A DNA stretch of 64,000 bases from an uncultured Candidatus Saccharibacteria bacterium (GTDB lineage: Bacteria > Patescibacteriota > CALEFQ01), in contig OZ246404.1 in assembly GCA_965230955.1 (NCBI GenBank), positions 920,790-984,789 of the forward strand. Direction: 5' to 3'. A model generated the notes under the pieces. The model searched no databases. It saw nothing but the letters and a program-made list of their open reading frames with translations, and had not been told where the DNA came from. The translations under genes were made by a program, and so were the position numbers. Below are positions 1 through 64,000 of this stretch, piece after piece; within the stretch, counting starts at the first letter, position 1; each line of letters opens with the position of its first letter.

Positions 1-195
1 CCCGAAAGCCAGAGTTTTGCCCGTCCCGGTTTGCGCCACGCCAACCAGGTCTTTGCCCTGCAAAGCCACCGGTATCGCTTGGCGCTGGATGGGAGTGGGA
101 ATTTGATAATTTAATTTTTCGAGCGCCTCAAGTAATCGCGGAGCGATGCCTAATCCGGAAAAACCAGTGCTAGCGAGCGGTGTACTTGGATTCAT
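1..195 (-). CDS. DEAD-box RNA helicase, N-terminal fragment (gene continues past the window start)
   Basis: The minus-strand translation from ATG at 195 reads [65 protein letters not shown]. This contains a Q-motif (TPIQ) and a Walker A motif (AQTGTGKT). Confidence 0.5.
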
Positions 196-244
196 AAAAA
201 TTGATTTAGCGACAAATTATTAATTATAGAGAAACAGGATAAAA

Positions 245-487
245 TTACTGGGGTAATAATCGCTTGTTTCGGAACGCAAATCCAGAACCAGTCTTTAGGT
301 AATTCTCGAACCGACGAGCTGTTAATCGGCTAGGAAAAACACAGAACCAAATCAATCTAATCGGCCTTAAATCCTTCGTTGCCAGGCATTTTCCAATTCT
401 ATGTTCGGTAATCCGTCTTCGTAAATCTGGAGTTGAACCGGTATAAATGGTTCTACAAACCGTTTCCAAAAGATATACGTAATACAT
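245..487 (-). CDS. small GIY-YIG nuclease family protein (UPF0213/YhbQ-like)
   Basis: The protein starts YYVYLLE...IYTGSTPDLRRRITEH, which matches the GIY-YIG motif. A strong SD (GGAGGG) lies upstream of the ATG. Confidence 0.6.
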   Translation of the reverse strand: MYYVYLLETVCRTIYTGSTPDLRRRITEHRIGKCLATKDLRPIRLIWFCVFPSRLTARRFENYLKTGSGFAFRNKRLLPQ

Positions 488-627
488 TTTCCCTCCTGCT
501 ATTATTGTCCCCCCTCGCTCCGCAACGGAGCTTCGGGGGACACACTTCGCGTGATATTAATTAATCTGGCGATTTAGTTATGGCCATCAGGCCACACGAA
601 GCCCCGAGGCATCCGAGGGGCGAAGTG

Positions 628-715
628 TGGCGGAGAGGGCGAGATTTGAACTCGCGGTGCCTTTCGGCACACACGCTTTCCAAGCGTGCGCACTAGACCA
701 CTATGCGACCTCTCC
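628..715 (-). tRNA. tRNA-Ser (anticodon GGA), with a long variable arm and an encoded CCA
   Basis: The reverse complement reads GGAGAGGTCGCATAGTGGTCTAGTGCGCACGCTTGGAAAGCGTGTGTGCCGAAAGGCACCGCGAGTTCAAATCTCGCCCTCTCCGCCA. I folded the cloverleaf by eye: anticodon loop TTGGAAA, T-loop GTTCAAATC and a 14-nt variable arm. Confidence 0.8.
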
Positions 716-872
716 GAGAACGAAACTCAAAGTTAAAATTTCAAGATTTAAAAGAAACTAAAAATCTAAAAATTAAATACCTTAAAGTATCTTCGTTGGG
801 TATTTTACCTATTTTGTTATTATTTGTAAACCCATTTTCGCTTACTTAAGCCTTATCTGCTATAATTGAAAT

Positions 873-1358
873 ATGGACAATTATGGTGCGACAATTCATC
901 TGTTTTGCCCCAGGCTGGTTCGGGAAGAGTGGGATCAGCAGATCCACCAGTGGGACAAAAAACCATTCTATGCCCTGCCCTACCGCAGTTTTTTCGGACT
1001 GCCGACCGATCTCGCTCGCCGGACAGCCGCGGCCGTAAATCTATTATCGCAACGCGGATTGCTTGATAGCGTCCCGATTAATTTCGCCGTCAACGAACAA
1101 TCCTTCGGGGGTACTCTGCTGATTGCCCTGAATCGCAACGTGAAAGATCTGGAAACCAGAGCCGTCAGCGGGAAATTCATGTCTTTCTTTTTTGAAGGAA
1201 AATATACCGAACGCTCGCACTGGATCCGCCATGTCTATCGCTACGGCCGAAACAACAATTTAAATTTCTCTGAACTCCATATCTGGTATGCCTCCTGCCC
1301 GACCTGCGCGAAAAAACAAGGCTACGCGCAAGTGGTGATTTTCGGAAAAATCGTTTAA
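873..1358 (+). CDS. hypothetical protein
   Basis: It is a 161-aa ORF followed by a hairpin terminator. A TATAAT box lies 7 nt before the ATG, so the mRNA may be leaderless. I do not recognise the family. Confidence 0.35.
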   Translation: MDNYGATIHLFCPRLVREEWDQQIHQWDKKPFYALPYRSFFGLPTDLARRTAAAVNLLSQRGLLDSVPINFAVNEQSFGGTLLIALNRNVKDLETRAVSGKFMSFFFEGKYTERSHWIRHVYRYGRNNNLNFSELHIWYASCPTCAKKQGYAQVVIFGKIV

Positions 1359-1365
1359 AAAATGT

Positions 1366-1427
1366 AGGGGCGTCCGGCCGGACGCCTCTACCAAAAATGG
1401 GGCGACCTCGAAAGGTCGTCCCATTTT
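1366..1427. terminator. pair of GC-rich hairpins between convergent genes, acting as bidirectional terminators
   Basis: The sequence contains GGGGCGTCCGGCCGGACGCCTCT and GGGGCGACCTCGAAAGGTCGTCCC. Both are flanked by T-runs on the appropriate strands. Confidence 0.5.
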
Positions 1428-1441
1428 ATATTGAACCGGAT

Positions 1442-2860
1442 CTAAAATCTCTCGATCGTCCGGATCTGCGGACCGCCGCCTACACCGGCGCCGGTCAGAA
1501 TTTCCGCGCGACCAGTATTGTTCAAATCGGCTGCCGATACATTTACTCCCCCGCGGAAAGACTGGGTGTAGGGGAAGAAATTGACAGTCAGCGCGTTGCC
1601 GCCCCATTTGAAAGCCCGCACGTGCGGACCGCCGCCGATACCGGCACCCGTCACGATATCCGCCGTCCCGTCGTTATTCACGTCGCCGACCGCCACGTGA
1701 GAGCCGGCGGTGGCATACGGCTGAAATTCGCTGATGACTTTGTAATCGGAAGTCCGGAAAACACGAACCAAAGAAGTGGAACCCGGACCTTCACCGACGA
1801 CGATATCTTGTTTGCCATCGCGATCAAAATCAGCGCCGGACGCCACGAAAGCGCCTTTGCGGATCTGATTGGAAAAAGCATAAAATGATTTCACTTCGCG
1901 TCCGACCGGGCTGAAAACCCGGACCCGCGGCGTGCCGGCTGATCCCGGGCCGGTAATAATTTCATCCCGCCCGTCGCCATTCACGTCCCCGGCGGCGACA
2001 TACGCGCCCACCGGCGCCGTGCCGTAAGCGTTCCATTCGCCGATCAAGACAAATTCGCCAGCATCCAAATCAGCGTTGATAGTCTTGACCCAGCCTTCCA
2101 GCCCCTGTCCTTGGCCGACAATAATTTCATCTTTGCCGTCGCCATCGACATCACCGGTCGCGACATTCACGCCGCTACGGGAAGTGGAACTGAAAGCCAT
2201 GAATTGGCCGAGCAAATTATAGTCTTTGTCAAAAATGCGCACCTGCGGACCGCCGCCCTGTCCGGCGCCGGTAATAATCTCATTCTCGCCATCGCCATTC
2301 AAATCGCCGGTCGCGACATTCACGCCGCCGCGGAAAGCGGAATTATAAGCCATCAGGCTTTTGCCTGAAACCACCGTGCTGGTTTTGGTGGTAGTGGTGG
2401 TTTTAGTGCCGGTCTTGGTATCGGTGGTTTTAGTCGGAGCGTCAGCCGGGATTTCCACCGAAACGACATTGCTCGTGCCGACATTGCCGGAACTGTCGCG
2501 CACCGACATGGCGACGTAATAAGTATGTCCCCGTTCCATCCCGATACTGCCGTAATAAACGCGGAGTGAAATTTGATCGCGATCGGAAATCGCGATACCG
2601 GAAAAATTATCGGGGTAGTTTGGCGTTGAATCGGTTTCCGAAACCGCCAATTTGTAATATCCGAAATCCGCGTCCGTATTTTTCGTCCAGGTGAAAATCA
2701 GCTCGTAGTCATCCATCCGATCATAAGAAAACTCGACCGGTGTCGGCGGAGTGGTATCGCCGCTACCGCAAGTCGAACAGGCGCGGCTTATTCCCGGAGT
2801 GAGCCCCAGGATCGTCGCGAACGCGGCGACAAGCGCCAGACTCGCCATTAGTTTTTTCAT
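1442..2860 (-). CDS. secreted FG-GAP/VCBS repeat protein (beta-propeller) with an FN3-like module and a Thr/Lys-rich linker
   Basis: It has a signal peptide (MKKLMASLALVAAFATILG). The motif VNVATGDxNGDGxxEIITG(A)GxGGGPxVRxF repeats at least six times. A TKTTDTKTGTKTTTTTKT linker is also present. Confidence 0.6.
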   Translation of the reverse strand: MKKLMASLALVAAFATILGLTPGISRACSTCGSGDTTPPTPVEFSYDRMDDYELIFTWTKNTDADFGYYKLAVSETDSTPNYPDNFSGIAISDRDQISLRVYYGSIGMERGHTYYVAMSVRDSSGNVGTSNVVSVEIPADAPTKTTDTKTGTKTTTTTKTSTVVSGKSLMAYNSAFRGGVNVATGDLNGDGENEIITGAGQGGGPQVRIFDKDYNLLGQFMAFSSTSRSGVNVATGDVDGDGKDEIIVGQGQGLEGWVKTINADLDAGEFVLIGEWNAYGTAPVGAYVAAGDVNGDGRDEIITGPGSAGTPRVRVFSPVGREVKSFYAFSNQIRKGAFVASGADFDRDGKQDIVVGEGPGSTSLVRVFRTSDYKVISEFQPYATAGSHVAVGDVNNDGTADIVTGAGIGGGPHVRAFKWGGNALTVNFFPYTQSFRGGVNVSAADLNNTGRAEILTGAGVGGGPQIRTIERF

Positions 2861-3347
2861 GGTTTTGCTTTTAATTATTAATTTTAGCTTCTAAGTATTG
2901 TAATATAACGCCAACGTCAAGTCAAAAATAAAGAAAAAAAATCGATTTCCGTCCTCTCGTCCCCAAATAAAAACGAGCCTGTCCGGAGACAAACTCGTTG
3001 TTGCGCCAAAACCAAGTTACCGGTTATTCTCATCGCGATGAGGTTTCCTGGATCTTGGATTGGGCTCTTGCTGCCTGAGCAGCGAGGGTTTGATCCGAAC
3101 AGCCCCGAAGTCCCTCAAATCTTTTTCGTCTTCGACTTTTTCATCCCACCAATTCTTAACACTTTCATCTCTCTCTCGCATAACCATTCCTTTCTGCCTG
3201 CAATTTGGGCAAAATGCCCGGTTTTTAAAATCCTCCCTTAAAAATCTCGAAACTGCCAGCATAATACACTAATTAATCAATCTTGTCAATACCGACCCAT
3301 AAAAAACACCGGCTAGTCAGCTGACTGCCGGTGTAAGCATCTCAAAC

Positions 3348-3566
3348 TCAGCGTCTGATTGATCCCCGCACCCGAGAAAAATGTCGCCGAAACAATGGCG
3401 TTTTGCGATCTGTGTCCGGCACCGGCTTCTCGCGTGTCTGATCACGCGCCTCCTGTTTTAGCCGTTTTTCCTCTTTTTTGACGAGTCGCTCCAACTGAGA
3501 GTTTCGCCAATTTTGGGCAATCACACTTTGCTCCAAACTCATCGGAACATCTTGCCGATCAACCAT
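3348..3566 (-). CDS. small basic hypothetical protein (72 aa)
   Basis: A strong SD (AGGAGG) lies 6 nt upstream of the ATG. The product is Lys/Arg/Glu-rich with a helical character. Confidence 0.4.
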   Translation of the reverse strand: MVDRQDVPMSLEQSVIAQNWRNSQLERLVKKEEKRLKQEARDQTREKPVPDTDRKTPLFRRHFSRVRGSIRR

Positions 3567-3789
3567 TGAGACCTCCTGAGTTGAATGTTATACCGCGCCA
3601 ATCGACACGGCTTAATCCCTCATCACCACCCCCTCGCGGTGACGAGAATTCGATACCCATCCATGCATTTATTTTATCGATTTCTCAAATTCCGTCAACC
3701 GAAAACCTCGAAGGAACGTACCTATTCGGCGGTAAAAAATAACACTTCGTCGCCGATACAATGTTAAAACACGTAATCTATAAATAAAA

Positions 3790-3820
3790 AAGCCCAGGAA
3801 AAATCCCGGGCAGGATACCG
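3790..3820 (-). terminator. rho-independent terminator after the 71-aa acidic protein gene
   Basis: On the minus strand the sequence reads GCCCGGGATTTTTCCTGGGC followed by TTTTTT. Confidence 0.45.
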
Positions 3821-3823
3821 ATC

Positions 3824-4039
3824 TCAAGAAGATTGAGCTTCTTCCGCCATAAGCCGGAAGTTTTCTTCAGTCGGATCATCGCGTAGCAATTCTTCGATTG
3901 GACAAAATTCGCCATCTTGAATCTGAGATTCCAACTCATCAAATTCATCAAGAGTCACATCAAATTCCTCATCATCGAGATTCCCGCGACCGTCCGTCCA
4001 GCACTTTGATTTGAAAGCAGATTGGCGTTTTTCCCCCAT
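3824..4039 (-). CDS. small acidic hypothetical protein (71 aa)
   Basis: An AAGGAGGT SD lies 5-6 nt before the ATG. The product is very Asp/Glu-rich and the gene is followed by a terminator. Confidence 0.45.
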   Translation of the reverse strand: MGEKRQSAFKSKCWTDGRGNLDDEEFDVTLDEFDELESQIQDGEFCPIEELLRDDPTEENFRLMAEEAQSS

Positions 4040-4119
4040 ATGACCTCCTTGGTGGCATGGTTGTATTTTCAGATTACTCCACTCGAATCAAATGTCAACC
4101 GATTAGAATCGGCCTGGCT

Positions 4120-5577
4120 TTATTTTATTTCAATTACTTTTACCAAATTTTCACCCTCGGTTTTATCTTTTTTCACTCCGTCCACAAAAACCACTTTATC
4201 TCCAGGTTTCAGGCGATAGGTGCGGGCCAGACAGGAATGCAAATGCGGAGTCAGTGAATTAATACTGACAATATCCGCCATCACGATCGGATCCACACCC
4301 CAAATCAAATTCAACTGGCGTTGGATTTTTTTATGGGAAGTAACGGCGACAACCGGAATTTCGGCTCGCGCTGAAGAAACCGCTTGGGCGGTCAAACCGG
4401 TCACGGTAGTGACTACTAGCGCCCGCGCCTTGATCTCGCGCGCGACCTGCGCCGAGTGGCGCGCCAAAGAGATCAAGGCTTTGTCCTCGCCCTTGATCGT
4501 CACCGGCCGGAGATCCGCCAAATTATCGTAAACACTTTTTTCCGCGTCTTTAATCACCTGACTGGCCGCGCGCACCGCTTCCACCGGGAATTTTCCCGAA
4601 GCGGTTTCGTCCGACAAGTAAATCGCATCCACGTGGTCAAAAACAGCGTTGGCCACATCGCTGGCCTCGGCTCGCGTCGGGCGCGGTGAAGCCACCATGG
4701 AAAAAAGCATCTGCGTGGCCACGATGACCGGCTTCATCAAAGCCAAAGAAACCGTGGTGATTTTCTTTTGATACTCCGGCACGGCGGTCATGGAAACTTC
4801 TGGACCGAGATCCCCGCGGGCAATCACGATCCCGTCAGAAATCCCGATAATTTCTTCCAGATGATCCAGTGCTTCGTGAGTTTCGATCTTGGCCGTAATT
4901 TTAGTGGCGGGCTTTTTCCCGGCCGAATATTTTTTGATCAGTTCGCGGAGCTCTTCGATATCTTCCGGCGCCCGGACAAAAGATAGTCCGACCCAATCGG
5001 CGTCATTGGCCAAGGCAAATTTGAGATCCTCTTTATCTTTTTCGGTAATGGTCGAGACGGAAATAGTCGTATCGGGGAAATTAAGCCCTTTATGCGAAGT
5101 CAGTTGCCCCCCGGTCATGACCCGACAGACAATATCATAGCCGTGAATGGCCAGCACTTTGACCGCCATTTTACCGTCGGCCAGCAGCAAACGCGCGCCG
5201 GGCTCCACATCACGGTGGAGATTATGATACTGCACAAAAATCTTGTCGGCCGACAAATCACGCGCCGTTTTCTTGGCGTACTTGGGATTAGTGGTAAAAA
5301 CCAGCTCTTTACCCTCTACCAATTTGACTCCCTCTTCCGCAATTTCGCCGACGCGAATTTTCGGACCTTGCAAATCAACTTCAATCCCCAGCGGAATACT
5401 CAATTCCCGGCTGATATCTCGAATCAGCTCGATAATCTGGCGGTGTTCCTCATATTTACCGTGAGCCATATTGAGCCGGACCATATCCATGCCGGCGCGA
5501 GCCATCGCGGTCAGCGTTTTACGATCCCAGCAGGAAGGACCAACTGTACAGACAATCTTAGTTCTGTTCTTTATCAT
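4120..5577 (-). CDS. pyk: pyruvate kinase
   Basis: The N-terminus reads TKIVCTVGPSC...MDMVRLNMAHG, and the canonical pyruvate kinase core motifs run throughout. Confidence 0.9.
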   Translation of the reverse strand: MIKNRTKIVCTVGPSCWDRKTLTAMARAGMDMVRLNMAHGKYEEHRQIIELIRDISRELSIPLGIEVDLQGPKIRVGEIAEEGVKLVEGKELVFTTNPKYAKKTARDLSADKIFVQYHNLHRDVEPGARLLLADGKMAVKVLAIHGYDIVCRVMTGGQLTSHKGLNFPDTTISVSTITEKDKEDLKFALANDADWVGLSFVRAPEDIEELRELIKKYSAGKKPATKITAKIETHEALDHLEEIIGISDGIVIARGDLGPEVSMTAVPEYQKKITTVSLALMKPVIVATQMLFSMVASPRPTRAEASDVANAVFDHVDAIYLSDETASGKFPVEAVRAASQVIKDAEKSVYDNLADLRPVTIKGEDKALISLARHSAQVAREIKARALVVTTVTGLTAQAVSSARAEIPVVAVTSHKKIQRQLNLIWGVDPIVMADIVSINSLTPHLHSCLARTYRLKPGDKVVFVDGVKKDKTEGENLVKVIEIK

Positions 5578-5769
5578 AGTTTTTGGAAATTCAAAATTTT
5601 AAAAATCAAAATTGAAAAGAAAATTAAAGCTAAAAGATCAAATACTGCATTTAAAATTTTTAGCTTTTAATTTCTTTTGAATTTTTAGCTTTTAATTTTT
5701 AATTTTAACCAAAGAGGCGTCTCTGGTTATTATACCGAAAGTACGCCTCTTTGTATACTGCAACAAAAA

Positions 5770-6174
5770 TTATTGTCGCGGTTGTTGTGGTGGCTGTTGC
5801 ATGCTGGAACCAAATTTATCAGCCCAATCGCCGATTAATGGCATCTTCCACATCTGACCCATAGCCGCTTTGATCAAGCCGATCAAAGCCATGATTCCAA
5901 TGACCATTTCGAGAATACCGACAACCCAATACAGCGGCCAAAAAATCCAAAACATAACAGATGAGAGGATCCAAAGCGCGATCCAGATGATCGTCAAGAT
6001 TGATCCTTGCTTGGCGTGAAAAGTGACGAATGAATCGTCTTTCTTCACGAAATACATGATCAAACCGATCACCGGAATGTAGCAGATCGCGCCTAAGGCC
6101 TTATTGTCTCCCCCGCCCTGTTGTTGTGGCTGTTGAGGCTGCTGCGGTTGTTGATACTGTTGTTGCCCGTTCAT
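5770..6174 (-). CDS. DUF4870-like small membrane protein with a Gln/Pro-rich N-terminus
   Basis: It contains ICYIPVIGLIMYF...FHAKQ followed by hydrophobic helices. The internal start MNGQQQ has a better SD (AAGGGGGTGA) than the ORF-track start at 6207. Confidence 0.5.
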   Translation of the reverse strand: MNGQQQYQQPQQPQQPQQQGGGDNKALGAICYIPVIGLIMYFVKKDDSFVTFHAKQGSILTIIWIALWILSSVMFWIFWPLYWVVGILEMVIGIMALIGLIKAAMGQMWKMPLIGDWADKFGSSMQQPPQQPRQ

Positions 6175-6418
6175 AGACTCACCCCCTTTCCAGAAGTAAA
6201 AAGTCAAAAATCAAAAGTAAAAAGTGGCAGTAGTCATTCTGAAACCGAGTTTCGAAACCGAAAGATCACATTTTCCTGTCCGGCTAACGGGTCAACCGCT
6301 CCACTGCCCAGATTTTATTATAGCAGATCGGCTGGAAAAGGTCGAGCAAAACGCAATGATTGACACCGGACGCCCAAGAGAATAAAATGCTATTTAATCG
6401 AAAGGAGGATCTGTTATT

Positions 6419-6628
6419 ATGACATATCGGCGTTTTTTCCTGATCGCACTCGCTATCACCTTCATAACTACCTTCATACTTGGTGTAAATCTGGTGATTT
6501 TTGACGTAGGAATTAGCTTTACCGCCACTCCAGTAAAAACTACCAATGGCGCATTTCTACTTGTCTTTGCCGCCGGCACCATGGTCGCCAATCTCATAAT
6601 GTATATCATTATCAAGCCGCAACGGTGA
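6419..6628 (+). CDS. small membrane protein (69 aa)
   Basis: An AAAGGAGG SD precedes the ATG and an intrinsic terminator follows. The overlapping minus-strand ORF has neither. Confidence 0.45.
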   Translation: MTYRRFFLIALAITFITTFILGVNLVIFDVGISFTATPVKTTNGAFLLVFAAGTMVANLIMYIIIKPQR

Positions 6629-6655
6629 TCAGCCTGTTCCATACCGCCTTCCGCT

Positions 6656-6686
6656 TAACACGGAAGGCTTTTTTATTTGCGAACTA
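6656..6686 (+). terminator. rho-independent terminator
   Basis: The sequence reads GCCTTCCG-cttaaca-CGGAAGGC followed by TTTTTTATTT. Confidence 0.6.
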
Positions 6687-6801
6687 AAAGGCGGCCCCCC
6701 GCACTCAAGTGCAATCTTTTGTAGCTTGAGTGTGGGTAGCCGCCCCTATAGTCATGGCAGGCACCCGCCGAATCGGCGGGGCCTACCCCTACAACGTTTG
6801 A

Positions 6802-8520
<1,719 letters not shown>

Positions 8521-8527
8521 TTATGAT

Positions 8528-8821
8528 TTATTTAGTCACGATCCCGATAATATCTTCCTCGCCGACAACGAGAAATTCCTGGCCGTCGATTTTGAATTCA
8601 TCGGCAGAATATTTCTTGAATAAAACCGTATCGCCTTTTTTTACGTGCATCGGCAATTTTTTGCCTTCGACGGTAACTTTGCCCGGACCAGCGGCAACGA
8701 CTTTGCCCTTTTCCGGTTTCTCTTTTTCGTGCGTGTCGGGAAGTACAATCCCGCTCTTGGTTTTGATGTCCGTGGTAACGGCCTCGAGGACTACTTTGTC
8801 TCCCAAAGGTTTGATGTTCAT
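8528..8821 (-). CDS. groS: co-chaperonin GroES
   Basis: The protein starts MNIKPLGDKVVLE...GIVLPDT and is 97 aa long. It lies immediately upstream of groL. Confidence 0.95.
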   Translation of the reverse strand: MNIKPLGDKVVLEAVTTDIKTKSGIVLPDTHEKEKPEKGKVVAAGPGKVTVEGKKLPMHVKKGDTVLFKKYSADEFKIDGQEFLVVGEEDIIGIVTK

Positions 8822-8852
8822 ACGCTTCTTTATTTAAATTAAACGGATTTCA

Positions 8853-8879
8853 TTAGCACTCATTATATATGAGTGCTAA
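8853..8879 (-). promoter_or_regulatory. CIRCE operator (HrcA binding site)
   Basis: The sequence TTAGCACTC-N9-GAGTGCTAA matches the CIRCE consensus perfectly. It sits about 30 nt upstream of the groES start codon. Confidence 0.85.
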
Positions 8880-8889
8880 CCAACTTTGT

Positions 8890-8918
8890 ATTATAGACAG
8901 ATTGTGAGACCTGTCAAG
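8890..8918 (-). promoter_or_regulatory. groESL promoter (TTGACA-16-TATAAT)
   Basis: On the minus strand the sequence reads cTTGACAggtctcacaatctgtcTATAATac. It ends immediately upstream of the CIRCE element. Confidence 0.6.
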
Positions 8919-8939
8919 AGCCAAGAAAAAGAAGATTAA

Positions 8940-9078
8940 AAAAATTAAGATATTAAGAGAATTAAGAACTTTAGGAGTTTGGCGTTCATATTCAGCTTGC
9001 TTTTTTAATCAACCCCTTAAAACTCTTAATATCTTAATGCTCTTAATATCTTATTCTCTTAATATTCTTAATATCTTT
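8940..9078. repeat. large inverted repeat of TCTTAATATCTTAAT units, upstream of the groESL promoter
   Basis: ATTAAGATATTAAGAGAATTAAGAA at 8945-8970 faces CTCTTAATATCTTAATGCTCTTAATATCTTATTCTCTTAATATTCTTAATATC at 9032-9075. Confidence 0.5.
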
Positions 9079-9079
9079 C

Positions 9080-10072
9080 CTATCGATACGCCCCCGTCAA
9101 CCGCTCTTCAAACTTCGCTCGGAAATATTCACGCCGGTCGATTTCGTGAAATTTTAGCACCTCATCCGAGCGAATCACATTCGGATTACGCAGCCACTCG
9201 GGGTCGCCGCGCGCTTTCATATACTCCAATTGCCACCACTTCACCGTCTTTTCCACCCAATTCCCAAATTTTCCCCGCCAGATCAGCTCCCAAATTTTTT
9301 GCCAGACATGATCGAGCCCCGTGCCGCGCACTCGGCGCAAGGGCACGCTGTCAGTCAAAAATGTTTGGGGGAGATACTGTCGGACCCACTGATTCGCCAC
9401 CCAAAATTTATCCGCCGTGCCGTCGCGATCATAAATGGGATACAACAGAGCCACCCAGTTGAACAAATACGGATCTTTCTTGAACCAAATATTTTTAGCC
9501 TGATATAATTTTTGTAAATTCAAGTGTTCATCACTGAGGAAAAAACTGAGGCACATTTTGCCGGCCACTTTTTTATGGCGCCACTGCCCAGTCAGGGCGA
9601 TCAACATCGTGACCAGCAATCGTACCAGCCAGATCCGGCCGCTTTTGGCGATAATCACGACATCAATATCACTCTCGACTTTTGGCGTTTCGATCGGAAA
9701 CATATTGCACAAAGCCGCCATTTTCAGAAAAGGTATGCCGCTCAGCCGGCGAATTAATTTGACGGCTTTGTTCCAACGCGGCAACGCCGTCCGGTGACGG
9801 CTCAATCTCCGTTCCACTAATTCCTCGCGCCCGCGTAAAAAATAGAATCCATCCGCAGACACAACTTTGCGTTTGAGCGATTCACGATGCCGGAAAGCCA
9901 GGAGTATTTCCGACAAGCTGAAATGCAGGGCGGATAGCCGGCCTTCGTTGTCTTGCAAAAATTTAGCCAACTCCACCAAGGTCAACGGGTAATCAAATAA
10001 ATCGTAAAAAACCAAGGCCTGGATAATGCCCCGCTCCAGCAATTCGTCTTTAGAACTAAGTAATCTTGACAT
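9080..10072 (-). CDS. hypothetical protein (330 aa); a nucleotidyltransferase-like fold is possible but I cannot verify it
   Basis: It is a long ORF containing SDIDVVIIAKSG. No family is recognised with confidence. Confidence 0.4.
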   Translation of the reverse strand: MSRLLSSKDELLERGIIQALVFYDLFDYPLTLVELAKFLQDNEGRLSALHFSLSEILLAFRHRESLKRKVVSADGFYFLRGREELVERRLSRHRTALPRWNKAVKLIRRLSGIPFLKMAALCNMFPIETPKVESDIDVVIIAKSGRIWLVRLLVTMLIALTGQWRHKKVAGKMCLSFFLSDEHLNLQKLYQAKNIWFKKDPYLFNWVALLYPIYDRDGTADKFWVANQWVRQYLPQTFLTDSVPLRRVRGTGLDHVWQKIWELIWRGKFGNWVEKTVKWWQLEYMKARGDPEWLRNPNVIRSDEVLKFHEIDRREYFRAKFEERLTGAYR

Positions 10073-10125
10073 TTCCCTATATTATACTAGTTTAAAGGAA
10101 ACTGTCATCTCGAAAGGAGGCTGTT

Positions 10126-10986
10126 ATGCGAGATACATTGGGCCGCTTGATGCTGGCACTCGACTTGATTGGCCGAGTCGGCGACCGGTTCATCGGACGG
10201 CTATATGCGATGCGCGACCGCGTAGCGGAAGCGCTCCAGTTAAAAAAAATCATCAGAAAAGCGCCCTGGATTTTTTCTTCACTACTCTGCCCGGATCTAA
10301 TCAGTGTGTCCAGAATTATTGGCGCACTATCACTTCTCATCTGGAATCCGACTATCGACTCCGGCCATGTCAAAGGCATCATTATCTGGAGCGGACTGAG
10401 TGACTGGTTGGACGGCTACATCGCCATCCGGTTGCGCAAAGCCGGCATCCAAACCTGGCGACTCAGCCGCCGGTGGCCGATGGCCACCGGCAACACTGTC
10501 GATTCGGCCGCGGATGGGCTGACGGGATTGCTGGCGACTATCTATCTGGTCATCAATTATCCTGCTCCGGCAACTTGGCTCCTCCTGGTCGCGGTCAGCC
10601 TGGAGCTGACCAAAGTTCCCGTAGCCATTCACGGCTATCGTCTGGTCAAAAAATACTGTTTCGAAGTGATCAACCCTGCCGTGATAATCCGAAAAGAGCG
10701 GATCGGCGAAGCGAAAATGCTGTGCCTGTTCGCCTCGATTATCATGATCTGGGCCGGACTGAGCTGGCCAAGCTTGTCTCTCCTTTTCATCGCCACCGCG
10801 CTGACCGGCGTCGCCATCGTGCTCTGCTACCTGACGACGGCTCGTTACATCAAGCGCTTTCTCGAAGAATTTCCGGATCTCCTCCCCCGCTGGTATAAAC
10901 TGCCCAACCCGACTTTTACTTGGGTCATGCTGCTGCTCTTCGCCCAAATGAATGTTTCTCGGCGCTATCCTCCGCCACCAATCTAA
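10126..10986 (+). CDS. CDP-alcohol phosphatidyltransferase family membrane protein
   Basis: It contains DWLDGYIAIRLRKAG...DSAADGL, which fits the D-x2-DG-x2-AR...G-x3-D-x3-D signature. It has multiple TM helices and an AAAGGAGG SD. Confidence 0.6.
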   Translation: MRDTLGRLMLALDLIGRVGDRFIGRLYAMRDRVAEALQLKKIIRKAPWIFSSLLCPDLISVSRIIGALSLLIWNPTIDSGHVKGIIIWSGLSDWLDGYIAIRLRKAGIQTWRLSRRWPMATGNTVDSAADGLTGLLATIYLVINYPAPATWLLLVAVSLELTKVPVAIHGYRLVKKYCFEVINPAVIIRKERIGEAKMLCLFASIIMIWAGLSWPSLSLLFIATALTGVAIVLCYLTTARYIKRFLEEFPDLLPRWYKLPNPTFTWVMLLLFAQMNVSRRYPPPPI

Positions 10987-11032
10987 AGCCCCGCCTTCTG
11001 TCAAAGAAGCACGGGGCCTTTTTCTTTTTTGA

Positions 11033-11533
11033 TCAATAAGAGAACGCTTCCGACGCTTGATCGCGAAAATCTTCGGTTCCGGTATTTTCGATAGCGAAAA
11101 CCCACTGTCCATTATTCCAAACCATGAAAGGCTCTTTCAAGGCTTCTCCGCCCAGAGTAAAACCCAGATCTGAGCCGCGATATTTTAGATAACCTCGATT
11201 ATTGATTACCGCCGAATCTCGCGTACAGTTATTGCAATTTTCCGAAGCGACGGTGACTTTTTCAATCCAATTATAGGCTTCTTCCGGTGAATTGAATTTA
11301 ACCGCAAAAACCTTGAAATTGCCGTAATTACCCACCGCCACTTCATCCGGCGGAAGACCGTTAGACGTGGTTGTCTGCCAATTATTTTCTACCAGCGCCG
11401 AGGGTAATAATTTGGAAGCCGCCTGATCGGACGGCACCGAGTCGTGTTTTATTACGGCGGTAGCCGCGCCGCAGCCGACAAAAACCACGACAGCCAAGAT
11501 GACTATTAGAGAGATAATCAATTTGAGGTGCAT
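11033..11533 (-). CDS. putative lipoprotein / secreted hypothetical protein
   Basis: The start MHLKLIISLIVILAVVVFVGCGAATA has a lipobox-like FVGC. I chose this internal start over the ORF-track start at 11602. Confidence 0.45.
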   Translation of the reverse strand: MHLKLIISLIVILAVVVFVGCGAATAVIKHDSVPSDQAASKLLPSALVENNWQTTTSNGLPPDEVAVGNYGNFKVFAVKFNSPEEAYNWIEKVTVASENCNNCTRDSAVINNRGYLKYRGSDLGFTLGGEALKEPFMVWNNGQWVFAIENTGTEDFRDQASEAFSY

Positions 11534-11692
11534 TTTTGTAGTATTAAGTAAATTTGTTTTATTATACAATGGTGCGGCAAATTTAAAAAATAAAAATATC
11601 AAAGTTTAAAAGAAATCTAAAGATAAAAGTTTTTAGAAAGTCTTTTATCCTTTTGTTTTTAAATTTCTTTTAAACTTTGATATTTTTAAGCT

Positions 11693-14572
11693 TTAATCTT
11701 TTCTCCGCCCTATCACCTTCTGCAAATATTGTCCAGTATAACTCCGCTTAACTTTCGCCACTTGCTGGGGAGTGCCTTCGGCCACGATTTCTCCGCCGCG
11801 CTGTCCGCCATCCGGGCCGAGATCGACAATCCAATCCGCGCTTTTGATCACATCCATATTGTGTTCGATGATTAAGACCGTATTCCCTTTGTCCACTAAT
11901 TTGTTCAGGACTTGGAGCAAACGTTCCACGTCAGCGAAATGAAGTCCAGTGGTCGGCTCGTCCAAAACATACAAAGTCTTGCCGGTGGAGCGCTTGGAAA
12001 GTTCCGTGGCCAATTTCACCCGCTGGGCTTCCCCACCGGACAATGTCGTGGCCGGCTGGCCCAATTTAATATAACTTAATCCCACTTCATCTAAAATTTT
12101 CAGTTTGCGCTTGAGCGCCGGGACATTGCCGTAAAATGCCAGGGCCTCGCTGACCGTCATATCCAATACTTCGGCAATCGTTTTCCCTTTATAATGAATC
12201 TCCAGCGCTTCTTTGTTATAACGTTTGCCTTTGCACTCATCGCACTCCACGTAGACATCCGATAAAAAGTGCATTTCGATCCGCACCAAACCTTCGCCGC
12301 GACATGATTCACACCGCCCGCCTTTCACATTGAAACTGAAGCGTCCCGCTTTGTATCCCCGCATTTTGGCTTCCGGCGTCTGCACAAAAAGATCGCGAAC
12401 ATACGTGAAAATGCCGGTATATGTCGCCGGATTGGAGCGCGGCGTGCGACCGATCGGCGATTGGTCGATAATCACCACTTTGTCGATATTCTTGATTCCT
12501 TCGATCTTTTTATGCGCCCCGGGAAGTTCTTTGGCGCCGTAAAAATCATGAGCCAACGCTTTGGCCAAGATATCGTTCATTAAGGTGGATTTGCCCGAGC
12601 CGGAAACACCGGTAATCGCCACAAATTTACCCAAAGGAATTCCGACGTCGATATTTTTCAAATTATGCTCAGTCGCTCCCTTGATCAAAAGCTTTTTACC
12701 GTTGCCGCGGTGCGGTTTCTTGTTCACCGGAATTTTTTTACGACCGCTCAGGTAGGCGCCCGTCAGCGATTTTTTGTTGCGCGATAACTCCTGGGGCGTG
12801 CCGGTGGCGACCAATTCCCCGCCGTGCTCGCCGGCGCCCGGACCGATATCGACAATGTAGTCGGCCGCCAACATAGTTTCTTCGTCGTGCTCCACCACAA
12901 TTACCGTGTTACCGAGTTCTTTCAGGTTTTTCAGCGTCGTAATCAATTGGGCGTTATCTTTTTGGTGCAAACCGATCGAAGGCTCGTCCAGTATATAGAG
13001 CACCCCGACCAGGCTGGAACCGATCTGAGTCGCCAAGCGGATCCGCTGGGCTTCCCCGCCCGACAGAGTCGCCGCCGCCCGATCAAGCGTCATATAATCC
13101 AAACCTACGTCAATCAGGAATTGCAAGCGGGCGCGAATTTCTTTCAAAATCTGGGTCGCGATTTTCTGCTGGCGAGCGGTAAGTTTTTTGTTCAACTCGT
13201 CGAAAAAAACGGCACTGTTTAGAACCGAGAGCTCGGTCACTTGAATAATAGATTTGTTCGCGACCAGCACGCTCAAGACCTCCGGGCGCAATCTTTTACC
13301 TTTACAAACCGGGCAAGTATAAACACGCATGTACTGCTCGATCTCACTGCGTATGTAATCCGAATCGGTCTCGCGGTAGCGCCGCTCGAGATTATGGATA
13401 ACCCCCTCAAACGACGTGGTAAACTCCCGGACTTTGCCCGGCATATCATCATCAGCATAAACCGTGAAAGTGTCGCCATTGGAACCATGCAAGACCAAAT
13501 CCAGCGCCTTTTTAGAAAGTTTACTGACCGGCGTATCCACCGAAAAATTATAACGTTTGGCCAAGGCTTCCAATTGGCGCGAATACCAAGTTTGGCGAGC
13601 ATTAGAACGAGACCAAGGACGAATCGCCCCTTCCGCCAGACTCAGTTTTTTGTTGGGAATAACCAAATCGGCATCAACTTCCAATTTTGTTCCAAGTCCG
13701 GTGCATTCCGGGCAAGCGCCGTGCGGACTATTGAAAGAAAACATGCGCGGCTGAATTTCCGGCAAGTTAATCCCACAATCGACACAGGCGAATCTCTCGC
13801 TGAAAAGCTTGTCTTGTTCTAAATCCGGCAGGCTGACAATCATGATCCCGTTGCCCAAATCCAAAGCCGTTTCCACGGAATCAACCACCCGCGTCCGCTC
13901 CGGATGCTCTTTGGCCCGAGCCGGTATGGCAGAAATTGCCAGACGATCCACCACGACTTCGATAGTATGTTTTTTCTGACGATCTAAGCTTTTGTTCAAA
14001 GCCTCGCTCAATTCCATAATAATTCCGTCTAATCTCACACGAACATATCCGGCCTGCTGAACTTGCTGCAATATATCACGATGTTCGCCTTTGCGATCGC
14101 GCACCATCGGAGCCAAAATTATCGCTTTGGTGCCGTCGGGCAAAGACAAAATTTTATCGGCAATCTGGCCGGGGCTTTGCGCCGCGATAGTACGGCCGCA
14201 TTTTGGACAATGCGGTTCGCCGATACGAGCAAATAAAAGACGGAGATAATCATAAATCTCCGTAATCGTGCCCACGGTCGAACGCGGATTGCGAGTCGTA
14301 CTCTTTTGATCGATCGAAATTGCCGGCGAGAGGCCTTCAATTTGATCGACGTCCGGCTTATCCATCAAACCGAGAAATTGTCGGGCATAAGCCGAAAGAG
14401 ATTCGACATACCGACGCTGACCTTCGGCATAAATTGTATCAAAAGCCAGGGAAGATTTTCCCGATCCGGAAATTCCGGTGATAACCACGAACTTATTGCG
14501 CGGAATATCCACGTCAATGTTTTTGAGATTGTGTACCCGAGCTCCGCGGATTTTGATAAACTTGCTGTTCAT
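11693..14572 (-). CDS. uvrA: excinuclease ABC subunit A
   Basis: It has duplicated ABC ATPase modules ([12 protein letters not shown] and [10 protein letters not shown]) and zinc-finger segments. The likely start is [19 protein letters not shown]. Confidence 0.95.
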
Positions 14573-14665
14573 TTTATATAGTTTGGCCGCTGGCAAAAAT
14601 CAATTGTCAATTATATGCTACTTCGTGATTTATGGCAAGGGGGACAATTAGTCATTAAAAATTAG

Positions 14666-14733
14666 CCTTTAGTCTTTGGTCTTTGGTCGCGCGATGAATT
14701 TGCTAAAGACTAAAGACCAAAGACTAAAGACCA
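14666..14733. repeat. hairpin repeat of the AGTCTTT/AAAGACC family, between uvrA and the transglycosylase gene
   Basis: The sequence reads CTTTAGTCTTTGGTCTTTGGTC-gcgcgatgaatttgct-AAAGACTAAAGACCAAAGACTAAAGACC. Confidence 0.5.
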
Positions 14734-14783
14734 TCTAAAGCCCCTTTATTATTCTCTCTTCCCTGCTATAATATGAAGTAATT

Positions 14784-16070
14784 ATGCGACTATTCAACTG
14801 CATTCTAAAAATAACTATAATTACCCTGATAACTGCCTCCCTGGGCGGTGGTTTTGCTATTTCAACCGGCGCGGCCAGCGTGATTGAGCAAAAAAAAGCA
14901 GAGATAAAAAAACTGGAAACTAAAATAACGACACAGAAGCAGGAAATCGCCGAACGCGAAGCCAAGGATTTTAGCCTGGACAACTATCTGGCCAAACTGC
15001 AAATCCAGCTGGCAGCCAACGCCAATGAGCAAAATGTCATGAAAGAACAAGTGGCACTGACCAAATTGGAAATCGAGGACAAAGAAGAATCGATAAAACA
15101 AGAAGAAACTTCCCTGCGCTATCAAAAAGAAATTCTGGCCAGCTATCTGCGCGAATTGAACCGATTTGACCGGACGAATAAAATGCTCAAGCTTTTTGAC
15201 ACGAAAAATTTTTCCGATTTTTATCGCCAGCTCAATTTCACAAAAATCCTTAACGACAAAACCGCCACCGCCACGTCGGAAATCAAAGACGCCCGAGACA
15301 ATTTGGAGCTGGATCGCGATGTTTTAGTGAACAAAAAATTAGAACAAGAAAGCGCTCTGGCTACTCTCAAAGTCTACGAAGCGGAAGCCGATCGCGCCCA
15401 AAAAGAATACCAGCTCATGCAATCCCGCAATGCCAGTGAAATCAAAAGTCTAAATGATGTCATCGCCAGCACCACCGACCAACGCAACCAACTCCAACAG
15501 GAACTTTTTGCCTTGACCAGTGAAGGCCAATCAATAAAATTCGCCGAAGCGGCTAAATACGCCCGTTTCGCCAGCGCCAAAACCGGTATCCGGCCCGAAT
15601 TGATTATGTCCGTGGTAAAACAAGAAACGGATTTCGGAAACAATGTCGGCACCGGCACCTATAAAAATGATATGAATCCGAACCAATGGGATGATTTCGC
15701 CAAAGTCTGCTTGTCGCTCGGCCGCTCACCTGAAGCAACACCGGTCAGCGCCCGACCCAAAAGCTATAGCGGCTGGGGCGGCGCGATGGGTATCGCCCAG
15801 TTTTTGCCCGGCACTTGGCTGGGTATTGCCGGTGAAGTGGCTGAAATCACCGGGCATCAGCCGGCCGACCCCTGGAATCCGACGGATGCTTTTGTGGCGG
15901 TGGGCGTAAAATTCCAAAAGATGGGCGCGTCCAAAAGCGATCGCAACAGTGAATGGGAAGCGGCCGGGCGTTATTTTGCCGGCGGGAATTTCAAAAAATT
16001 TCCCTGGTACGGCGACAATGTCATGAAACGCGCCGATGTCTACGCCGAGCAATTGAAACAAATTCCCTAA
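14784..16070 (+). CDS. secreted coiled-coil protein with a C-terminal lytic transglycosylase (SLT/MltB-like) domain
   Basis: It has an N-terminal signal or TM segment followed by about 250 aa of coiled-coil. The C-terminus contains WGGAMGIAQFLPGTW, the GAMGxxQFxPxTW motif of lytic transglycosylases. Confidence 0.55.
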   Translation: MRLFNCILKITIITLITASLGGGFAISTGAASVIEQKKAEIKKLETKITTQKQEIAEREAKDFSLDNYLAKLQIQLAANANEQNVMKEQVALTKLEIEDKEESIKQEETSLRYQKEILASYLRELNRFDRTNKMLKLFDTKNFSDFYRQLNFTKILNDKTATATSEIKDARDNLELDRDVLVNKKLEQESALATLKVYEAEADRAQKEYQLMQSRNASEIKSLNDVIASTTDQRNQLQQELFALTSEGQSIKFAEAAKYARFASAKTGIRPELIMSVVKQETDFGNNVGTGTYKNDMNPNQWDDFAKVCLSLGRSPEATPVSARPKSYSGWGGAMGIAQFLPGTWLGIAGEVAEITGHQPADPWNPTDAFVAVGVKFQKMGASKSDRNSEWEAAGRYFAGGNFKKFPWYGDNVMKRADVYAEQLKQIP

Positions 16071-16074
16071 TCAA

Positions 16075-16155
16075 GTAACAGGGAACAAATACCAGGTAAC
16101 AAATTGGAAATGAATCATTCTTATTTGTTCCTTGATACCTGTTACTTGTTACCTT
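16075..16155. repeat. hairpin repeat of the GTAACAA family, upstream of uvrC
   Basis: The sequence reads GTAACAGGGAACAAATACCAGGTAACAAA ... TTTGTTCCTTGATACCTGTTACTTGTTACC. Confidence 0.5.
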
Positions 16156-16163
16156 TTTGCATC

Positions 16164-17684
16164 ATGTTCCGCGATTTATCTAAAACCCTCCCCGCTTCTC
16201 CCGGCGTTTATTTATTCAAAAATAAGGTCGGGCGGGTTTTGTATGTGGGCAAAGCGAACAATTTACGGGAGAGAGTGAAGTCATATTTTCAACGGCCGAT
16301 GGAACTGGAACCGCACAAGCAATTGATGATGCCGCAAGTCAAACGAATCGATCACCTGGTGACCGGATCCGAAATCGAAGCCTTGTTGCTGGAAGCGAAT
16401 TTGATCAAAAAAAATCGTCCCAAATACAACATCCTTCTTAAAGACGATAAAAGTTATAAATACATCAAGATCGACTATTCCGTCGATTTTCCAAAAATAT
16501 ATTTTGCCCGTCAGCCACAGCCCAATAAACCGGCGCGGGCATTACGGCACGCGACGGAGCGGCCCCGGGATCTGTATTTCGGCCCTTTTACCGACGGCTA
16601 TGCCGCCAATCAAGCCCTGGAACTTATGCGCCAAGTTTGGCGCTGGCGCTCATGCGATCGTGATATCCCCTATGACGGCTCGAAGCATTATCGCCAGCCC
16701 TGTTTGTATTACCACATCAAACTCTGTTTCGCCCCATGTCTCAATCGAATCAGCCGAACCGAATATGAACGACTGATCCGGGACGCGATCGAATTTTTAA
16801 AAGGCCGAAGCCCGGCGCTGATCCAGAAATTGCAAAGCGAAATGCAAATTCTGTCTCGGCAACACCATTACGAAAAAGCGGCCGTCAAACGCGACCAGAT
16901 TGCCAATCTCAAAAAAATCACCAGCCAGCGCCAAAGCTTGGACGCCCGGACGGAGCAAACCGCCGCGCAATGGATGGCCAAAGAAGCACTCGATTCCCAT
17001 GATGCTTGGCGACAGCTCAAAAAAGTACTCGGACTGAACGATCTGCCGCGGCGACTGGAAGCTTATGATATTTCCAACATTCAAGGCACGGCGCCGACCG
17101 GTTCAATGGTGGTATTTATCGAAGGCAAACCGCGCAGCAGCGAGTATCGCCGATTCGCCATCGTGAGCAAAACAACGCCCGACGACGTCAGCATGATGGG
17201 CGAAATGCTGTCCCGCCGGCTGAGGCACCTCGATAAAAATTGGCCGCGGCCCGACTTGATTATGATTGACGGCGGCAAGCCTCAATTGAATCTCGCGTGC
17301 CGAATTTTGAAAACATTAAAACTATCCATTCCCGTCATCAGTCTCGCCAAAAAAGAGGAAGAAATTTTTATCCCCGGGAAATCCGAGTCATTGAAACTCC
17401 CCCGCCGGCATCCGGCTCGGCTACTACTGGAACAAGTCCGCGACGAAGCGCATCGTTTCGCCATTGGCTACCATATTAATCTGCGCCGGAAAAATTCATT
17501 GCACTCTCCGCTCGATGATATCCCAGGCATCGGCCCCAAAACGAAAAAACTTTTACTGCGGAAATTCGGGACTCTGGCTGCCATCAAAAATGCCAATCCG
17601 AAAATCTTACGGGAACTGATCGGCCCCACCCGCACCAAGATTCTGCTCGAGCAAATACCGCCCGCTGAGATAAGTCAAAAGTAA
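16164..17684 (+). CDS. uvrC: excinuclease ABC subunit C
   Basis: It has a GIY-YIG N-terminus (PGVYLFKN...LYVGKANNLRERV), a UvrBC motif and a C-terminal HhH domain. I placed the start at MFRDLSK because the longer ORF overlaps an upstream hairpin repeat. Confidence 0.9.
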   Translation: MFRDLSKTLPASPGVYLFKNKVGRVLYVGKANNLRERVKSYFQRPMELEPHKQLMMPQVKRIDHLVTGSEIEALLLEANLIKKNRPKYNILLKDDKSYKYIKIDYSVDFPKIYFARQPQPNKPARALRHATERPRDLYFGPFTDGYAANQALELMRQVWRWRSCDRDIPYDGSKHYRQPCLYYHIKLCFAPCLNRISRTEYERLIRDAIEFLKGRSPALIQKLQSEMQILSRQHHYEKAAVKRDQIANLKKITSQRQSLDARTEQTAAQWMAKEALDSHDAWRQLKKVLGLNDLPRRLEAYDISNIQGTAPTGSMVVFIEGKPRSSEYRRFAIVSKTTPDDVSMMGEMLSRRLRHLDKNWPRPDLIMIDGGKPQLNLACRILKTLKLSIPVISLAKKEEEIFIPGKSESLKLPRRHPARLLLEQVRDEAHRFAIGYHINLRRKNSLHSPLDDIPGIGPKTKKLLLRKFGTLAAIKNANPKILRELIGPTRTKILLEQIPPAEISQK

Positions 17685-17687
17685 TAA

Positions 17688-17748
17688 ATCAAAAGTCAAA
17701 AGTTGCGATAATCACACTTTTGACTTTTGACCTTTGACTTTTGACTTA
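17688..17748. repeat. hairpin repeat of the AAAGTCA/TTTGACT tandem-unit family, downstream of uvrC
   Basis: It contains AAAGTCAAAAGT-tgcgataatcac-ACTTTTGACTTT, flanked by extra TTTGAC units. Confidence 0.5.
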
Positions 17749-17976
17749 TTATCAGATGTTACCCAAAAAAGTCGCCGCCAAAATTAAACGCCGGGACAAA
17801 AAAAGAGCTCGCAAAATGATGGTGTCGGGACGCAGTGTCCTCACCCTAAAAAGGCTGATCGATCGAAAGACTGGTGTGTCTAAACCGGCTCTTTAGAATA
17901 ATTGAATCGCCGGTAAGGTAAGTGTTGATTTTCGGCACCAAAATGTTTACAATATAAGCATAATTAAGCTTATTTT

Positions 17977-18924
17977 ATGTCTAAATTTTCTCCCGAATCA
18001 GGAGCGTTTGATCCCTCGATGTCCCGGGAAGCCATGAAAACTGACCGGCCGATCGCCGAGGAAGAAAAATCACCCGAACAATTGCCTTTCGACCTCGAAC
18101 AAATCACTCGCGATAGCGATGAGCTTTTACGTGATTTTCAAGATACCACCGGCGAAGATCCGGCCAAACTTGTCGCCAGCGGAGAACCCCAAAAACTGGT
18201 CGAAGCGGGCGACCGATTTCTTTCCGGCCTGCTCAAAAAGCACCCTCACCTGCGCAAAGCCGCGGCGGTAACCGCCGTACTGAGCGGTCTCTTTGCCAAC
18301 GGTTGCGCAGCCAACCAGAGACTCTGCGCCAGAATAGAGATGTGGGATCAAGGTCTTCAAGAAAAAGAAAGCTTCCGTCGAGAACAATGGGAATGGATCA
18401 GAGATGAAATCAAAAAAGCTCATCCCGAAGGCGGCTGGGTCGTAAGAAAATACAATGGATTTCTTCCCGGCTGGTATTTTGAAATGCCGGCCGGAGCCTA
18501 TCGACCATATGGAGATTGGACAAAAGGCCGAGTCGCCGGAGACATTCTCCCCACTCAATTGGGCCAGCCGGACAAACAGTCTTACGCTATGAAAACTCCG
18601 CCGGCCAAAATTTCCAATGGCGATTTTTTGATGCTGACTACGGGACACCTGGATTACATCAAAGAAGATAATGATTCCCGAATTCGCCTGGTCTACTCCC
18701 CTGGTGAATGGCTCTTGCTGGGCGAAATCCAAGATCAGCAAGCTGGTTTAGTTTACGGCCCCCAGGAATACCGCCTTTATCCGCATAGCTCCAAAGCCTA
18801 TCCCGACAAACCTTGGGGGACTATGCCGACTCTGAAACCAAAAGGAGACACCTATGAAGAACTTTGGACCCAAAAACTAGGGCGTTCCACTCCCCGCCAA
18901 ATGACGTCACCGGCCAAACGATAA
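17977..18924 (+). CDS. hypothetical protein
   Basis: It is a 315-aa ORF preceded by a TTGATT-17-TACAAT promoter. I do not recognise the family. Confidence 0.4.
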   Translation: MSKFSPESGAFDPSMSREAMKTDRPIAEEEKSPEQLPFDLEQITRDSDELLRDFQDTTGEDPAKLVASGEPQKLVEAGDRFLSGLLKKHPHLRKAAAVTAVLSGLFANGCAANQRLCARIEMWDQGLQEKESFRREQWEWIRDEIKKAHPEGGWVVRKYNGFLPGWYFEMPAGAYRPYGDWTKGRVAGDILPTQLGQPDKQSYAMKTPPAKISNGDFLMLTTGHLDYIKEDNDSRIRLVYSPGEWLLLGEIQDQQAGLVYGPQEYRLYPHSSKAYPDKPWGTMPTLKPKGDTYEELWTQKLGRSTPRQMTSPAKR

Positions 18925-18989
18925 AATATTCTCTCATTGACTTCTAAAACACCTTGTGATATTATCATCAAGGTTAACTGGTTATTTTC

Positions 18990-19349
18990 ATGTTTTTTGT
19001 TCATCTTCTGGTGCGCTTAGCGGTCAATATCTTGGCTCTGTGGCTATCGGCCCAGTGGATCAACGGTATTGATTACCATAATAACTGGCGTGTCCTGGCT
19101 GTAGCCGGCGTAGTTTTGGGTCTGCTGAATATGTTCATCAAGCCTATTCTGAAAGTAATCACCGCTCCTTGTCTCTGGCTGATTCTCGGACTGCTCTTTC
19201 CATTCGTCATTAATCTGCTGATTCTCTATCTGACCGCCTGGCTGGTTCCCGGTTTTTCGGTCAGTACCCTGTGGGCCGCCCTGCTGGCAACTTTGGTGAT
19301 AAGCATATTCAACTTCATTCTCTCAATCATCTTCATCAAACGAAAATAA
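18990..19349 (+). CDS. DUF360 / phage holin family IV-like membrane protein
   Basis: It has four TM segments, and the pattern NGIDY...NMFIKPILKV...PFVINLLILYL is typical of the YvlD/DUF360 family. Confidence 0.45.
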   Translation: MFFVHLLVRLAVNILALWLSAQWINGIDYHNNWRVLAVAGVVLGLLNMFIKPILKVITAPCLWLILGLLFPFVINLLILYLTAWLVPGFSVSTLWAALLATLVISIFNFILSIIFIKRK

Positions 19350-19396
19350 TCCCGCCGACTCTGAATCTCATCTCTTAAATCTTAAATCTTATTCTC

Positions 19397-19612
19397 ATGT
19401 CTTTATTTGCTATCGTCTCTATCGTCCTGGCCGCAATTTTAACCGTTTTGGTCCTCGTCCAAAATCGCGGTGCCGGACTTTCCGGAGTCTTCGGCGGCGA
19501 CAGTGCCGTATTTTCACAACGCCGCGGCTCGGAAAAAATTCTCCATATCGTCACCATTATTGTCGCGGTTTCATTTTTGGTTACCGCCTTTCTGAATCTC
19601 CTCTATAACTAG
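19397..19612 (+). CDS. secG: preprotein translocase subunit SecG
   Basis: It is a 71-aa protein with two TM segments. The motif LVQNRGAGLSGVFGG matches the SecG signature. Confidence 0.75.
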   Translation: MSLFAIVSIVLAAILTVLVLVQNRGAGLSGVFGGDSAVFSQRRGSEKILHIVTIIVAVSFLVTAFLNLLYN

Positions 19613-19638
19613 TTCCGGCGTGACGCCAATTTTAATTT

Positions 19639-21321
19639 ATGGATAATCAACCTGTCAGTTTCAAAAAAATTCCCCGCGTCCTCTCTCTTTTGGAGAAACG
19701 CCTGATTTTGATTTTCGGGCTGGTGGCGATCGCCGCCGGAATCACTTGGGGCGTTTTAGTTTATTTCCAAAATACGGTTCCCGCCCCGACTAAAGGCGGC
19801 ACTTATACCGAAGGGGTTTTGGGCCAGCCAAAATTTATCAATCCCATCATCGCCCAGCCCAATACCGTTGATGCTGATTTATGCAGTTTGATTTATTCCT
19901 CGCTTTTTCGCTATACTCCGGAAAATAATCTGGAAAATGAATTGGTCGAAGAATATCAGTTGAATGACGACGGAACGGAAGTTACCCTGACCATCAAATC
20001 AGATGTAAAATGGCAGGACGGAGAAAATCTGACCGCGGACGATGTCCTTTTTACAGTTCAAAGCATTCAGAATCCCAATATCCAAAGCCCTCTGAAAAGC
20101 GGCTTTGCCGATGTAGTCGCCGAAAAAATTGATCAACAAAAGCTCAAATTTACCCTGGCCCAGCCTTATGCTCCATTTCTTTCCAATCTGACTTTTGGCA
20201 TTTTGCCCAAGCATCTCTGGGAGAAAATTGAGCCGGCTAATATTCCTTTGGCCGAATTGAATTTACAACCGGTTGGCAGCGGCCCGTACAAATTTAAAGA
20301 ATTCAAAAAAGACAAATTGGGTGAAATCCAATCCTATACCCTGGAACGCTTTGATAAGTATTTTGCCGCCGCCCCTTTCTTGGATAAATTAATTTTCGAA
20401 TTCTACGCGACCCCGGAAGAATTGAGCGCCGCTTTGACCGACGGTCAGATAAAAGGCATGGCCTTCGACCTCAATACCGCCGAAGCCGTCTATAGCAGCT
20501 CTAGTTTGGCTGACTACAAATTTTCCCTCCCGCGCTACAATGCCGTTTTTCTCAATTACGCCCAGAACAAAGATCTGGAATACAAGAAAGTTCGCCAAGC
20601 TCTCCAGCAAGCGATCAATCGCGACGAGATTTTGGAGCAATCGGTCCCCGGACAGGGCAAACTGGCCAATTCTCCGATTATGGAAAACTTCTTGGGATTT
20701 GATCCGGGACTAAAATATATCGGCTTCGATCCCGAAGCGGCCAAAGGACTATTGGATGAAGCCGGTTGGAAAGAAGTTGACGCCGAAGGCTTTCGCTTGA
20801 AAGACGGGAAAAAACTGTCTTTGACACTGACGGTTTCCGATTTCCCCGAACATTTGGTTGTCGCCGACTACATCGTTAACGCCTGGAAAAATATCGGCGT
20901 CGACGCTAAAACCGAGTCCTTCAGCCCGGCGGATATCCAAGAGCGTATTCGCAATCGAGCTTACGACGCCCTGCTCTTCGGACAAGTTACCGGCCATGAT
21001 CCCGATCCTTATCCTTTCTGGCATTCATCCCAGCGGGAAGATCCCGGACTGAATCTGACTTCCATCAAAGATACCGATATTGATAAACTGCTCGAAGAAG
21101 GCCGCACGACGATCAATAGCGAAACCCGCGCCGAAAAATATCTGGCCTTCCAACAGAAACTGGCTGAAAGCTACGTCGCTATTTTCCTCTATTCTCCTTA
21201 CTATAATTACACTGCCGACAAAGAAATTAAGGGGCTCAACCCCGGCATTATTACCAATCCGGCGGAGCGTTTTAGCACGATTGAAAATTGGTATATCAAG
21301 ACCAAAAGAGTCGCAAAATAG
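19639..21321 (+). CDS. ABC transporter substrate-binding protein, family 5 (peptide/nickel type), membrane anchored
   Basis: It has an N-terminal TM anchor. The SBP_bac_5-like core includes TLTIKSDVKWQDGENLTADDVLFTV. Confidence 0.7.
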   Translation: MDNQPVSFKKIPRVLSLLEKRLILIFGLVAIAAGITWGVLVYFQNTVPAPTKGGTYTEGVLGQPKFINPIIAQPNTVDADLCSLIYSSLFRYTPENNLENELVEEYQLNDDGTEVTLTIKSDVKWQDGENLTADDVLFTVQSIQNPNIQSPLKSGFADVVAEKIDQQKLKFTLAQPYAPFLSNLTFGILPKHLWEKIEPANIPLAELNLQPVGSGPYKFKEFKKDKLGEIQSYTLERFDKYFAAAPFLDKLIFEFYATPEELSAALTDGQIKGMAFDLNTAEAVYSSSSLADYKFSLPRYNAVFLNYAQNKDLEYKKVRQALQQAINRDEILEQSVPGQGKLANSPIMENFLGFDPGLKYIGFDPEAAKGLLDEAGWKEVDAEGFRLKDGKKLSLTLTVSDFPEHLVVADYIVNAWKNIGVDAKTESFSPADIQERIRNRAYDALLFGQVTGHDPDPYPFWHSSQREDPGLNLTSIKDTDIDKLLEEGRTTINSETRAEKYLAFQQKLAESYVAIFLYSPYYNYTADKEIKGLNPGIITNPAERFSTIENWYIKTKRVAK

Positions 21322-21425
21322 ACTATAGTCTACGGTCTATAGTCTATAGACAAAAATTAATAATCAATAAAAATAATCTATTGCTAATGGTCTAAAGACC
21401 ATAGACTATAGACTAAAGACTAATT
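21322..21425. repeat. compound hairpin repeat of the TAGACTATAG/AAAGACC family, downstream of the SBP gene
   Basis: The sequence contains GACTATAGTCTACGGTCTATAGTCTATAGAC ... GGTCTAAAGACCATAGACTATAGACTAAAGAC. Confidence 0.5.
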
Positions 21426-21426
21426 C

Positions 21427-23154
21427 ATGACCCCCTACAAAAATCAACGGCCGCGCCCGGTGCGAAACTGGCAAGCGCCCGCCGCTACCAGCAACCCCAA
21501 CAATAAGCTAAAAATTATTCCGCTCGGCGGAGTGGAAGAAGTCGGCCGCAATATGACTGTTTTTGAATTTGGCCGCGACATCATCATCGTCGATATGGGC
21601 TTCCAGTTCCCCGAAGAAAACATGCCCGGCATCGATTACATCATCCCCAATACCGAATACTTAAAAGGAAAAGAACGAAATATTCGGGGCGTAATTATTT
21701 CTCATGGTCACTTCGACCACATCGGGGCGATTCCGTATCTCTCTCCCCGCTTGGGCAATCCGGTTTTTTACGCCACCCCATTAAGCCGCGCCATCATCGA
21801 AAAACGTCAAGAAGAATTTTCCGAAAAAATAAATTCTCGCGACATCAATGCCGAAAGTAAATTGAAACTCGGCTGTTTCACGGTGGAATTCTATAAAGTC
21901 AATCACAACATTCCCGGCAGCCTCGGCGTAGTTATCCGCACACCGATCGGCACTATTATTCATTCTGGCGACTGGAAATTTGACCATTCACCCGTCGGCG
22001 ACGAACCGGCTGATTTCGGGCGCTTGGCCTTACTCGGCAAAGAAGGCGTGCTGGCCTTACTCTGCGACAGTACCGACGCTGATACTCCGGGCTACGCCAT
22101 TTCAGAAAGAAAAATCCAAGCCACACTGGCCCAAGTTTACGAAAAAGCTCCGGGCCGAATCATCGCCGCTACTTTTTCCTCGCTAATCAGCCGCGTCCGG
22201 CAACTAATTTTGTTGGCAGAACAACACGGCCGTCGAGTAGCTATTGACGGGCGAAGTATGAAAACAAACATTGAAATTGCGCACCGTTTGGGCTACATCA
22301 AAGTCAAACCCGGTACAATAATTGAATTGGAACAAACTCGCCGTATGCCGGACGACAAGGTCGTCGTCATTGCCACCGGCGCCCAAGGTGAAGAACGAGC
22401 GGCCCTGATGCGTATGGCCACAGGTGAACATCGCCAGATCAATATAAAAAAAGGCGATACAGTTCTCTTCTCCTCTTCGGTTGTCCCCGGCAACGAACGA
22501 ACGGTCCAGTATCTCAAAGATACGCTGGTGCGCGAAGGCGCTTACGTCATTCATTACCGGATGATGGATGTTCATGCCGGCGGCCACGCTCGACAGGAAG
22601 ATATCAAGTTGATGATCCGTCTACTAAATCCAAAATATTTTATTCCGATTGAAGGCAATACTTATCTCCTGTCCAAAAACGGCGAATTGGCCGAAAGCGT
22701 CGGCATTCCCCACGAAAATGTGATTCTGCCCGCCAACGGACATATCATCGAATTTACCAAGGACAAAGGCCGACTGACCGAAACCAAAGTGCCGTCGAGC
22801 TATGTCATGGTCGACGGTCTCGGCGTGGGCGATATCAGCAATGTTGTTCTGCGCGATCGCCAGCAACTTTCCGAAGACGGCATGTTTGTCGTTGTGCTCA
22901 CCATCGATAGTCAAGGAAATTTATCCAGCAGTCCGGACATCATTTCGCGCGGGTTCGTCTATGTCAACGACAACCAGGAATTGCTCTCGCAAGCGCGGGA
23001 TAAAATCAAAAAAATCATCACTCGCAAGAAAGATAAACGCGCCAAAAGCAACTGGGCCTACGTCAAAGACCAGATCCGCGACGAGATCGGCCAGTTCCTC
23101 TATCAAAAAACCGAACGTCGGCCCATGATTTTACCGGTGATTATACAAGTATAA
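21427..23154 (+). CDS. rnj: ribonuclease J (metallo-beta-lactamase / beta-CASP)
   Basis: It contains IIPLGGVEEVGRNM and ISHGHFDHIGAIPYL, and its length and domain order match RNase J. Confidence 0.85.
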   Translation: MTPYKNQRPRPVRNWQAPAATSNPNNKLKIIPLGGVEEVGRNMTVFEFGRDIIIVDMGFQFPEENMPGIDYIIPNTEYLKGKERNIRGVIISHGHFDHIGAIPYLSPRLGNPVFYATPLSRAIIEKRQEEFSEKINSRDINAESKLKLGCFTVEFYKVNHNIPGSLGVVIRTPIGTIIHSGDWKFDHSPVGDEPADFGRLALLGKEGVLALLCDSTDADTPGYAISERKIQATLAQVYEKAPGRIIAATFSSLISRVRQLILLAEQHGRRVAIDGRSMKTNIEIAHRLGYIKVKPGTIIELEQTRRMPDDKVVVIATGAQGEERAALMRMATGEHRQINIKKGDTVLFSSSVVPGNERTVQYLKDTLVREGAYVIHYRMMDVHAGGHARQEDIKLMIRLLNPKYFIPIEGNTYLLSKNGELAESVGIPHENVILPANGHIIEFTKDKGRLTETKVPSSYVMVDGLGVGDISNVVLRDRQQLSEDGMFVVVLTIDSQGNLSSSPDIISRGFVYVNDNQELLSQARDKIKKIITRKKDKRAKSNWAYVKDQIRDEIGQFLYQKTERRPMILPVIIQV

Positions 23155-23156
23155 GA

Positions 23157-23226
23157 AAAAGTCAAAAATCAAAAGTCAAAAGTTCAGAAGTCACTTTTGA
23201 CCTTTGACTTATTACTTTTGACTTAA
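23157..23226. repeat. hairpin repeat of the AAAGTCA family, downstream of rnj
   Basis: The sequence reads AAAAGTCAAAAATCAAAAGTCAAAAGTtcagaagtcACTTTTGACCTTTGACTTATTACTTTTGACTT. Confidence 0.5.
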
Positions 23227-23230
23227 ATTT

Positions 23231-24199
23231 ATGGATCGCATCTTTAGCGGTGCTAAGCCCACGGGAAATTTGCACATCGGAAATTATTTAGGGGCCATCA
23301 AAAACTGGGTCGCCATGCAAGATAAATACGAATGCCTCTATAGCGTGGTCAATCTCCACGGACTCACCGTAAATCAAGATCCCAAAAGTTACGCTCAACG
23401 TACTCTTGATTTTGTACTGGATTACCTGGCAATGGGGATTGATCCCAAAAAATCAATACTTTTCATTCAGAGTGATGTCCCGGAACACACCGAACTAACC
23501 TGGATCTTGAACACGCTCACTCCAATGGGTGATTTACAGCGCATGACACAATACAAGGAAAAATCCCAACAGCACCCGGAAAATGTCAACGCCGGACTGT
23601 TCGATTATCCTGTTTTGATGGCAGCTGATATCCTTATTTATAAGGCTCAGGTCGTACCGGTGGGAGAAGATCAACTGCAACATTTGGAATTAGCCCGGAC
23701 AATCTGTCGAAAATTTAATAAACGCTATGGCCTGACATTTCCCGAACCGAAATCTCTGCAAACTACCGAAACCAGAATCATGGCTCTGGACGGATCGGGG
23801 AAAATGGGCAAAAGCACCGGCAACGCCATTGAAATTTTTGAAAACCCCGATTCTATAATTGCCAAGTTTAAGAAAGCCAAGACCGATACCGGCAAAGAGG
23901 TGCGCTTCAGCCCCGACAAACCGGAAATTTCCAATCTAATGGGAATTTACCACGCCTTCACCGGCAAAACGCACCAAGCGATCGAAGCGGAGTTCGCCGG
24001 CAAAGGCTATGCCGAGTTCAAAGAAAAACTCGGCAAAACCGTGGCTGAATCCCTGGCGCCATTTCGCGCCAAACGGGCTGAATTAGTGAAGAATGTTGAT
24101 GAGGTAAAAACAATCTTGCATGATGGAGCCAAAAAAGCTAAAACAATTGCGGAGAAAACAATGGCAGAAGTTAGAGAAAAAGTGGGATTAAAAATTTAG
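23231..24199 (+). CDS. trpS: tryptophan--tRNA ligase
   Basis: It has a HIGH-type N-terminus (TGNLHIGNYLGAI) and a KMSKS-type motif (KMGKS). Confidence 0.9.
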   Translation: MDRIFSGAKPTGNLHIGNYLGAIKNWVAMQDKYECLYSVVNLHGLTVNQDPKSYAQRTLDFVLDYLAMGIDPKKSILFIQSDVPEHTELTWILNTLTPMGDLQRMTQYKEKSQQHPENVNAGLFDYPVLMAADILIYKAQVVPVGEDQLQHLELARTICRKFNKRYGLTFPEPKSLQTTETRIMALDGSGKMGKSTGNAIEIFENPDSIIAKFKKAKTDTGKEVRFSPDKPEISNLMGIYHAFTGKTHQAIEAEFAGKGYAEFKEKLGKTVAESLAPFRAKRAELVKNVDEVKTILHDGAKKAKTIAEKTMAEVREKVGLKI

Positions 24200-24261
24200 T
24201 CATTTTGTAGGAGCGGCCCCGCCGAATCGGCGGGTGGCCGCCCTCACGAATATCACATATC

Positions 24262-24296
24262 AAAAAACCGCCCGCCGACTCGGCAGGCGGTTTTTC
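24262..24296. terminator. bidirectional rho-independent terminator between trpS and the phosphohexomutase gene
   Basis: The sequence is an A-run, then CCGCCCGCCGACTCGGCAGGCGG, then a T-run. Confidence 0.6.
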
Positions 24297-24325
24297 TGCG
24301 GTTTTGATATTTCGCAACTATAATA

Positions 24326-25693
24326 TTATTTCCGAATAACTTTCAGCACTTCATCCCGCTTCTCAGCCATCAACTCTTTCGTTTTAGCTTCCAAATTCAG
24401 TCGAAGTAACGGCTCGGTATTTGACGCCCGGACATTGAACCACCAATCATCATGCTCTATGGTAATACCATCCAGCCAAGAGACATTCTTGGCGCCCGCG
24501 CCGAAAACTTTTTCCAGTTCTTTCATTTTCCCGGTCTGGTCTTCAACTTCGGAATTGATTTCTCCGGAGTGAAAATACTTGCGCAATGGCGCCACCCACT
24601 CCGAAGCTTTTTTGCCTGATTTTGAAAGCTCGTCTAGCATCACCAGCGCCACAATCAGAGGCGTCTCGTAAAAGCCATATTTAGTCTGGAAAAAGAAGTG
24701 CCCCGAAGACTCGCCGGAAAAAACCGCGTTTTCTTCCAGAGATTTCTTTTTGATCAAAGAATGTCCCACGCGAGTAACAAATGGCTGACCCCCATTCTTT
24801 TCAATCATTTCGCGGGTAATCATGCCCGGGCGGATATCATAGCCCACCTTGGCGCCGGGATTGTGGCGCAGCACCACTTCGGCCATGATACCGCGGATAA
24901 TTGCCGGCTCGATCATCTCGCCCCGATCATCGATGAAGAAAATTCGGTCGGCGTCACCGTCAGTGGCAATACCCAGATCGGCTTGATGCTTGATAACATG
25001 CTCTTTTAAATCTTTGACGTTTTCATCTTTAAACGGATCCGCTTGGTGCGCCGGGAAATTCCCATCCAGTTTGAAATTGAGTTTTTCTAGTTTGATCGGC
25101 AAGTGTTTAGCCAGCTCGCCGAGATCTTGGCCACCCATGGCATTGGCGGTATCGGCGACGATTTTGAGCGGCCTGATCGCCGAGAAATCATAGAAGGACA
25201 GCGATTCTTTGACGCATTCCGCCAGGACGCCTTCTTTACGAATGATTTTTCCGGGCAATGATGATTTGATTTTCTCGCCCGTCGCGCAAAAATCCCTAAT
25301 TTTATCCAGCCCGTCTTCCAGCCCGAAAGCGGCGGCCTTGGCCCGCACCAGTTTGACGCCGTTATATTCTTTCGGGTTATGCGAAGCGGAAACAATCAAT
25401 CCCCCGTCATATTTATGGCGCGCCACCGCGTAATAAAAAGTCGGGGTGGACGACAGCCCGATATCAATCACATTCGCTCCGGCTTGGGTCACTCCTTTGA
25501 TCAGGCTTTGGCAAAGCGACGGCGACGACAAACGCATGTCATGCCCCACCACGATATTAAATATCTTTTTACCGGGATTTTCCGCCCGGAGTAATTTTAT
25601 GAAACCCTGTCCGATACTAAAAACGACGTCCTCATTTATCTGCTGAGGATAAATGCCACGAACGTCGTAAGCGCGAAAAATTGATTGATCCAT
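24326..25693 (-). CDS. phosphoglucomutase/phosphomannomutase (alpha-D-phosphohexomutase)
   Basis: It contains the catalytic SASHNP motif and VGHDMRLSS, with the four-domain layout of this family. Confidence 0.85.
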   Translation of the reverse strand: MDQSIFRAYDVRGIYPQQINEDVVFSIGQGFIKLLRAENPGKKIFNIVVGHDMRLSSPSLCQSLIKGVTQAGANVIDIGLSSTPTFYYAVARHKYDGGLIVSASHNPKEYNGVKLVRAKAAAFGLEDGLDKIRDFCATGEKIKSSLPGKIIRKEGVLAECVKESLSFYDFSAIRPLKIVADTANAMGGQDLGELAKHLPIKLEKLNFKLDGNFPAHQADPFKDENVKDLKEHVIKHQADLGIATDGDADRIFFIDDRGEMIEPAIIRGIMAEVVLRHNPGAKVGYDIRPGMITREMIEKNGGQPFVTRVGHSLIKKKSLEENAVFSGESSGHFFFQTKYGFYETPLIVALVMLDELSKSGKKASEWVAPLRKYFHSGEINSEVEDQTGKMKELEKVFGAGAKNVSWLDGITIEHDDWWFNVRASNTEPLLRLNLEAKTKELMAEKRDEVLKVIRK

Positions 25694-25748
25694 AAGTCAA
25701 AAGCCAAAGGTCAAAAGTCTTCGGCGAGCTCAGCCGAGCCGTCAAAAG

Positions 25749-26216
25749 TTAACTTTTAGACCGATAAGACGAATCTTTATTCAATTCTCCTTCAATTAAT
25801 TCTCTGACAAAATCTGATTTGCTCTTATTCTTGCCTTTGGGAATCCATTCCAGATAATCGGCCAAATGGCGCGGGATAACAAAGTTGAATCTTTTCAAAT
25901 TGCCACGGCGATGCTTGTCCAAATAATCGCGCAAAATACTTTCCAGATTCTGGGCGGTAAATGTTTTGAGTGTGAGAAATTTGCTCTCGGCCCGGATTCC
26001 CCCGGCCTCTTTTCCTTCCGGCACCAAAACCAGAACGTAGCGCTCACGCTCCGCCGCCTCAGCCACTTGAAAGCCCACCGCCGTGCTCTCGACTCCGGCA
26101 AAGGTCACTAATAGGTCGAAATTCAACCCAGTTCCCAGCTCTCCGCCACGGTCAATTACTAGCTTCTCAGCTGTTTTTTGATATTGATTGGACGGATCTA
26201 AAACTTTTACCTTCAT
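25749..26216 (-). CDS. hypothetical protein with a C-terminal ribbon-helix-helix (CopG/Arc-like) segment
   Basis: The C-terminus (KSKSDFVRELIEGEL) resembles an RHH DNA-binding motif. The N-terminal ~100 aa are unassigned. Confidence 0.4.
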   Translation of the reverse strand: MKVKVLDPSNQYQKTAEKLVIDRGGELGTGLNFDLLVTFAGVESTAVGFQVAEAAERERYVLVLVPEGKEAGGIRAESKFLTLKTFTAQNLESILRDYLDKHRRGNLKRFNFVIPRHLADYLEWIPKGKNKSKSDFVRELIEGELNKDSSYRSKS

Positions 26217-26623
26217 ATCAAGAAATTATATCACTTATGTATGAAAGTGCCAAGAGAATTAAATCCTAAACACCTGCCTGCCGGCAGGCAGGCGAAATCA
26301 GAAACCATCGTCCCGAGCCTCAAATCGAGAGATACGAAACAATATCAAAATCATAGGCACGGAAGCTAACTATCTGGATATTGGGATTTACGATTTTGAA
26401 TTTGTTTTTAACTTGCTTGCGCAAGCAAGTTTCGATATTCTGATTTCGTGCTTTTTCTATCGAATATCCTAGCCTCAAAACCAATTTGCATGGTGATAGA
26501 TTTGTGCTACTATTATGTTAACCTGAAAGGAGATTATCATGAACTTGGTCATTGAAGCTTCCACTTAAACGAAGGCAACCCCTGCAGAATCTGCGCCAGA
26601 CGACGCAGTAAGGAGGTGCGGTT

Positions 26624-26773
26624 ATGGTAAGACACAACAAGTTTTTGATGAACGAAGATGTTTCGGGCGGTGGAGTGCGATCAGATCGATGGATCACTTC
26701 CGGCAGAATCGTCATCGGCGACGCTTATGATGACATCTCTCTCGGACAGATCCGGATCACCGAAAGTTGCTGA
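26624..26773 (+). CDS. 49-aa small protein/peptide gene (MVRHNKFLMNEDVSGGGVRSDRWITSGRIVIGDAYDDISLGQIRITESC), which the ORF track omits because of its 60-aa cutoff
   Basis: A strong SD (AAGGAGGTG) lies 7 nt before the ATG. It sits downstream of a TTGCAT-16-TACTAT promoter and a 9-codon leader ORF, and a terminator follows. Confidence 0.3.
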   Translation: MVRHNKFLMNEDVSGGGVRSDRWITSGRIVIGDAYDDISLGQIRITESC

Positions 26774-26797
26774 AGCCGAAAGGGACTATCAGCGACC

Positions 26798-26829
26798 CAG
26801 CCCTTGGCTTGCCAGGGGCTTCTTTTTTT
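26798..26829 (+). terminator. rho-independent terminator
   Basis: The sequence reads AGCCCTTGGCTTGCCAGGGGCT followed by TCTTTTTTT. Confidence 0.5.
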
Positions 26830-26857
26830 CGAAAATGCCTTTGATTTGCTAAATCTC

Positions 26858-26900
26858 CCATTATCTCTTAATATCTTAGTATCTTAATACTCTTAATATC
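26858..26900. repeat. direct TCTTAATATCTTA repeats upstream of ychF
   Basis: The sequence reads ATCTCTTAATATCTTAGTATCTTAATACTCTTAATATCTT. Confidence 0.45.
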
Positions 26901-26905
26901 TTTTT

Positions 26906-28003
26906 ATGTCATTTGCTGTTGGAATAGTCGGTTTACCCAACGTCGGTAAATCAACACTCTTCAATGCCATTACCAAGAATCAAGCCCAGGTAGCCAACTA
27001 CCCTTTTTGTACTATTGATCCCAATGTCGGCGTCGTCGAAGTTCCGGATGAGCGAATTCAAGCCTTAGCGAAAACTTTTAAGTCCGCGAAAATTATCCCG
27101 ACAATAATCGAATTCAACGATATCGCCGGATTAGTGCGCGGCGCTCATAAGGGCGAGGGCCTGGGAAATAAGTTTTTGGCGCACATCAAAGAAGTTGATG
27201 CCATCGCCCACGTGGTACGTTTTTTCGCGGATAAAGACATCGAGCACGTCGACAAAAAAGTCGATCCCCTGAAGGATATCGATACCATAAATATCGAGCT
27301 GATCATGGCTGACCTCCAGCAAGTGGAAAAACGCCTGGACCAGGCCACGACGATGGCCAAATCCGGCAAGCAAGAATGGATCACCCAGCAAGGCGCCCTA
27401 CAACGAATCAAAGATGCTTTGGAAAATGAAAAATTCGCCTCGACAGTCACCCTTGATAAAGAAGAACGGGAAACACTCAAAGATATGCAGTTGCTGACTA
27501 CTAAGCCGGTACTATACGTGGCGAATGTCAGCGAGGCTGATTACAAAGATCCGGAAATTATAAAAAAACTGGCTCCGCTAGTAGCCAAGCTGGTTCCCAA
27601 CCCCGATCATATCGTCCCGGTCTCAGCCAAAATCGAAGCCGAGTTAGCCGAGTTGACCAAGGATGAGCGCCAGGTTTTTCTAAAAGAACTGGGCGTACCG
27701 GAAGGCGGACTGGATAAGCTTATTCGCGCCAGTTACAAACTGCTTGATCTGATCACTTTTTTCGCCGCCGGTGAAAAAGAAGCCCACGCCTGGACCATAA
27801 AACGCGGCGGGACGGCTCCGCAAGCGGCCGGCAAAATTCACACCGATTTTGAAAAAGGATTTATCCGTGCGGAAATCGTCAGTTGGAAAGACTTAGTTGA
27901 TAACGATGGTTATGCCGGTGCTCGGGAAAAAGGCCTGGTGCGTTCGGAAGGCAAAGAATACGTGATGCAGGATGGAGACGTGGTGGATATTAAGTTTAAA
28001 TAA
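26906..28003 (+). CDS. ychF: ribosome-binding ATPase YchF (Obg family, TGS domain)
   Basis: It contains GIVGLPNVGKSTLFNA and NYPFCTIDPN, and it ends with a C-terminal TGS-type motif (DGDVVDIKF). Confidence 0.9.
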   Translation: MSFAVGIVGLPNVGKSTLFNAITKNQAQVANYPFCTIDPNVGVVEVPDERIQALAKTFKSAKIIPTIIEFNDIAGLVRGAHKGEGLGNKFLAHIKEVDAIAHVVRFFADKDIEHVDKKVDPLKDIDTINIELIMADLQQVEKRLDQATTMAKSGKQEWITQQGALQRIKDALENEKFASTVTLDKEERETLKDMQLLTTKPVLYVANVSEADYKDPEIIKKLAPLVAKLVPNPDHIVPVSAKIEAELAELTKDERQVFLKELGVPEGGLDKLIRASYKLLDLITFFAAGEKEAHAWTIKRGGTAPQAAGKIHTDFEKGFIRAEIVSWKDLVDNDGYAGAREKGLVRSEGKEYVMQDGDVVDIKFK

Positions 28004-28085
28004 ACACTACCAATACCGGGAAACTAACTGATATAGCTCTCTCAAAAGGCCTTTTATCGGGTTTCTTCTGAATCGAAAATAATTC

Positions 28086-28113
28086 TTGACAGTTTTCAGT
28101 TATCTGCTAGACT
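28086..28113 (+). promoter_or_regulatory. near-consensus promoter (TTGACA-16-TAGACT) for the rpsF operon
   Basis: The sequence is cTTGACAgttttcagttatctgcTAGACTac, about 150 nt upstream of rpsF. Confidence 0.55.
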
Positions 28114-28265
28114 ACACTCATAAAGGCTCCCGGCACGAAATACTGCCGGGCGTAGTCCACGGCCTGTCATCAAGGGAGGGAACAAGGATGTTTTTTCCTT
28201 GCTGACGGGCTATTCTGCCCGTTTTATTTTTACGTTTTACATTTTAAATTTTACTCTAAAAATCT

Positions 28266-28910
28266 ATGTCACGTTACGAATTGATGTTCATCATCTCCCC
28301 TAAAGTGAAGGAAGCCGATATGCGCCCGGCCGCTGATCAGATTCAAAAGATGGTCACAACCGGCGGCAGCAAAATCGTCGAAGAATTGGACTGGGGCAAG
28401 AAAAAACTGGCTTACCCGATAAAAAATTACCGCCACGGTTTTTACTATGTACTATCGATTGATGCCGATCCTGCCGCGATCAAAAAGCTCGATGAAAATC
28501 TCAAGCAAAATGATGATGTGCTCCGTTATTTATTGATCAAACTGGAAGCTCCAGCTGTCAAAGCCTTGGCCGATCAAAAGAAACGAGCCCTGGAGCACCC
28601 CGAAGAAACCGAAGCCGAAACGTCAGAAACCGCCCGATCGGCGACAAAGCCGGCTCCCGCCAAATCGATGCCGGCCAAGATCACTCCGGAAAAACCAGCC
28701 TTGGCACCGGTAGAGCCGAAACCTGTCGACACCAAACCTGAAGAACCGATCGTGACCATGAAACCGGAAACCAAACCGGAAGTAACCGCCGTCCCGACCG
28801 CTCCGGCCAAAAAAGAAACACCGGCCTCTCAGGAAAAGAGCGAAAAAGCAAAACTGGATGAATTAGACAAAAAGCTGGACGAAATTCTCGACGAAGATAT
28901 CACTGATTAA
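28266..28910 (+). CDS. rpsF: 30S ribosomal protein S6 with a ~110-aa low-complexity C-terminal extension
   Basis: It starts MSRYELMFIISP...KLAYPIKNYRHGFYYVL, which is S6. An Ala/Pro/Lys/Glu-rich tail follows. Confidence 0.9.
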   Translation: MSRYELMFIISPKVKEADMRPAADQIQKMVTTGGSKIVEELDWGKKKLAYPIKNYRHGFYYVLSIDADPAAIKKLDENLKQNDDVLRYLLIKLEAPAVKALADQKKRALEHPEETEAETSETARSATKPAPAKSMPAKITPEKPALAPVEPKPVDTKPEEPIVTMKPETKPEVTAVPTAPAKKETPASQEKSEKAKLDELDKKLDEILDEDITD

Positions 28911-28973
28911 CTCTCCTTTTATCAATAATGAGCTGGCCCGCTTCGGCCCGTCCAGCTCGAGGAGGAATCAACT

Positions 28974-29456
28974 ATGGATCTAAACAAAGTAATGCTCATC
29001 GGACGCGCCACCGCGGACCCGGAAATGCGAACCACGACCGGGGGACAAAATGTCGTCAATTTTTCCATCGCCACCGGGCGAGTCTGGAAAGATGACAAAG
29101 GCGAGAAGCAGGAAAAAACCGAATTCCACAACATTGTCGCCTGGCGCAAGCTGGCTGATATCGTGGGACAGTATGTGACCAAAGGTAAACAGCTCTACAT
29201 CGAAGGTCACCTGCAGACCCGCTCCTGGGAAGGCAAAGACGGCAATAAGCGCTACACCACTGAAATCGTTGCCGACAACATGATTTTGCTCGGCGGCGGC
29301 AGCAAAGGCGGTAAAGGTAGCCGCGGAACGACAAACAACGAAGAAGCTTCAGACGCCGCTCAAGAGAAGGAACCCTCCCCTTCTCCCGCTCCCAAGAAAG
29401 CTCCGAATGCCACTCCGCCCACCGAAGAAATCAATATCGAAGACATTCCTTTCTAG
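28974..29456 (+). CDS. ssb: single-stranded DNA-binding protein
   Basis: It has an OB-fold N-terminus (VMLIGRATADPEMRTT), a Gly-rich linker and the acidic C-terminal tail DIPF. Confidence 0.9.
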   Translation: MDLNKVMLIGRATADPEMRTTTGGQNVVNFSIATGRVWKDDKGEKQEKTEFHNIVAWRKLADIVGQYVTKGKQLYIEGHLQTRSWEGKDGNKRYTTEIVADNMILLGGGSKGGKGSRGTTNNEEASDAAQEKEPSPSPAPKKAPNATPPTEEINIEDIPF

Positions 29457-29519
29457 ATTTTTCCGGCAGGCACAAAATAATCTTATCTTTTATTCGCATC
29501 TCATTAGAATTCAATTCGC

Positions 29520-29747
29520 ATGTTACAACCCACTTACGTCACCAAACCGAAATCATGTACTTTTTGCGAAGAAAATTCCAAGTACATCGATTACAAAGAC
29601 ATCAAGACTTTACGCAAGTACCTCTCCCCTTACTCGCGGATTTTGAGCCGCGAGCGCACCGGCACTTGCGCCAAGCACCAGCGCTCCATGGCGTCCGCTT
29701 TGAAACGCGCGCGCTTCATGGCTCTCTTACCTTATGTAACTAAATAA
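29520..29747 (+). CDS. rpsR: 30S ribosomal protein S18
   Basis: It is 75 aa and contains CTFCEEN...[14 protein letters not shown]...GTCAKHQR, which is the S18 signature. Confidence 0.9.
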
Positions 29748-29752
29748 CTTCT

Positions 29753-30310
29753 ATGCTGACGATCGGCGACATCCGCACCGGCACGCAAATTGTTTGGCGT
29801 GACGAGCCGCACGAAGTTTTGAGTATCGCCCGCACGCGACGATCCCAAAGCCGCGCGGTCCTGAAAACTAAATTGCGCAACTTGATCAATGGCAACGTGA
29901 TTGACAATTCTTTCCAGCCCAAAGACATGGTGGAAGAAGCCAATCTGGAACGCGCTACGGCTCAGTATTTGTACATGGAAGGCGACAAATACGTTTTTAT
30001 GGATGACAAGACCTATGAGCAATTTTCTCTTTCGGCGCAACAGCTGGACAAAAAAACCGGTTACTTGACCGAAGGAACTCCGGTGAGTATTCTGCTTTTT
30101 CGCGAAGAGCCGGTCAGTATTGAATTGCCAATCAAAATGACTTTTGAAGTGACGGAAGCGCCCCCGGGCATCAAAGGCAATACGGCCCAAACCGGGACCA
30201 AGAATGTGACGCTCAACACCGGCATCCAAGTGGCGGCGCCGTTATTCACCGATGTCGGGGATAAAGTAGTGCTCGATACCCGCACCGGCACCTACGTCGG
30301 CCGAGGCTAA
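29753..30310 (+). CDS. efp: elongation factor P
   Basis: It has the three-domain EF-P layout at 185 aa. The loop around the usual modified Lys/Arg is atypical (IARTRRSQSRAVLKTKL). Confidence 0.9.
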   Translation: MLTIGDIRTGTQIVWRDEPHEVLSIARTRRSQSRAVLKTKLRNLINGNVIDNSFQPKDMVEEANLERATAQYLYMEGDKYVFMDDKTYEQFSLSAQQLDKKTGYLTEGTPVSILLFREEPVSIELPIKMTFEVTEAPPGIKGNTAQTGTKNVTLNTGIQVAAPLFTDVGDKVVLDTRTGTYVGRG

Positions 30311-30312
30311 TA

Positions 30313-30374
30313 TAGTCTTTGGTCTCTAGTCTTTAGTCGTTAGCTAAAGACAAAAGACCAAGGACCAAAGACTT
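30313..30374. repeat. hairpin repeat of the AGTCTTT/AAAGACC family, downstream of efp
   Basis: The sequence reads TAGTCTTTGGTCTCTAGTCTTTAGTCgttagcTAAAGACAAAAGACCAAGGACCAAAGACT. Confidence 0.5.
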
Positions 30375-30399
30375 TCTCAAACCCCCGTTAATCAACTTC

Positions 30400-30723
30400 A
30401 TGCAACAACGCAAAAATTTCATCGCCCGCGACGACGCTTTTACTTGCGGTCACTGCGGGCGGAAAATGATTCCACTGGCCAGCGGCACTTACCGCAATCA
30501 CTGTTCCCACTGCCTCTACTCGCGCCATGTAGATGAAAATGTGCCGGGCGACCGCCTCAGTCAATGCGGCGGGCTGATGGAGCCGCGCGGAATCGTCCTG
30601 AGCAATAAAGGATACGTGATTATTCACCACTGCCTGGAATGCGGCAAGGTCAGTAATAACAAAGCCGCACCGGATGATAGTTTCGAAAAATTATTAGAAC
30701 TAAGCCAGACCAACTCAATTTGA
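30400..30723 (+). CDS. RNHCP domain-containing protein (Cys-rich, probable zinc ribbon)
   Basis: It contains FTCGHCG...GTYRNHCSHCLYSRHVDENVPGDR...CGG...HHCLECG, which fits the RNHCP domain pattern as I recall it. Confidence 0.5.
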   Translation: MQQRKNFIARDDAFTCGHCGRKMIPLASGTYRNHCSHCLYSRHVDENVPGDRLSQCGGLMEPRGIVLSNKGYVIIHHCLECGKVSNNKAAPDDSFEKLLELSQTNSI

Positions 30724-30730
30724 AAATCAA

Positions 30731-30755
30731 ACCTGCCGTGATCGGCAGGTTTTTA
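30731..30755 (+). terminator. rho-independent terminator
   Basis: The sequence reads ACCTGCCGtgatCGGCAGGT followed by TTTT. Confidence 0.6.
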
Positions 30756-30831
30756 GATTATTTTTCCTTGATCATTTAGCCTCAGTGAGCTAGAGTGAAG
30801 TATCTCAATGGATAGAAGGAGGTGTTTATCC

Positions 30832-31893
30832 ATGCAAATTATAGTCGAGTATATCTGGATTGACGGACAGAAGCCCACCACCAAGATGCGTTCCAAGACC
30901 CGGGTTATTGAAATGCCTGAGGCAACCTTGGAAAACATTCCACCCTGGGGCTTCGACGGTTCCAGCACCTGCCAGGCCACGACCAGGCATAGCGATTGCG
31001 TGCTGCAACCGGTTAGGCTGTTCCCCGACCCGATCCGAGGTGAGCCCAACATACTGGTTTTGTGCGAAGTGAATCTCCCTAATGGACGACCACATCAAAG
31101 CAACACCAGAGCGGTTTTGAACCAAGCGGCTAAGCGCTACCGCGATCAGAAGGCACTTTTCGGGATCGAGCAGGAGTACACCCTCTATGACAAGAATGGG
31201 GTGAGACCACTGCGCTGGCCCGAAGGAGCCGGTTTTCCCCATCCCCAAGGTCGGTACTACTGCGGAATAGGCTGCGATGAGGTGTATGGTCGCTCTCTAA
31301 TTGAGGCCCACACGTCGGCTTGCTTGCAGGCCGGACTAGCCATCTGCGGAACCAATGCCGAGGTCATGCCCTCGCAGTGGGAATTCCAAGTCGGGACTCT
31401 GCCCGCACCAGATATTGGAGACCAGATTTGGTTAGCACGGTGGCTACTCTATCGGCTAGGCGAGAATTTTGGCATCACTGCCAAACTCGATCCCAAGCCG
31501 ATTGACGGAGACTGGAACGGTGCCGGTGCGCACACAAACTTTAGCACCGAGCAGATGCGTGCCGCTGGCGGGCTGAAAGTGATAAAGGAAGCCGCCGGCC
31601 GTTTGGCAGACAGGCACAGCGAACACATTCAGCCTCACATCTACGGCGCAGACAACCACCTGCGGCTGACGGGGAAGCATGAGACTTGCTCGATCGAAAA
31701 ATTCCGTTGGGGAATCGGTGACCGAGGCGCTTCCGTCCGTATCCCCGCTCCGGTGGCCGAGAAGGGTTGCGGTTACTTGGAGGATCGTCGTCCCGCAGCC
31801 AATGCTGATCCCTACCGAGTGGCCACGGCTTTGCTGGAAACTATCTGTGGCAGAGGCTTTAATTCCAAGAAGTTTTCTTTTTTTCTAAGATAG
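30832..31893 (+). CDS. glnII: glutamine synthetase type II (eukaryote-like GSII)
   Basis: It starts VEYIWIDG and contains FGIEQEYTL, GTNAEVMPSQWEFQVG, KPIDGDWNGAGAHTNFST and RIP. A GAAGGAGG SD precedes the ATG at 30832. Its GC content appears higher than that of its neighbours. Confidence 0.8.
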   Translation: MQIIVEYIWIDGQKPTTKMRSKTRVIEMPEATLENIPPWGFDGSSTCQATTRHSDCVLQPVRLFPDPIRGEPNILVLCEVNLPNGRPHQSNTRAVLNQAAKRYRDQKALFGIEQEYTLYDKNGVRPLRWPEGAGFPHPQGRYYCGIGCDEVYGRSLIEAHTSACLQAGLAICGTNAEVMPSQWEFQVGTLPAPDIGDQIWLARWLLYRLGENFGITAKLDPKPIDGDWNGAGAHTNFSTEQMRAAGGLKVIKEAAGRLADRHSEHIQPHIYGADNHLRLTGKHETCSIEKFRWGIGDRGASVRIPAPVAEKGCGYLEDRRPAANADPYRVATALLETICGRGFNSKKFSFFLR

Positions 31894-31910
31894 TCCAGCA
31901 CCGTCAACCG

Positions 31911-31945
31911 AAAAGCCCCGACTATATATGCCGGGGCTTTTTTCT
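31911..31945 (+). terminator. rho-independent terminator after glnII
   Basis: The sequence reads AAAAGCCCCGactatatatGCCGGGGCTTTTTT. Confidence 0.65.
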
Positions 31946-32530
31946 TATCGCGGGTAATTTTTACCAGCCGAATAATTTACCGATTTCTTCAGGAGTTTCA
32001 CGCCGTTTAGTGATTTTCACTTCACCATTAAACGCAATTAATTTGACCGGATTGGATGGTATCAAGAAAAACACCAAGCCCCCTGAGCAGTTGATGAAGA
32101 CGTTTACCATTTCAGCGACGCCAAGCTATCTTAGTTTAAGATTGATACCCTGCCTCATTCTTTGTGGCAAGCCCTCAGAAAATACACGAAGATCCTTTAA
32201 TCAGAAACACTCTGGGCGAGCATGCCTACCAAAGATACCTGGAAATAAAAACCAAAGAATAGAACGATTCCCGAATCCAAGTCACCCCTTGGGAACTGGA
32301 AAAATATTAGATACATTTTACGTTTTTATTGCATCTTTTGCGTCATGTGATATGATAGATTTCTGTAACTAATCCCATCCCTTGAAAGTTTACTCGACTC
32401 AGCCAGATCAGCGCGATTTTAAAGCTACGCTGTGACGCTGCGGTGATCATCTGAATCACCTTTCCTCCCTGGATGCTTGCCTCAAACAACATCCAGAGAA
32501 GGAGAACAATTTTATTAGGAGGGTTTTTGC

Positions 32531-33088
32531 ATGAACCAGCAACTTTGGGTACCAAAGGAAATGTTTCTTACTAAAGGAGTAGGAATTCACCGAGACGAAC
32601 TTACTTCATTTGAACTTGCCTTGCGAAAAGCCGGAATTGAACGCTGTAACCTTGTGTACGTTTCCAGCATTCTTCCTCCCCAATGCAAGGTAATTCCCGT
32701 CAATGAAGGATTGAAAAAATTGCTCCCCGGGCAAATAACCTACTGCGTCATGGCTCGTGCGGCAACAAACGAACCCAATCGACTGGTCGCCGCGGCCATT
32801 GGTTTGGCTAAGCCGAAAAACAAAAACATTTATGGTTACTTATCCGAACGCCATGTCCTGGGCGAAACCGTTCAAGCCGCGGGAGATTATGCCGAAGACA
32901 TAGCGGCAACTATGCTGGCCACAACGCTCGGTATTGAATTCGATATTGATGCCGCCTGGAAAGAACGCGAACAGGTTTACAAGGCCAGTGGGCAAATCAT
33001 CGCCACCAGACATATCTGCCAATCATCTGAAGGGCCTAAAGACGGCAGCTGGGTCACAGTGATTAGCACGGCAGTATTGTTGCTCTGA
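32531..33088 (+). CDS. pdaD: pyruvoyl-dependent arginine decarboxylase
   Basis: It contains [39 protein letters not shown], which is the PdaD family signature around the self-cleavage/pyruvoyl serine region. A TTGCAT-16-TATGAT promoter lies about 200 nt upstream. Confidence 0.7.
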
Positions 33089-33104
33089 CTGGAGGAACAA
33101 AAAC

Positions 33105-33134
33105 AAAAGCCCAGCTTCAATGAAGCTGGGCCTT
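33105..33134. terminator. bidirectional hairpin terminator between pdaD and recA
   Basis: The sequence reads AAAAGCCCAGCTTCAATGAAGCTGGGCCTT. Confidence 0.5.
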
Positions 33135-33154
33135 ATTATTATATTGTACGAAAG

Positions 33155-34219
33155 TTAGACCTTCACTTCTTCTTTCAAACCTTCCCGCGATGCTTTTCTG
33201 GTTTTTTGATCTATCTCTTTCGCAATCGTCGGATTTTCTTTCAAGAATTTTTTCGCGCCCTCGCGTCCTTGGCCGATCTTCTTGCCGTCATAATTGACCC
33301 AGGCGCCGCTCTTGCGCAGAACGCCGCATTTGACGCCGGTATCGACCAAATCGCCCAGATAAGAAATCCCCTCGCCGTATATCAAGTCAACTTCGGTATG
33401 CTGGAAAGGCGGGGCAACTTTGTTTTTTACAACCTTGATAATGGCGCGCATGCCGACTTCTTTGTCATTTTGCTTGATATTGGCGCGGCGGCGAATTTCA
33501 ACTCTGACCGAAGCGTAAAATTTAAGTGCTTTGCCGCCGGGAGTGGTTTCCGGATTGCCAAACAAAATTCCCAGCTTCATACGAATCTGGTTGATGAAGA
33601 TAACCGTGGTATTTGTCTTGGCGACAGTCGCGGTCAATTTGCGTAAAGCTTGGCTCATCAAACGAGCCTGCAAGCCCATGTGTGAATCGCCCATCTCGCC
33701 TTCAATTTCCGCCCGGGGTGTCAGCGCCGCCACCGAATCAACAACGATCAAATCGACGGCAGCGGAACGAACCAGAGTCTCGACGATTTCCAAAGCCTGC
33801 TCGCCAGTATCCGGCTGTGAAACCAATAATTCGTCAATATTCACTCCCAGCTTGCGCGAGTATTCAGGATCCATCGCATGCTCGGCATCGACATAAGCCG
33901 CCGTTCCGCCACCCTTTTGGCATTGCGCCACGACATGCTGAGCCAGTGTTGTTTTGCCGCTTGATTCCGGACCGAAAATTTCGATAATCCGACCACGAGG
34001 CATACCGCCGACTCCGAGAGCCAAATCCAATGAGATCGAACCGGTGGGAATCACCGCGATATCAACCCGCTTGGCCTCACCCAATTTCATAATGGAACCT
34101 TCGCCAAAACGATCACGAATTTGCTCAATCGCCAGATGCGCCGCTTTTTGTTTAGCTGTACGTTCACTGGCTTTAACCGCAGGAACGGCCGCAGCGGCCG
34201 ATGCTTTTACTTTTGACAT
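33155..34219 (-). CDS. recA: recombinase RecA
   Basis: It contains [11 protein letters not shown] and [18 protein letters not shown], and it is a full-length canonical RecA. Confidence 0.95.
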
Positions 34220-34315
34220 AGAATTTACTTTCCCGCTCCTGCCGAAGCAAGGCGCGAGATTACCCCCCTTAAAGGGTCTAGCCCGTTTAAAATAAGCGGA
34301 CCAGAACTGATAAGA

Positions 34316-35038
34316 CTAATTAAGCGTCATGGAAACCGATGGGCCGTCAACGGCCGAATCTTCCGGTATGTATAAGATCTTTCTGGTCAATGAACTTTCT
34401 CGCCCCTGCCGATCGCGGACAACCACGGTAATGGTATTGAGCCCGTTTTGCAAATAAATATACTCTTGAAATGTCCCTTCTTCGTCGACAAAAACTTCTT
34501 GCCCGTTGATCATCAAAACGCTTTCTTGGTCAGCCGTTCCGCTAAACGCTATTTTTTCTTCGCTGACCGTAATATCGTTGGCCGGCTCGGCGATCGAGAG
34601 AGAAGGATTACGGGAAAAATTACGGAATTGCCAAACCAAATAAAACACCGCGATCATCAAGACTGCCACGATCACGGCCGTTTTGACCAAGCGCGGAATA
34701 AGTAATGGCGAATGGATATTTTTTGGCTGCTGGCTCTTATCGGCCTGCTTTTCCTCCAAGTGTTCTTGGATGCCTCGTTCTTTATTATACAAACGAAGTA
34801 TTTTAGATTCGTTCAAGCCCAAATATTCCGCATAACTGCGTAAAAACCCTTTGACATAAACGTCGGCCGGCAAATCCTGATAGTATCCTTCCTCCAAACG
34901 GTGTAAGTTTTCTTCGCGGACATGAATGGCCGACGCCACCTGCGACAAGGTACGTTGCTTTTCTTCGCGTACCGTACGCAAAATTTCCCCGACTTTGTCG
35001 GCGGAATTGATTCTTTTTTTACTAAAACCAGAAACCAT
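34316..35038 (-). CDS. rodZ: RodZ-like cytoskeleton protein (HTH + TM + C-terminal domain)
   Basis: It has an N-terminal XRE-type HTH (VGEILRTVREEKQRTLSQVASAIHV), then a basic juxtamembrane stretch, a TM helix and a C-terminal periplasmic-type domain. Confidence 0.6.
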   Translation of the reverse strand: MVSGFSKKRINSADKVGEILRTVREEKQRTLSQVASAIHVREENLHRLEEGYYQDLPADVYVKGFLRSYAEYLGLNESKILRLYNKERGIQEHLEEKQADKSQQPKNIHSPLLIPRLVKTAVIVAVLMIAVFYLVWQFRNFSRNPSLSIAEPANDITVSEEKIAFSGTADQESVLMINGQEVFVDEEGTFQEYIYLQNGLNTITVVVRDRQGRESSLTRKILYIPEDSAVDGPSVSMTLN

Positions 35039-35174
35039 ACCAGTTTTTACTGCTTTAAGGCACTTTTCATTGTAACACCCTTATTTACTTAGTCAACGGC
35101 ATAACAGCCCATTTATAGATAATTTTGTCAAAATAATTCTCCCGGTAAGCCAGATGTGATATAATATCACCGTT

Positions 35175-36767
35175 ATGGGAAAGAAAAACTACAAACCCGT
35201 CGTGTTGATAATTTTAGACGGCTGGGGAATAAATCCCAGCATTGAAGGTAATGCGGTCAAAGCGGCCAAGGTGCCTAATTTTGATTATTTTTGGAAAAAC
35301 TATCCCGCGACCTCCTTGCAGGCATCGGGAATCGCGGTCGGTTTATTTTGGGGAGAAAACGGCAACTCGGAAGTCGGACACCTCAATCTCGGTTCCGGTT
35401 TGGTCGTGTATCAGAATCTTCCGCGAGTAACTTTGGCCATTCAAAACAAAACTTTTTTCCAAAACGAAGCATTCCTTCAGGCTTGCGCTCACGTCAAAAA
35501 AAATAATTCGGCTCTGCACCTTATAGGCCTGGTCAGTGCCGGCGGCATCCATAGCCATATCGATCATCTCTTCGCCTTGCTGGAATTGGCCAAGACCCAG
35601 CGAGTCAAACGGGTTTATATTCATGCTATCACTGACGGGCGCGATACCCCGCGCAACGCCGCCGAACGTTATATCACTGAATTGGAGGGTAAAATCCACC
35701 AACTCCATCTGGGCGAAATCGCCACAGTCAGCGGAAGATTTTTCGCCATGGATCGGGATAATCACTGGGAACGAGAAGAGAAAGCTTACCACGCCATGGT
35801 CTCCGGTATCGGACCAACTGCTCAATCGGCCGGTGCCGCGATTGCCGAATCATATGCTCATCAAACCTACGATGAAGCCATCACCCCAACAGTAATTACC
35901 AAAGCCGGGCACCCGGTAGCGACAATCAAAGACAATGATGCGGTAATTTTCTTTAATTTTCGTGCCGATCGAGCCCGACAATTAACAAAAGCTTTTGTGC
36001 TCCCCGGATTCGCTGATTTCAATCGTCCGCATCGCTTGGAAAATCTGTTTTTTGTGACGATGACCCAATTCGAAGACAATCTGCCGGCACACATTGCTTT
36101 TCCTCCCCAAAAGGTCAAAGAACCGCTAGCTAAAGTCATCGCCGATAATAAACTCAAACAATTCCACGTGGCAGAAACGGAAAAATACGCCCACGTGACC
36201 TACTTTTTTGACGGCGGAATAGAAAAGCCTTTTCCTGGAGAAGATCAATTGGTCATCCCATCACCTCGAGTAAAAAATTACGAGAAAGTCCCGGAAATGA
36301 GCGCCCAAGAAACGACCGATCTTTTAGTCAAGAAAATTTTCACCGGTCATTACGCTTTTTTGGTTATCAATTACGCCAACCCGGATATGATCGGACACAC
36401 CGGAGATTTCAGCGCCACCGTCAAAGCGCTGGAATTTGTCGACAAAAAAATCAAGCAAGTGGTTGACGCAGTTTTATCAATCAATGGCGCGGTTATCATC
36501 ACGGCTGATCACGGAAATTGCGAGACAAAAATCGACCCACTCAGCCATGAATCCACTAAAGAACACACCACCAATCCCGTACCCTTCTTGTTACTGGCCA
36601 ACGACTTCAAAATTCCGCCCAAAGACGATGACACTGTTTTCCAGGAAATGATCAATCCCAGCGGTGTCTTGGCCGATGTCGCGCCGACCATCCTGGATCT
36701 CCTGGGAATAAAAAAACCCGAGGAAATGCAGGGCTTAAGCTTGCGAGATTCGCTGACGGATAAATAA
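35175..36767 (+). CDS. gpmI: 2,3-bisphosphoglycerate-independent phosphoglycerate mutase
   Basis: It contains VLIILDGWG, GNSEVGHLNLG and ITADHGN, and its length matches iPGM. Confidence 0.9.
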   Translation: MGKKNYKPVVLIILDGWGINPSIEGNAVKAAKVPNFDYFWKNYPATSLQASGIAVGLFWGENGNSEVGHLNLGSGLVVYQNLPRVTLAIQNKTFFQNEAFLQACAHVKKNNSALHLIGLVSAGGIHSHIDHLFALLELAKTQRVKRVYIHAITDGRDTPRNAAERYITELEGKIHQLHLGEIATVSGRFFAMDRDNHWEREEKAYHAMVSGIGPTAQSAGAAIAESYAHQTYDEAITPTVITKAGHPVATIKDNDAVIFFNFRADRARQLTKAFVLPGFADFNRPHRLENLFFVTMTQFEDNLPAHIAFPPQKVKEPLAKVIADNKLKQFHVAETEKYAHVTYFFDGGIEKPFPGEDQLVIPSPRVKNYEKVPEMSAQETTDLLVKKIFTGHYAFLVINYANPDMIGHTGDFSATVKALEFVDKKIKQVVDAVLSINGAVIITADHGNCETKIDPLSHESTKEHTTNPVPFLLLANDFKIPPKDDDTVFQEMINPSGVLADVAPTILDLLGIKKPEEMQGLSLRDSLTDK

Positions 36768-36783
36768 TACTTCTCACCAAAAA

Positions 36784-36824
36784 ACAGCGGAGGCCTACCG
36801 ATTCGGCAGGCCTCCGCTGTTTTA
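36784..36824. terminator. bidirectional terminator between gpmI and ftsK
   Basis: The sequence reads AAAACAGCGGAGGCCTaccgattcggcAGGCCTCCGCTGTTTT. Confidence 0.55.
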
Positions 36825-36829
36825 AACAT

Positions 36830-39007
36830 TTAATTTTCTGGATTTTCCGGCGGCGTGGTCTCACCCTTGACCAGTACCTCGCGCGGTTTGCTGCCATCCG
36901 GCGGACCGACAATTCCCTTTTCTTCCAAAATATCCAGCAAGCGCGCGGCGCGGGCATAACCGATGCGCAAACGACGCTGTAAAAGCGAAGCTGATCCCTT
37001 CCCCATCCGCATCACTTCTTCCTTGGCGGCATTGAATAAATTATCGTCAATCTCTTCTTCACCGGATCCAACCAAACCTGGCAGCTCGCCCGGTTTTTTA
37101 TCTTTTTCGGGGACGTCTTCATCATAATCCGGCTGTCCCTGCTGACGCAGATACTCGGTGACGCGTTTAATTTCCTCTTCTTCAACCAATTCGCCTTGCA
37201 CCCGACGCGGTTTGCTCGCCGTCGCCGTGACAAACAGCAAATCGCCGTTGCCCAGCAATTTTTCCGCGCCCTGCATATCAATGATCGTGCGCGAATCGAT
37301 TTGCGAAGCGACATTGAAAGCAATCCGGGAAGTTATATTCGCCTTGATCAAACCGGTAATAACATTGACCGACGGACGCTGGGTGGAAACCAGCAAATGG
37401 ATTCCGACCGCCCGGGCCATTTGAGCCAAACGAACGATCGCGCCTTCTACATCATTCATGGCCACGGCCATCAAATCGGCCAACTCGTCAATCGCCACGA
37501 CGATGTATGGCAGACGCTCGGCTTTATGAACCGCATTGTATGATTTGATATTTACTTTTCCGGCCACCTGCAGCAATTTGTACCGGCGATCCATCTCCGC
37601 CACACACCATTTCAAAGCATTGACGGTCTTGGGAACATCGGTCAATACCGGCGTGAGTAAATGGGGAATATCGTTATAGCCGGACATTTCAACTCTCTTA
37701 GGATCGACTAAGATCATTTTCAGATCAGCCGGGGAATTGCGATACAATAAGCTGACCAAAATAGCATTGAGACAGACCGACTTGCCCGAGCCGGTTGCTC
37801 CGGCGATCAGCAAATGCGGCATTTTATCGATATCAATGATAATCGGATTGCCGGCGACATCACGCCCCAGCGGAACGGCTAATTTTGATTTGCTGTCTTT
37901 CCATTCCAGCGATTCTAATAATTCCCGCAGGCGTACAACGGCTATTTTTTCATTCGGGACTTCGATACCGACCAATGATTTTCCCGGGATCGGCGCTTCG
38001 ATTCTGATCGGGTGAGCAGCCAAGGCCAAAGCCAAATCATTCTGCAGAGCCGTAATCCGGCTTAATTTCACTCCTTCCAGCGGCTTCAAAGAATACTGGG
38101 TCACCGTCGGGCCGATACTGACATCGGACATTTCCACCGGAATTCCGAAATTAGACAACGTTTTTTGGATCACCGACGCTTTGGAACGGATATCGCCGCT
38201 GGTCGGTTTTCCGAAAGTGCCGTTAAGCATGGAAAGAGGCGGAAATTTCCAGTTGGGATCGGATTTCGTCGTATGCGCCGCGGTGTCATCAGCACTGGCC
38301 GGCGCCGGAGTAAAAGTATTGGTCTTGATTTCTGTTTCTTCGACCGGTTTGGGCTCCGGCGTGCCCGAATCTAGATCGTCCAAGTTTTTGGTTTTGAATT
38401 CGCCGTTCTCAATCGTCTTGACTTGCACTTTCGGCTCCGGCTTGATCTTTGTTTGTATCTTGGCGAATTTTTCTTTTAGAGACCTGAACCAGTCGATGAC
38501 GGCTGTAAAAGAAATATTAAAAGTCAGCATGGTGGCAATAATCATGATCCCAATCAACACAAACCACGAAGCTAGCGTCCCCATAATCGCTACCGTCATG
38601 GAACTGACACCGTAACCAATCGCTCCCCCGCCTTGGCCCAAGTCCACCGCCCACTGCCCCTGGTACGGTTGAAAAGGCAGATGAAAGAGACCGAGTAGAG
38701 ATAGAACCAACAAAGTGATTCCGAGATAATTCAAAAATTTAAGCGGCAATTTTTCCCCACGCACCAGAATCACGACCACAAAAACCAGCAAAATCGGCGC
38801 CAAAAATCCGCCCCAGCCAAAAATCGCCCCGATAGTCTGGCGAGAAAAATCACCTAAAGCCCCGGCCCCCTCGAAGAATCCCAGGACACTGATAGCAGCC
38901 AAAACAATCAGAACGACAATAGCAATTCCCCGGATCATTTCCGGACTTAAACTAAAAGATGTTTTTTTCGGCGGTCGACCGCGCTTTCGTCTTTTTTTCA
39001 GTGCCAT
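36830..39007 (-). CDS. ftsK: DNA translocase FtsK/SpoIIIE
   Basis: It has N-terminal TM helices, a motor domain with PHLLIAGATGSGKSV, and a C-terminal gamma-domain winged helix. Confidence 0.9.
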   Translation of the reverse strand: MALKKRRKRGRPPKKTSFSLSPEMIRGIAIVVLIVLAAISVLGFFEGAGALGDFSRQTIGAIFGWGGFLAPILLVFVVVILVRGEKLPLKFLNYLGITLLVLSLLGLFHLPFQPYQGQWAVDLGQGGGAIGYGVSSMTVAIMGTLASWFVLIGIMIIATMLTFNISFTAVIDWFRSLKEKFAKIQTKIKPEPKVQVKTIENGEFKTKNLDDLDSGTPEPKPVEETEIKTNTFTPAPASADDTAAHTTKSDPNWKFPPLSMLNGTFGKPTSGDIRSKASVIQKTLSNFGIPVEMSDVSIGPTVTQYSLKPLEGVKLSRITALQNDLALALAAHPIRIEAPIPGKSLVGIEVPNEKIAVVRLRELLESLEWKDSKSKLAVPLGRDVAGNPIIIDIDKMPHLLIAGATGSGKSVCLNAILVSLLYRNSPADLKMILVDPKRVEMSGYNDIPHLLTPVLTDVPKTVNALKWCVAEMDRRYKLLQVAGKVNIKSYNAVHKAERLPYIVVAIDELADLMAVAMNDVEGAIVRLAQMARAVGIHLLVSTQRPSVNVITGLIKANITSRIAFNVASQIDSRTIIDMQGAEKLLGNGDLLFVTATASKPRRVQGELVEEEEIKRVTEYLRQQGQPDYDEDVPEKDKKPGELPGLVGSGEEEIDDNLFNAAKEEVMRMGKGSASLLQRRLRIGYARAARLLDILEEKGIVGPPDGSKPREVLVKGETTPPENPEN

Positions 39008-39128
39008 AATAAGCGAACCTATTAAGTAGGTTTACTCCGATATTTTAACATAAATTTACCACAGTGCCAAGGCATGCCTCGGGATACTTTTCAAGACTTC
39101 CACTACAACCAAATTTCGGCTTTATCCA

Positions 39129-39168
39129 TAAAAAACAGCCCCGATCACTTTTCGGGGCTGTTTTATCT
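39129..39168 (-). terminator. rho-independent terminator after rpoC
   Basis: On the minus strand the sequence reads AAAACAGCCCCGAAAAGTGATCGGGGCTGTTTTTT. Confidence 0.6.
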
Positions 39169-39173
39169 ATTAA

Positions 39174-42100
39174 CTAGGCTACTTTTGGTTCGGTGCGTTC
39201 CGCTTGCTCATCTTGTGTCCGACCGTGTTTTCCGAAGCCGGTACCGGCGGGCAGGAGCTTGCCGATAATAACGTTTTCTTTCAGTCCGCGCAGAGTGTCA
39301 TACCGACCCATGATCGCCGCATCAATTAACACTCGGGCGGTTTCCTGGAAAGAAGCGGCGCTCAAGAAACTTTCGGTCGAGAGCGAAGCTTTGGTGATAC
39401 CCAAAAGCAGAACCTCGTAAGTCGCCAGCTGTTTGCCTTCTTTTTCCATGCGATCATTTTCGCGCATGACATGAGCTTTTTCCACCACATCCCCGGGGAT
39501 AAATTCAGTGTCGCCCGGATTATTGATCCGCACGCGGGAAAGCATCTGGCGAATGATGACTTCAACGTGCTTGTCATTCACTTTCTGGCCTTGCGAGGAA
39601 TAAATATGCTGTACTTCCTTTAGGATATATTTCTGCACCGCGCGCGAACCGCTCAAACGGAAGAGCTGGCGCAAATCGATCGGGCCTTCAGTCAATTGAC
39701 TGCCCTTGACCACCAAATCACCGGTACGAACCCAAAGCGGAGTTTTCAGCGGAACATTATAGGAATTTTCGGCAGAACCGTCCTTTGTAAGTTCGATCAA
39801 ATCTTTTTTGAGATGGACCACGCCGGTCGAAGTGGCAATAATCTTGCCCTCTTTGCTGATGGCCAGTAAATCGCCCTTTTCCACCGTTGCATTGTCTTTG
39901 ACTTTGATTTGACTGCCGGCGGGTAAATTGAACTTGTCGACTTTCAACTCATCGCTGATGATGTGAATAATTTTTTCTTTCTCGGTTTCTTCCACCTTGA
40001 TTTTTCCGTTGACTTCCGCCACCACAGCCGGTTTGGCAATCGGTCGAGCTTCAAACAATTCTTCAACCCGGGGAAGACCCTGAGTAATATCACCGACGCC
40101 GGCGACACCACCGGTATGGAAAGTTCGCATAGTCAGCTGGGTACCGGGTTCACCGATCGACTGCGCTGCTATAATTCCGGCGGCTAAACCGTTTTCAGCC
40201 AGTTCATTGCGTCCAAGATCAAGACCATAGCACCGGGCGCAAGCCCCATAACGCGATTCACAGGTCATAACCGATCGAATGCGCACATCTTTAATGTCCA
40301 TTTCTTTCAGTTTGGCGCGATGATTTTCAGTGACAGTTTCACCTTTTTTGACAATGACCTTTTTCGTTTTGGGATCAACAATGTCTTGCAAAACTGTTCG
40401 GCCAAGAATACGACCAATCACCGTCTCGCCCATTTCTTCGCTGTCTTTTTTGGTAATGTCGATTCCTGTGTCATCGCCGCAATCCAATTCTTCGATAACT
40501 ACATCCTGAGCCACATCAACCAGACGGCGAGTCAAATATCCGGCATTGGCCGTGCGCAAAGCTGTATCGGACAAACCCTTGCGAGCGCCGTGAGTGGAAA
40601 TGAAATATTCCAGCACCGAAAGACCTTCTTTGAAACTTCCGGTGACCGGCAACTCGATTGTCCGACCGGCCGGATTGGCCATCAAACCGCGCATACCCAT
40701 CAACTGGGTCGTCTGCGCCCAAGAACCGCGCGCGCCAGAATCAATCATGGCGAAGACGGCGCTATCGTGATCAATATTGTCTTCGACCGCTTTTGAAACT
40801 TCCTCACGGACTTTAGACCAAATTTCGATAACTTTTTGATAACGTTCATCATCGGTCAACAAACCGGACTTGTATTGAGCTTTGACTTCTTCCACTTCGT
40901 GCTTGGCTTTTTCGATCAAGCTTTTCTTTTCGGTCGGAGCGGTCAAGTCAGCCGAGGCCAGGGTAATTCCCGACAGCGTCAAATAAGCAAAACCGGTGTC
41001 TTTGATCCGATCAATTAGTTCGACTGCTATTTCGCGACCATATTGGTGCAAAGCTTTAGCGATAATTTTGGCCAAAGATTTTTTGTTCATCGTTTCGTTG
41101 ATGAAACGCATTTCCTTCGGCAGAATATTGTTAAACAGAATCCGACCCACGCAAGTTTCGATGATCTGACCCGGTTCCAGGCGGACTTTGATCATGGCTT
41201 TCAGGTGCAAACGCTTCATATCATAGGCTAAGATCGCTTCGTGCTTATCCGCGAAAGTGTGTCCGGCACCGAGCAAGTCTTTTTCCGGGCGAGTCATGTA
41301 GTAACAGCCCAACACCATATCTTGAGACGGAGCGGTCACCGGTTCGCCGGTGGAAGGCCGCAATAAATTTTTGGTGGAGAGCATAATATTGGCCGCTTCA
41401 AACCGAGCCATTTTGGTCAGCGGAACGTGGACAGCCATCTGGTCACCGTCAAAATCGGCATTGAAAGGCGAACAAACCATCGGATGAATTCGAATCGCCT
41501 TACCTTCAATCAATATCGGCTGGAAAGCCTGGATACCCAAACGATGCAATGTCGGCGCGCGATTGAGCAACACGTGGTGGCCGGCAATCACTTTTTCCAG
41601 AGCATCCCAAACTTCCGGACGAGATTGTTCGATCAATTTACCGGCACTACGAACATTATGAGCAAATTCTTTTTTGATCAGTTCGGCAATCACGAAAGGT
41701 TTGTAGAGCTCGAGCGCCATAATTTTCGGTAAACCGCATTCATGCAATTTCAAATTCGGACCGACCACGATAACCGAACGGCCGGAATAATCAACGCGCT
41801 TACCGAGCAAGTTCTGGCGGAAACGTCCCTGCTTGCCGCGCAACATATCAGCCAAAGATTTCAGAATGCGGCGCTGTCCGGTCGAAGCTTGGACCGCTTT
41901 TCCGCGACGGGCGTTATTATCAATCAAAGCATCGACAGCTTCCTGCAACATGCGTTTTTCATTGCGCTGAATAACATCCGGTGCTCCCAATTCTTTGAGG
42001 CGCTTGAGACGATTATTACGATTAATGACCCGGCGATACAAATCGTTTAAATCCGAAGCGGCATAGCGGCCGCCGTCAAGCTGAACCATCGGGCGCAGAT

Positions 42101-43058
42101 CGGGCGGAATAACCGGCAAGGCGGTCATGACCATCCACTCCGGCCGAATTTCGGCGATCATCATCCCTTTGATATACTTCAAGCGTTTCATGATCCGTTT
42201 GCGGTTGGCCACATTGGTATCATTCAGATCGTTTTCCAGACCAGCCACCAATTTCGGCAAGTGCACTTTTTCCAATAATTTTCGGATCGCTTCCGCACCG
42301 ATACCAGCTTCGAAAACATGTCCGTATTTCATGGAAAGATCACGATACTCCAATTCGGAAATGATCCGCAATGACTTTAGGTCGCGCAGTTCTTTTTTGG
42401 CAATATCAAAAGCCTCGGTCAATTTATCAAGGTCACCGATTTTGGCTTCATGATTGGAAACCATATTTGATTCCACCTTGTTTTCGACCGATTTTTTGTC
42501 ACCCTTGTTTTCCGCCAGGGCTTTGGCGCGCTTTTGGTTGAGAGCGGCCGCCAGAGCTTCGTATTTGGTTTCGATTTCTTTCTTTTTCACTTTGAACTCA
42601 GCCTTGATCTGCTTCAGCGCTTCTTCCCGGGCATGTTCGTCTACTTTGGTAATAATGTAGCTGGCAAAGTAGATAACTTTTTCCAATTCTTGGCTAGACT
42701 TGTCTAAAACCAAGCCAATTTTGCTGGGGACACCGCGTAAAAACCAAATATGAGCCACCGGGACAGCCAGATCAATATGCCCCATCCGCTCGCGGCGCAC
42801 CACCGAACGGGTAACTTCGACCCCGCACTTATCGCAAACCACGCCTTTGTAGCGAATCCGCTTGTATTTACCGCAGTAGCATTCCCAATCCTTGGTCGGA
42901 CCGAAAATTTTCTCGCAGAACAAACCATCGCGCTCCGGTCGCTGAGTACGATAATTAATGGTTTCCGGTTTGAGAATCTCGCCGTGAGACCATTCATGAA
43001 TTTTCTCGGGCGAAGCCAGTTTTAAACGAACGGCTTCGAAATCCATTGATTGAGACAT
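39174..43058 (-). CDS. rpoC: DNA-directed RNA polymerase subunit beta-prime
   Basis: It contains NADFDGDQMAVH, a zinc-binding CxxC N-terminus, and bridge-helix and trigger-loop regions. It is 1294 aa long. Confidence 0.95.
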   Translation of the reverse strand: MSQSMDFEAVRLKLASPEKIHEWSHGEILKPETINYRTQRPERDGLFCEKIFGPTKDWECYCGKYKRIRYKGVVCDKCGVEVTRSVVRRERMGHIDLAVPVAHIWFLRGVPSKIGLVLDKSSQELEKVIYFASYIITKVDEHAREEALKQIKAEFKVKKKEIETKYEALAAALNQKRAKALAENKGDKKSVENKVESNMVSNHEAKIGDLDKLTEAFDIAKKELRDLKSLRIISELEYRDLSMKYGHVFEAGIGAEAIRKLLEKVHLPKLVAGLENDLNDTNVANRKRIMKRLKYIKGMMIAEIRPEWMVMTALPVIPPDLRPMVQLDGGRYAASDLNDLYRRVINRNNRLKRLKELGAPDVIQRNEKRMLQEAVDALIDNNARRGKAVQASTGQRRILKSLADMLRGKQGRFRQNLLGKRVDYSGRSVIVVGPNLKLHECGLPKIMALELYKPFVIAELIKKEFAHNVRSAGKLIEQSRPEVWDALEKVIAGHHVLLNRAPTLHRLGIQAFQPILIEGKAIRIHPMVCSPFNADFDGDQMAVHVPLTKMARFEAANIMLSTKNLLRPSTGEPVTAPSQDMVLGCYYMTRPEKDLLGAGHTFADKHEAILAYDMKRLHLKAMIKVRLEPGQIIETCVGRILFNNILPKEMRFINETMNKKSLAKIIAKALHQYGREIAVELIDRIKDTGFAYLTLSGITLASADLTAPTEKKSLIEKAKHEVEEVKAQYKSGLLTDDERYQKVIEIWSKVREEVSKAVEDNIDHDSAVFAMIDSGARGSWAQTTQLMGMRGLMANPAGRTIELPVTGSFKEGLSVLEYFISTHGARKGLSDTALRTANAGYLTRRLVDVAQDVVIEELDCGDDTGIDITKKDSEEMGETVIGRILGRTVLQDIVDPKTKKVIVKKGETVTENHRAKLKEMDIKDVRIRSVMTCESRYGACARCYGLDLGRNELAENGLAAGIIAAQSIGEPGTQLTMRTFHTGGVAGVGDITQGLPRVEELFEARPIAKPAVVAEVNGKIKVEETEKEKIIHIISDELKVDKFNLPAGSQIKVKDNATVEKGDLLAISKEGKIIATSTGVVHLKKDLIELTKDGSAENSYNVPLKTPLWVRTGDLVVKGSQLTEGPIDLRQLFRLSGSRAVQKYILKEVQHIYSSQGQKVNDKHVEVIIRQMLSRVRINNPGDTEFIPGDVVEKAHVMRENDRMEKEGKQLATYEVLLLGITKASLSTESFLSAASFQETARVLIDAAIMGRYDTLRGLKENVIIGKLLPAGTGFGKHGRTQDEQAERTEPKVA

Positions 43059-43089
43059 AGGAAAATATGTAAAGGTTAAAGAAACTTAA

Positions 43090-46000
43090 TTATTTCTTCT
43101 TGGCCTCTTTGGGTTTGTCCTTCTTTTTTTTGGAATCCGATTTCGGCTCCTGGATTGCTAAATCCGCCCGGCCTTTTTCTTCCAATTGGGCGGCTTTCTT
43201 TGCCTCTCGAGAAGCCTCGCGCCCATCATCAAATTGCTCGATCAAATCAACATCCAAGGCTAAGCCTTTCAATTCATTGACCAAAACGTCGAATGAAGCC
43301 GGGACATTCGGTTTGCGGATCGGTTCGCCTTTCACTATCGATTCGTAAGTTTTGGAACGACCCAGCACATCATCGGATTTGATCGTCAAAATTTCTTGGA
43401 GCATATGCGCCGCGCCGTAAGCTTCCAGCGCCCAGACTTCCATTTCACCAAAACGCTGTCCGCCGAATTGCGCCTTGCCGCCCAACGGTTGCTGAGTCAC
43501 CAAGGAGTAGGGACCGATCGAACGTTGGTGAACTTTGTCTTCCACCAAATGGTGCAGTTTCATCATATACATAATGCCCACCGTCGTCTGGCGATCAAAA
43601 GCATCGCCGGTGCGGCCGTCATAAAGCTGGACTTTGCCATTTTCGGGCAGGCCGGCCTTTTTCAACTCTTCACGAATGGTCGCTTCGCTGACGCCGTCCA
43701 GGGCGGGTGACGCGACCAGATAACCTAAGCGCTTGGCCGCCCAACCCAAATGGGTTTCCAAAATCTGTCCCAAGTTCATACGAGAAGTAACGCCCAAAGG
43801 ACTCAGGATGATATCAACCGGCGTACCGTCGGCCAAAAATGGCATATCAGCTTCTGGAATTACCAGCGAGATGACACCTTTGTTTCCGTGACGGCCGGCC
43901 ATCTTGTCACCGACTTGAACTTTGCGTAATTTAGCCACGCTGACTTGGATTGTTTTAATAACTCCGGTCGGCAATTTGTCGCCCTGCTCACGCGAGAAAA
44001 TTTTGACATCGACTATTTTTCCATATTCGCCATGAGGCAAATTCAGTGAAGAGTCTTTAACATCACGGGCTTTTTCACCAAAGATCGCGCGCAAGAGGCG
44101 CTCTTCCGGGGTCAGATCGGCTTCCCCTTTGGGAGTGATTTTTCCCACCAGAATATCGCCGGCGCTGACTTTGGCTCCGATGCGGACAATACCTTCTTCG
44201 TCTAAGTCTTTCAGTTTTTCTTCGCCGATATTTGGGATATCGCGAGTCACGACTTCAGGCCCCAGCTTGGTATCACGGACATCAACGGTAAAATCTTCGA
44301 TGTGAATCGAACTATAGCGGTCCTCGCGAACAATTCTTTCCGAAATCAGCACGGCGTCTTCATAGTTGCCGCCCAGCCACGACAAGAAAGCAACCAGCAC
44401 ATTTTGTCCGAGCGCTAATTCGCCTTTGTCGATCGAGGATCCGTCGGCCAAAACATCGCCGGCCTTGATCTTATCGCCAACCGAGACGACCGGTTTTTGA
44501 TTAATACAAGTGGACTGGTTAGAACGTTCAAAGCTGTGCAGGTGGTATTCTTCCACATCGCCCTTCGCCGTCAGAATTGAAATATGAGCGGCATCTGATT
44601 CGATCACTTTTCCATCGGAAGCGGCCACGATTAATTGTCCGGAGTCACGCGCCACTTTGCTCTCAATCCCGGTACCGACAATCGGCGCTTCAGGCTTGAT
44701 ACAGCAAACCGCCTGGCGTTGCATATTGGAACCCATCAAAGCGCGGTTGGCATCGTCATGTTCCACAAAAGGAATCAACGCAGTAGTGGCGCTAATAAAC
44801 TGCTTGGCGCTGACATCGACAAAATCAACCTTGCCGGTCGGCGCGTGCAGCGGCTCGCCATAGACGCGGATCTCGGATTTATCCTGGACAAAATATCCGG
44901 TGTTTTCATCGATCGGAGTTGTGGCCGGAGCGGTAACGGATTTTTCTTCTTCAAAAGCGTCGAGATAAATGATCTCATTGGTCACCAGAGATTTTATCTG
45001 GACTGCCGGCACACCAGCCGCGGAAATCTGCTTGGCCACCGCTTCGGTAATTTCGGTATCGATGGGCACAATTTCTTTCTGGGTTTTGGGATCAAGCACT
45101 TCCTTGAAAGTAATTTTGCCGACTAAATTTTTGGTATCACTGCCCTTGATTTCTTTCAGAACTTTACGATAAGGGGTTTCGATAAAACCGTATTCATTGA
45201 TATGAGAAAAAGACGCCAAGTGTCCGACCAAACCGATATTCGGACCTTCCGGAGTTTCAATCGGACAAATGCGGCCATAGTGGGAAGAATGGACATCACG
45301 AACATCAAACCCCGCTCGTTCGCGCGAAAGGCCACCAGGCCCCATGGCAGACAAACGGCGTTTGTGAGCCAACTCGGCCAAAGGATTGGTTTGATCCATG
45401 AACTGGGACAACTGCGAGGAAGTAAAAAATTCGCGGATCGCTGCAATTACCGGCCTGGCATTGATCAGCTGACTAGGGGTAACTGACTCGGCTGAGATGG
45501 TCGACATACGGTCGATCACGATACGTTCCATACGAGCCAAACCGATTCGAAATTTATTTTGGAGAAGTTCGCCAACGGCACGCACGCGACGATTGCCAAG
45601 ATGATCGATATCATCCGGCTTACCGCCTTCTTTATTGAGACGAATAATTTCACTGATGATTTTGATCAAATCAGCTTTCTGCATCACGCGCGTCTGTTTG
45701 TTGTTTTCCGTTTTCAGTCCCAGGCGTTGATTCATCTTATAGCGGCCGACACGACCGAGATCGTAACGATCGAAATTGAAAAACATCGATTCGATCATTT
45801 GCTTGGCATTATCGACAGTCGCCAAATCACCCGGACGGATACGTTTGTAGACTTCTTTTAAGCCTTCGCCGACATTGGTTGAGGAATCTTTCCCCAGAGT
45901 GACATCGATATAATTCTTATCGGGACCGGAATCAATCCCGGTGAAAAGCTTCTTAATTTCTTCATTACTGCCGTAACCAAAAGCCCGCAACAGCGCCGTG

Positions 46001-46584
46001 ACAGCCACTTTGCGTTTGCGGTCAATTTTCACGAAAATCGCACCATTGTAATCAGTCTCGAATTCCAGCCAAGCTCCGCGATTAGGGATAATTTTGGCGC
46101 CATAAACCGCCTGTCCCTTTATCAAGTCTTGGGTAAAGAAAACTCCCGGAGAGCGGATCAGTTGGGAAACGACGACGCGCTCGACCCCGTTGACGATAAA
46201 AGTTCCGCGCGGAGTCATCATGGGAAAATCACCCAGGTAAATTTCCTGCTCTTTGATTTCCGAAGTTTTCTTGTTTACCAGTTTAGCGTTGACTCGCAAC
46301 GGCACTTCGTAGGTGATGTTTTTTTCTTTAGCCCGTTTTTCCGTGTATTTGGGCTCATCGAAAGTATAATCCAAAAACGACAGTTCGAAATCTGTCTCTT
46401 GATAATCTCTGATGGGGGAAACCTCTTCGAATAATTCTTTCAACCCCTTGTCCATGAACCACTTGAACGATTCTTTCTGAACATCGATCAAGTCCGGTAA
46501 AGCCATAGAATCGGGAGTCGTCGAAAAAAACTTGCGCGCTGAAATTCTCGGTTGATTTAGCGCACTTTTCTTTTTAGTTGGCAT
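43090..46584 (-). CDS. rpoB: DNA-directed RNA polymerase subunit beta
   Basis: It shows canonical beta-subunit motifs throughout. The likely start is MPTKKK, which has an AAGGGG SD; the ORF track extends the frame to 46611. Confidence 0.95.
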
Positions 46585-47185
46585 AAAAAGAGCCCCTTTT
46601 ATTGCCCCCATCCGCGAGACCTGGTCTCGAGTGTGGGAGTGGAGATAAAATGGTTTTATTAAACTAGCAATTTTACGCTAGAGATAGACCAATTTGTGCA
46701 TACTGCACCGACAGTAGCAGTATAATAGAGAGTTGTCAAGGCTTTTCACCCTAGTTTGCCTTGGAAATGGTATTTGAGCGATAAAAACGCTTAATACAGC
46801 TAAACAATACCCGAAAGAACCGATTTCTCTCGGCTTAGCCTGAGGAGATTATTCAATTAGTGTAGTATAGCAGAAATGCAGCTAAAAAGTTATCCACAGG
46901 TTAGTGATGCGATAAATGGTAATAATAAGCAAATAATTCTTGACGAAATAATAACCGCATAGTAGTCTTTTTAATAACCAGATCCTCTTGTATTTCAATT
47001 ACTGACAGGAACACTTACCGGCGAGTTTTTTGGGGTCATGGTTTCTAATCGAGGAGGAACCTTGAGAGACGCCCGGTTTTAAAACTGGTAGTAAAGACTG
47101 CAGGGGGATTGAATTAGCGGAGGAAGCCGAAAGGCACAGAAAATGGTGCTCGAAAGAGCTAGAAAAACGGCGGCGCCTCGATACT

Positions 47186-47217
47186 GACCTCATCTGTAAA
47201 GATGGGGTCTTTTTTTA
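47186..47217 (+). terminator. strong plus-strand rho-independent terminator within the rpoB upstream noncoding region
   Basis: The sequence reads GACCTCATCtgtaaaGATGGGGTC followed by TTTTTTT. No annotated plus-strand gene lies upstream of it. Confidence 0.6.
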
Positions 47218-47299
47218 TCTCTGATTACACCGAACCCCATATTGGCAAATTCTTCGACGCCCAAAACATCGGTCGGCCCCACTTTTGACTTTTGACTTT

Positions 47300-49519
47300 T
47301 TACTTAATCTCGTATCCCCCCGCCACTTCCCCGCTCAAACGATCAACATACACCGCTTTTTTGCCTTCCGGGAAAGTAAACCAAACGACATAGCAGGGCC
47401 GCTCAAATTCTGACAAGAAAGGTTTCATGGTATTCGGACTGGTATTCATCACCACTTGTTGTTCCGCTTCCACCGGTACGGCTCCCGGATCAACGCCCAA
47501 ATATGCGGCGGCGGTCTCGATGGCCGTCCCGACCTTGATAAATTGAGCCTGGTCTTGCTCGGTAATTTTGTAAATCAGGATCGAAGAATCAATTTCATAA
47601 TCAGGCTGGCGCGGCAAAATCCGGACATAGGAAACCTCCCCACTCTTGCGGGCGTAGAATTCGCTCATCTGATAAAAAGTCGCACTCACCGCCAAATAAG
47701 AACCGACCGGAGGTAAACCCATCTTGGAGTGCCAGCTGGTCACTCGATCTGCCGCCAAGGAATGGCGCGGAACGCCGCCGCCAAAATAATCGACGTAAAT
47801 ATGATCAATATTGTTGTACTCCACCCAGCGCGCCAAGCGATTGAGATCCTGTCCCCAATCAAGATTGGAATCGACTAAATAGCGATAAGCATTCTGTTTC
47901 GAACCGATAGTTTCATTGAAATAAGACAGATAATACGGATAGGCCAGGAAATTTCCGCCCACCAACCAAACCAACAGCATAATCACGAGAATGACGGCAA
48001 TCTTTAATTTGCCGTCTTTTTGGGTCTCCAGCGCTCGTCGCCGCAGATTGCGCAACCAGAAAATAATCGCCCCGCCCAATAGCACATAGATAAACGGGAA
48101 GATCGGCAGCATCCAGCGCAAACCGATATTAGCCTTGGAGCGAATACCGAGGAAGAGGAACATCGCGATCAGAGCCAGCATGACAAATACATCCCAGCGC
48201 AACCACACCAGTTTGCAAAATTTTTCCCACCCTCGACGAGCTCGAGTTGGGGGCGTTATGAAATCCAAAGAATTAACGGCACCGCTCGGCCCATTGATTT
48301 GATAACCGGGAGTGAGTTTCGGCCAATTGCGCCGGACTACCACCAACCCCAGGATCACGGCGATCACGCAGAAAATCATAATCGGGATCGGCGTCTTCAA
48401 GAAAAAAGCATCCAGGTAGTAATGCCACCAACCTTCATTCTGGTAATCACCCATCAAGAAAGCGCTGTTTCCCCCATCCACCCGCGCGAAAACCATCAAG
48501 ACACCCAGCGCATAGGTGGAAAAAGCTTTTCCGCCAGGAATTTGATCCAGCGCGTGCAAAGCGGAACGTCCCAGACTGGCCACCGCGGTATCTTGGGGCA
48601 GTGATTCATCGATCAACTGGGCATGCGTTTCCAGCGACATATTTTGGGTGTGGTGCAAATACGGAATGACGATCAGGAGATGCCCGATGATGAAAATAAG
48701 AATCAAGCCGATCACATAAATCCACAACCGTTTACCCCACTGACTTTTCAGCTTGAGCGATCCCAGCCAATCTTTGATTTGCTCACGCCGAACAAAAACA
48801 GCTACCAGCGCCAAAAGGATAAAGAAGGGAATAAGGGTCACGGCGCTGAATTTGGCCAGAGAAGCCAGCGCGAAAGAAACCGTCGCCGCCAACATCGTCC
48901 CCCAGCCTGGCTTTTTGATGAACTTGGTAAAATAATAAACCGAAATGAACATGAAAACCGTGACGCCGAAATCGGTGGTGACATAATGAGAATGGGCAAT
49001 GATATTCGGACAAAAAGCATAAAGCAAAGTCGCCAATAAACCGGCTTTTACTCCGAATAATTCTTTGGCCCATTTGTAGACAAAAATACCGAGGACGAAC
49101 AGCAACAGCATCGGCAAAAATCTGGTATAGCGAAACATCATTTCCGGATCGTTGCCTCGTTCGTAAATAAAAGTCCAGCCGGTTTGCCATTGGCCGTTTA
49201 TTTCATCGGTCCAAGCGGGAATGTCGTCGGGAAAATCAATATCTTTGACAAACAATAAAGGTAGAGCCGCCAAATCTTTTATCAAAGGCGGGTGTTCCGG
49301 ATTGAGACGATAATCGCCATACTTTAAATAAGAGTAACCGGCCGGAATATGCGCAATCTCATCAACAATGCCCGAATCGCTCGGCTGATCGCCGCCAAAA
49401 GGAATGGTCCCGGCCGAACTGAAGAAAGAAATTAAAAACATGACAAATAACAAAATAGCCACGATGGCGCGAGGGTGCTTGGGATTCCAAGTGTGCCAAG
49501 TTTTTGTTTTTGGTTCCAT
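47300..49519 (-). CDS. PMT/ArnT-family (GT-C fold) phospholipid-carrier-dependent glycosyltransferase with a C-terminal soluble domain
   Basis: It has about 11 N-terminal TM helices with the first-loop D-E motif region (IVDEIAH...), giving a GT39/GT83-like architecture. A C-terminal domain of about 200 aa follows. Confidence 0.65.
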   Translation of the reverse strand: MEPKTKTWHTWNPKHPRAIVAILLFVMFLISFFSSAGTIPFGGDQPSDSGIVDEIAHIPAGYSYLKYGDYRLNPEHPPLIKDLAALPLLFVKDIDFPDDIPAWTDEINGQWQTGWTFIYERGNDPEMMFRYTRFLPMLLLFVLGIFVYKWAKELFGVKAGLLATLLYAFCPNIIAHSHYVTTDFGVTVFMFISVYYFTKFIKKPGWGTMLAATVSFALASLAKFSAVTLIPFFILLALVAVFVRREQIKDWLGSLKLKSQWGKRLWIYVIGLILIFIIGHLLIVIPYLHHTQNMSLETHAQLIDESLPQDTAVASLGRSALHALDQIPGGKAFSTYALGVLMVFARVDGGNSAFLMGDYQNEGWWHYYLDAFFLKTPIPIMIFCVIAVILGLVVVRRNWPKLTPGYQINGPSGAVNSLDFITPPTRARRGWEKFCKLVWLRWDVFVMLALIAMFLFLGIRSKANIGLRWMLPIFPFIYVLLGGAIIFWLRNLRRRALETQKDGKLKIAVILVIMLLVWLVGGNFLAYPYYLSYFNETIGSKQNAYRYLVDSNLDWGQDLNRLARWVEYNNIDHIYVDYFGGGVPRHSLAADRVTSWHSKMGLPPVGSYLAVSATFYQMSEFYARKSGEVSYVRILPRQPDYEIDSSILIYKITEQDQAQFIKVGTAIETAAAYLGVDPGAVPVEAEQQVVMNTSPNTMKPFLSEFERPCYVVWFTFPEGKKAVYVDRLSGEVAGGYEIK

Positions 49520-49761
49520 ATTTTGCTTATTTATTTGACTCTACTATTATATCGTATTGGGCCGTATTTACCAAGCGCAAAATGCCAAAGGAAAATTGGC
49601 CTAAAAAATTAATAATTACTCGGTCCGCCGATTTAGCGATGACGCGCCACCTCGCCGGCGGGCGGAATTATATTTATTAAGTTAATAATTCCAACCATAT
49701 TTTTCTCTTGATTTTTTTCATATAAAATGTTAGACTATTGAGGAACCTAAAGATCGCCTAA

Positions 49762-51228
49762 ATGCTTGATTATATGCGCCGGCATTTAAAGAACGCCTTC
49801 ATCCCGCACTCGGGGAATAATCACATTCCTCATGTTTTGCGACGTAAACCGCTGGCTTTTTATAGCCTGCTTTTAATTTCCATCAAAGTACTGGCCATCG
49901 CGGCCGTATTGATGGCTCCCTCCCCCGCTCAGCTGGCTTCGGGAGTGGATGCCAATTTATTGGTTTCCCTGACGAATCAAGAAAGAAGTAGCCGAGGATT
50001 GGATAATCTGAGCACCAATCCGGCATTGATCGCGGCCGCCAAAGCAAAAGCTCAATACATGCTGGACAAAGATATTTTTGAACATGGCGATCCCTGGACA
50101 TTCATTCGCAACGCCGGATACGACTATCTCTATGCCGGCGAAAATATTGCCATGGATTTCCAAACCTCTGACGCCGTGCACAAAGCTTGGATGGCCTCAT
50201 CTTCGCACCGCGCCAATATTTTAAAAACTCAATACGAAGAGATCGGGATCGCGGCCGTGGCCGGCAAATTTCAGGATCATGACACCATCATGGTCGTCCA
50301 AATGTTCGGCTCCCCCAAAGTCAAAGGTTCTACGACAACCACTCCGGTCCCAACCCCTACCCCAAATCTGACCGCCACCCCGACGCCCCCGACACCAACG
50401 GCAACACCGGCAGTGACCACCACCGCGGTAATTACTCCGACCCCGACCGCTGCTCCGGACACAACAGCACCGACAATTCCGACGATAACTTTCCCCACCA
50501 ACACTTCGATACTGTCAGAAGCTTCCGTCATCAAAGGCACAGCCGAATCCGGCAGTGTCATAACGGTTTATGATAACAATATTCCTTTGCAAGAATTGAC
50601 CGCCCTCGACGGAACCTTCACAGTTCAATTGCGCGGCAATCTCAGCGACGGGAAACATACTCTCACGGCCGTCGCCAGAGATTCGGCCGGCAATACCAGC
50701 GCCACAGCAGTACCCGTGACGTTCACGGTCGATACTACCGATCCGGTAATCGACGCCGAGCAGACGACAGCCTTAATCGACCTGGCAAACAATCAAATCG
50801 ATGTCCGGGTCAAAGTAATCGAGCCCAATCTGGCCAGGGTCAGCGCCGGAATCGGCGATCAAATCACCGAACTGACTCCCCTCGACGGGAAATATGCCGG
50901 ATTACTGACCTCGGTCAACATTGATTCGAATGATCCGGCGGTCTTCGTAGAAGCGGTTGATCAGGCCGGACACAAACAGCGCCAGCTGATTACGAATTAT
51001 AATTTTGGCGGCGTCAGTACCGGCAATCAGACGGCCGGCGGACCGCTGGGTGCAACCTTTCTCGGCGGAGTGGCCGATTGGGGCGGATACCTGATTATCG
51101 CTTTTATCATTTTCCTTGTTGTTGCCTTGCTGATTAAAATCTTTGTCCGCGTCCGAATCCAGCATCCGCCGACGATTTTGCATACCTTGGTAGTTTTACT
51201 GCTGGCCGGCGTACTGCTGGTAATATAG
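49762..51228 (+). CDS. secreted CAP (SCP/PR-1, YkwD-like) domain protein with a Thr/Pro-rich linker, Ig-like domains and a C-terminal TM anchor
   Basis: The CAP region contains NQERSSRGL...HGDPWTFIRNAGYDYLYAGENIA...AWMASSSHRANIL. The linker TTTTPVPTPTPNLTATPTPPTPTATPAVTTTAVITPTPTAAPDTTAPTIPT follows, and the C-terminus has a hydrophobic anchor. Confidence 0.6.
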   Translation: MLDYMRRHLKNAFIPHSGNNHIPHVLRRKPLAFYSLLLISIKVLAIAAVLMAPSPAQLASGVDANLLVSLTNQERSSRGLDNLSTNPALIAAAKAKAQYMLDKDIFEHGDPWTFIRNAGYDYLYAGENIAMDFQTSDAVHKAWMASSSHRANILKTQYEEIGIAAVAGKFQDHDTIMVVQMFGSPKVKGSTTTTPVPTPTPNLTATPTPPTPTATPAVTTTAVITPTPTAAPDTTAPTIPTITFPTNTSILSEASVIKGTAESGSVITVYDNNIPLQELTALDGTFTVQLRGNLSDGKHTLTAVARDSAGNTSATAVPVTFTVDTTDPVIDAEQTTALIDLANNQIDVRVKVIEPNLARVSAGIGDQITELTPLDGKYAGLLTSVNIDSNDPAVFVEAVDQAGHKQRQLITNYNFGGVSTGNQTAGGPLGATFLGGVADWGGYLIIAFIIFLVVALLIKIFVRVRIQHPPTILHTLVVLLLAGVLLVI

Positions 51229-51738
51229 AAATCCGAAGCACGAAATCCGAAATTCGAAACAAATAACAAGCAGCAAATTAAAAATACAAGTTATTATCAG
51301 CAAACCCCCGCATCAATTACATGGACAATCCGTGTCCAGCACGTAAATATGATTTGGAAGATCGTTGCTTAGCCTTTTCCAAATCAGTTAGAATGCTAAT
51401 TAAAAAATTACCTTATACTCTGAGCAACCGCGAAGATGGTAAACAGTTATTGCGCTCGTCCGCTTCGGTAGGAGCTAATTATATTGAGGCCAACGAAGCT
51501 CTGGGCAAAAAAGATTTCATTTATCGCATCAGAATTTGCCGCAAGGAAGCAAAAGAAAGCAATTATTGGCTAAACCTGATCGATATCGGTAATCAAGCCG
51601 ATCTGGAACCAATTAGAGGACGTCTCATCCAAGAGTCGGTCGAACTGTTGAAGATCTTTAGCTCTATCATGCGCAAATGCACAGTTTAGGCATTAATATT
51701 TGTAATTTGTTTCGGATTTCGGATTTTGTGCTTCGAAT
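51228..51738. repeat. inverted repeats of ~33 bp (51228-51264 and 51704-51738) bracketing the four-helix-bundle gene
   Basis: The left arm reads GAAATCCGAAGCACGAAATCCGAAATTCGAAACAAAT. The reverse complement of the right arm reads AATTCGAAGCACAAAATCCGAAATCCGAAACAAAT, which is about 85% identical. Confidence 0.55.
51321..51689 (+). CDS. four-helix-bundle protein of the 23S rRNA intervening-sequence protein family
   Basis: It contains YDLEDRCLAFSKSV...LRSSASVGANYIEANEALGKKDFIYRIRICRKEAKESNYWLNL, which matches the TIGR02436-type four-helix-bundle family. Confidence 0.7.
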   Translation: MDNPCPARKYDLEDRCLAFSKSVRMLIKKLPYTLSNREDGKQLLRSSASVGANYIEANEALGKKDFIYRIRICRKEAKESNYWLNLIDIGNQADLEPIRGRLIQESVELLKIFSSIMRKCTV

Positions 51739-51751
51739 TTAATTTATCAAT

Positions 51752-52288
51752 ATGAACAAAAAACTTCTCCTCTGGGAAATCATTGGGATTGTGGTGATAA
51801 TTTTCGCCGGCTCGGCTCTGCATTTTGTGTTTGAGCTAACAGGGCACTTCGCTCCAGTCGCGCTTATCGCCGCCGTCAATGAAAGCACCTGGGAACACCT
51901 CAAACTCGCTTTTTGGCCGATGCTCATCTTTGCCCTGATCGAATACCGCTACGTCAAAGCACTCGCACCCAGCTTTTGGCCGGCCAAAACCGTCTCATTG
52001 TGGTTGACCCCGATTCTCATCGTCGTTTTCTTCTATGGCTACCAGTGGATTACCGGCGCCGACAATCTCATCGCCGATATCACCATTTTTGCCGTAGCAA
52101 TTATCATCGGCCTATTGGTTGGCTTGAAATTGATGACCCGGCCGGCGCCAAAACCGGCTACCAAGATTGCGGCCTGGGTCGGACTGGCGATTATACTGGC
52201 GGCTTTCTGCCTGCTGACTTTTTTCCCGCCCAAGATTTTTTTGTTCCAGGATCCGATCAGCAACGGATATGGAATCATAGAGGAATAA
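51752..52288 (+). CDS. hypothetical integral membrane protein (5-6 TM helices)
   Basis: It has hydrophobic segments throughout and a hairpin terminator downstream. Confidence 0.4.
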   Translation: MNKKLLLWEIIGIVVIIFAGSALHFVFELTGHFAPVALIAAVNESTWEHLKLAFWPMLIFALIEYRYVKALAPSFWPAKTVSLWLTPILIVVFFYGYQWITGADNLIADITIFAVAIIIGLLVGLKLMTRPAPKPATKIAAWVGLAIILAAFCLLTFFPPKIFLFQDPISNGYGIIEE

Positions 52289-52366
52289 ATAATATAATCA
52301 TTACAAAAGTGCTAAGACCGTATTCGGACTTAGCACTTTTAGTTATGGTAGAATTTTTCTTGTGAC

Positions 52367-52666
52367 TCAATACAGTTTGCCCTGCTGAATCTCGGCCACC
52401 GTATCTTGCGCCTGATGGACATCGATTCGGAGAGACTGATCAGAACTCGGCAATAAAACAGCTTCTCTCATGGTGGCGCAAGTCTGATTCAAAAAAACAA
52501 ACACGAAATAGGCCCAGATCGCCAATATAATGAGAACAAAAATGGTGATCCAATTTATAGTATGATTACCTTCGACGCCCAGGCTCAAGCAAGAGATTTT
52601 CATCACGGACTGGCGAGCCTCAGCGGTGGGCGGTGCCACCGGTTTTTTATTGGAAGAGTCATTCAT
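52367..52666 (-). CDS. small single-TM protein, last gene of the pilus operon
   Basis: The start MNDSSNKKPV lies 4 nt after the pilO stop codon. It has one TM helix (ITIFVLIILAIWAYFVFVFL). Confidence 0.35.
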   Translation of the reverse strand: MNDSSNKKPVAPPTAEARQSVMKISCLSLGVEGNHTINWITIFVLIILAIWAYFVFVFLNQTCATMREAVLLPSSDQSLRIDVHQAQDTVAEIQQGKLY

Positions 52667-52670
52667 AAAT

Positions 52671-53231
52671 TTAATATTTCTCCGGCGCCACACCGATGAG
52701 GATTGTCACCGTAGCATTGACGCCTTCGCGAATCTCGCCGGTAATGGCGGTCATATATTTAATTTCATAATCTAGCTTCTGCTCGAAAACCGGATAGCGT
52801 AATTGCTCCAAATCCCCCAGAAAACCGATAAAATCTTTTTTATCACCGCGCACATTGATCACCGCAGGCACCGTCTGCGCCCTTTGCACCGCCACCATAG
52901 TATTTTGGACATCAATGGTATAGGCCAAATTGTACTTGCGGCCGATTTTTTCAATTTGGTCAATCACGCGGAAAGTCTGAACCTGAGGTAAAAGATAATC
53001 ATAAAGTGCCGCCCGTTCACGCTCGGTCTGCTGATAATTTGTTTCAACCTGCATTAACTCCTGGTTGACCTGCAGAGCCGCCTGATAATCACTCTCGGCC
53101 TTTTCATTTTGGGACAAAGCCCGCTCCACTTGCGGCTGAATCCACCCAAACATAACAAGCGCCGCCGACAATAAAACAACGGCAATAATCGCCAAACGGA
53201 TCAATAATAATTTTTTCAGGCTGGCATACAT
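52671..53231 (-). CDS. pilO: type IV pilus assembly protein PilO-like
   Basis: It has an N-terminal TM helix, a coiled-coil and a C-terminal domain, and it directly follows pilMN with a 1-nt overlap. Confidence 0.55.
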   Translation of the reverse strand: MYASLKKLLLIRLAIIAVVLLSAALVMFGWIQPQVERALSQNEKAESDYQAALQVNQELMQVETNYQQTERERAALYDYLLPQVQTFRVIDQIEKIGRKYNLAYTIDVQNTMVAVQRAQTVPAVINVRGDKKDFIGFLGDLEQLRYPVFEQKLDYEIKYMTAITGEIREGVNATVTILIGVAPEKY

Positions 53232-54808
53232 TATTTATTCTTCAGGCTAAAAGTAATTTCAAAATCTATCTTGGTATTCTCGTTGACCGAAAAATTAGAC
53301 AAGGGGTTATTCACATTATTAATTTGCGGCTCGTTTTTCAACTGCTCCTGAAAATTGACAATGTCTTCTCGGCTATTAGCCTGGCCGATCAAACGGCCTT
53401 CGCCTTTTTCGGAAATCGACAGTTTGACAATAACTACTTTGCCGGACGCCATTTTTTCTAAGTTCGCCAATAATTGGCTCCATTGATGTCGGTTTTGCCG
53501 GAGATCAATGTAAGCTCCCAGATAGGTATTGTATTTTTTTATTTCCCGCTCCATCGCCAATTGCCCCTCGGTCTTGGCTGATTGGACCTGAGATAAATCG
53601 GCGTTTATTTTTTTCGTCCGCCAATCCAGATAACCCCACATAACGCCGTAAGATGAAACGAAAATCAGCGCGCAGGCAATCACCCAGCCGGTCAGGACTC
53701 GGATACGCCGCTTTTGCGGATGAGTCACCTCTTCTTCCTGCTTATCTTGTGACACCAGATTCAACTCCCCCAGGACCGGATCAATCCCGAGTCCGCGAAT
53801 AGCCAGACCAATCGCTGTCCCGTAAGATAATTCCTGGCCGGCCAGCAACTGGCGCGAGGATTTATCCAATATTTCCGCCAACTGACCGACAGATACCGGA
53901 AGGGAGGTTTTTCGGCCGAGATATTCCGCTAAACCAGGCAATTGCGCCGCTCCGCCGACCAGTACGATTTTTTCAATATCTTTCGGCTGATCTTCGCGCC
54001 CGAGATAAAAATTTCTAGTCCGCTCGATCTCATTGGCCAGCTGATTCGCTTCGGAAGTCAATATCGTCGAGATTTCTTTTTTCGGCGAATCGGAATTCAA
54101 ACCATACCGGTGCTTCAACTCCCGCGCGTCCGGCGTGGTGACGCCCAAAGCCTGCGCCAGACTGTCCGTCCAGTCATCTCCCCCGCGCTTGAAACTGGAA
54201 GTAAATTGGATTAATCCCTGGCTATAGACGGAAAAAGTCGTATTACGGGCGCTGATATCAACCAGTAACACCCGCTGACCGGAAGATATTTGTCCCGGCA
54301 AGGCTCGCACCAATGCTTTCGATTCCATATCGAAAGCGAGCGCTTTCAGGCCAATTGTTTTGAAAATTTGGTAATAAGTATCCGCCCAGGCCCTGGTAAT
54401 CGCCGCGGCCAAAGCCGGACGCTGACCGGAAACCGTTTGCCCTGCTTCCCAATCCCAATCCATGCGCTCAATATCCTCGGAAACGTGCGAGGCCAGATCC
54501 CATTTGATCATTTCGGCTGTTTTTTCCGGCGGAGCCTGGGGTATTGTCGTCACGTGCAGATATACTTTTGATTCGGGCAAAGAAATTATGGCTAAGCGAG
54601 ATCGAATTGGCTCGGGCTTGGCCTGGCGGAGCAGAGACTGAATAATTTTCTGTAATTGAATCGGATCTCTGATTTCCCCATTGCCAATCACGCCGGACGG
54701 TAAAACAACCTGTCCGGCCGAGGATATGACCAAGCGGCCGCCGCGAATTTTACCGGCTACGGCTTTGATCGACTTCTCTCCGATGTCTAAACCAAAAGCG
54801 GGTAACAT
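53231..54808 (-). CDS. pilMN: fused PilM (actin-like ATPase) - PilN type IV pilus assembly protein
   Basis: The N-terminal 350 aa contain GLDIGEKSIKAV...LLVDISARNTT...IVLVGGAAQLPGL, which is PilM. A TM helix and a PilN-like periplasmic domain follow. Confidence 0.7.
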   Translation of the reverse strand: MLPAFGLDIGEKSIKAVAGKIRGGRLVISSAGQVVLPSGVIGNGEIRDPIQLQKIIQSLLRQAKPEPIRSRLAIISLPESKVYLHVTTIPQAPPEKTAEMIKWDLASHVSEDIERMDWDWEAGQTVSGQRPALAAAITRAWADTYYQIFKTIGLKALAFDMESKALVRALPGQISSGQRVLLVDISARNTTFSVYSQGLIQFTSSFKRGGDDWTDSLAQALGVTTPDARELKHRYGLNSDSPKKEISTILTSEANQLANEIERTRNFYLGREDQPKDIEKIVLVGGAAQLPGLAEYLGRKTSLPVSVGQLAEILDKSSRQLLAGQELSYGTAIGLAIRGLGIDPVLGELNLVSQDKQEEEVTHPQKRRIRVLTGWVIACALIFVSSYGVMWGYLDWRTKKINADLSQVQSAKTEGQLAMEREIKKYNTYLGAYIDLRQNRHQWSQLLANLEKMASGKVVIVKLSISEKGEGRLIGQANSREDIVNFQEQLKNEPQINNVNNPLSNFSVNENTKIDFEITFSLKNK

Positions 54809-54810
54809 AT

Positions 54811-55212
54811 TTATGGTTCGGTTTCAATAATATTGACTAATCCAGTATCGGTATAAAAAAGCGCTTGCAACTGCCTGGTCACCTGCCCCTTAACGCCGGT
54901 CACGACGACCTGCCGATCTTCGCCGGATTCCGTAATGACGATCGTAATCGTCACACCATTTAGGTAATCCATCGGACCGTCGGTATACGGTAAAGAAATT
55001 GCCGGCGGCCAAGCGGGATCTTTTTTAATACGAGTCAGCGTATCGTTTAGCGCGGCTTCACAGGCGGCAAAGACTTGATTACCTTTGGTCCCGTCATCCG
55101 TCATGCGAAATTCACGCAAACTCATGGCCGCAATGGCGATCGCCACAATCAAACCGACCACCGTCAATGCGGTAATGCCGATAATCGCCGCTTGTCCGCG
55201 CTGATTTTTCAT
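54811..55212 (-). CDS. pilus-associated hypothetical protein (hydrophobic N-terminus, no canonical prepilin motif)
   Basis: It is a 133-aa protein with an N-terminal hydrophobic helix, and it sits within the pilin gene block. Confidence 0.35.
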   Translation of the reverse strand: MKNQRGQAAIIGITALTVVGLIVAIAIAAMSLREFRMTDDGTKGNQVFAACEAALNDTLTRIKKDPAWPPAISLPYTDGPMDYLNGVTITIVITESGEDRQVVVTGVKGQVTRQLQALFYTDTGLVNIIETEP

Positions 55213-55722
55213 TTAATGCCTTCTTAAGGTGATAATGGAATCCAATTCGCTACTGGCCGGCGGATCAATATTGACGCTTTCAACCACGATGTTTACCGTG
55301 AAACTGACCGGCCCGGCTACCGGATCCATGACGGAAATATCAAAAGCAGACACGGCCACCATATCGCTGGTCAGCTGCTGGCTCTGGCCGTTACGATGGA
55401 CAAACATGGCTGTCTGTCCTCCCTGCCCCGCCGCCAGATAGAAACGAACATCGCCTTCAAATGTTTGAAAAGTTATTTCGTGCGCTTGATAAGGTGTTCC
55501 GACACTGTTGGCCCAGCGGCCGGTGAATTGCAGACGCTCCATAATCAGCCGGGCATTTTGCTGGGTATCGCGATTACCTTGGGCACTGCGGTTATTTTTC
55601 ATAATATCCAGCGCAAAGGAAGAGACGACCGTCATGGCCACGATCAAAATCGAGATGTAGACCAGTAATTCTACCAAGGTGAAGCCGCGCTGATTAAATT
55701 TAGCCTTTACCACTTTCATCAT
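55213..55722 (-). CDS. minor (pseudo)pilin with a prepilin-type N-terminal cleavage/methylation domain
   Basis: It contains NQRGFTLVELLVYISILIVAM, the class III signal peptide motif G-F-T-L-x-E. Confidence 0.65.
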   Translation of the reverse strand: MMKVVKAKFNQRGFTLVELLVYISILIVAMTVVSSFALDIMKNNRSAQGNRDTQQNARLIMERLQFTGRWANSVGTPYQAHEITFQTFEGDVRFYLAAGQGGQTAMFVHRNGQSQQLTSDMVAVSAFDISVMDPVAGPVSFTVNIVVESVNIDPPASSELDSIITLRRH

Positions 55723-55726
55723 TTTT

Positions 55727-58288
55727 TTAGGGGCTACAAGCGCCTTCGTAAGCAATAATAACTTTATTCAATACTGTCGGCTGGACATTGGTCGCACTGA
55801 CCAAGAAAGCTCTGACGGAAATAGTTGTTCCGCCGGCTGAAAAAGTTGCCAGATGATCATTAACCTCGGCTTGGGTACTATAGTTAGTTGCGCCGGCCAA
55901 CGCCCAATCCGATCCGTTCCAATACTGCCAACTGGCGCCGTCATCATTGCTTAATTGATAGTGAACGATTCCGGTGCCGGAGCTGTCGGCGGAAAAAGAA
56001 TACCAATTTGTCAGTCCCGTTATCGTTTTGGCTGTTTTGGGAGTTATGGCCGGACCATCGGTGGCATAACCCTGAATTGAATGGCCGGCATTATCAGTCT
56101 GGCGAAAATCATCAACCGCGTACCAACCCTCTACGGCTTGGGAAGAATTATCGACCGCCCGCAGATAAACCGGCTGGTTCTGATAATCCGCCATATTCAG
56201 TATCACTTCGCTCCAACTCCCGCTATTGGGCGCGTTAACGCGTTGCAATTCTTCGTTGTTGCTGGCTCGAAACAGCGCGACGTAATTATTGCCCTGACCG
56301 TTGGTGGCAAAATTACCGGCGGTGACTTTGACCAGTTCCGGTGTCAAACTGTTGACGTCGGTGACAAACACGATTCGATACTGGAAATAGCGATTATTGG
56401 AAACATTGGATAGAGCTAAAGAAGGAAAAGAAGCCACGGAATTGTATTGTTCGGAATAAAAAGTAGTGCCGGTTCCGTCCGGACCGATAAAAGACTCGCC
56501 CGCGCAAACAGCGTCATCACACGAACGCACTTGATAACGTAAATGCAGAATTCCGCGACGATAATGATCATTGGCTTCGGTCGCGGAAATGGCCCGATTG
56601 AAAACAGCGGCCTCGTCGATTCTGCCCGCCAAAGGATAATTTTTTACTGTCGGATTTACATTTTCTCCCAGTTGCGCCCCGACATTCAACTCGCTGTTCG
56701 TGTTTCGGGCGGTAATGGCTGAACCGTTGGAATTATCCAGCTGGCCGTCGAAATAAATTTTCATACCCGTTCCGTCCCAGGCACCGACCACGTGATACCA
56801 TTGCCCCGCGTTGACCGTCGTATTCGATTGCAAAGTATGGCTGACTCCTCCGCCATCAACCAACTTCAAAGCGACTCGCCCATTGTCCCAAAGCTGCAGC
56901 GAATAACTTTCATCGGATAAATCGGCTTTTGTGCCCTTATGGATAATTCCGCCGAAATTTTTGTAACTATCGAGGTGGATCCAAGCCTCCACCGTGCCGT
57001 CGCTGGTCAAATCCAAACTGCTATCTTGCGCCACGGCCACCCGGTTACTCACGCCGTTGAAATTAAGCGCGGTATTGAATTTTCCCGACAAGCCATAAGC
57101 CGCCCCGGAATTCAGCCCATTGTTGCTCCGTCCCGAACTATCCCAGAGCGTGCCGCTACCTTCATTAAAATGAAACAGAAGCATATTGCCGCTCATGTTG
57201 ACATTACCGCTGGGATAATCGGTTTCCGTTTGAGCGCTGTTTGGCAATTCCTTATCAGTCGGGCGCTGGGAAAGCCAAGCGATAGTTTTCCACGATTTAA
57301 CACTGCCCGCATCTTTAATCGCCGAAGTATAAGTGCCGGTACCATTGACCAAACCTTGAGCCGTCAGTTGCAACCAGTTACTGATATTATTATATTCGGT
57401 ATCGGCATACGTCCCGGTGTTAAATTGAGCTTGGTTATCATCAGTGAAATTTCCTACCGGGAAAGAAGTGGTCATTTGACTCCAGCCCCGATGGCGGAAA
57501 CGCAGTTGCTGTCCGGCCGAAGTAAAGACACTGCTTTGAATACTCCCCAAGAGCGTACTATCAGCCTCGGTACTGGCGACAAAATTTCCTCCGCCGCTAT
57601 TAACTACCTGCCAGGCATTACCCTGAACGGTCCAATTGGTAAAATCACTGGTTTGAAAATCGCCATTCGGAATAGCCGCCGCCGTGCGGTCGATCAACTG
57701 CGCTTGGCCGCCGGTCACTTCTATTTTATCCGCGTCGTAATCATAATCAGAGCCGTAAGTATAGGGCCAGTTGACATAGCAGACTTCCCAATTATCCAAA
57801 TACTCTTCCAGCGTCACCGATTGCGTACTCCCCCGTTCGGACCATTCCACCGCCACCGTCACCAAGCGAGATTCCGGGTCCACGACGGTTTCACTCCCGC
57901 AGACAGCCAGTTCATTGGTACTGACTTGACGGCAAACCGGAGACAGAGAAATGCGCCGGGTAAACACCCCGATCACTTCCCCGCCGGCAGACTCGACCAA
58001 GGACCAGTTGTCACCGCTGGGCTGGAGACGATAAATTCGGCCATCGGTGCTATAGCCGCTGAAGGTTGACCAGCTCTGCTCTTTTAGATTCGTCAGGGCT
58101 TCAATCGCCCCACTCCCGAGTGTGGTCGCTTGCCAGCGGTGCTCGCTCCAGGCGACATAGTGCATCGACTGGATCATAAGTCCGGTGATCCCGGAAACCA
58201 CAATCGTGGCGATAGCCAAAGCAATCAGCAATTCAATTACTGAAAATCCGCGCTGGCGTTTTATTTTTTTTGTCGGACTATATAACAT
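55727..58288 (-). CDS. giant pilin-like protein: prepilin N-terminus plus a LamG/concanavalin A-like lectin domain (853 aa)
   Basis: The N-terminus reads KRQRGFSVIELLIALAIATIV. The middle region contains GTVEAWIHLDSYKNFGGIIHKG...YSLQLWDNGRVALKL...GQWYHVVGAWDGTGMKIYFDGQL, which is the LamG/Laminin_G_3 pattern. Confidence 0.6.
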   Translation of the reverse strand: MLYSPTKKIKRQRGFSVIELLIALAIATIVVSGITGLMIQSMHYVAWSEHRWQATTLGSGAIEALTNLKEQSWSTFSGYSTDGRIYRLQPSGDNWSLVESAGGEVIGVFTRRISLSPVCRQVSTNELAVCGSETVVDPESRLVTVAVEWSERGSTQSVTLEEYLDNWEVCYVNWPYTYGSDYDYDADKIEVTGGQAQLIDRTAAAIPNGDFQTSDFTNWTVQGNAWQVVNSGGGNFVASTEADSTLLGSIQSSVFTSAGQQLRFRHRGWSQMTTSFPVGNFTDDNQAQFNTGTYADTEYNNISNWLQLTAQGLVNGTGTYTSAIKDAGSVKSWKTIAWLSQRPTDKELPNSAQTETDYPSGNVNMSGNMLLFHFNEGSGTLWDSSGRSNNGLNSGAAYGLSGKFNTALNFNGVSNRVAVAQDSSLDLTSDGTVEAWIHLDSYKNFGGIIHKGTKADLSDESYSLQLWDNGRVALKLVDGGGVSHTLQSNTTVNAGQWYHVVGAWDGTGMKIYFDGQLDNSNGSAITARNTNSELNVGAQLGENVNPTVKNYPLAGRIDEAAVFNRAISATEANDHYRRGILHLRYQVRSCDDAVCAGESFIGPDGTGTTFYSEQYNSVASFPSLALSNVSNNRYFQYRIVFVTDVNSLTPELVKVTAGNFATNGQGNNYVALFRASNNEELQRVNAPNSGSWSEVILNMADYQNQPVYLRAVDNSSQAVEGWYAVDDFRQTDNAGHSIQGYATDGPAITPKTAKTITGLTNWYSFSADSSGTGIVHYQLSNDDGASWQYWNGSDWALAGATNYSTQAEVNDHLATFSAGGTTISVRAFLVSATNVQPTVLNKVIIAYEGACSP

Positions 58289-58722
58289 TATTCCGGTTTA
58301 ATGATTTCGATTTTTAATTCATACCGATTATTGTCGGCCCCGTCATCATCTTTCATTATATCGCGATTTAAGTCGCTCAGTGAGGCTGACACCACGGCGG
58401 TCAGATCATTGAGTCGATCGTATTTAACGTGCGCCGGGACGGCGGGCAAATAATCGGACACTAATTCCGACAGCTGAGTCGGCAATTTACCTTTATCAAA
58501 ACCATAGGCTTCGAGAGCGATCCGAGAATCTTCCACCTCGCGCCGCAATTCAATATCCGTCTGCGTCTGCTGATCGATTTTTTCTTGTTTGACCAAATCG
58601 AAGTCACCTTCTTTTGTGGTATCCCCGGAGAACCATCCGCCGTATTGCCAGCCGTAAAACACCACGCCCACCGCGGCCGCAATAACAAGTACAATGATAA
58701 TTACCAAACCAATCTTATTCAT
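58288..58722 (-). CDS. small membrane-anchored protein with a GspG/pseudopilin-like C-terminal region but no G-F-T-L-x-E motif
   Basis: It starts MNKIGLVIIIVLVIAAAVGVVFY. It contains KGKLPTQLSELVSDYLPAVP, which resembles the GspG-type Y..yP..L..L...yl...P segment. Confidence 0.4.
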   Translation of the reverse strand: MNKIGLVIIIVLVIAAAVGVVFYGWQYGGWFSGDTTKEGDFDLVKQEKIDQQTQTDIELRREVEDSRIALEAYGFDKGKLPTQLSELVSDYLPAVPAHVKYDRLNDLTAVVSASLSDLNRDIMKDDDGADNNRYELKIEIIKPE

Positions 58723-58745
58723 ATATTTTCAGATAACATGGAGTC

Positions 58746-58829
58746 AGGTAACAAGTAACAGGTACCAAGGAACAAATAGGAATAATTTTTTCCTTTTTGT
58801 TACTTGTTACTTGTTACCTGTTACTTGTT
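58746..58829. repeat. intra-operon imperfect hairpin (~30-bp arms) built from GTAACAA/GTAACAG units
   Basis: The left arm is AGGTAACAAGTAACAGGTACCAAGGAACAAA and the right arm is TTTGTTACTTGTTACTTGTTACCTGTTACTTGTT. The left arm matches the repeat at 16126-16155 (reverse complement) with one mismatch in 30 nt. Confidence 0.5.
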
Positions 58830-61762
58830 TAAGAACCAAAATAGTACGCCCCCATATCATTCCTTGTACTATCGGGATTATTGTAGAAAGGATCGGGATC
58901 ACCGGCGTGAATACAGGGTGAACCAGCTTGCAGATGAAAATCACTGCCCGGCGCGACAAACAGCGGGTTCTGCGAAATGGAATTTAATCCCTGATAAGTC
59001 GCTCCTTGTCCGGTGTAGTTGGTCGTGTTGCTCCAAACATCGGCGTAATTGTTGTTCAAATTAGCATTGCCGTTGGTCACATTGAAACCAGCCGAATTGT
59101 TGGTGATGATGTTGTTCCGCAATTTTGTTGCCCCGTCAAAACGATCCAGCTGAATACCGATCCCGGCCAACGTGCCGTAAATCGTATTGTTGTAATAATG
59201 AGTACCGGTGTTTCCCCGCTGAGTATAAATCCCGTTGCGCACGTTATTGAACAGATTGTAATAGACTTTGAAATTCTGCGGACGTAGAGCATAGACTCCC
59301 GTGCAAGCCGCTACAGTGCAATTGCTGACCGTATTCCGGTAGAATTGCGTACCGTTGGGCCGATCGAAATAATTGTAATTGGTGTTGTCATGGATCCGGT
59401 TGTCGTGAATCAGCGAATTGGTATCTGTGGTCGTATAAATTGCCCGCTGGTTATTATAAATATCATTTTGGTATACTTCCACACTCACGCTATTGTTCAG
59501 ATAGAGGCCATAGCTGCCGGTATTATTACGAATTATATTGTCATATATTTTTGTCCCGGTATTACCAGCGTCATAAACCGCTTGGGTAGTATTATTTCTG
59601 ATAGTGTTATTCCGAATTATATTACTGTTGTTGGCGCCGGCTTGCAGGTAGATTCCCGTGCCGACCGCATAAATTTCCAAATTTTCATAAATATCATTAC
59701 TGGTATTGTTCTGTGAACGAATACCATTCGTAGCGCTGGTTAATTTCAAACCGGTGATACGGAGATAATTGGTTTGTGTCATCTGAAAACAATTGGTCGT
59801 ACCGTCGATGATGACATTGGTATCGCCCGTCTTGTTCATGAATTCGGTATAGTTTCCCGCCGTCCCAGATTTGGCCGCGCTCAAAGTAACTTGCTCGGCA
59901 TAAGTACCATTGGCGATACAAACATTATCCCCGCCCGACATCGCGGTCACGGCCTCGGCAATCGTTTTAAAAGCAGTCGCCCAACTCAAGCCATTGCCCG
60001 AAACCGGGCGCGACTGATCCACATGCCAATTACAAGACTGAGTCGTGTAACTAAAAGACCAAGTTTGATTGCTCCACCGCCCATAAGAGTGATTATCCAC
60101 CGCTTCCACTTTCCAGTAGTAAGTGCCGGCTGAGGCCAGCGTCCCGGTATAAGTGCTGACACCTAGTCCGCTGACATTCATTTCCGGCGAGCCAAAGGCC
60201 GGATCATTGTCGACCATAATATGATAGGTCACGGTATCGCCGGGATCGGGATCAAGGGTGTCTTCCCAGTCGAAAGCCATCGGCATAGAAGAAATCGAAG
60301 CGCCGCTGGCGGGAGTCAGCAGATTGAAAGCATTCGGCTGGCGATTGGTATAAAAATTCCAATTTTGTTCAATCGCCCAGGTGGAACCGCCGCGAGTGTC
60401 ATCGGCTCGCACCCGCCAGTAGTAAAACTGTCCCGCGGTCAGGGCGGAAGGAATGGTATAAGTGCTAGGGATAAGACCGCCGACTTCTGTCTTGGTGGTA
60501 AATGTCGGATCGGTTGAATACCATAAAGTATAAGTCACGCTGTCGCCCGGATCAGGGTCGGTACTGTCATCCCAGTCCAGCGTCGGAGTCGTCGTGTTGA
60601 TATACTCTCCCGACACCGGAGCAAGCAAATGAAACGCACCGGGAGCGACATTGGCATCAACTGTCAGCGAACGATACGTTCGGCCGCTCGGCTGATCTGT
60701 GCCGTAAGTGATTCCGCCTAGTCCGTCCTCGGCCCGCACGCGCCAATAGTTAGTCGTATAATTAGTCAGGGCTTCTCCCGGCTTCAGCGTATATTCCGAT
60801 AAGCTGATGCCGGTAATGGTAGTCGGCGAAGAAAAAGAGGAATTATCATCATGCTGGAATGTATAGGAAACGGGATTACCGTCGGGATCCGTGGTATCTT
60901 CCCAATCAAATGACGGTGTCAGAGTAATGGTTTCATGATAAGCGTCAGCCGGCGACAAAAGATAAAACGGTTCGGGCGGATCATTGAGAAGCGCGTTGAC
61001 ATACCAATTTTTTTCTTCGCTCCAGCGCTCGCCCGCCGAACCTATGGCTTTCACCTTCCAATAATTTCGACGGCCATTAACCAGTTGTTGCCCGGAGTTC
61101 AGAGTATAAGAAGTCGAATTAATGCCGGTGATTTCGGTATAAGTGCCAAAATTAGGATCGGTCGAATGCCATAAAGTATATGACACGGCATTAGGCGCCG
61201 CGCTCCAGAAAAAAGTCGGAGTCAAGGTATAAGAAGTGCTTTGGTTCGCCGGCGAAGACAAAGAGAAAGCGCCGGGCAGGCCGCTGTCATTTAAGTCATA
61301 TTCACCAATCCGCCCCTCACTGCTGACACTGATTTCTTTTTGCTGGCCGGTACCATCGAGTTCTAAGGTGACGTGCCCGTAATTGGGCGTGAGCCCAGTC
61401 AGTTTATCGAACACCACCTGATCCACGGGCGGCGGAGCAAAACTGATGGCGCTGAAACTAAGAACAGTGGGAACATCAAAGGTTTCCAGCACTGTCCCGC
61501 CGGCGTAGTCATTTCCTTTAAATAAATAGAATTTGTCGGCGCCGGAATTGATCTCGAAGAAAACACCGTATTTTTCTCCGTCTTTGGCCGCGATGGACTG
61601 GCTCTGAGCCAGACGCAGGGTCGAAATGATCTGCTGAGCCGTCACATCCAGCTGGGACGATCGCTGATAAAAGCTATAACTCACGGTCACCACGGCCGAC
61701 AAAATACCGATCACCGCCACGGTGACCAGAAGTTCAATTAAAGTGAATCCGCGTCGAGACAT
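58829..61762 (-). CDS. giant pilin-like protein: prepilin N-terminus plus four FN3-like repeats plus a C-terminal right-handed parallel beta-helix (pectate-lyase/NosD-like) domain (977 aa)
   Basis: The N-terminus reads MSRRGFTLIELLVTVAVIGILSAV. Four repeats of about 100 aa carry the motif LxxPxxxxxxxxTPTFxWxDxxDPDxxxVxYTxxxxxDxxF. The C-terminus has NNTIRNNT-type beta-helix rungs and ends in PLFVAPGSDFHLQAGSPCIHAGD. Confidence 0.65.
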   Translation of the reverse strand: MSRRGFTLIELLVTVAVIGILSAVVTVSYSFYQRSSQLDVTAQQIISTLRLAQSQSIAAKDGEKYGVFFEINSGADKFYLFKGNDYAGGTVLETFDVPTVLSFSAISFAPPPVDQVVFDKLTGLTPNYGHVTLELDGTGQQKEISVSSEGRIGEYDLNDSGLPGAFSLSSPANQSTSYTLTPTFFWSAAPNAVSYTLWHSTDPNFGTYTEITGINSTSYTLNSGQQLVNGRRNYWKVKAIGSAGERWSEEKNWYVNALLNDPPEPFYLLSPADAYHETITLTPSFDWEDTTDPDGNPVSYTFQHDDNSSFSSPTTITGISLSEYTLKPGEALTNYTTNYWRVRAEDGLGGITYGTDQPSGRTYRSLTVDANVAPGAFHLLAPVSGEYINTTTPTLDWDDSTDPDPGDSVTYTLWYSTDPTFTTKTEVGGLIPSTYTIPSALTAGQFYYWRVRADDTRGGSTWAIEQNWNFYTNRQPNAFNLLTPASGASISSMPMAFDWEDTLDPDPGDTVTYHIMVDNDPAFGSPEMNVSGLGVSTYTGTLASAGTYYWKVEAVDNHSYGRWSNQTWSFSYTTQSCNWHVDQSRPVSGNGLSWATAFKTIAEAVTAMSGGDNVCIANGTYAEQVTLSAAKSGTAGNYTEFMNKTGDTNVIIDGTTNCFQMTQTNYLRITGLKLTSATNGIRSQNNTSNDIYENLEIYAVGTGIYLQAGANNSNIIRNNTIRNNTTQAVYDAGNTGTKIYDNIIRNNTGSYGLYLNNSVSVEVYQNDIYNNQRAIYTTTDTNSLIHDNRIHDNTNYNYFDRPNGTQFYRNTVSNCTVAACTGVYALRPQNFKVYYNLFNNVRNGIYTQRGNTGTHYYNNTIYGTLAGIGIQLDRFDGATKLRNNIITNNSAGFNVTNGNANLNNNYADVWSNTTNYTGQGATYQGLNSISQNPLFVAPGSDFHLQAGSPCIHAGDPDPFYNNPDSTRNDMGAYYFGS

Positions 61763-61766
61763 TTTT

Positions 61767-62987
61767 TTATTGAACCGTACTGATGACGGAATAAATCGGA
61801 GTAATAATGGATAGCGCCAAGATACCGATGCCGGCGCCGACCACCAGCATCAAGATCGGCTCGATCAACGAGGAAAGAGATTTGAGCTCGGTCACAACTT
61901 GATTGCTATATAATTCCGCCAGCCGGTCGAGAATAACGGTCACTTCACCGGTTCGCTCCCCCACTCGCACCATCCCGATGACCGTGGGCGGAAAAAGGTT
62001 TTTCTCCGCTTCCATCGATTCGGTCAGCGCCACACCCTTGGTCACCCGCTCGGCCACGCGCTTCAGCGCGTTGCCGTACAAACGATCCTTCATCGTATCG
62101 CCCGTCACGGTGATCGCTTCCACGATCGGCATGCCGCTTTTTACCAAATTGGCCAGCGTGCCGGAAAAAGCCGCCATGGCGATTTTTTCTTTGACTTGGT
62201 GAATCAGCGGCCAGCGACTCCAAAAAACGCTGCTCGATGTTTTCACCGACGGAAAACGATTGAGCCACCAAATAAAGACAATCAACCCGACCAGTACAAG
62301 CAGAATCAGCCACCAAAAATTGACGATGAAATCGCTGGTCGCCAGCAATAATCTGGTTGTACCCGGCAATTCCGCGCCGTTTTGCTGTAAAACATCGGCA
62401 ATTTTCGGCACGACAAAAATCATCAGTGCAAAACCGACGCCGATCATGGCGCAAACAATGACAATGGGATAAAGCAGTGCGCCGCGGACCTGGCTGGTCA
62501 ACTCGTAACGACGCCTCAACTCCGAAGCCAAATAGCGCAGATTCTTTTCCAAAATTCCGCTGACCTCGCCGGCACGTACCACTTGGATAAAAACTCGGTC
62601 GAAAACTTCCGGGTGTTTGGAAAAAGACGCCGAGAGCGGAATGCCCGAAGCCACATCCTTGCCGGCATCACGCAATATCTGGCGCAATTTGGCGCTGCGA
62701 AATTGATCGCTGACTATCTGCAAAGCTTCCACCAGCGGCAGACCGGCTTTTAGCATGGCCGCCAATTGCTCCACCAAAAGAGTTTTGTTCAGCAAAGAAA
62801 CCTGGCCGATTTCCATCGACCATAAGCTGCTGCGCCGACCTTCTTTTTCTTCCATCCGCGCGATGAAAAAACCCTGGGACTGCAATTGCTGAACCGCCGT
62901 CGTTTTATCGGCCGCGATTATTTTTCCTTTTTGGGTCTCCCCGTGTTTGGAGAGCACCTCGTATTCAAATTCCGGCATATAATCCAA
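61767..62987 (-). CDS. pilC: type IV pilus assembly protein PilC (GspF family platform protein)
   Basis: It has the duplicated GspF domain architecture with three TM helices, and it contains LLYPIVIVCAMIGVGF and GMPIVEAITV. Confidence 0.85.
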   Translation of the reverse strand: MDYMPEFEYEVLSKHGETQKGKIIAADKTTAVQQLQSQGFFIARMEEKEGRRSSLWSMEIGQVSLLNKTLLVEQLAAMLKAGLPLVEALQIVSDQFRSAKLRQILRDAGKDVASGIPLSASFSKHPEVFDRVFIQVVRAGEVSGILEKNLRYLASELRRRYELTSQVRGALLYPIVIVCAMIGVGFALMIFVVPKIADVLQQNGAELPGTTRLLLATSDFIVNFWWLILLVLVGLIVFIWWLNRFPSVKTSSSVFWSRWPLIHQVKEKIAMAAFSGTLANLVKSGMPIVEAITVTGDTMKDRLYGNALKRVAERVTKGVALTESMEAEKNLFPPTVIGMVRVGERTGEVTVILDRLAELYSNQVVTELKSLSSLIEPILMLVVGAGIGILALSIITPIYSVISTVQ

Positions 62988-62989
62988 GA

Positions 62990-63060
62990 TTTAAGATGTA
63001 AGATATAAGATGTAAGAAAATAAGAAAAAATTCTTCTTAAATCTTATATCTTAATTCTTA
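62990..63060. repeat. inverted repeat of TAAGAT units in the pilB-pilC intergenic spacer
   Basis: AAGATTTAAGATGTAAGATATAAGATGTAAGAA faces TTCTTCTTAAATCTTATATCTTAATTCTTATATCTT. Confidence 0.5.
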
Positions 63061-63106
63061 TATCTTCTCCCTGGGCTCACGGGTAAAACATAGTGTCAGC
63101 TCCTGC

Positions 63107-64000
63107 CTAGCGAATGACTCTGAGGATTTCGTCGATCGACGTCTGCCCTTCAAAAGCTTTTTGGATGCCGTCTTCCAACATCGTCTGCATGCCGGCGGCT
63201 ACCGCCGCCTCGGCAATAACGCTCGAATCCTTGCGTTCGGCGATAAGCTCCCGAATTTTGTCGTTAATTTCCAAAACTTCATAGATACCGACCCGCCCGC
63301 GATAACCGGATCCGCCGCAACGATCACAACCCTTGCTCCGGAAAAATCGTAAATTACTCCAGTCTTTTTTGGCGATAACTTGGAGTTTCACCATGTGATT
63401 CAAAGCGGCTTCCAAATCGATACCCGCCTGCCGGCTGGACAGAGATTTTAGATCGACTTTGTAACTTTCCATGCAGAGCGGACAGAGCCGCCGGACCAAG
63501 CGTTGGCCGACCGCTACATTGACGGTGGAAGATATCAAAAAAGGCTGAATCCCCATATCAATCAAACGCGGCAGAGTACCGGCGGCATCATTGGTATGGA
63601 GCGTGGACAGCACCAAGTGGCCGGTCAGGGCGGAATGGATGGCGATTTCCGCGGTTTCGGTATCGCGAATTTCGCCGATCATGATGATATCCGGATCCTG
63701 GCGTAGAATCGAACGCAGACCATTCGCGAAAGAAATTCCCACACCGGGATTAACCTGAATTTGATTGACCCGCTCAATGCTATACTCTATCGGATCTTCC
63801 ACCGTGCTGATGTTTACGTCTTCGGTATTGAGCATATTGAGCACCGTATAGAGCGTAGTCGTCTTGCCGGAACCGGTCGGCCCCGTCACCAGCAACATGC
63901 CATGCGGGCGCTCAATCGCGCGCTTGATAATATCTAAATTTTTTCCTTTTAGCCCCAAATCTTCCAGGGAATAGCGTTTGGATTCTTCCGGCAGAAGGCG
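63107..64000 (-). CDS. pilB: type IV pilus assembly ATPase PilB (GspE family), C-terminal part; the N-terminus lies beyond the window end
   Basis: It has a Walker A motif (LVTGPTGSGKTTTLY), an Asp box, a His box and the tetracysteine motif (CPLC...CDRCGGSGY). The reading frame stays open to position 64000. Confidence 0.85.
   Translation of the reverse strand, partial: RLLPEESKRYSLEDLGLKGKNLDIIKRAIERPHGMLLVTGPTGSGKTTTLYTVLNMLNTEDVNISTVEDPIEYSIERVNQIQVNPGVGISFANGLRSILRQDPDIIMIGEIRDTETAEIAIHSALTGHLVLSTLHTNDAAGTLPRLIDMGIQPFLISSTVNVAVGQRLVRRLCPLCMESYKVDLKSLSSRQAGIDLEAALNHMVKLQVIAKKDWSNLRFFRSKGCDRCGGSGYRGRVGIYEVLEINDKIRELIAERKDSSVIAEAAVAAGMQTMLEDGIQKAFEGQTSIDEILRVIR

Follow-up and report, generated by a model that had tools for sequence, protein, structure and literature searches.

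In the 23S rRNA of Leptospira, Coxiella burnetii, Xanthomonas and Brucella, intervening sequences (IVSs) encode S23p proteins, and some CPR 16S and 23S genes also carry insertions. Structures of the S23p/IVS protein family have been solved since 2006-2007; to our knowledge, no function has been assigned to it outside diversity-generating retroelements (DGRs). Why, then, does a gene of this family lie between two protein-coding genes, bracketed by inverted repeats, in a 64,000-nucleotide stretch of an uncultured Candidatus Saccharibacteria genome (hereafter the window)? On balance, positions 51229-51740 are probably an IVS-type foldback cassette that lacks a promoter of its own and is transcribed together with the genes of its host operon. 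The locus and the comparable hairpins of the window comprise the following features:

49762-51228, + strand: upstream host gene, with a CAP/YkwD domain, bacterial Ig-like domains and a C-terminal membrane anchor
51229-51269, + strand: left (5') arm, an inverted repeat of 41 nt paired with the right arm
51270-51320, + strand: inner spacer and 5' leader, linking the left arm to the start codon
51321-51689, + strand: four-helix-bundle gene, 122 aa (PF05635, TIGR02436)
51690-51699, + strand: short spacer from the stop codon to the right arm
51700-51740, + strand: right (3') arm, reverse complement of the left arm
51752-52288, + strand: downstream host gene for a DUF6512 membrane protein, co-oriented with the cassette
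14651-14731, 17670-17749, 58745-58829 and 62986-63066: other heptad hairpins, three of them between co-directional genes

The 122-aa product is a member of the S23p/23S_rRNA_IVP/Avd-like family, and the motif given in the earlier note is present in it. It matches PF05635 (23S_rRNA_IVP; E 2.8e-11, 44 bits, cut-off 33.8) and TIGR02436 ("four helix bundle protein"; E 2.8e-18, 66.1 bits, cut-off 24). The AlphaFold2 model of the monomer (pLDDT 91.6) contains four helices at residues 13-29, 34-58, 63-86 and 93-121, and the protein is accordingly predicted to adopt an up-down four-helix-bundle fold like those of 2RLD and 2GSC. In a Foldseek search, the model matched 2RLD (E 2.6e-5, TM 0.72-0.81) and 2GSC (TM 0.71-0.77), with further matches to Avd (4DWL) and the DGR ribonucleoprotein (8UB7). 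The assignment to the four-helix-bundle family of 23S IVSs, proposed in an earlier note on this DNA, is therefore upheld by both profiles and by the structural comparison. The protein is basic, with a pI of 9.25. The 2RLD, 2GSC and 4DWL entries contain five chains each (A-E), and pentamers are the described state of the solved homologues (PMC4990558). Additionally, the dN/dS of the gene is 0.06-0.13, which indicates that the protein is under purifying selection and probably functional. For the family, a single-sequence search recovered 6,163 representatives of 50%-identity clusters.

Each arm of the cassette is built from five tandem heptads of the AAATYCG type. The left arm reads AAATCCG AAGCACG AAATCCG AAATTCG AAACAAA and then TAACAA, and the right arm, on the other strand, reads AAATTCG AAGCACA AAATCCG AAATCCG AAACAAA. 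Over their 41 nt the arms are 90% complementary, with 37 of 41 positions in Watson-Crick pairs and 39 of 41 paired as RNA when two G·U pairs are included. In the predicted RNA fold of 51215-51755, a single continuous terminal stem encloses the whole gene (MFE -151 kcal/mol, z-score -6.6), and 0 of 100 shuffles were as stable. The element of about 512 bp is thus closed by complementary termini in a long stem, as in an IVS; this stem is AT-rich, spans 41 bp and surrounds around 430 nt. The earlier note had described inverted repeats of about 33 bp and 85% complementarity that might fold as a continuous stem; the repeats are real and somewhat better than described, and the fold agrees. It had also considered that the arms might be copies of other hairpins. 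Within the 64 kb of the window, the 22-nt arm core occurs at these two sites only (0 expected from 100 shuffles), so no other repeat of the window shares the arm sequence, and the arms pair with each other; their architecture, however, is shared with at least four hairpins of the window.

The cassette fits tightly into its operon. The left arm starts at the first base beyond the upstream CAP/Big-domain gene, which ends in TAG, and 11 nt separate the end of the right arm from the ATG of the DUF6512 gene. The spacer 51270-51320 contains neither a recognisable Shine-Dalgarno sequence nor a sigma-70-like promoter, and a promoter scan found no promoter-like site on the + strand inside the cassette as a whole. 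A scan for terminators found no such site at either arm, and no U-tract follows the arm; an intrinsic terminator, made of a short GC-rich stem and a U-tract, was rejected for this AT-rich stem of 41 bp. The GC3 of the cassette gene is 0.42 versus 0.58-0.64 in its neighbours, so the cassette is compositionally foreign. The window contains no rRNA gene, and its sole Rfam/ARAGORN match is a tRNA-Ser at 628-715. The placement of the gene outside rRNA, between two protein-coding genes, is thus as the earlier note had it, and a 23S rRNA IVS in the strict sense, located inside helix 25 or 45, was discarded. No Rfam family covers the cassette or the empty hairpins described below, which gave only sub-threshold matches to eukaryotic miRNA precursors, and PADLOC and PHROGs gave no matches. 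No rnc gene was found in the window; a close relative encodes one.

To retrieve orthologous sites in relatives, we used the DUF6512 gene as a handle. Two relatives (L002 and L088) carry the cassette at the same site as the window. Among L083-L092, the site is occupied instead by a RAYT/REP element, by an unknown ORF or, in L091, by a bare heptad hairpin; the RAYT-like Y1 transposase lies between GC-rich REP hairpins at this same intergenic site. The CAP/YkwD gene lies upstream in relatives both with and without the cassette. As the synteny comparison suggested in the earlier note was meant to reveal, the cassette is therefore present or absent among close relatives at the exact site. Together with its foreign composition, this favours the cassette as a unit of transfer. 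Between the window and L002 or L088, the left arm is 93-95% identical and the right arm 95%, compared with 81-92% for the spacer 51270-51320 and 73-86% for the flanking genes. In the comparison with L002, in which dS reaches ~1.5-1.7, the CDS is 78% identical, the flanking genes 73-79% and the arms 93-95%. The arms are the best-conserved part of the locus, and this degree of identity suggests that they are functional. The differences among the three sequences (2-4 per arm) include none that is compensatory. No direct repeat stands out at the junctions of the cassette in the window, in L002 or in L088, nor at those of the empty hairpins; the sites recovered include no clean empty one from which the exact ends of the element could be read.

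To place the locus in a wider context, we compared the 80 closest homologue loci, which come from more than ten phyla. A non-redundant set of 77 loci came from Patescibacteria, Planctomycetota, Desulfobacterota, Bacteroidota, Verrucomicrobiota, Gammaproteobacteria, Chlorobi, Omnitrophota, Brocadia and others. Facing arms are present at 67 of these 77 loci. They are again heptad-built, and the commonest count is five units per arm, against one or two in control regions. In nearly every case, the cassette begins directly past the stop codon of a gene that runs in its own direction: of the upstream neighbours, 58 share the orientation of the cassette and 5 have the opposite one. The left arm follows the upstream stop codon at a median distance of 5 nt, and the next start codon follows the right arm at a median of 16 nt. 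By scans for conserved 23S/16S motifs, and by Rfam on candidate loci, none of the 80 homologue loci and none of 130 loci found from the arms lies in rRNA. The view that such genes typically sit within 23S IVSs, as the earlier note had stated, thus fails for this subfamily. Collectively, these results show that the four-helix-bundle gene normally resides in a conserved heptad-repeat hairpin in ordinary operons. In the cultured bacterium Flavobacterium columnare, a reported gene order is gmk, four-helix-bundle gene AWN65_RS00820, nadD (PMC5524665); there the gene is wedged tightly between two housekeeping genes, a likeness seen from gene order alone.

Arm pairing is kept through sequence change across the cassettes. 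In 39 cassettes, 84% of cells are paired versus 78.4 +/- 0.6% in shuffles, of which 0 of 500 reach 84%. Changes on both sides were found in 19 of 34 pairs. Slid controls gave 21-55%. The middle of heptads 2-3 is unpaired in many cassettes. Furthermore, the arm mismatches show no G·U strand bias: 76 are G·U on the sense strand and 71 would be so on the antisense strand (p = 0.74), so that no selection for pairing in the sense RNA in particular can be detected. The arms may equally well act at the DNA level or be recognised one by one. Arm types, which carry G, T or C as the seventh base of the heptad, are at most weakly reflected in protein similarity (0.646 inside a type versus 0.636 between types, p ~0.07).

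A search by arm sequence revealed that most arm instances (86 of 137) are cargo-less hairpins. These empty hairpins measure about 150 nt, and they share homology, through their distal stem, with the inner arm part of the gene-bearing cassettes. Every gene-bearing cassette found in this way carries the four-helix-bundle gene; apparent other cargo at three loci (L098, L133 and L165) proved to be host genes between two separate hairpins. The empty AAATYCG hairpins are placed at gene 3' ends, between 30 co-directional, 19 convergent and 2 divergent gene pairs. In total, the AAATYCG-arm family comprises more than 200 loci, and 640 kb of contigs already carrying one copy yielded 13 additional copies; the 64-kb window holds a single one. 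Terminal inverted repeats and a dispersed multi-copy family, as expected of a MITE, are thus both found. On viral contigs there was no relative of the four-helix-bundle gene, and the ten arm matches were mostly empty hairpins. The idea that an IVS stem-loop had been re-created outside rRNA holds for the closing stem, but the locus is not a one-off: it belongs to a multi-phylum hairpin family, most members of which are gene-less. The window also contains at least four other intergenic hairpins that have about five heptads per arm, unrelated units and no four-helix-bundle gene. These weaken the notion that five heptads match the five subunits of a pentamer, which we have down-weighted. Some called products of the four-helix-bundle gene have an N-terminal extension, from ORFs that run on through the arm, so the hairpins can mislead gene callers.

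The cassette shares features with several known systems. Like the S23p IVSs, it encodes a PF05635 protein whose ORF is sense to the host transcript, and its complementary termini form a long stem; its distribution is likewise patchy, suggesting horizontal transfer (PMC4990558; PMC11270868). In the Coxiella IVS, terminal inverted repeats form a stem of 28 bp, inside which RNase III cuts, and tandem heptamers lie on its 5' side (PMC4990558). Tandem heptamers are thus common to both, although the unit is AAATYCG in the cassette and GACAGAT in Coxiella. In contrast to the S23p IVSs, the host is the spacer of an mRNA operon and not rRNA helix 25 or 45. Moreover, the cassette protein is under purifying selection, whereas in Coxiella the ORF is in decay and its expression is improbable. 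RNase III processing is known for the Coxiella IVS; for the cassette, we infer it.

Similarly, the Correia/CREE elements of Neisseria and the ERIC elements have terminal inverted repeats that form a stable stem in host transcripts, and they are intergenic, occur within operons and are dispersed in multiple copies with gene-bearing and empty forms; RNase III cleaves the hairpins that Correia MITEs form in mRNAs (PMC10969869). However, the cassette arms are arrays of 7-nt repeats, neither a TA duplication nor any other duplication of the target is seen, and the family extends through many phyla rather than one genus. No transposase-bearing parent IS is known for it, and its only internal gene encodes a four-helix bundle of 120 aa. 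Intergenic units of 7 nt also make up the TAACTGA arrays of Beggiatoaceae, Cyanobacteria and Bacteroidetes and the long heptamer SSRs of prokaryotes (PMC4679880). The TAACTGA arrays resemble the cassette arms in lying beside start and stop codons, in their patchy cross-phylum distribution and in their suspected post-transcriptional roles (PMC4679880). They are direct, whereas the cassette has two facing, inverted arrays, often around a gene. Small hairpin repeats at gene 3' ends are shared with REP/RAYT systems, but the REP hairpins are unrelated, GC-rich and associated with an HUH transposase, while the cassette arms pair across the gene.

Based on these observations, we propose that read-through from the host operon would transcribe the cassette and that the arms would pair into an RNA stem of ~41-45 bp. 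RNase III would then be expected to cut this stem, in view of its length and of the precedents. Cleavage would free the four-helix-bundle mRNA and part the two host messages, possibly by the same logic that allows S23p-encoding IVSs to sit harmless in 23S rRNA. The arm sequence is conserved beyond the needs of pairing, which suggests that some factor reads the arms specifically. More speculatively, the encoded basic protein would be the most economical candidate for this factor, by analogy with Avd, whose basic pentamer holds stem-loops of the RNA within the DGR ribonucleoprotein, gripping those that flank the template (bioRxiv 10.1101/2023.10.23.563531). The cassette protein shares with Avd a basic character and the four-helix-bundle fold and superfamily, and its homologues crystallise as pentamers. 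Unlike Avd, with which its sequence identity is ~10%, it occurs without a reverse transcriptase and without template or variable repeats.

That last difference bears on a reading of the gene as the orphaned or remnant Avd of a DGR. CPR (Patescibacteria) genomes are rich in DGRs, and the fold and family are related to Avd. Within several kb, however, there is no reverse-transcriptase-sized ORF, template or variable repeat; the neighbours are PMT_2, CAP, DUF6512, two small ORFs and a PilM-type gene, and no repeat pair was found besides the arms. At homologous loci, moreover, the gene stands alone between unrelated housekeeping genes, and we regard an Avd remnant as highly improbable. The hairpin might instead serve the host as an RNA element, such as an operon processing site, a stabiliser or a terminator-like structure of a heptad class common in the genome, with the gene as a passenger lodged in the loop. 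The five-heptad intergenic hairpins elsewhere in the window, the empty AAATYCG hairpins at gene 3' ends and the bare hairpin at the L091 site favour this reading. In contrast, the AAATYCG arms accompany the gene across more than ten phyla, unlike the other heptad units of the window, and one gene family occupies every gene-bearing cassette found via the arms. The lack of a U-tract after the arm and the fact that close relatives dispense with the cassette also count against a host-serving hairpin, which seems quite unlikely.

Alternatively, the element might be a DNA-level foldback transposon or MITE. The arms would then be terminal inverted repeats for a transposase or recombinase supplied in trans, the gene would be cargo or an accessory, the empty hairpins would be non-autonomous copies, and the RNA stem would be a side effect. 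The missing G·U strand asymmetry accords with this explanation, as do the foreign composition, the 13 further elements on carrier contigs and the polymorphic site, which also attracts a RAYT/REP element. In addition, the heptad units of each arm keep an order of their own from phylum to phylum, more strictly than complementarity would demand. However, at the ~200 loci inspected no transposase or recombinase gene is linked to the element, the junctions show no visible target-site duplication, and four-helix-bundle relatives were not found on viral contigs as possible vectors. The 58-to-5 co-orientation and the placement bases from stop codons are unexpected for a self-expressed element. Furthermore, a MITE is a non-coding derivative of a transposase element, whereas the window copy encodes a protein, and the four-helix-bundle gene is the only gene found between such arms. 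We therefore treat transposition at the DNA level as a doubtful alternative to the co-transcribed, IVS-type foldback cassette.

In literature searches on the motif strings and on the protein family, no account of a cassette outside rRNA came up. A broader hypothesis, which we think rather unlikely, is that S23p/Avd-like proteins are the element-encoded factor of an unrecognised family of heptad-arm foldback elements in many phyla. Operon cassettes, empty hairpins and ORF-containing rRNA IVSs would then be three forms of one element, whose protein recognises the arms, much as Avd grips the stem-loops of DGR RNA, to control RNase III processing or to mediate spread through a novel mechanism. The heptad hairpins constitute a large, unannotated intergenic class that is absent from Rfam. 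Collectively, these findings turn both the function of the S23p family and the origin of rRNA IVSs into directly testable questions.

The four-helix-bundle gene and its flanking repeats form a cassette at window 51229-51740, comprising the following parts.

Parts of the cassette in the window
51229-51269, + strand: left arm, 41 nt, inverted repeat, 90% complementary to the right arm
51321-51689, + strand: four-helix-bundle gene, 122 aa, basic product (pI 9.25), matching PF05635 and TIGR02436
51700-51740, + strand: right arm, 41 nt, inverted repeat, 90% complementary to the left arm

The inverted repeats that an earlier note had seen around the gene are thus confirmed, at slightly greater length and complementarity than it gave. 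Both arms consist of five tandem 7-nt units, which in the left arm read AAATCCG AAGCACG AAATCCG AAATTCG AAACAAA, and the arm core has no further copy within the 64-kb window (0 expected by chance). Folded as RNA, the region closes into a single long terminal stem (z = -6.6), in agreement with the IVS-like stem-loop proposed earlier. The placement outside rRNA and between protein-coding genes also holds, as no rRNA genes were found in the window. The sole structured RNA gene detected there is a tRNA-Ser (GGA) at 628-715 on the - strand. The first base of the left arm lies directly 3' of the stop codon of the CAP/Ig-domain gene, the DUF6512 gene starts 11 nt beyond the end of the right arm, and the + strand encodes all three genes. 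On that strand, a scan revealed no sigma-70-like promoter within the cassette, and neither arm showed a terminator-like site. Moreover, the composition of the cassette is foreign relative to its neighbors (GC3 of 0.42 vs 0.58-0.64).

The 122-aa protein scores above the curated cut-offs of PF05635 (23S_rRNA_IVP) and TIGR02436 (four helix bundle protein), which establishes the family membership suggested earlier, and its relatives number in the thousands. An AlphaFold2 model with 30 homologues as input is a confident four-helix bundle (pLDDT 91.6), and it most closely matches 2RLD and 2GSC, structures of the S23p family, followed by the Avd protein of the Bordetella phage diversity-generating retroelement (DGR; 4DWL) and Avd in the DGR ribonucleoprotein (8UB7). 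A DGR remnant is ruled out by context, as neither a reverse transcriptase nor a template/variable repeat pair lies within several kb. Searches of defense-system and phage profile libraries returned no match. Some database calls of the family are N-terminally extended, including the homologues P0024 (151 aa) and P0062 (137 aa) and those at loci L178 and L171; there the called ORF continues through the left arm, so that the heptads are translated into repeats such as RNPKSEI, and such extensions are an annotation artefact due to the arms.

To place the cassette among its relatives, we took the best 80 genomic loci of thousands in species-representative genomes, whose proteins are 55-67% identical to the query. 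These loci span Patescibacteria, Planctomycetota, Desulfobacterota, Bacteroidota, Verrucomicrobiota, Gammaproteobacteria, Chlorobi, Omnitrophota, Zixibacteria, Brocadia, and others. None of the 80 is located in rRNA, contrary to the earlier statement that the family typically resides within 23S rRNA intervening sequences (IVSs). Facing arms surround the gene in 67 of the 77 non-redundant loci, and one arm is kept in most inspected loci among the remainder. Five heptads per arm are commonest (right arm: 45/80 loci), compared with 1-2 in control regions of the same loci. The units end in CG, as in the window, in most loci, while the AAATCCT type occurs in 11 and the AAATCAC type in 8, with both arms of any such cassette using the same type. 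In about half of the loci, the arms are 81-86% identical to those of the window, against a nucleotide identity of 62% for the coding sequences. When 39 cassettes are aligned in fixed register, 84% of the cells are paired versus 78.4 +/- 0.6% after shuffling (0/500 reach the observed value) and 21-55% in slid controls, and 19 of 34 pairs carry changes on both sides. At L054:3001-3715, two tandem four-helix-bundle genes, the second starting ~120 nt after the first, each have heptad arms and form stacked cassettes.

In 58 of the 67 two-armed loci, the closest ORF upstream points the same way as the cassette, and in 5 it points the opposite way. The left arm lies a median of 5 nt after the upstream stop codon, and the next co-oriented start codon follows the right arm at a median of 16 nt. 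These short gaps and the shared orientation show the cassette wedged in operon spacers in the sense orientation, and this placement indicates probable co-transcription with the host operon. Similarly, the S23p ORFs found in pre-rRNA are sense-oriented (PMC4990558). Judged by gene order and spacer length, a window-like arrangement also exists in Flavobacterium columnare 94-081 (175781-177372), where a 366-nt four-helix-bundle gene sits between gmk and nadD with ~35-nt spacers (PMC5524665).

Searching for the arms rather than the gene, with the exact pattern CGAAATYCGAAATYCGAAACAA, we obtained 10 viral-contig loci and at least 120 metagenome loci. Among the matches listed, 86 of 137 arm instances belong to cargo-less hairpins with a partner arm 39-276 nt away (median 80), 39 are without a strong partner arm, 9 have a partner more than 300 nt away, and 3 are at a contig edge. 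A four-helix-bundle gene or fragment lies beside the arm at six of these listed loci (L164, L171, L176, L178, L210, and L221), which fall in the distant-partner and no-strong-partner classes, and every gene-bearing cassette listed carries a four-helix-bundle gene. Apparent other cargo was rejected, as it consists of host genes between two separate hairpins. Comparison of L121 with L011 shows that the inner part of the arms in gene-bearing cassettes is homologous to the distal stem of empty hairpins; as judged from this homology, the two forms belong to a single element family in which the gene, where present, occupies the apex. The empty hairpins listed occupy gene 3' ends, in 30 co-directional, 19 convergent, and 2 divergent spacers. 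On an IMG/VR contig, an empty AAATYCG-type hairpin (L101:122-236) lies within a tRNA array (tRNAs at 5-78, 241-309, 317-390, 407-478, and more beyond), and this placement within a stable-RNA operon recalls the IVSs of rRNA operons. Furthermore, 640 kb of contigs already carrying one hairpin contain 13 additional ones, and the family is dispersed. The window holds four other heptad hairpins.

Cargo-less intergenic heptad hairpins in the window
14651-14731: AAAGACY units
17670-17749: CAAAAGT units
58745-58829: GTAACAR units
62986-63066: TAAGATN units

Each has about five heptads per arm, with units unrelated to those of the cassette and different in each; three directly follow a stop codon between co-directional genes, and one is in a divergent spacer. 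The five-times-seven layout is thus a property of the class, independent of the four-helix-bundle gene. According to Mrazek et al. 2007, as cited in PMC4679880, no other long simple-sequence repeats in prokaryotes are as abundant as heptanucleotides, which may arise by polymerase slippage.

Close relatives were located via the downstream DUF6512 protein, and the spacer DNA between the CAP and DUF6512 genes was read.

Occupants of the CAP-DUF6512 site (DUF6512 identity to the window in brackets)
Window, L002, L088: cassette (88%, L088)
L084:2454-2996, also L083 and L085: 180-aa ORF without Pfam match and without arms (80%)
L086:2199-3000, L087, L089:1467-2306: Y1_Tnp (RAYT-like) gene, 186-187 aa (80-83%)
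L091:1529-1600: bare 72-nt hairpin spacer with GTAAAAA/GTGAAAT heptads (81%)
L092:1591-1697: two-heptad remnant AAAATTC TAAATTT, then two REP-like GC hairpins (80%)

All of these elements begin right at the stop codon of the upstream gene, and the Y1_Tnp genes are flanked by GC-rich REP-like hairpins (GGGTGTCAGGCTCTCAGCCTGACCCC...). The varied occupants mark the site as a hot spot for unrelated hairpin elements, and they show that the cassette is an insertion polymorphism, which answers the earlier question of its presence or absence in relatives. The L084 spacer has a possible two-heptad remnant (AAATTTC TAAATCC) just past the upstream stop codon. An RNase III gene (Ribonuclease_3 and dsrm domains) is encoded at L086:4146-4892 on the - strand, two genes downstream of the site; tblastn found no RNase III homologue in the 64-kb window.

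The window and L002 share 73-79% identity in the flanking genes (dS ~1.5-1.7) and 78% in the four-helix-bundle coding sequence, while the arms, at 93% and 95%, are the slowest-evolving part of the locus. Relative to L088 (L088:422-940), the whole cassette is 92-95% identical versus 84-86% for the flanks, with a dS of 0.22 versus 0.83; this excess may stem from constraint acting on the cassette RNA, or the lineages may have exchanged the cassette more recently. The protein has a dN/dS of 0.06-0.13, unlike the decaying S23p ORF of Coxiella. Collectively, these comparisons argue that the arms and the protein are both under selection.

We propose that read-through from the host operon transcribes the cassette and that the arms pair into a stem of ~41 bp. 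RNase III would then cut this stem, given that its length is that of a canonical substrate and that there are two precedents: the Coxiella S23p IVS has a 28-bp stem with RNase III cuts mapped inside it (PMC4990558), and Correia hairpins in mRNAs are RNase III substrates (PMC10969869). Cleavage would free the mRNA of the four-helix-bundle gene and separate the messages of the two host genes, and such release would explain why the design is tolerated in rRNA helices and tight operon spacers alike. Speculatively, since the arm sequence is conserved beyond the needs of pairing, some factor may read the arms; given that Avd grips RNA stem-loops of the DGR ribonucleoprotein (bioRxiv 10.1101/2023.10.23.563531), the encoded basic Avd-like protein would be the obvious candidate.

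The arms might instead act at the DNA level, as terminal inverted repeats of a foldback or MITE-like transposon. Arm mismatches show no sense-strand G·U excess (76 sense vs 71 antisense), the differences between orthologous arms of the window, L002, and L088 include no compensatory change, and the centers of heptads 2-3 are often unpaired in the 39-cassette alignment. These three features fit a DNA-level role as well as an RNA stem, and equally fit independent recognition of each arm. However, none of the roughly 200 loci inspected has a linked transposase gene, a target duplication could not be seen at the junctions, and the orientation bias is strong, so that we regard a transposon acting purely at the DNA level as rather unlikely. 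The cleavable RNA stem and a DNA-level role are not mutually exclusive, as Correia elements act at both levels.

No Rfam family matches the cassette or the empty hairpins, and our literature search found no report of the arm motif or of a non-rRNA cassette. The earlier reading of an insertion-like, IVS-type stem-loop outside rRNA therefore stands, but not as an isolated curiosity: the window cassette is one gene-bearing member of a large and apparently undescribed family of heptad-arm hairpins. The known kinds behind it are IVSs, MITE-like hairpin elements, and the S23p/Avd-like protein family. As a cultured bacterium, F. columnare is a candidate experimental system, and experiments can now address what S23p proteins do and where rRNA IVSs come from.

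Follow-up and report, generated by a model that had tools for sequence, protein, structure and literature searches.

A secretin-less type IV pilus-type gene cluster with a natural PilM-PilN fusion and two giant modular minor pilins in a CPR bacterium

Type IV pili (T4P) are the best-supported attachment organelles of CPR bacteria, whose lifestyle is presumed to involve attachment to other cells (PMC11623550). Lectin-like minor pilins occur in this group, and pilins and machinery are split across several loci (PMC11623550). Among the Saccharibacteria, the T4P-1/T4P-2 systems of Nanosynbacter lyticus TM7x comprise PilB, PilC and separate PilM, PilN and PilO, lack a secretin, include PilT and PilD in locus 1, and carry large minor pilins, some of them with non-canonical signal peptides, whose C-terminal modules are lectin-like or of other types and which have been proposed as tip adhesins (PMC11623550). 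The T4aP of the monoderm Streptococcus sanguinis is also secretin-less and displays a lectin-type module on a minor pilin of its tip complex (the modular minor pilins being PilB with vWA and PilC with a ConA-like lectin; PMC8179133, PMC9934059); its locus additionally has major pilins, PilD and PilT, and its PilM, PilN and PilO are separate. Modular type IV pilins, defined by Raynaud et al. (2021) as an N-terminal pilin module (IPR012902/N_methyl) combined with a non-pilus functional domain, are widespread, lectin-bearing and CPR examples included (PMC8179133). In type II secretion, GspL/PulL joins a cytoplasmic actin-like domain, one transmembrane (TM) helix and an external ferredoxin-like domain in a single polypeptide, and its GspM partner gene comes next. 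In other systems, the contact between PilM and PilN is non-covalent. The binding of the PilN N-terminal peptide by PilM is seen in laboratory constructs or complexes containing 12-15 PilN residues, namely the Pseudomonas aeruginosa PilM:PilN(1-12) chimera (5EOU) and the Thermus thermophilus PilM-PilN peptide complex (2YCH).

The window analysed here, i.e., the whole 64,000-nt stretch (GCA_965230955.1 OZ246404.1:920790-984789), carries a cluster of ten genes, all on the minus strand, in the order pilB, pilC, a 977-aa pilin, a 144-aa membrane protein, an 853-aa pilin, a 168-aa pilin, a 133-aa PilX-like pilin, PilM-PilN, a PilO-like protein and a 99-aa membrane protein. The first-pass annotation had counted eleven or more co-directional genes overlapping by 1-4 nt. 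Our ORF calls agreed with it in orientation and placed the genes at or near the same positions, but gave ten in the window, with a further co-directional response regulator and histidine kinase past its end. Overlaps, of 1 nt each, occur at just two junctions (144-aa/853-aa and PilM-PilN/PilO-like); the others are gaps of 0-7 nt, except for two of 106 and 128 nt, each containing a strong hairpin. Domain assignment of the ORFs with Pfam and NCBIfam backed the proposed identities and order of PilB, PilC, both giant pilins, the small pilin and PilM-PilN, but not the label 'GspG-like' given to the 144-aa protein. Where gene starts differed, we preferred those of independent gene calls (pilC 61767-62978, small pilin 55213-55719, last gene 52367-52666).

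The other large ORFs of the window are housekeeping genes, e.g., rpoBC, recA, groEL, uvrAC and ftsK, with no secretin or PilP among them, and every named relative of RecA belongs to the Patescibacteria. To read past the window end, we used L082, an assembly with no difference from the window across 15.7 kb. Its next 4.7 kb encode the N-terminus of PilB, then a response regulator, histidine kinase and CHASE4 protein; what lies there is a two-component system, not pilQ or pilP. Secretin GspD and GspC were detected in neither the window nor L082. The proposal of a secretin-less type IV pilus-type cluster in a CPR host is therefore well founded, and the reported lack of pilQ, pilP and pilD in the window was confirmed by the family scan of its ORFs.

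The order PilB-PilC-H-I-J-K-PilM-PilN-PilO-small TM protein is common to five other CPR loci, which are likewise devoid of PilT, PilD and a major pilin, and in one of which (L014) a response regulator lies directly upstream of pilB. In these sister operons, pilM and pilN are unfused.

Four of the window's genes are shown by their domain content to specify a putative cytoplasmic-membrane machine, consisting of the ATPase PilB, the platform protein PilC, the PilM-PilN fusion and PilO. The extension ATPase gene of the pilB/gspE type (63107-64000; T2SSE, E = 1.3e-99) is cut by the window end, leaving the C-terminal 297 aa; the full gene, read in L082, encodes 574 aa with MshEN and T2SSE and would span 63107-64831 in window numbering. 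The pilC/gspF gene (61767-62978) encodes 403 aa with two T2SSF domains (E = 4.9e-58) from an ATG at 62978, the mechanical ORF start being a TTG at 62987; its product is only ~30-32% identical to Saccharibacteria PilC. PilB scored higher against GspE than PilB models (388 vs 366 bits), as did PilC against GspF than PilC models (309 vs 264 bits), but all of these scores lie under every equivalog cut-off, so that the preference is not diagnostic. The PilO/GspM-like bitopic protein (52671-53231; 186 aa) has PilO as its sole Pfam match (E = 0.021, 15.4 bits). Its orthologue in one relative (L002) scored 22.1 bits, at the cut-off, and that in another (L086) carries a weak PilO match. The protein also aligned with that encoded directly downstream of pilN in other CPR operons (hhalign probability 97%, E = 1e-10).

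The gene at 53231-54808 encodes an end-to-end PilM-PilN fusion of 525 aa (PilM_2, E = 2.4e-34, 119 bits). A PilM actin-like domain (residues 1-340) is followed by the PilN motif ELNLV (348-352; nt 53753-53767), a TM helix (~371-394), a coiled coil reaching residue 438 and an alpha/beta domain (440-522). A PDB match to PilM was found (4e-28), and the AlphaFold2 (AF2) model was confident over both halves (pLDDT 91.3), with 5eou and 2ych as top Foldseek matches (TM 0.81-0.83 on target). The PilN part by itself fell below the Pfam PilN cut-off (E = 0.0025; 20.1 vs 22.8 bits). Nevertheless, the C-terminal 181 aa matched 292 representatives, mostly stand-alone proteins 175-200 aa long that align over their full length; of the 61 sequences scanned, namely 60 stand-alone matches and the fragment from the window itself, 57 are assigned to Pfam PilN, and the consensus N-terminus of the stand-alone homologues, LNLLPP, lines up with ELNLV of the fusion. 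The C-terminal half is, as judged from these alignments, a complete PilN. Both 5EOU and 2YCH are laboratory products containing a short PilN peptide, whereas this fusion is natural and includes the entire PilN.

The fused pilM-pilN was thus upheld, and the possibility raised with it, a frameshift or assembly artefact at the junction, was not: two independent Logan assemblies from different runs show no mismatch to the window over 15.6-15.7 kb. Comparison of the operon across related genomes, as had been suggested, further showed the fusion to be kept in five relatives, four at 67-74% identity and the fifth at ~43%; in all five the ORF is uninterrupted (525 aa, 523 aa in one) and the PilN half well conserved. 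A broader suspicion, that the whole arrangement is artefactual or a decaying, non-functional locus, could draw on the PilN and PilO parts scoring under Pfam cut-offs and on the lack of PilD, PilT and a major pilin; against the identical assemblies, the uninterrupted ORFs of the relatives, the confident model and ten intact, closely packed genes, we consider it exceedingly improbable.

The description of the fusion as unusual holds against model systems, albeit the fusion is not unique: ~20 among the best 150 matches to the PilN half are PilM-PilN fusions as well. Those from other lineages (e.g., P0089, P0110 and P0120; Elusimicrobia- and Acidimicrobiales-labelled MAGs; annotated as 'PilM') share PilM_2 plus PilN, a length of 460-590 aa and an INLLP-like junction motif, but their identity to the window protein is just 18-22%. 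The fusions in unrelated phyla appear to be independent events.

Having PilM covalently joined to a complete PilN, with a PilO/GspM-like gene next, the fusion converges in its predicted architecture on GspL. Membership of the GspL family was ruled out, as TIGR01709 gspL gave 16.1 bits (E = 0.0046) against a cut-off of 65, compared with 119 bits for PilM_2; unlike GspL, the protein keeps the PilN N-terminal peptide motif, and its nearest relatives in CPR operons are unfused. As the sister operons have separate pilM and pilN, the fusion is recent and does not reflect T2SS ancestry; it arose from adjacent pilM and pilN genes independently of GspL, and the likeness is convergence rather than membership.

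Three of the four pilin genes carry the class III signal peptide (G/F-T-L-x-E or a close variant), and only three such peptides were found across the six frames of the window. The first-pass annotation had pointed out two giant pilins, one with FN3 and beta-helix and one with LamG modules, and Pfam matches back both. The first (58829-61762; slot 1, GspH-like; 977 aa; leader MSRRG/FTLIE) consists of a pilin module (~1-160), four Ig/FN3-like repeats of ~100 aa (~163-573) and a right-handed beta-helix (~574-977), with matches to N_methyl (4e-7), Beta_helix (1.3e-15), NosD (7.7e-12), Ig_Rha78A_N (2.1e-11), GspH (4.8e-11) and Pel9A-like_beta_helix. The second (55727-58288; slot 2, PilV/GspI-like; 853 aa; leader ...KRQRG/FSVIE) has a LamG/ConA-like lectin module (~405-577) with unassigned beta-rich regions on either side, and matches N_methyl (8.9e-7), Laminin_G_3 (4.6e-25), TafC (3.2e-13) and PilV (5.5e-4). 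By combining N_methyl with Beta_helix/NosD/Pel9A-like domains and with Laminin_G_3, respectively, the two agree with the definition of modular pilins. They are far larger than the modular pilins of S. sanguinis, and one includes a right-handed beta-helix. A canonical minor pilin follows (55213-55719; slot 3, GspJ/PilW/ComGF-like; 168 aa; leader ...NQRG/FTLVE; N_methyl 2.1e-7), the N-terminus of which matches HpsC, ComGF and GspH.

The fourth pilin (54811-55212; slot 4, PilX/GspK-like; 133 aa; leader MKNQRG/QAAII), encoded last in the block, had been described as lacking the prepilin peptidase motif. This description needs revision: Gly(-1) of QRG/Q is invariant among the orthologues, which are 83-95% conserved, and only Phe+1 and Glu+5 are absent (+5 is Ile). 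The absence of Glu5 is a class feature of the tip-cap minor pilin (PMC10191384). Its match to PilX_N lies under the cut-off (E = 0.0066; 16.9 vs 25.5 bits), but it aligned with the slot-K family (hhalign E = 1e-4, probability 57%; E = 6e-4 in a second comparison), of which the L014 member passes PilX_N (27.9 vs 25.5 bits). In other CPR operons the slot-4 proteins measure 400-450 aa, and the 133-aa pilin is putatively a shortened form of these.

When the pilin modules, minus the hydrophobic N-terminal helix, were compared by hhalign with slots H, I, J and K of other CPR operons, labels that come from weak N-terminal HMM matches plus gene position, each matched its own slot best (H 3e-4, I 7.7e-3, J 7.6e-4, K 6e-4). 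The slot-H match spans 106 columns; the slot-I match is weak, covering 21 columns. The four pilin genes correspond slot by slot to the conserved H-I-J-K-type minor-pilin block of those operons. An ATPase and a platform gene followed by four minor pilins is also the order of comGA-GG, and N-terminal matches to ComGD, ComGE and ComGF were found, which raises the idea of a competence (Com-type) pseudopilus for DNA uptake instead of an adhesion organelle. CPR bacteria rely on scavenged nucleotides, which would suit such a role. Nevertheless, Com systems have no PilM-N-O (PMC6668835, PMC10191384), the ComG models scored far under their cut-offs, no ComGC-like major pilin or ComEA/ComEC was detected in the window, and the giant lectin and beta-helix modules suggest glycan ligands rather than DNA; we regard a competence role as very unlikely.

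The operon had been called complete, which does not hold for the window and the 4.7 kb beyond. No Peptidase_A24 (PilD) was found among the window ORFs scanned or in L082 (~69 kb), PilB is the sole T2SSE-family gene there, leaving no PilT, and no further class III signal peptide that could mark a major (shaft) pilin occurs in six frames of the 64 kb or in the 4.7 kb. Extending the contig thus yielded the pilB N-terminus that had been sought, but not pilD or pilT. A prepilin peptidase encoded elsewhere and shared is known (PMC6668835), and the distribution of pilins and machinery over several loci is shared with TM7x (PMC11623550), from which the window differs in its fused PilM-PilN and in the beta-helix and LamG modules.

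Alternatively, the four minor pilins could build a pseudopilus of a T2SS-like or 'tip-only' kind rather than a long pilus: a short stalk or piston pushing or displaying the two giant modules, or some other cargo, across the CPR wall and S-layer, with no need for a major pilin or for retraction. The same parts are missing from the five related CPR loci, the gene order fits gspE-F-(G)-H-I-J-K-L-M-N and the fusion has the architecture of GspL (PMC10191384), and the GspE/GspF score preference points the same way; such a role has been proposed for a second T4P gene set of the monoderm Clostridium perfringens (PMC11580942). However, the cytoplasmic domain is of the PilM type, pilM and pilN are separate in the sister operons, there is no secretin, GspC or GspG, and it is normal for CPR to have pilins and machinery encoded at separate loci (PMC11623550). 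We thus judge this reading unlikely. It is a little more doubtful still that the operon type (response regulator)-PilB-PilC-four minor pilins-PilM/N-PilO-small TM, which occurs in at least five other CPR loci, represents a distinct CPR class of short, tip-only T2SS-like filament devices. If this were the case, the device would drive giant glycan-binding or -cutting modules across wall and S-layer so that they grip the host surface or open it, and the fusion would be an independent re-invention of GspL.

We consider it probable that these genes of a CPR bacterium specify the assembly platform in the membrane, together with the tip-priming complex, for a type 4 filament of the T4aP/T2SS (PilM-N-O-using) branch; rather than a new kind of system, this is a known machine in modified form. 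Since no major pilin, PilD or PilT occurs in the 64 kb plus 4.7 kb, filament formation is an assumption, and the shaft pilin, prepilin peptidase and any retraction ATPase would be encoded elsewhere in the 1.14-Mb genome. PilM is linked covalently to a whole PilN, including its N-terminal 'INLLP'-type peptide. By what is established for minor pilins, all four would assemble first and then sit at the tip of the filament, with the Glu5-less 133-aa subunit as the cap. As the slot-1 and slot-2 subunits bear large C-terminal modules, the tip would show a pectate-lyase-like beta-helix with four Ig-like repeats on one subunit and a LamG lectin domain on the other; these predicted glycan-binding, possibly glycan-cleaving, modules may help the bacterium to attach to host cells or surfaces. 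Control of the system probably lies with the response regulator and sensor kinase encoded directly upstream.

Current understanding is not overturned by this locus, but annotation is refined and testable ligands are indicated. The two giant modular minor pilins are candidate tip adhesins for host recognition, and the natural fusion, well conserved and with a high-confidence model, can be used to study the PilM-PilN contact and GspL-like architectures. Operons of this kind, with platform and tip complex but neither shaft pilin nor peptidase nor retraction motor, recur in CPR, and one may ask how genomes this small share components among their pilus systems.

The two remaining genes encode small membrane proteins. 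The lineage-specific bitopic 144-aa protein (58288-58722) has no Pfam, NCBIfam or PDB match, no counterpart in related CPR operons and only three relatives among 5.8 billion proteins; its AF2 model was unusable (pLDDT 49). Its assignment as a GspG major pseudopilin was not supported: hhalign gave a 3% probability against CPR major pilins (P 0.013-0.029) and nothing significant against slots H-K, and Gly5 is not conserved, being Ser in two of five orthologues. The single-TM 99-aa protein (52367-52666), without a family match in the profile search, is conserved in L001, L002 and L086. TM proteins of 80-107 aa with the same position and topology occur in L004, L012, L014, L030 and L034, the sequence match to same-position proteins of other CPR operons not being significant (E = 0.018).

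Given the two internal gaps with hairpins, a single transcript for the cluster is putative. The pilB-pilC spacer (62979-63106; 128 nt) contains a long AT-rich hairpin without a U-tract (dG -32.5 kcal/mol, z -5.1 for 62988-63106), and the spacer between the 977-aa pilin and 144-aa genes (58723-58828; 106 nt) a long hairpin of GTAACAA/G heptamers (dG -35.4 kcal/mol, z -6.3). Hairpins are also present at both spacer positions in L002, with sequences unrelated to those of the window.

The pilus-related cluster consists of ten closely packed ORFs on the minus strand at 52367-64000, which were identified from ORF calls with Pfam and NCBIfam. The gene for the PilB/GspE ATPase (63107-64000; T2SSE, 1.3e-99), truncated by the window end, is followed by those for PilC/GspF (61767-62978; two T2SSF repeats, 4.9e-58) and for a 977-aa pilin (58829-61762) carrying N_methyl, four Ig/FN3-like repeats and a right-handed beta-helix, of which the N-terminus matched GspH best (4.8e-11). 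Then come a 144-aa protein with no Pfam or NCBIfam match (58288-58722), an 853-aa pilin with N_methyl and Laminin_G_3 (55727-58288; 4.6e-25 for the latter), a small canonical pilin of 168 aa (55213-55719; N_methyl, 2.1e-7) and a 133-aa protein with PilX_N as its sole match (54811-55212; E 0.0066). The last three genes encode a 525-aa protein (53231-54808), in which PilM_2 covers residues 6-339 (2.4e-34) and PilN residues 445-521 (E 0.0025), a 186-aa protein with PilO as its sole match (52671-53231; E 0.021) and a 99-aa single-TM protein without a family match (52367-52666). The starts of pilC (62978; 403 aa), the small pilin gene (55719; 168 aa) and the last gene (52666; 99 aa) were revised from independent gene calls on identical contigs. 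The genes had been described as overlapping throughout, but overlaps were found at two junctions only, 144/853 and PilMN/PilO, each of 1 nt; elsewhere the genes are separated by 0-7 nt, except at two wider gaps of 106 nt and 128 nt.

The remainder of the window carries housekeeping genes (rpoB/rpoC, recA, groEL, uvrA/uvrC, ftsK, pyruvate kinase and others). The named relatives of RecA at 67-77% identity all belong to Patescibacteria/CPR, including the Parcubacteria group, Andersenbacteria, Moranbacteria and Portnoybacteria, and these sequence relationships support the CPR assignment of the host. A monoderm envelope may be presumed from what is known of CPR. As the first-pass annotation had stated, no gene for a secretin, PilP or PilD was found in the window, nor was one for PilT, and a six-frame motif scan of the 64 kb detected no further class III signal peptides. 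That annotation was largely right, albeit it overstated the completeness of the system and mislabelled two small proteins.

The region upstream of pilB was recovered from a Logan assembly of run SRR10083296 (L082), which shares 15,713 bases with the window without a difference and continues for 4,722 bases beyond position 64000. It supplies the rest of PilB (574 aa in full, MshEN and T2SSE), followed upstream by co-directional genes for a response regulator (176 aa, zinc ribbon at the C-terminus), a 784-aa histidine kinase (dCache/HAMP/PAS), a 62-aa ORF and a CHASE4 protein; the block from the response regulator to the CHASE4 gene occupies L082 1-3801 (window-equivalent about 64922-68722). None of pilQ, pilP, pilD and pilT was found in these 4,722 bases, so that the secretin-less reading held beyond the window end. 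A response regulator also adjoins the pilus genes in two loci of relatives (L002 and L001) and in another CPR locus, L014, and this recurrence suggests that the regulatory link is conserved.

The PilM-PilN fusion is not a frameshift or an assembly artefact: its ORF was reproduced with zero mismatches in two independent assemblies, and uninterrupted 525-aa orthologues (67-74% identity) are present in four other assemblies, along with a 523-aa orthologue of about 43% identity in GCA_042570845.1. When the last 181 residues alone were searched against 1.84 billion representatives, most of the 292 matches were to stand-alone proteins of 175-200 aa that aligned over their full length, and Pfam PilN was detected in 57 of the 61 scanned sequences (the window's own fragment and 60 of those matches). 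ELNLV at fusion residues 348-352 aligns with LNLLPP, the consensus N-terminus of the stand-alone proteins. The N-terminal peptide of PilN is what PilM binds in solved complexes. The AlphaFold2 model of the fusion (78-sequence alignment; pLDDT 91.3) comprises an actin-like domain (1-340), a linker, a single long helix (354-438) and an alpha/beta domain (440-522), and its best PDB matches by Foldseek were 5EOU, the P. aeruginosa PilM:PilN(1-12) chimera, and 2YCH, T. thermophilus PilM-PilN. Sequence and predicted structure thus describe a complete PilM and a complete PilN in one chain, with the N-terminus of the latter retained.

The first-pass annotation regarded the fusion as unusual, which is true of the loci anchored on PilC: pilM and pilN are separate adjacent ORFs, often with a 4-nt overlap, in about 47 other such loci (mostly CPR), and the fused state is confined there to the window's own clade. 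Beyond these loci, however, fusions recur. About 20 of the best 150 representatives matching the PilN half are 457-544 aa long with the match at the C-terminus, and among 20 sequences scanned (19 such proteins and the window's own) PilM_2 was found in 15 and PilN in 11. Long 'PilM' proteins labelled Elusimicrobia, Acidimicrobiales, Myxococcota and others carry PilM_2, with a PilN match in four of the ten scanned. As judged from these domain matches in several lineages, the PilM-PilN fusion is recurrent and polyphyletic. Its architecture resembles that of GspL by convergence, without family membership (16 bits against a cut-off of 65). The fusion also matched an NCBIfam profile, 'Amuc_1101 family PilM-like pilus complex protein', over positions 72-475 of 608 (7.6e-29). 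This family of long PilM-like proteins, from the pili-associated cluster of Akkermansia, may represent another extended or fused PilM.

The cluster as a whole is a member of a recurring CPR operon type, as judged from gene order and profile comparisons. In five other CPR loci (L004, L034, L012, L014 and L030, the order in L030 being readable only in part), PilB and PilC are followed by three canonical pilins (140-210 aa), a Glu5-less protein of 400-450 aa, PilM, PilN, a PilO-like gene and a TM protein of 80-107 aa, at about 8-16 kb in each locus. The Glu5-less protein of L014 passes PilX_N, and a response regulator lies upstream in that locus too. No PilT, PilD or major-type pilin was found in the five loci. 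By contrast, major-type pilins, PilT and a PilD-like multi-TM protein are all encoded in L005 and L006, which are full T4aP loci. In profile comparisons with the N-terminal hydrophobic helix removed, the window's pilins fell on a clean diagonal against the four successive minor-pilin slots (H/I/J/K): the 977-aa pilin module matched slot 1 best (E 3e-4 over 106 columns), the 853-aa module slot 2, weakly (E 7.7e-3), the 168-aa pilin slot 3 (E 7.6e-4) and the 133-aa protein slot 4 (E 6e-4; hhalign E 1e-4, probability 57%), with off-diagonal E values of at least 0.018 for all four. The 186-aa protein matched the PilO slot with 97% probability, and the 99-aa protein did not match its positional counterparts in other CPR operons significantly (E 0.018). 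Relative to the operon type, the window has slots 1 and 2 enlarged by big C-terminal modules, slot 4 shortened, the 144-aa gene inserted, and pilM and pilN fused. We also noticed that the pilus operons of L012 and two further loci, L003 and L015, all labelled 'uncultured Gammaproteobacteria', are of the CPR style and nearly collinear with those of Komeilibacteria MAGs, and the Gammaproteobacteria labels may be wrong.

The two small proteins had been proposed to be unprocessed and membrane-retained. This is not the best reading for the 133-aa protein, as (i) its invariant N-terminus, MxxQRG directly followed by QAAIIG, keeps the leader end QRG found in two canonical pilins of the cluster, lacking only Phe+1 and Glu+5, and (ii) a Glu5-less subunit capping the HIJK tip complex is an expected feature of the class (PMC10191384). 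The 144-aa protein is probably bitopic and stays uncleaved in the membrane. Among 5.8 billion proteins it has only three relatives, two of five orthologues carry Ser in place of Gly5, and it matched no family, no PDB entry and none of the H/I/J/K slots (E at least 0.34); its AlphaFold2 model (4-sequence alignment; pLDDT 49) was unusable. The label 'GspG-like' given to it is unsupported: in hhalign comparisons with 35 CPR major-type pilins, the stretch that aligned was the expected alpha1C region, but P was 0.013-0.029 and the probability 3%, a likeness visible by eye but not significant. PDB profile searches with the 144-, 133- and 186-aa families gave nothing meaningful.

The comparisons demonstrate what the components are, that PilM and PilN are fused, and that the pilin block is homologous slot by slot. 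On the basis of established T4F biology (PMC10191384, PMC8179133, PMC9934059, PMC11623550), we infer that the four minor pilins would prime assembly and then sit at the tip, displaying the LamG lectin module of one modular pilin, and the Ig repeats and pectate-lyase-like beta-helix of the other, to bind or cleave glycans. The shaft pilin, PilD and any PilT would act in trans, and the upstream two-component system would regulate the cluster. The main rival is a T2SS-like, tip-only pseudopilus, in keeping with a locus that lacks a major pilin and PilT, with its gsp-like gene order and GspL-like architecture, and with slightly higher GspE/GspF scores; we consider it unlikely, as the fusion is a recent one of the PilM type, no T2SS-specific parts were found in the window or in L082, and split loci are known in CPR. 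A Com pseudopilus was rejected on the presence of PilM-N-O, and true T2SS membership on the lack of T2SS-specific parts there and the failed GspL cut-off. Each element of the proposed type IV pilus is of a known kind (CPR type IV pili, modular pilins, PilM plus PilN as the GspL equivalent). What is new is the combination, a natural and conserved PilM-PilN fusion in an operon for a platform plus tip complex, two of whose minor pilins are giant and modular.

Transcription of the cluster as a single operon, claimed in the first-pass annotation, is not established, since the two larger gaps each fold into a strong hairpin: 58723-58828 (106 nt, 3' of the 977-aa pilin gene, minus strand) at -35.4 kcal/mol (z -6.3), and 62979-63106 (128 nt, 3' of pilB, minus strand) at -32.5 kcal/mol (z -5.1). 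Both lack a U-tract, and one is made up of GTAACAA/G heptamers. The 84%-related locus L002 has hairpins in the same two positions (6677-6754 and 2470-2547) with unrelated sequence. These hairpins may fix the proportions of the subunits through processing, stability or attenuation. Promoter and terminator scans gave counts at or below shuffle expectation, and operon boundaries were therefore not drawn from them.

As to the giant pilins themselves, PDB searches by sequence gave no match for the 853-aa pilin and, for the 977-aa pilin, a match via its N-terminal helix only. A phage-tailspike-like origin of the beta-helix gained no support from the PHROGs scan, which matched the pilin N-terminus only. 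Residues 202-576 of the 853-aa pilin, which include the lectin module, matched the phage 'virion structural protein' PHROG 8510 (1.5e-13); this similarity hints at a LamG-type module common to pilin and phage particles. Just downstream of the cluster, at 47300-51228, lie genes for a PMT-family glycosyltransferase of the dolichyl-phosphate-mannose type (739 aa) and for a secreted protein of 488 aa with a CAP domain and bacterial Ig domains, for which surface or glycosylation roles are possible. At the far end of the window, 1442-2860 encodes a 472-aa protein with FG-GAP repeats (5.9e-29), a candidate surface or adhesion protein.

Follow-up and report, generated by a model that had tools for sequence, protein, structure and literature searches.

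Modular pilins, defined by an N-terminal IPR012902 motif together with at least one domain not specific to type IV pilus (T4P) biology, form an established and widespread class of more than 1,200 members in 264 architectures (Raynaud et al. 2021, PMC8179133). PilB (pilin plus vWA) and PilC (pilin plus ConA-like lectin) of S. sanguinis belong to this class and to the PilABC tip complex (PMC8179133, PMC9934059). Dataset S1 of the 2021 survey lists 3 pilin-β-helix proteins (IPR012902-IPR039448) and 12 pilin-FN3 proteins, none of which is characterised (PMC8179133). In the Saccharibacterium TM7x, PilX1 (β-jelly-roll) and PilX2 (seven-bladed β-propeller) are lectin-like and have been proposed as tip adhesins for glycans of the host cell wall, and host binding is glycan-dependent (Grossman et al. 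2024, PMC11623550). β-Solenoids are carried on tip-located minor pilins by Thermus ComZ (PMC6561018) and cyanobacterial PilX/HpsA (bioRxiv 10.64898/2026.02.12.705559). A full-text literature search returned no publication on a pilin with a β-helix in Patescibacteria. Among the ultrasmall CPR/Saccharibacteria episymbionts, T4P and glycan binding have been implicated by experiment in recognising and holding the bacterial host in one cultivated strain only, TM7x.

The 64,000-nucleotide stretch of DNA analysed here (the window) encodes a 977-aa protein, referred to below as the giant pilin, which offers a concrete and testable candidate for this function in an uncultivated environmental lineage. 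It combines a canonical PilD-type minor pilin with a long stalk and a cargo β-helix resembling polysaccharide enzymes, and it is partnered in its operon with a lectin-bearing pilin. Having N_methyl, Ig_Rha78A_N and Beta_helix/NosD matches above the Pfam cut-offs, the giant pilin is a new, uncharacterised member of the modular pilin class and not a new kind of protein. The first-pass annotation, which knew of no characterised pilin built in this way, overstated the novelty, since such architectures already appear in Dataset S1. We read the protein as a modular type IV minor pilin located at the pilus tip and most likely recognising a surface polysaccharide, and put the probability of this reading at about two in three.

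Domain architecture of the giant pilin

The features of the locus are collected in Table 1. Pfam searches with the giant pilin gave N_methyl at residues 2-25 (29.8 bits, cut-off 21.2), Ig_Rha78A_N (44.4 bits, cut-off 27.4), Beta_helix (57.9 bits, cut-off 25.9) and NosD (45.5 bits, cut-off 23.6), and the NCBIfam profile IV_pilin_GFxxxE scored 32.1 bits (cut-off 16.3). Structure prediction with AlphaFold2 (mean pLDDT 83.9) places in order an α1 helix (14-58), a β-sheet head (65-156), four β-sandwiches and a β-helix at about 580-945, mostly with pLDDT above 90; the pTM of the model is 0.48, so that the geometry between domains is uncertain. The prepilin N-terminus, the four tandem FN3-like modules of about 100 aa and the C-terminal parallel β-helix of the first-pass annotation were all recovered by domain searches and structure prediction, and every motif quoted there occurs in the protein. 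The roughly 950 aa said to follow the signal do contain the FN3-like modules and the β-helix, but they also hold a complete pilin head (residues ~30-162) that had been overlooked. When the complete protein was compared with PDB sequences by phmmer, matches were confined to the α1N helix of pilins.

Table 1. Features of the giant pilin and its operon, with positions in the window.
Feature	Position	Strand	Residues and remarks
PilB assembly ATPase, C-terminal part	63107..63958	-	listed ORF starts at an internal TTG
PilC platform protein (T2SSF)	61767..62987	-	Pfam T2SSF E 4.9e-58; adjoins giant pilin upstream
Giant modular pilin	58829-61762	-	977 aa; ORF listing of the window
Class III (prepilin) leader peptide MSRRG	61748..61762	-	residues 1-5; N_methyl and IV_pilin_GFxxxE above cut-offs
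Pilin module, GspH/FimU class	61277..61747	-	residues 6-162
FN3-like module 1	60986..61276	-	residues 163-259; internal repeat, β-sandwich in model, Foldseek
FN3-like module 2	60644..60985	-	residues 260-373; internal repeat, model, Foldseek
FN3-like module 3	60341..60643	-	residues 374-474; best Pfam Ig_Rha78A_N stretch 388-468
FN3-like module 4	60041..60340	-	residues 475-574; internal repeat, model, Foldseek
Right-handed parallel β-helix, pectin-lyase fold	58832..60040	-	residues 575-977
Hypervariable central rungs of β-helix	59213..59782	-	residues 661-850; candidate ligand-specificity face
Conserved 144-aa membrane-anchored protein	58288..58722	-	no prepilin motif; three orthologs aligned, motifs conserved
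Second modular minor pilin, 853 aa	55727..58288	-	RG/FSVIE; N_methyl; Laminin_G_3 E 4.6e-25; C-terminal domain
Ordinary-sized minor pilin	55213..55755	-	RG/FTLVE; N_methyl and weak pseudopilin matches
PilX/GspK-like 133-aa protein	54811..55212	-	hydrophobic N-terminus, no Glu5; weak PilX_N match E 0.0066
PilM-PilN fusion	53231-54808	-	Pfam PilM_2 E 2.4e-34, PilN; alignment subcomplex
PilO-like protein	52671-53231	-	same-position gene in L002 carries PF04350 PilO; alignment subcomplex

The N-terminus (residues 1-24, MSRRGFTLIELLVTVAVIGILSAV) reads MSRRG/FTLIE with cleavage predicted after Gly5, and Gly-1, Phe+1 and Glu+5 are invariant in 8/8 full-length relatives; judged by this conservation and the profile matches, it is a true prepilin-peptidase substrate motif. 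Beyond the leader, the pilin module has Phe+1/Glu+5, a hydrophobic α1N, a long α1 reaching residue 58 and, packed on α1C, an eight-strand antiparallel β-sheet head (65-157) of the GspH-type fold. Pfam GspH (PF12019) reaches 17.3 bits (cut-off 21) over the whole profile (1-108/108) and matches 5/8 family members (best E 1.9e-5), while NCBIfam GspH (TIGR01708) is the best NCBIfam match of the N-terminus at 42.9 bits against a cut-off of 80; ComGD also matches the N-terminus (E 1.9e-6). By its head fold the carrier belongs among the minor pilins of the GspH/FimU class, a placement suggestive of the priming complex at the tip. GspH/EpsH of type II secretion and FimU of the Pseudomonas T4aP are minor pilins of about 140-170 aa that bear no cargo, and the giant pilin scores below the curated family cut-offs. 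Most of the sequences closest to the pilin module are ordinary pilins of 150-170 aa, and the cargo has therefore been added to a standard carrier; the same carrier bears Laminin_G or DUF7305 cargo in other proteins, at sizes of up to 3,333 aa.

In the stalk, to which residues 268-302 (LLSPADAYHETITLTPSFDWEDTTDPDGNPVSYTF) belong, excised modules compared pairwise gave BLASTP E values of 8e-8 to 2e-23 and MAFFT identities of 31-45%, whereas self-BLAST of the whole protein had returned no internal repeats. On these alignments the four modules are true internal repeats. Foldseek relates the stalk to tandem FN3 arrays (LAR FN1-4, E 8e-13; fibronectin FN7-10, E ~1e-8), the Pfam label of the modules being Ig_Rha78A_N and not fn3 itself.

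Residues 575-977 form a right-handed parallel β-helix of the pectin-lyase fold, with a DUF1565/Pel9A-type N-terminal cap, ~13 rungs (NNTIRNNT and YDNIIRNNT lying at about 718-748) and a conserved C-terminal tail, SPCIxxGDPDPFYNDPDGxRxDxGA (residues 933-955 are PLFVAPGSDFHLQAGSPCIHAGD). The overall fold is common to Pel9A (PL9), PL31 alginate lyase, GH120 XylC, the AlgE/AlgG epimerases, phage tailspike depolymerases, NosD and the adhesin PfbA. Pel9A-like are the N-terminal cap YVD...G.G.S...PF.TI..A......GD.V.I..G.Y.E and the tail SP.I.AG...D.GA. The central rungs 661-850 are hypervariable: compared with the more distant relatives they show 22-36% identity, where the β-helix segments on either side mostly show 43-69%, and they contain large indels; Y666 and Y730 are the sole conserved residues.

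This module could be an active depolymerase, that is, a polysaccharide lyase or glycoside hydrolase that is displayed at the pilus tip and cuts polysaccharide of the host capsule or cell wall in the manner of a phage tailspike, giving the episymbiont access to the host surface, a possibility that we take seriously while holding it to be the less likely one. Several observations speak against it. The catalytic machinery of Pel9A consists of four Asp residues that bind Ca and a Lys that acts as the base; at these five positions, located by sequence motif, the profile alignment has G, Q, R, Y and C, and the family varies there. Alignment register in β-helices is unreliable, and the case against an enzyme is to that extent less than conclusive. 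No acidic or basic residue is conserved in rungs 661-850 across the giant family. A scan for the AlgE/AlgG DPH[D/E], GH28 NTD/GHG/RIK, PL1 WxDH and PL9 DDGFD motifs was negative in 12/12 sequences. The likeness to phage tailspikes and capsule depolymerases is confined to the fold, tblastn against 50,697 phage records giving no match at E <= 1e-3. A search with the β-helix on its own found no functionally named relatives, the labels returned being just 'parallel beta-helix repeat' and DUF1565. With no catalytic constellation of a known β-helix enzyme in evidence, the "carbohydrate-active or carbohydrate-binding" module of the first-pass annotation is better supported in its binding than in its active form, and catalytic cleavage of a polysaccharide by the giant pilin is no more than a possibility. 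Should the β-helix be catalytic, it would to our knowledge be the first pilus-borne polysaccharide depolymerase.

The pilus operon and its relatives

The gene lies, as first annotated, directly downstream of pilB-pilC, its start codon 4 nt past the pilC stop codon, in the order pilB, pilC, giant pilin, small ORF, large pilin, pilin, PilX-like, pilMN; most junctions in the operon have a spacing of <=4 nt or overlap. The pilB gene extends beyond the end of the window and is complete on a public contig (L029), where it encodes 574 aa with MshEN and T2SSE domains. Following the giant pilin are two further G/F..xE pilins and the Glu5-less PilX_N-like protein, conserved in the related loci L002 and L003; assignment of these three neighbours to the I, J and K classes is based on weak matches, and the last is a weak candidate for a cap-type subunit. 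The ordinary-sized pilin is 180 aa long when read from a TTG start, and the public annotation gives it 168 aa. When the operon was scanned for promoters and terminators, the matches did not exceed shuffle expectation.

The same order is kept in L002, L003 and L004 and, as far as its contig end, in L005, with more distant loci matching fewer of the downstream genes; the 144-aa ORF directly follows the giant pilin in every locus. Identity to the giant homologs in syntenic loci ranges from 84% down to 37%, and each homolog with flanking DNA (5/5) has its gene immediately behind pilB-pilC within the pilus operon, none of these lying outside a pilus locus. An assembly or gene-fusion artefact is ruled out because five contigs of independent assembly, one of 1.136 Mb, carry the identical protein, and because homologs as distant as 37% identity retain the architecture. 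Full-length relatives make up a small set of about 9-12 sequence clusters. Those syntenic homologs that carry an organism name come from Candidatus Saccharibacteria MAGs, in keeping with the "CPR-like" guess made from the letters of the sequence. Three homologs that seem to lack a pilin part (P0005, P0074 and P0075) have no Met at the start, their sequences opening within an FN3 module, and are more likely members of the giant family truncated at the N-terminus than stand-alone enzymes. P0006 is a fusion of a giant homolog with two modules of the neighbouring 853-aa pilin, Laminin_G and the C-terminal one (E 5e-13 and 9e-20), and the cargos of the two pilins therefore appear to work on the same structure.

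A six-frame motif scan of the window found no small major pilin. Genes for a major pilin or PilT were missing from the window and, on the public contig, from the DNA up to 10 kb away from the giant pilin; PilD was likewise absent from the larger window ORFs scanned and from the same 10 kb.

Proposed display at the pilus tip and alternative readings

A small GspH/FimU minor pilin, a four-domain stalk and a β-helix resembling sugar enzymes together make the giant pilin a probable polysaccharide device of the pilus tip, probably one that grips and possibly one that cuts. Following the assembly model of type IV filaments (the HIJK or FimU-PilV-PilW-PilX priming complex), prepilin peptidase would cleave after Gly5 and the α1 helix would keep the protein in the membrane. 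Together with the other minor pilins of the operon it would then form a filament-priming complex that ends up at the pilus tip, where, as an H/FimU-type subunit, it may act as an adapter joining the tip complex to the shaft of major pilins. The FN3 stalk, by our estimate roughly 12-16 nm long at about 3.5 nm per FN3 domain, would hold the β-helix out to the side of the tip or past it, adjacent to the lectin module (Laminin_G) that the 853-aa pilin carries. The ligand would be a surface polysaccharide, probably of the cell wall or capsule of the episymbiont's bacterial host, with the variable central rungs setting specificity. Host recognition is proposed here by analogy, and the episymbiont lifestyle of the uncultivated organism is taken from taxonomy alone.

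The comparison with S. sanguinis lends weight to tip display, which for the giant pilin is a prediction. In both cases a prepilin motif and a small pilin module are followed by C-terminal modules unrelated to T4P, and the operon encodes two modular pilins of which one has a ConA/Laminin_G lectin module; as in S. sanguinis, a monoderm-type organism has no secretin to limit pilin size. Unlike the S. sanguinis proteins, which carry one domain, the giant pilin has a cargo of about 815 aa in five domains, a long FN3 stalk instead of a short loop, a terminal β-helix of the pectin-lyase fold and a carrier clearly of the GspH/FimU class. With TM7x PilX1 and PilX2 it shares the phylum, the form of a large minor pilin with C-terminal accessory domains and a GAST content (35.8%) resembling that of these exposed pilins (PMC11623550). 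The TM7x proteins have other cargo folds and, in contrast to the giant pilin, no canonical PilD signal, and the likeness drawn here is one of description. Unlike in ComZ and PilX/HpsA, the β-helix is a classical right-handed one of the pectin-lyase fold, placed C-terminally behind FN3 modules on an H-class pilin. The protein would add to the modular pilin concept in that H/FimU-type adapters, besides cap subunits, can carry very large cargo.

An unlikely alternative places the protein outside any filament, with the class III signal used for export and anchoring as in the sugar-binding proteins of the archaeal 'bindosome', the stalk spanning the wall and the β-helix exposed on the cell body. 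This would fit the lack of a major pilin gene nearby, four-FN3 stalks being typical of wall-spanning surface proteins too and the FN3 module itself being present in many surface proteins that are not pilins. What it leaves unexplained is that a complete GspH/FimU-type head is conserved, beyond the needs of a signal anchor, that Glu5, required for subunit docking in filaments, is invariant, and that the gene always keeps company with other minor pilin genes inside an operon for pilus assembly; the characterised modular pilins, too, belong to the pilus (PMC8179133).

We consider it quite improbable that the operon makes a short competence-type or T2SS-like pseudopilus, with the giant pilin as its ComGD/GspH-type subunit and the cargo acting at or within the wall, for example by remodelling the wall of the organism itself or of its host while DNA or nutrients are taken up. 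The N-terminus does match both ComGD and GspH, the succession of ATPase, platform protein and pilins recalls the comG operon, PilT is missing from the locus, and the T4P of TM7x have been discussed in connection with DNA uptake. Against this stand the PilM-PilN fusion, the PilO-like gene and the MshEN domain in PilB, a combination that we take to be the layout of a type IVa pilus and not that of a Com system. Moreover, a pseudopilus embedded in the wall is difficult to square with two long-stalked cargos of lectin- or enzyme-like type, and in a monoderm there is no outer membrane across which to secrete. That the giant pilin is itself the major subunit of a 'bottle-brush' filament with a stalk and β-helix on every subunit is very hard to credit, for although its gene is the first pilin gene after pilC (the major-pilin position in comG-type operons) and no small major pilin lies nearby, its head is of the GspH/FimU minor-pilin class, a cargo of 800 aa on each subunit would lead to steric clashes in the pilus lattices that are known, and the second TM7x pilus has its major pilin in a separate locus.

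Returning to a minor pilin at the tip, we tentatively propose, as a speculative extension, that the β-helix is a pilus-borne, tailspike-like receptor module, possibly a depolymerising one, whose hypervariable rungs fix the cell-wall or capsular polysaccharide and with it the host bacterium to which this environmental Saccharibacterium can attach, so that host range would be set at the pilus tip by swapping cargo on a constant GspH-type carrier. Cargo swapping is visible in the family, in the Laminin_G fusion of P0006, the double β-helix of P0074 and the neighbouring pilin without Laminin_G in L002.

Domain architecture and carrier of the giant pilin

The giant pilin is encoded by a single ORF of 977 amino acids, starting 4 nt downstream of the pilC stop, and all motifs quoted by the first-pass annotation, which had described a prepilin fused to FN3-like repeats and a beta-helix, are present in its translation at the expected positions. 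Searches for these domains gave Pfam matches above the curated cut-offs to N_methyl (residues 2–25), Ig_Rha78A_N (an FN3/Ig-like domain), Beta_helix and NosD, and the protein scores above the cut-off of the NCBIfam prepilin cleavage/methylation model as well. The four modules of about 100 amino acids (residues 163–259, 260–373, 374–474 and 475–574) are mutually homologous, with pairwise BLASTP E-values of 8e-8 to 2e-23 and 31–45% identity by alignment. Since five public contigs, each assembled independently and the longest named being 1.136 Mb, encode the identical protein, an assembly or fusion artefact as the origin of the long ORF is ruled out.

An AlphaFold2 model built with 21 aligned relatives (mean pLDDT 83.9) comprises an alpha helix (14–58), a beta-sheet head (65–156), four beta-sandwiches and a beta-helix from about residue 580 to 945, the last mostly at pLDDT >90; because the pTM is 0.48, the relative placement of these domains is unreliable. 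Foldseek comparison of the giant against the PDB returns tandem-FN3 proteins (LAR FN1-4, fibronectin FN7-10 and contactins) at E-values of about 1e-12 to 1e-8, which confirms the FN3 fold of the modelled stalk. Structural likenesses of the beta-helix (scores in brackets) are to PL31 alginate lyase (25.7), xylosidase XylC (24.4), pectate lyase Pel9A (23.8), a cyanophage tailspike (23.4), a group of alginate epimerases, Klebsiella-phage capsule depolymerases and NosD (21.8), and the pneumococcal adhesin PfbA (18.5).

The N-terminus had been read as a prepilin motif, correctly so, but the complete GspH/FimU-type pilin head formed by residues ~30–162 had been missed. Pfam GspH matches five of the eight family members (best E 1.9e-5) and spans its full model length over residues 41–150 of the giant at 17.3 bits, below the cut-off of 21, while GspH is also the best NCBIfam match of the giant's N-terminus. 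The pilin module carrying the cargo is thus a minor pilin of the GspH/FimU type. When 1.84 billion representative proteins were scored with a profile of this module, the matches beyond the giant family were mainly ordinary pilins of ~150–170 amino acids, end to end, together with a class of ~280–300 amino acids and a few giants, so that the cargo was added onto a minor pilin of standard form. Other cargo is borne by the same carrier elsewhere, either DUF7305 (in P0241, 601 amino acids) or three Laminin_G_3 stretches. The latter protein, P0102, a modular pilin of 3,333 amino acids and thus even larger than the giant, has its GspH-like pilin module at 34–193, followed by a Reelin-subrepeat-B-like domain and the Laminin_G_3 stretches.

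The pilus operon and its relatives

The giant lies in a run of pilus genes, all on the minus strand and tightly spaced or overlapping, that extends from pilB to a PilO-like protein (see the table below). Within the 64-kb window the G|F..xE motif is found in only three ORFs, namely the giant, the 853-residue pilin and the 180-residue pilin, and searches of the window and of the 10 kb around the giant yielded no small major pilin, PilD or PilT. The remainder of the window carries ordinary chromosomal genes (rpoB, rpoC, recA, uvrA, uvrC, groEL, ftsK and glycolytic enzymes).

Pilus genes in operon order, followed by further features discussed in the text (window positions unless stated)
Order	Feature	Position	Strand
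1	pilB		-
2	pilC		-
3	Giant pilin, 977 aa	58829-61762	-
4	Conserved 144-aa membrane-anchored ORF without prepilin motif	58288-58722	-
5	853-aa pilin, RG|FSVIE, Laminin_G_3 lectin-like module	55727-58288	-
6	180-aa pilin, RG|FTLVE	55213-55755	-
7	133-aa PilX_N-like protein without Glu5	54811-55212	-
8	PilM-PilN fusion, 525 aa	53231-54808	-
9	PilO-like protein		-
	Sensor and response regulator genes upstream of pilB, public contig L029	L029 40-6841 (beyond window position 64000)	
	Sensor and response regulator genes upstream of pilB, Saccharibacteria locus L001	L001 172-6988	
	PMT-family glycosyltransferase	47300-49519	-
	CAP/Big_6/Big_13 surface protein	49762-51228	+
	FG-GAP repeat protein, 472 aa	1442-2860	-
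	SLT_2 protein, 428 aa	14784-16070	+

The 144-residue ORF, with an N-terminal membrane anchor, directly follows the giant in all syntenic loci and has the conserved motifs A-L-x-x-Y...P..L..L...Y and M..DDG.D...YE; it has no G|FxxxE prepilin motif and no Pfam or NCBIfam match. The 853-residue neighbour is a second modular pilin, combining Laminin_G_3 (E 4.6e-25) with a weak TafC-like match and a distinct C-terminal domain. Two starts are possible for the small pilin, a TTG that opens the longest ORF (180 amino acids) and that of the public gene call (168 amino acids), and under either a basic leader precedes the RG|FTLVE site. The 133-residue protein has a PilX_N-like hydrophobic N-terminus and, as expected of a cap (GspK/PilX-type) subunit, has no Glu5. 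Immediately upstream of pilB, on the public contig carrying the giant (L029), lie genes for three PAS/HisKA or CHASE4 sensor proteins and a response regulator. The same set precedes pilB in a 37%-identical Saccharibacteria locus (L001), which suggests that two-component control of the pilus operon is conserved.

The FN3 plus beta-helix architecture of the giant occurs in only ~9–12 clusters among 5.8 billion clustered proteins, its relatives there being 37–84% identical over the full length or N-terminally cut fragments. The prepilin peptidase substrate residues Gly(-1) and Glu(+5), proposed from the N-terminus of the giant, hold throughout the family, G|FTL[IV]E being kept in all eight full-length members. 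A scan of GTDB (one genome per species) gave three loci with a relative extending past the FN3 region, two full-length and one interrupted by a contig end, and two of the three are labelled Candidatus Saccharibacteria. The association with pilus loci is likewise borne out: every homolog with flanking DNA (loci L004 and L001 being the same contig) comes after pilB-pilC, and the downstream genes are the same where the contig continues, with fewer matching at more distant loci. By itself the FN3 module occurs widely among surface proteins that are not pilins, in Elusimicrobia, Zixibacteria, KSB1 and others.

Three variants bear on the cargo. In the homolog P0006 (1,285 amino acids) the non-pilin modules of the 853-residue neighbour are fused to the C-terminus in unchanged order (Laminin_G module, E 5e-13; C-terminal domain, E 9e-20), a fusion that argues that both cargos would act on one structure. 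At locus L002 the homolog of the 853-residue pilin matches just its N-terminal 275 residues and gives no Laminin_G match, and the N-terminally cut fragment P0074 has two complete beta-helices in tandem after the FN3 region. These variants show shuffling of cargo on constant carriers.

Binding or catalysis by the beta-helix

The giant's beta-helix has the fold of carbohydrate-active enzymes, and the giant-family profile can be aligned with pectate lyase Pel9A (E 1.5e-9) over a span reaching from the N-terminal cap to the SP.I.AG...D.GA tail at the C-terminus. In a profile alignment, however, the giant has G, Q, R, Y and C at the five Ca-binding and base positions of Pel9A, located by the ADGF, DDGFD and GFK motifs, and these positions vary across the family; the residue numbering we take to be that of Jenkins et al. 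2004. Signature motifs of AlgE/AlgG, GH28, PL1 and PL9 are absent from all 12 related sequences scanned, and no phage sequence relatives were found. Beta-helix enzymes normally have their groove in the central rungs. These rungs (661–850) are the least conserved part of the giant, with 22–36% identity versus mostly 43–69% in the flanking segments and with large indels, and two Tyr are their only conserved residues; Asp, Glu, Lys, Arg and His are conserved at no position there. With the Pel9A residues, enzyme motifs, phage relatives and, in the central rungs, conserved charged residues all absent, we favour (at about 55–60%, provided that the protein is displayed on the pilus) a beta-helix that would serve as a variable polysaccharide-binding face. 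A conserved catalytic site is rather unlikely on the same evidence, and keeps some probability because register errors are common in beta-helix alignments and variability of this kind is also seen in phage depolymerases. Thus, where a carbohydrate-active or carbohydrate-binding module had been proposed, the missing motifs and residues argue against the former and favour the latter.

Proposed placement on the pilus and comparison with known modular pilins

From the motifs, folds, operon and synteny observed at this locus, a working of the giant can be proposed on the basis of the established model in which HIJK / FimU-PilV-PilW-PilX prime type IV filaments (see the summaries in PMC9934059 and bioRxiv 10.64898/2026.02.12.705559). 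The giant would be cut after Gly5, dock via alpha1 and Glu5 with the operon's other three minor pilins and, as an H/FimU-type subunit linking the tip complex to the shaft, come to lie at the pilus tip or just beneath it. The four-FN3 stalk, by our estimate ~12–16 nm long at ~3.5 nm per domain, would hold the beta-helix (~13 rungs) beside or beyond the tip, adjoining the lectin module of the 853-residue pilin, an arrangement similar to the 'open wings' of the Streptococcus sanguinis PilABC complex (PMC9934059). A monoderm-type CPR cell, having no outer-membrane secretin, would set no size limit on such cargo, following the reasoning of Raynaud et al. (PMC8179133). As far as computation goes, the first-pass interpretation of the protein as a pilus-displayed carbohydrate module is supported, and the giant provides a testable hypothesis, namely that a module at the pilus tip binds a polysaccharide receptor, may also act as a depolymerase and may set the host range.

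Of the InterPro entries named here, IPR039448 corresponds to Pfam PF13229 (right-handed beta-helix) and IPR007742 to the NosD beta-helix domain. Raynaud et al. 2021 (PMC8179133) defined modular pilins, and showed S. sanguinis PilB (vWA) to be an adhesin of the pilus. Their catalogue runs to >1,200 modular pilins in 264 architectures, with many coming from CPR phyla, Saccharibacteria among them; Dataset S1 of that study lists IPR012902-IPR039448 (3 proteins), IPR012902-IPR005543-IPR039448-IPR007742 (2 proteins) and pilin-FN3 architectures (12 proteins with one FN3, plus others). Glycans are bound by S. sanguinis PilC, a ConA-like lectin that forms a tip complex together with PilA and PilB (PMC9934059). 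Binding of the cultivated Saccharibacterium TM7x to its host depends on glycans of the cell wall, and two large minor pilins of TM7x, PilX1 (beta-jelly-roll) and PilX2 (beta-propeller), have been proposed as tip adhesins (PMC11623550). Beta-solenoid insertions are found in Thermus ComZ (PMC6561018) and cyanobacterial PilX (bioRxiv 10.64898/2026.02.12.705559). The architecture itself is confirmed but less novel than first thought, modular pilins and pilin/beta-helix combinations having already been catalogued. Compared to known modular pilins, the giant is particular in its cargo size and five-domain layout, long FN3 stalk, terminal classical pectin-lyase-fold helix, H/FimU-class carrier and conserved pairing with a lectin-bearing pilin. 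These features leave its kind unchanged, and it is an uncharacterised addition to the established modular-pilin class from an uncultivated Saccharibacteria-like lineage.

Just downstream of the pilus operon lie genes for a CAP/Big_6/Big_13 surface protein and for a PMT-family (dolichyl-phosphate-mannose-type) protein glycosyltransferase, whose substrates might include pilins or other proteins of the cell surface. Elsewhere in the window, the FG-GAP repeat protein and the protein with an SLT_2 lytic-transglycosylase domain are candidates for further surface or cell-wall-acting proteins of this small genome.
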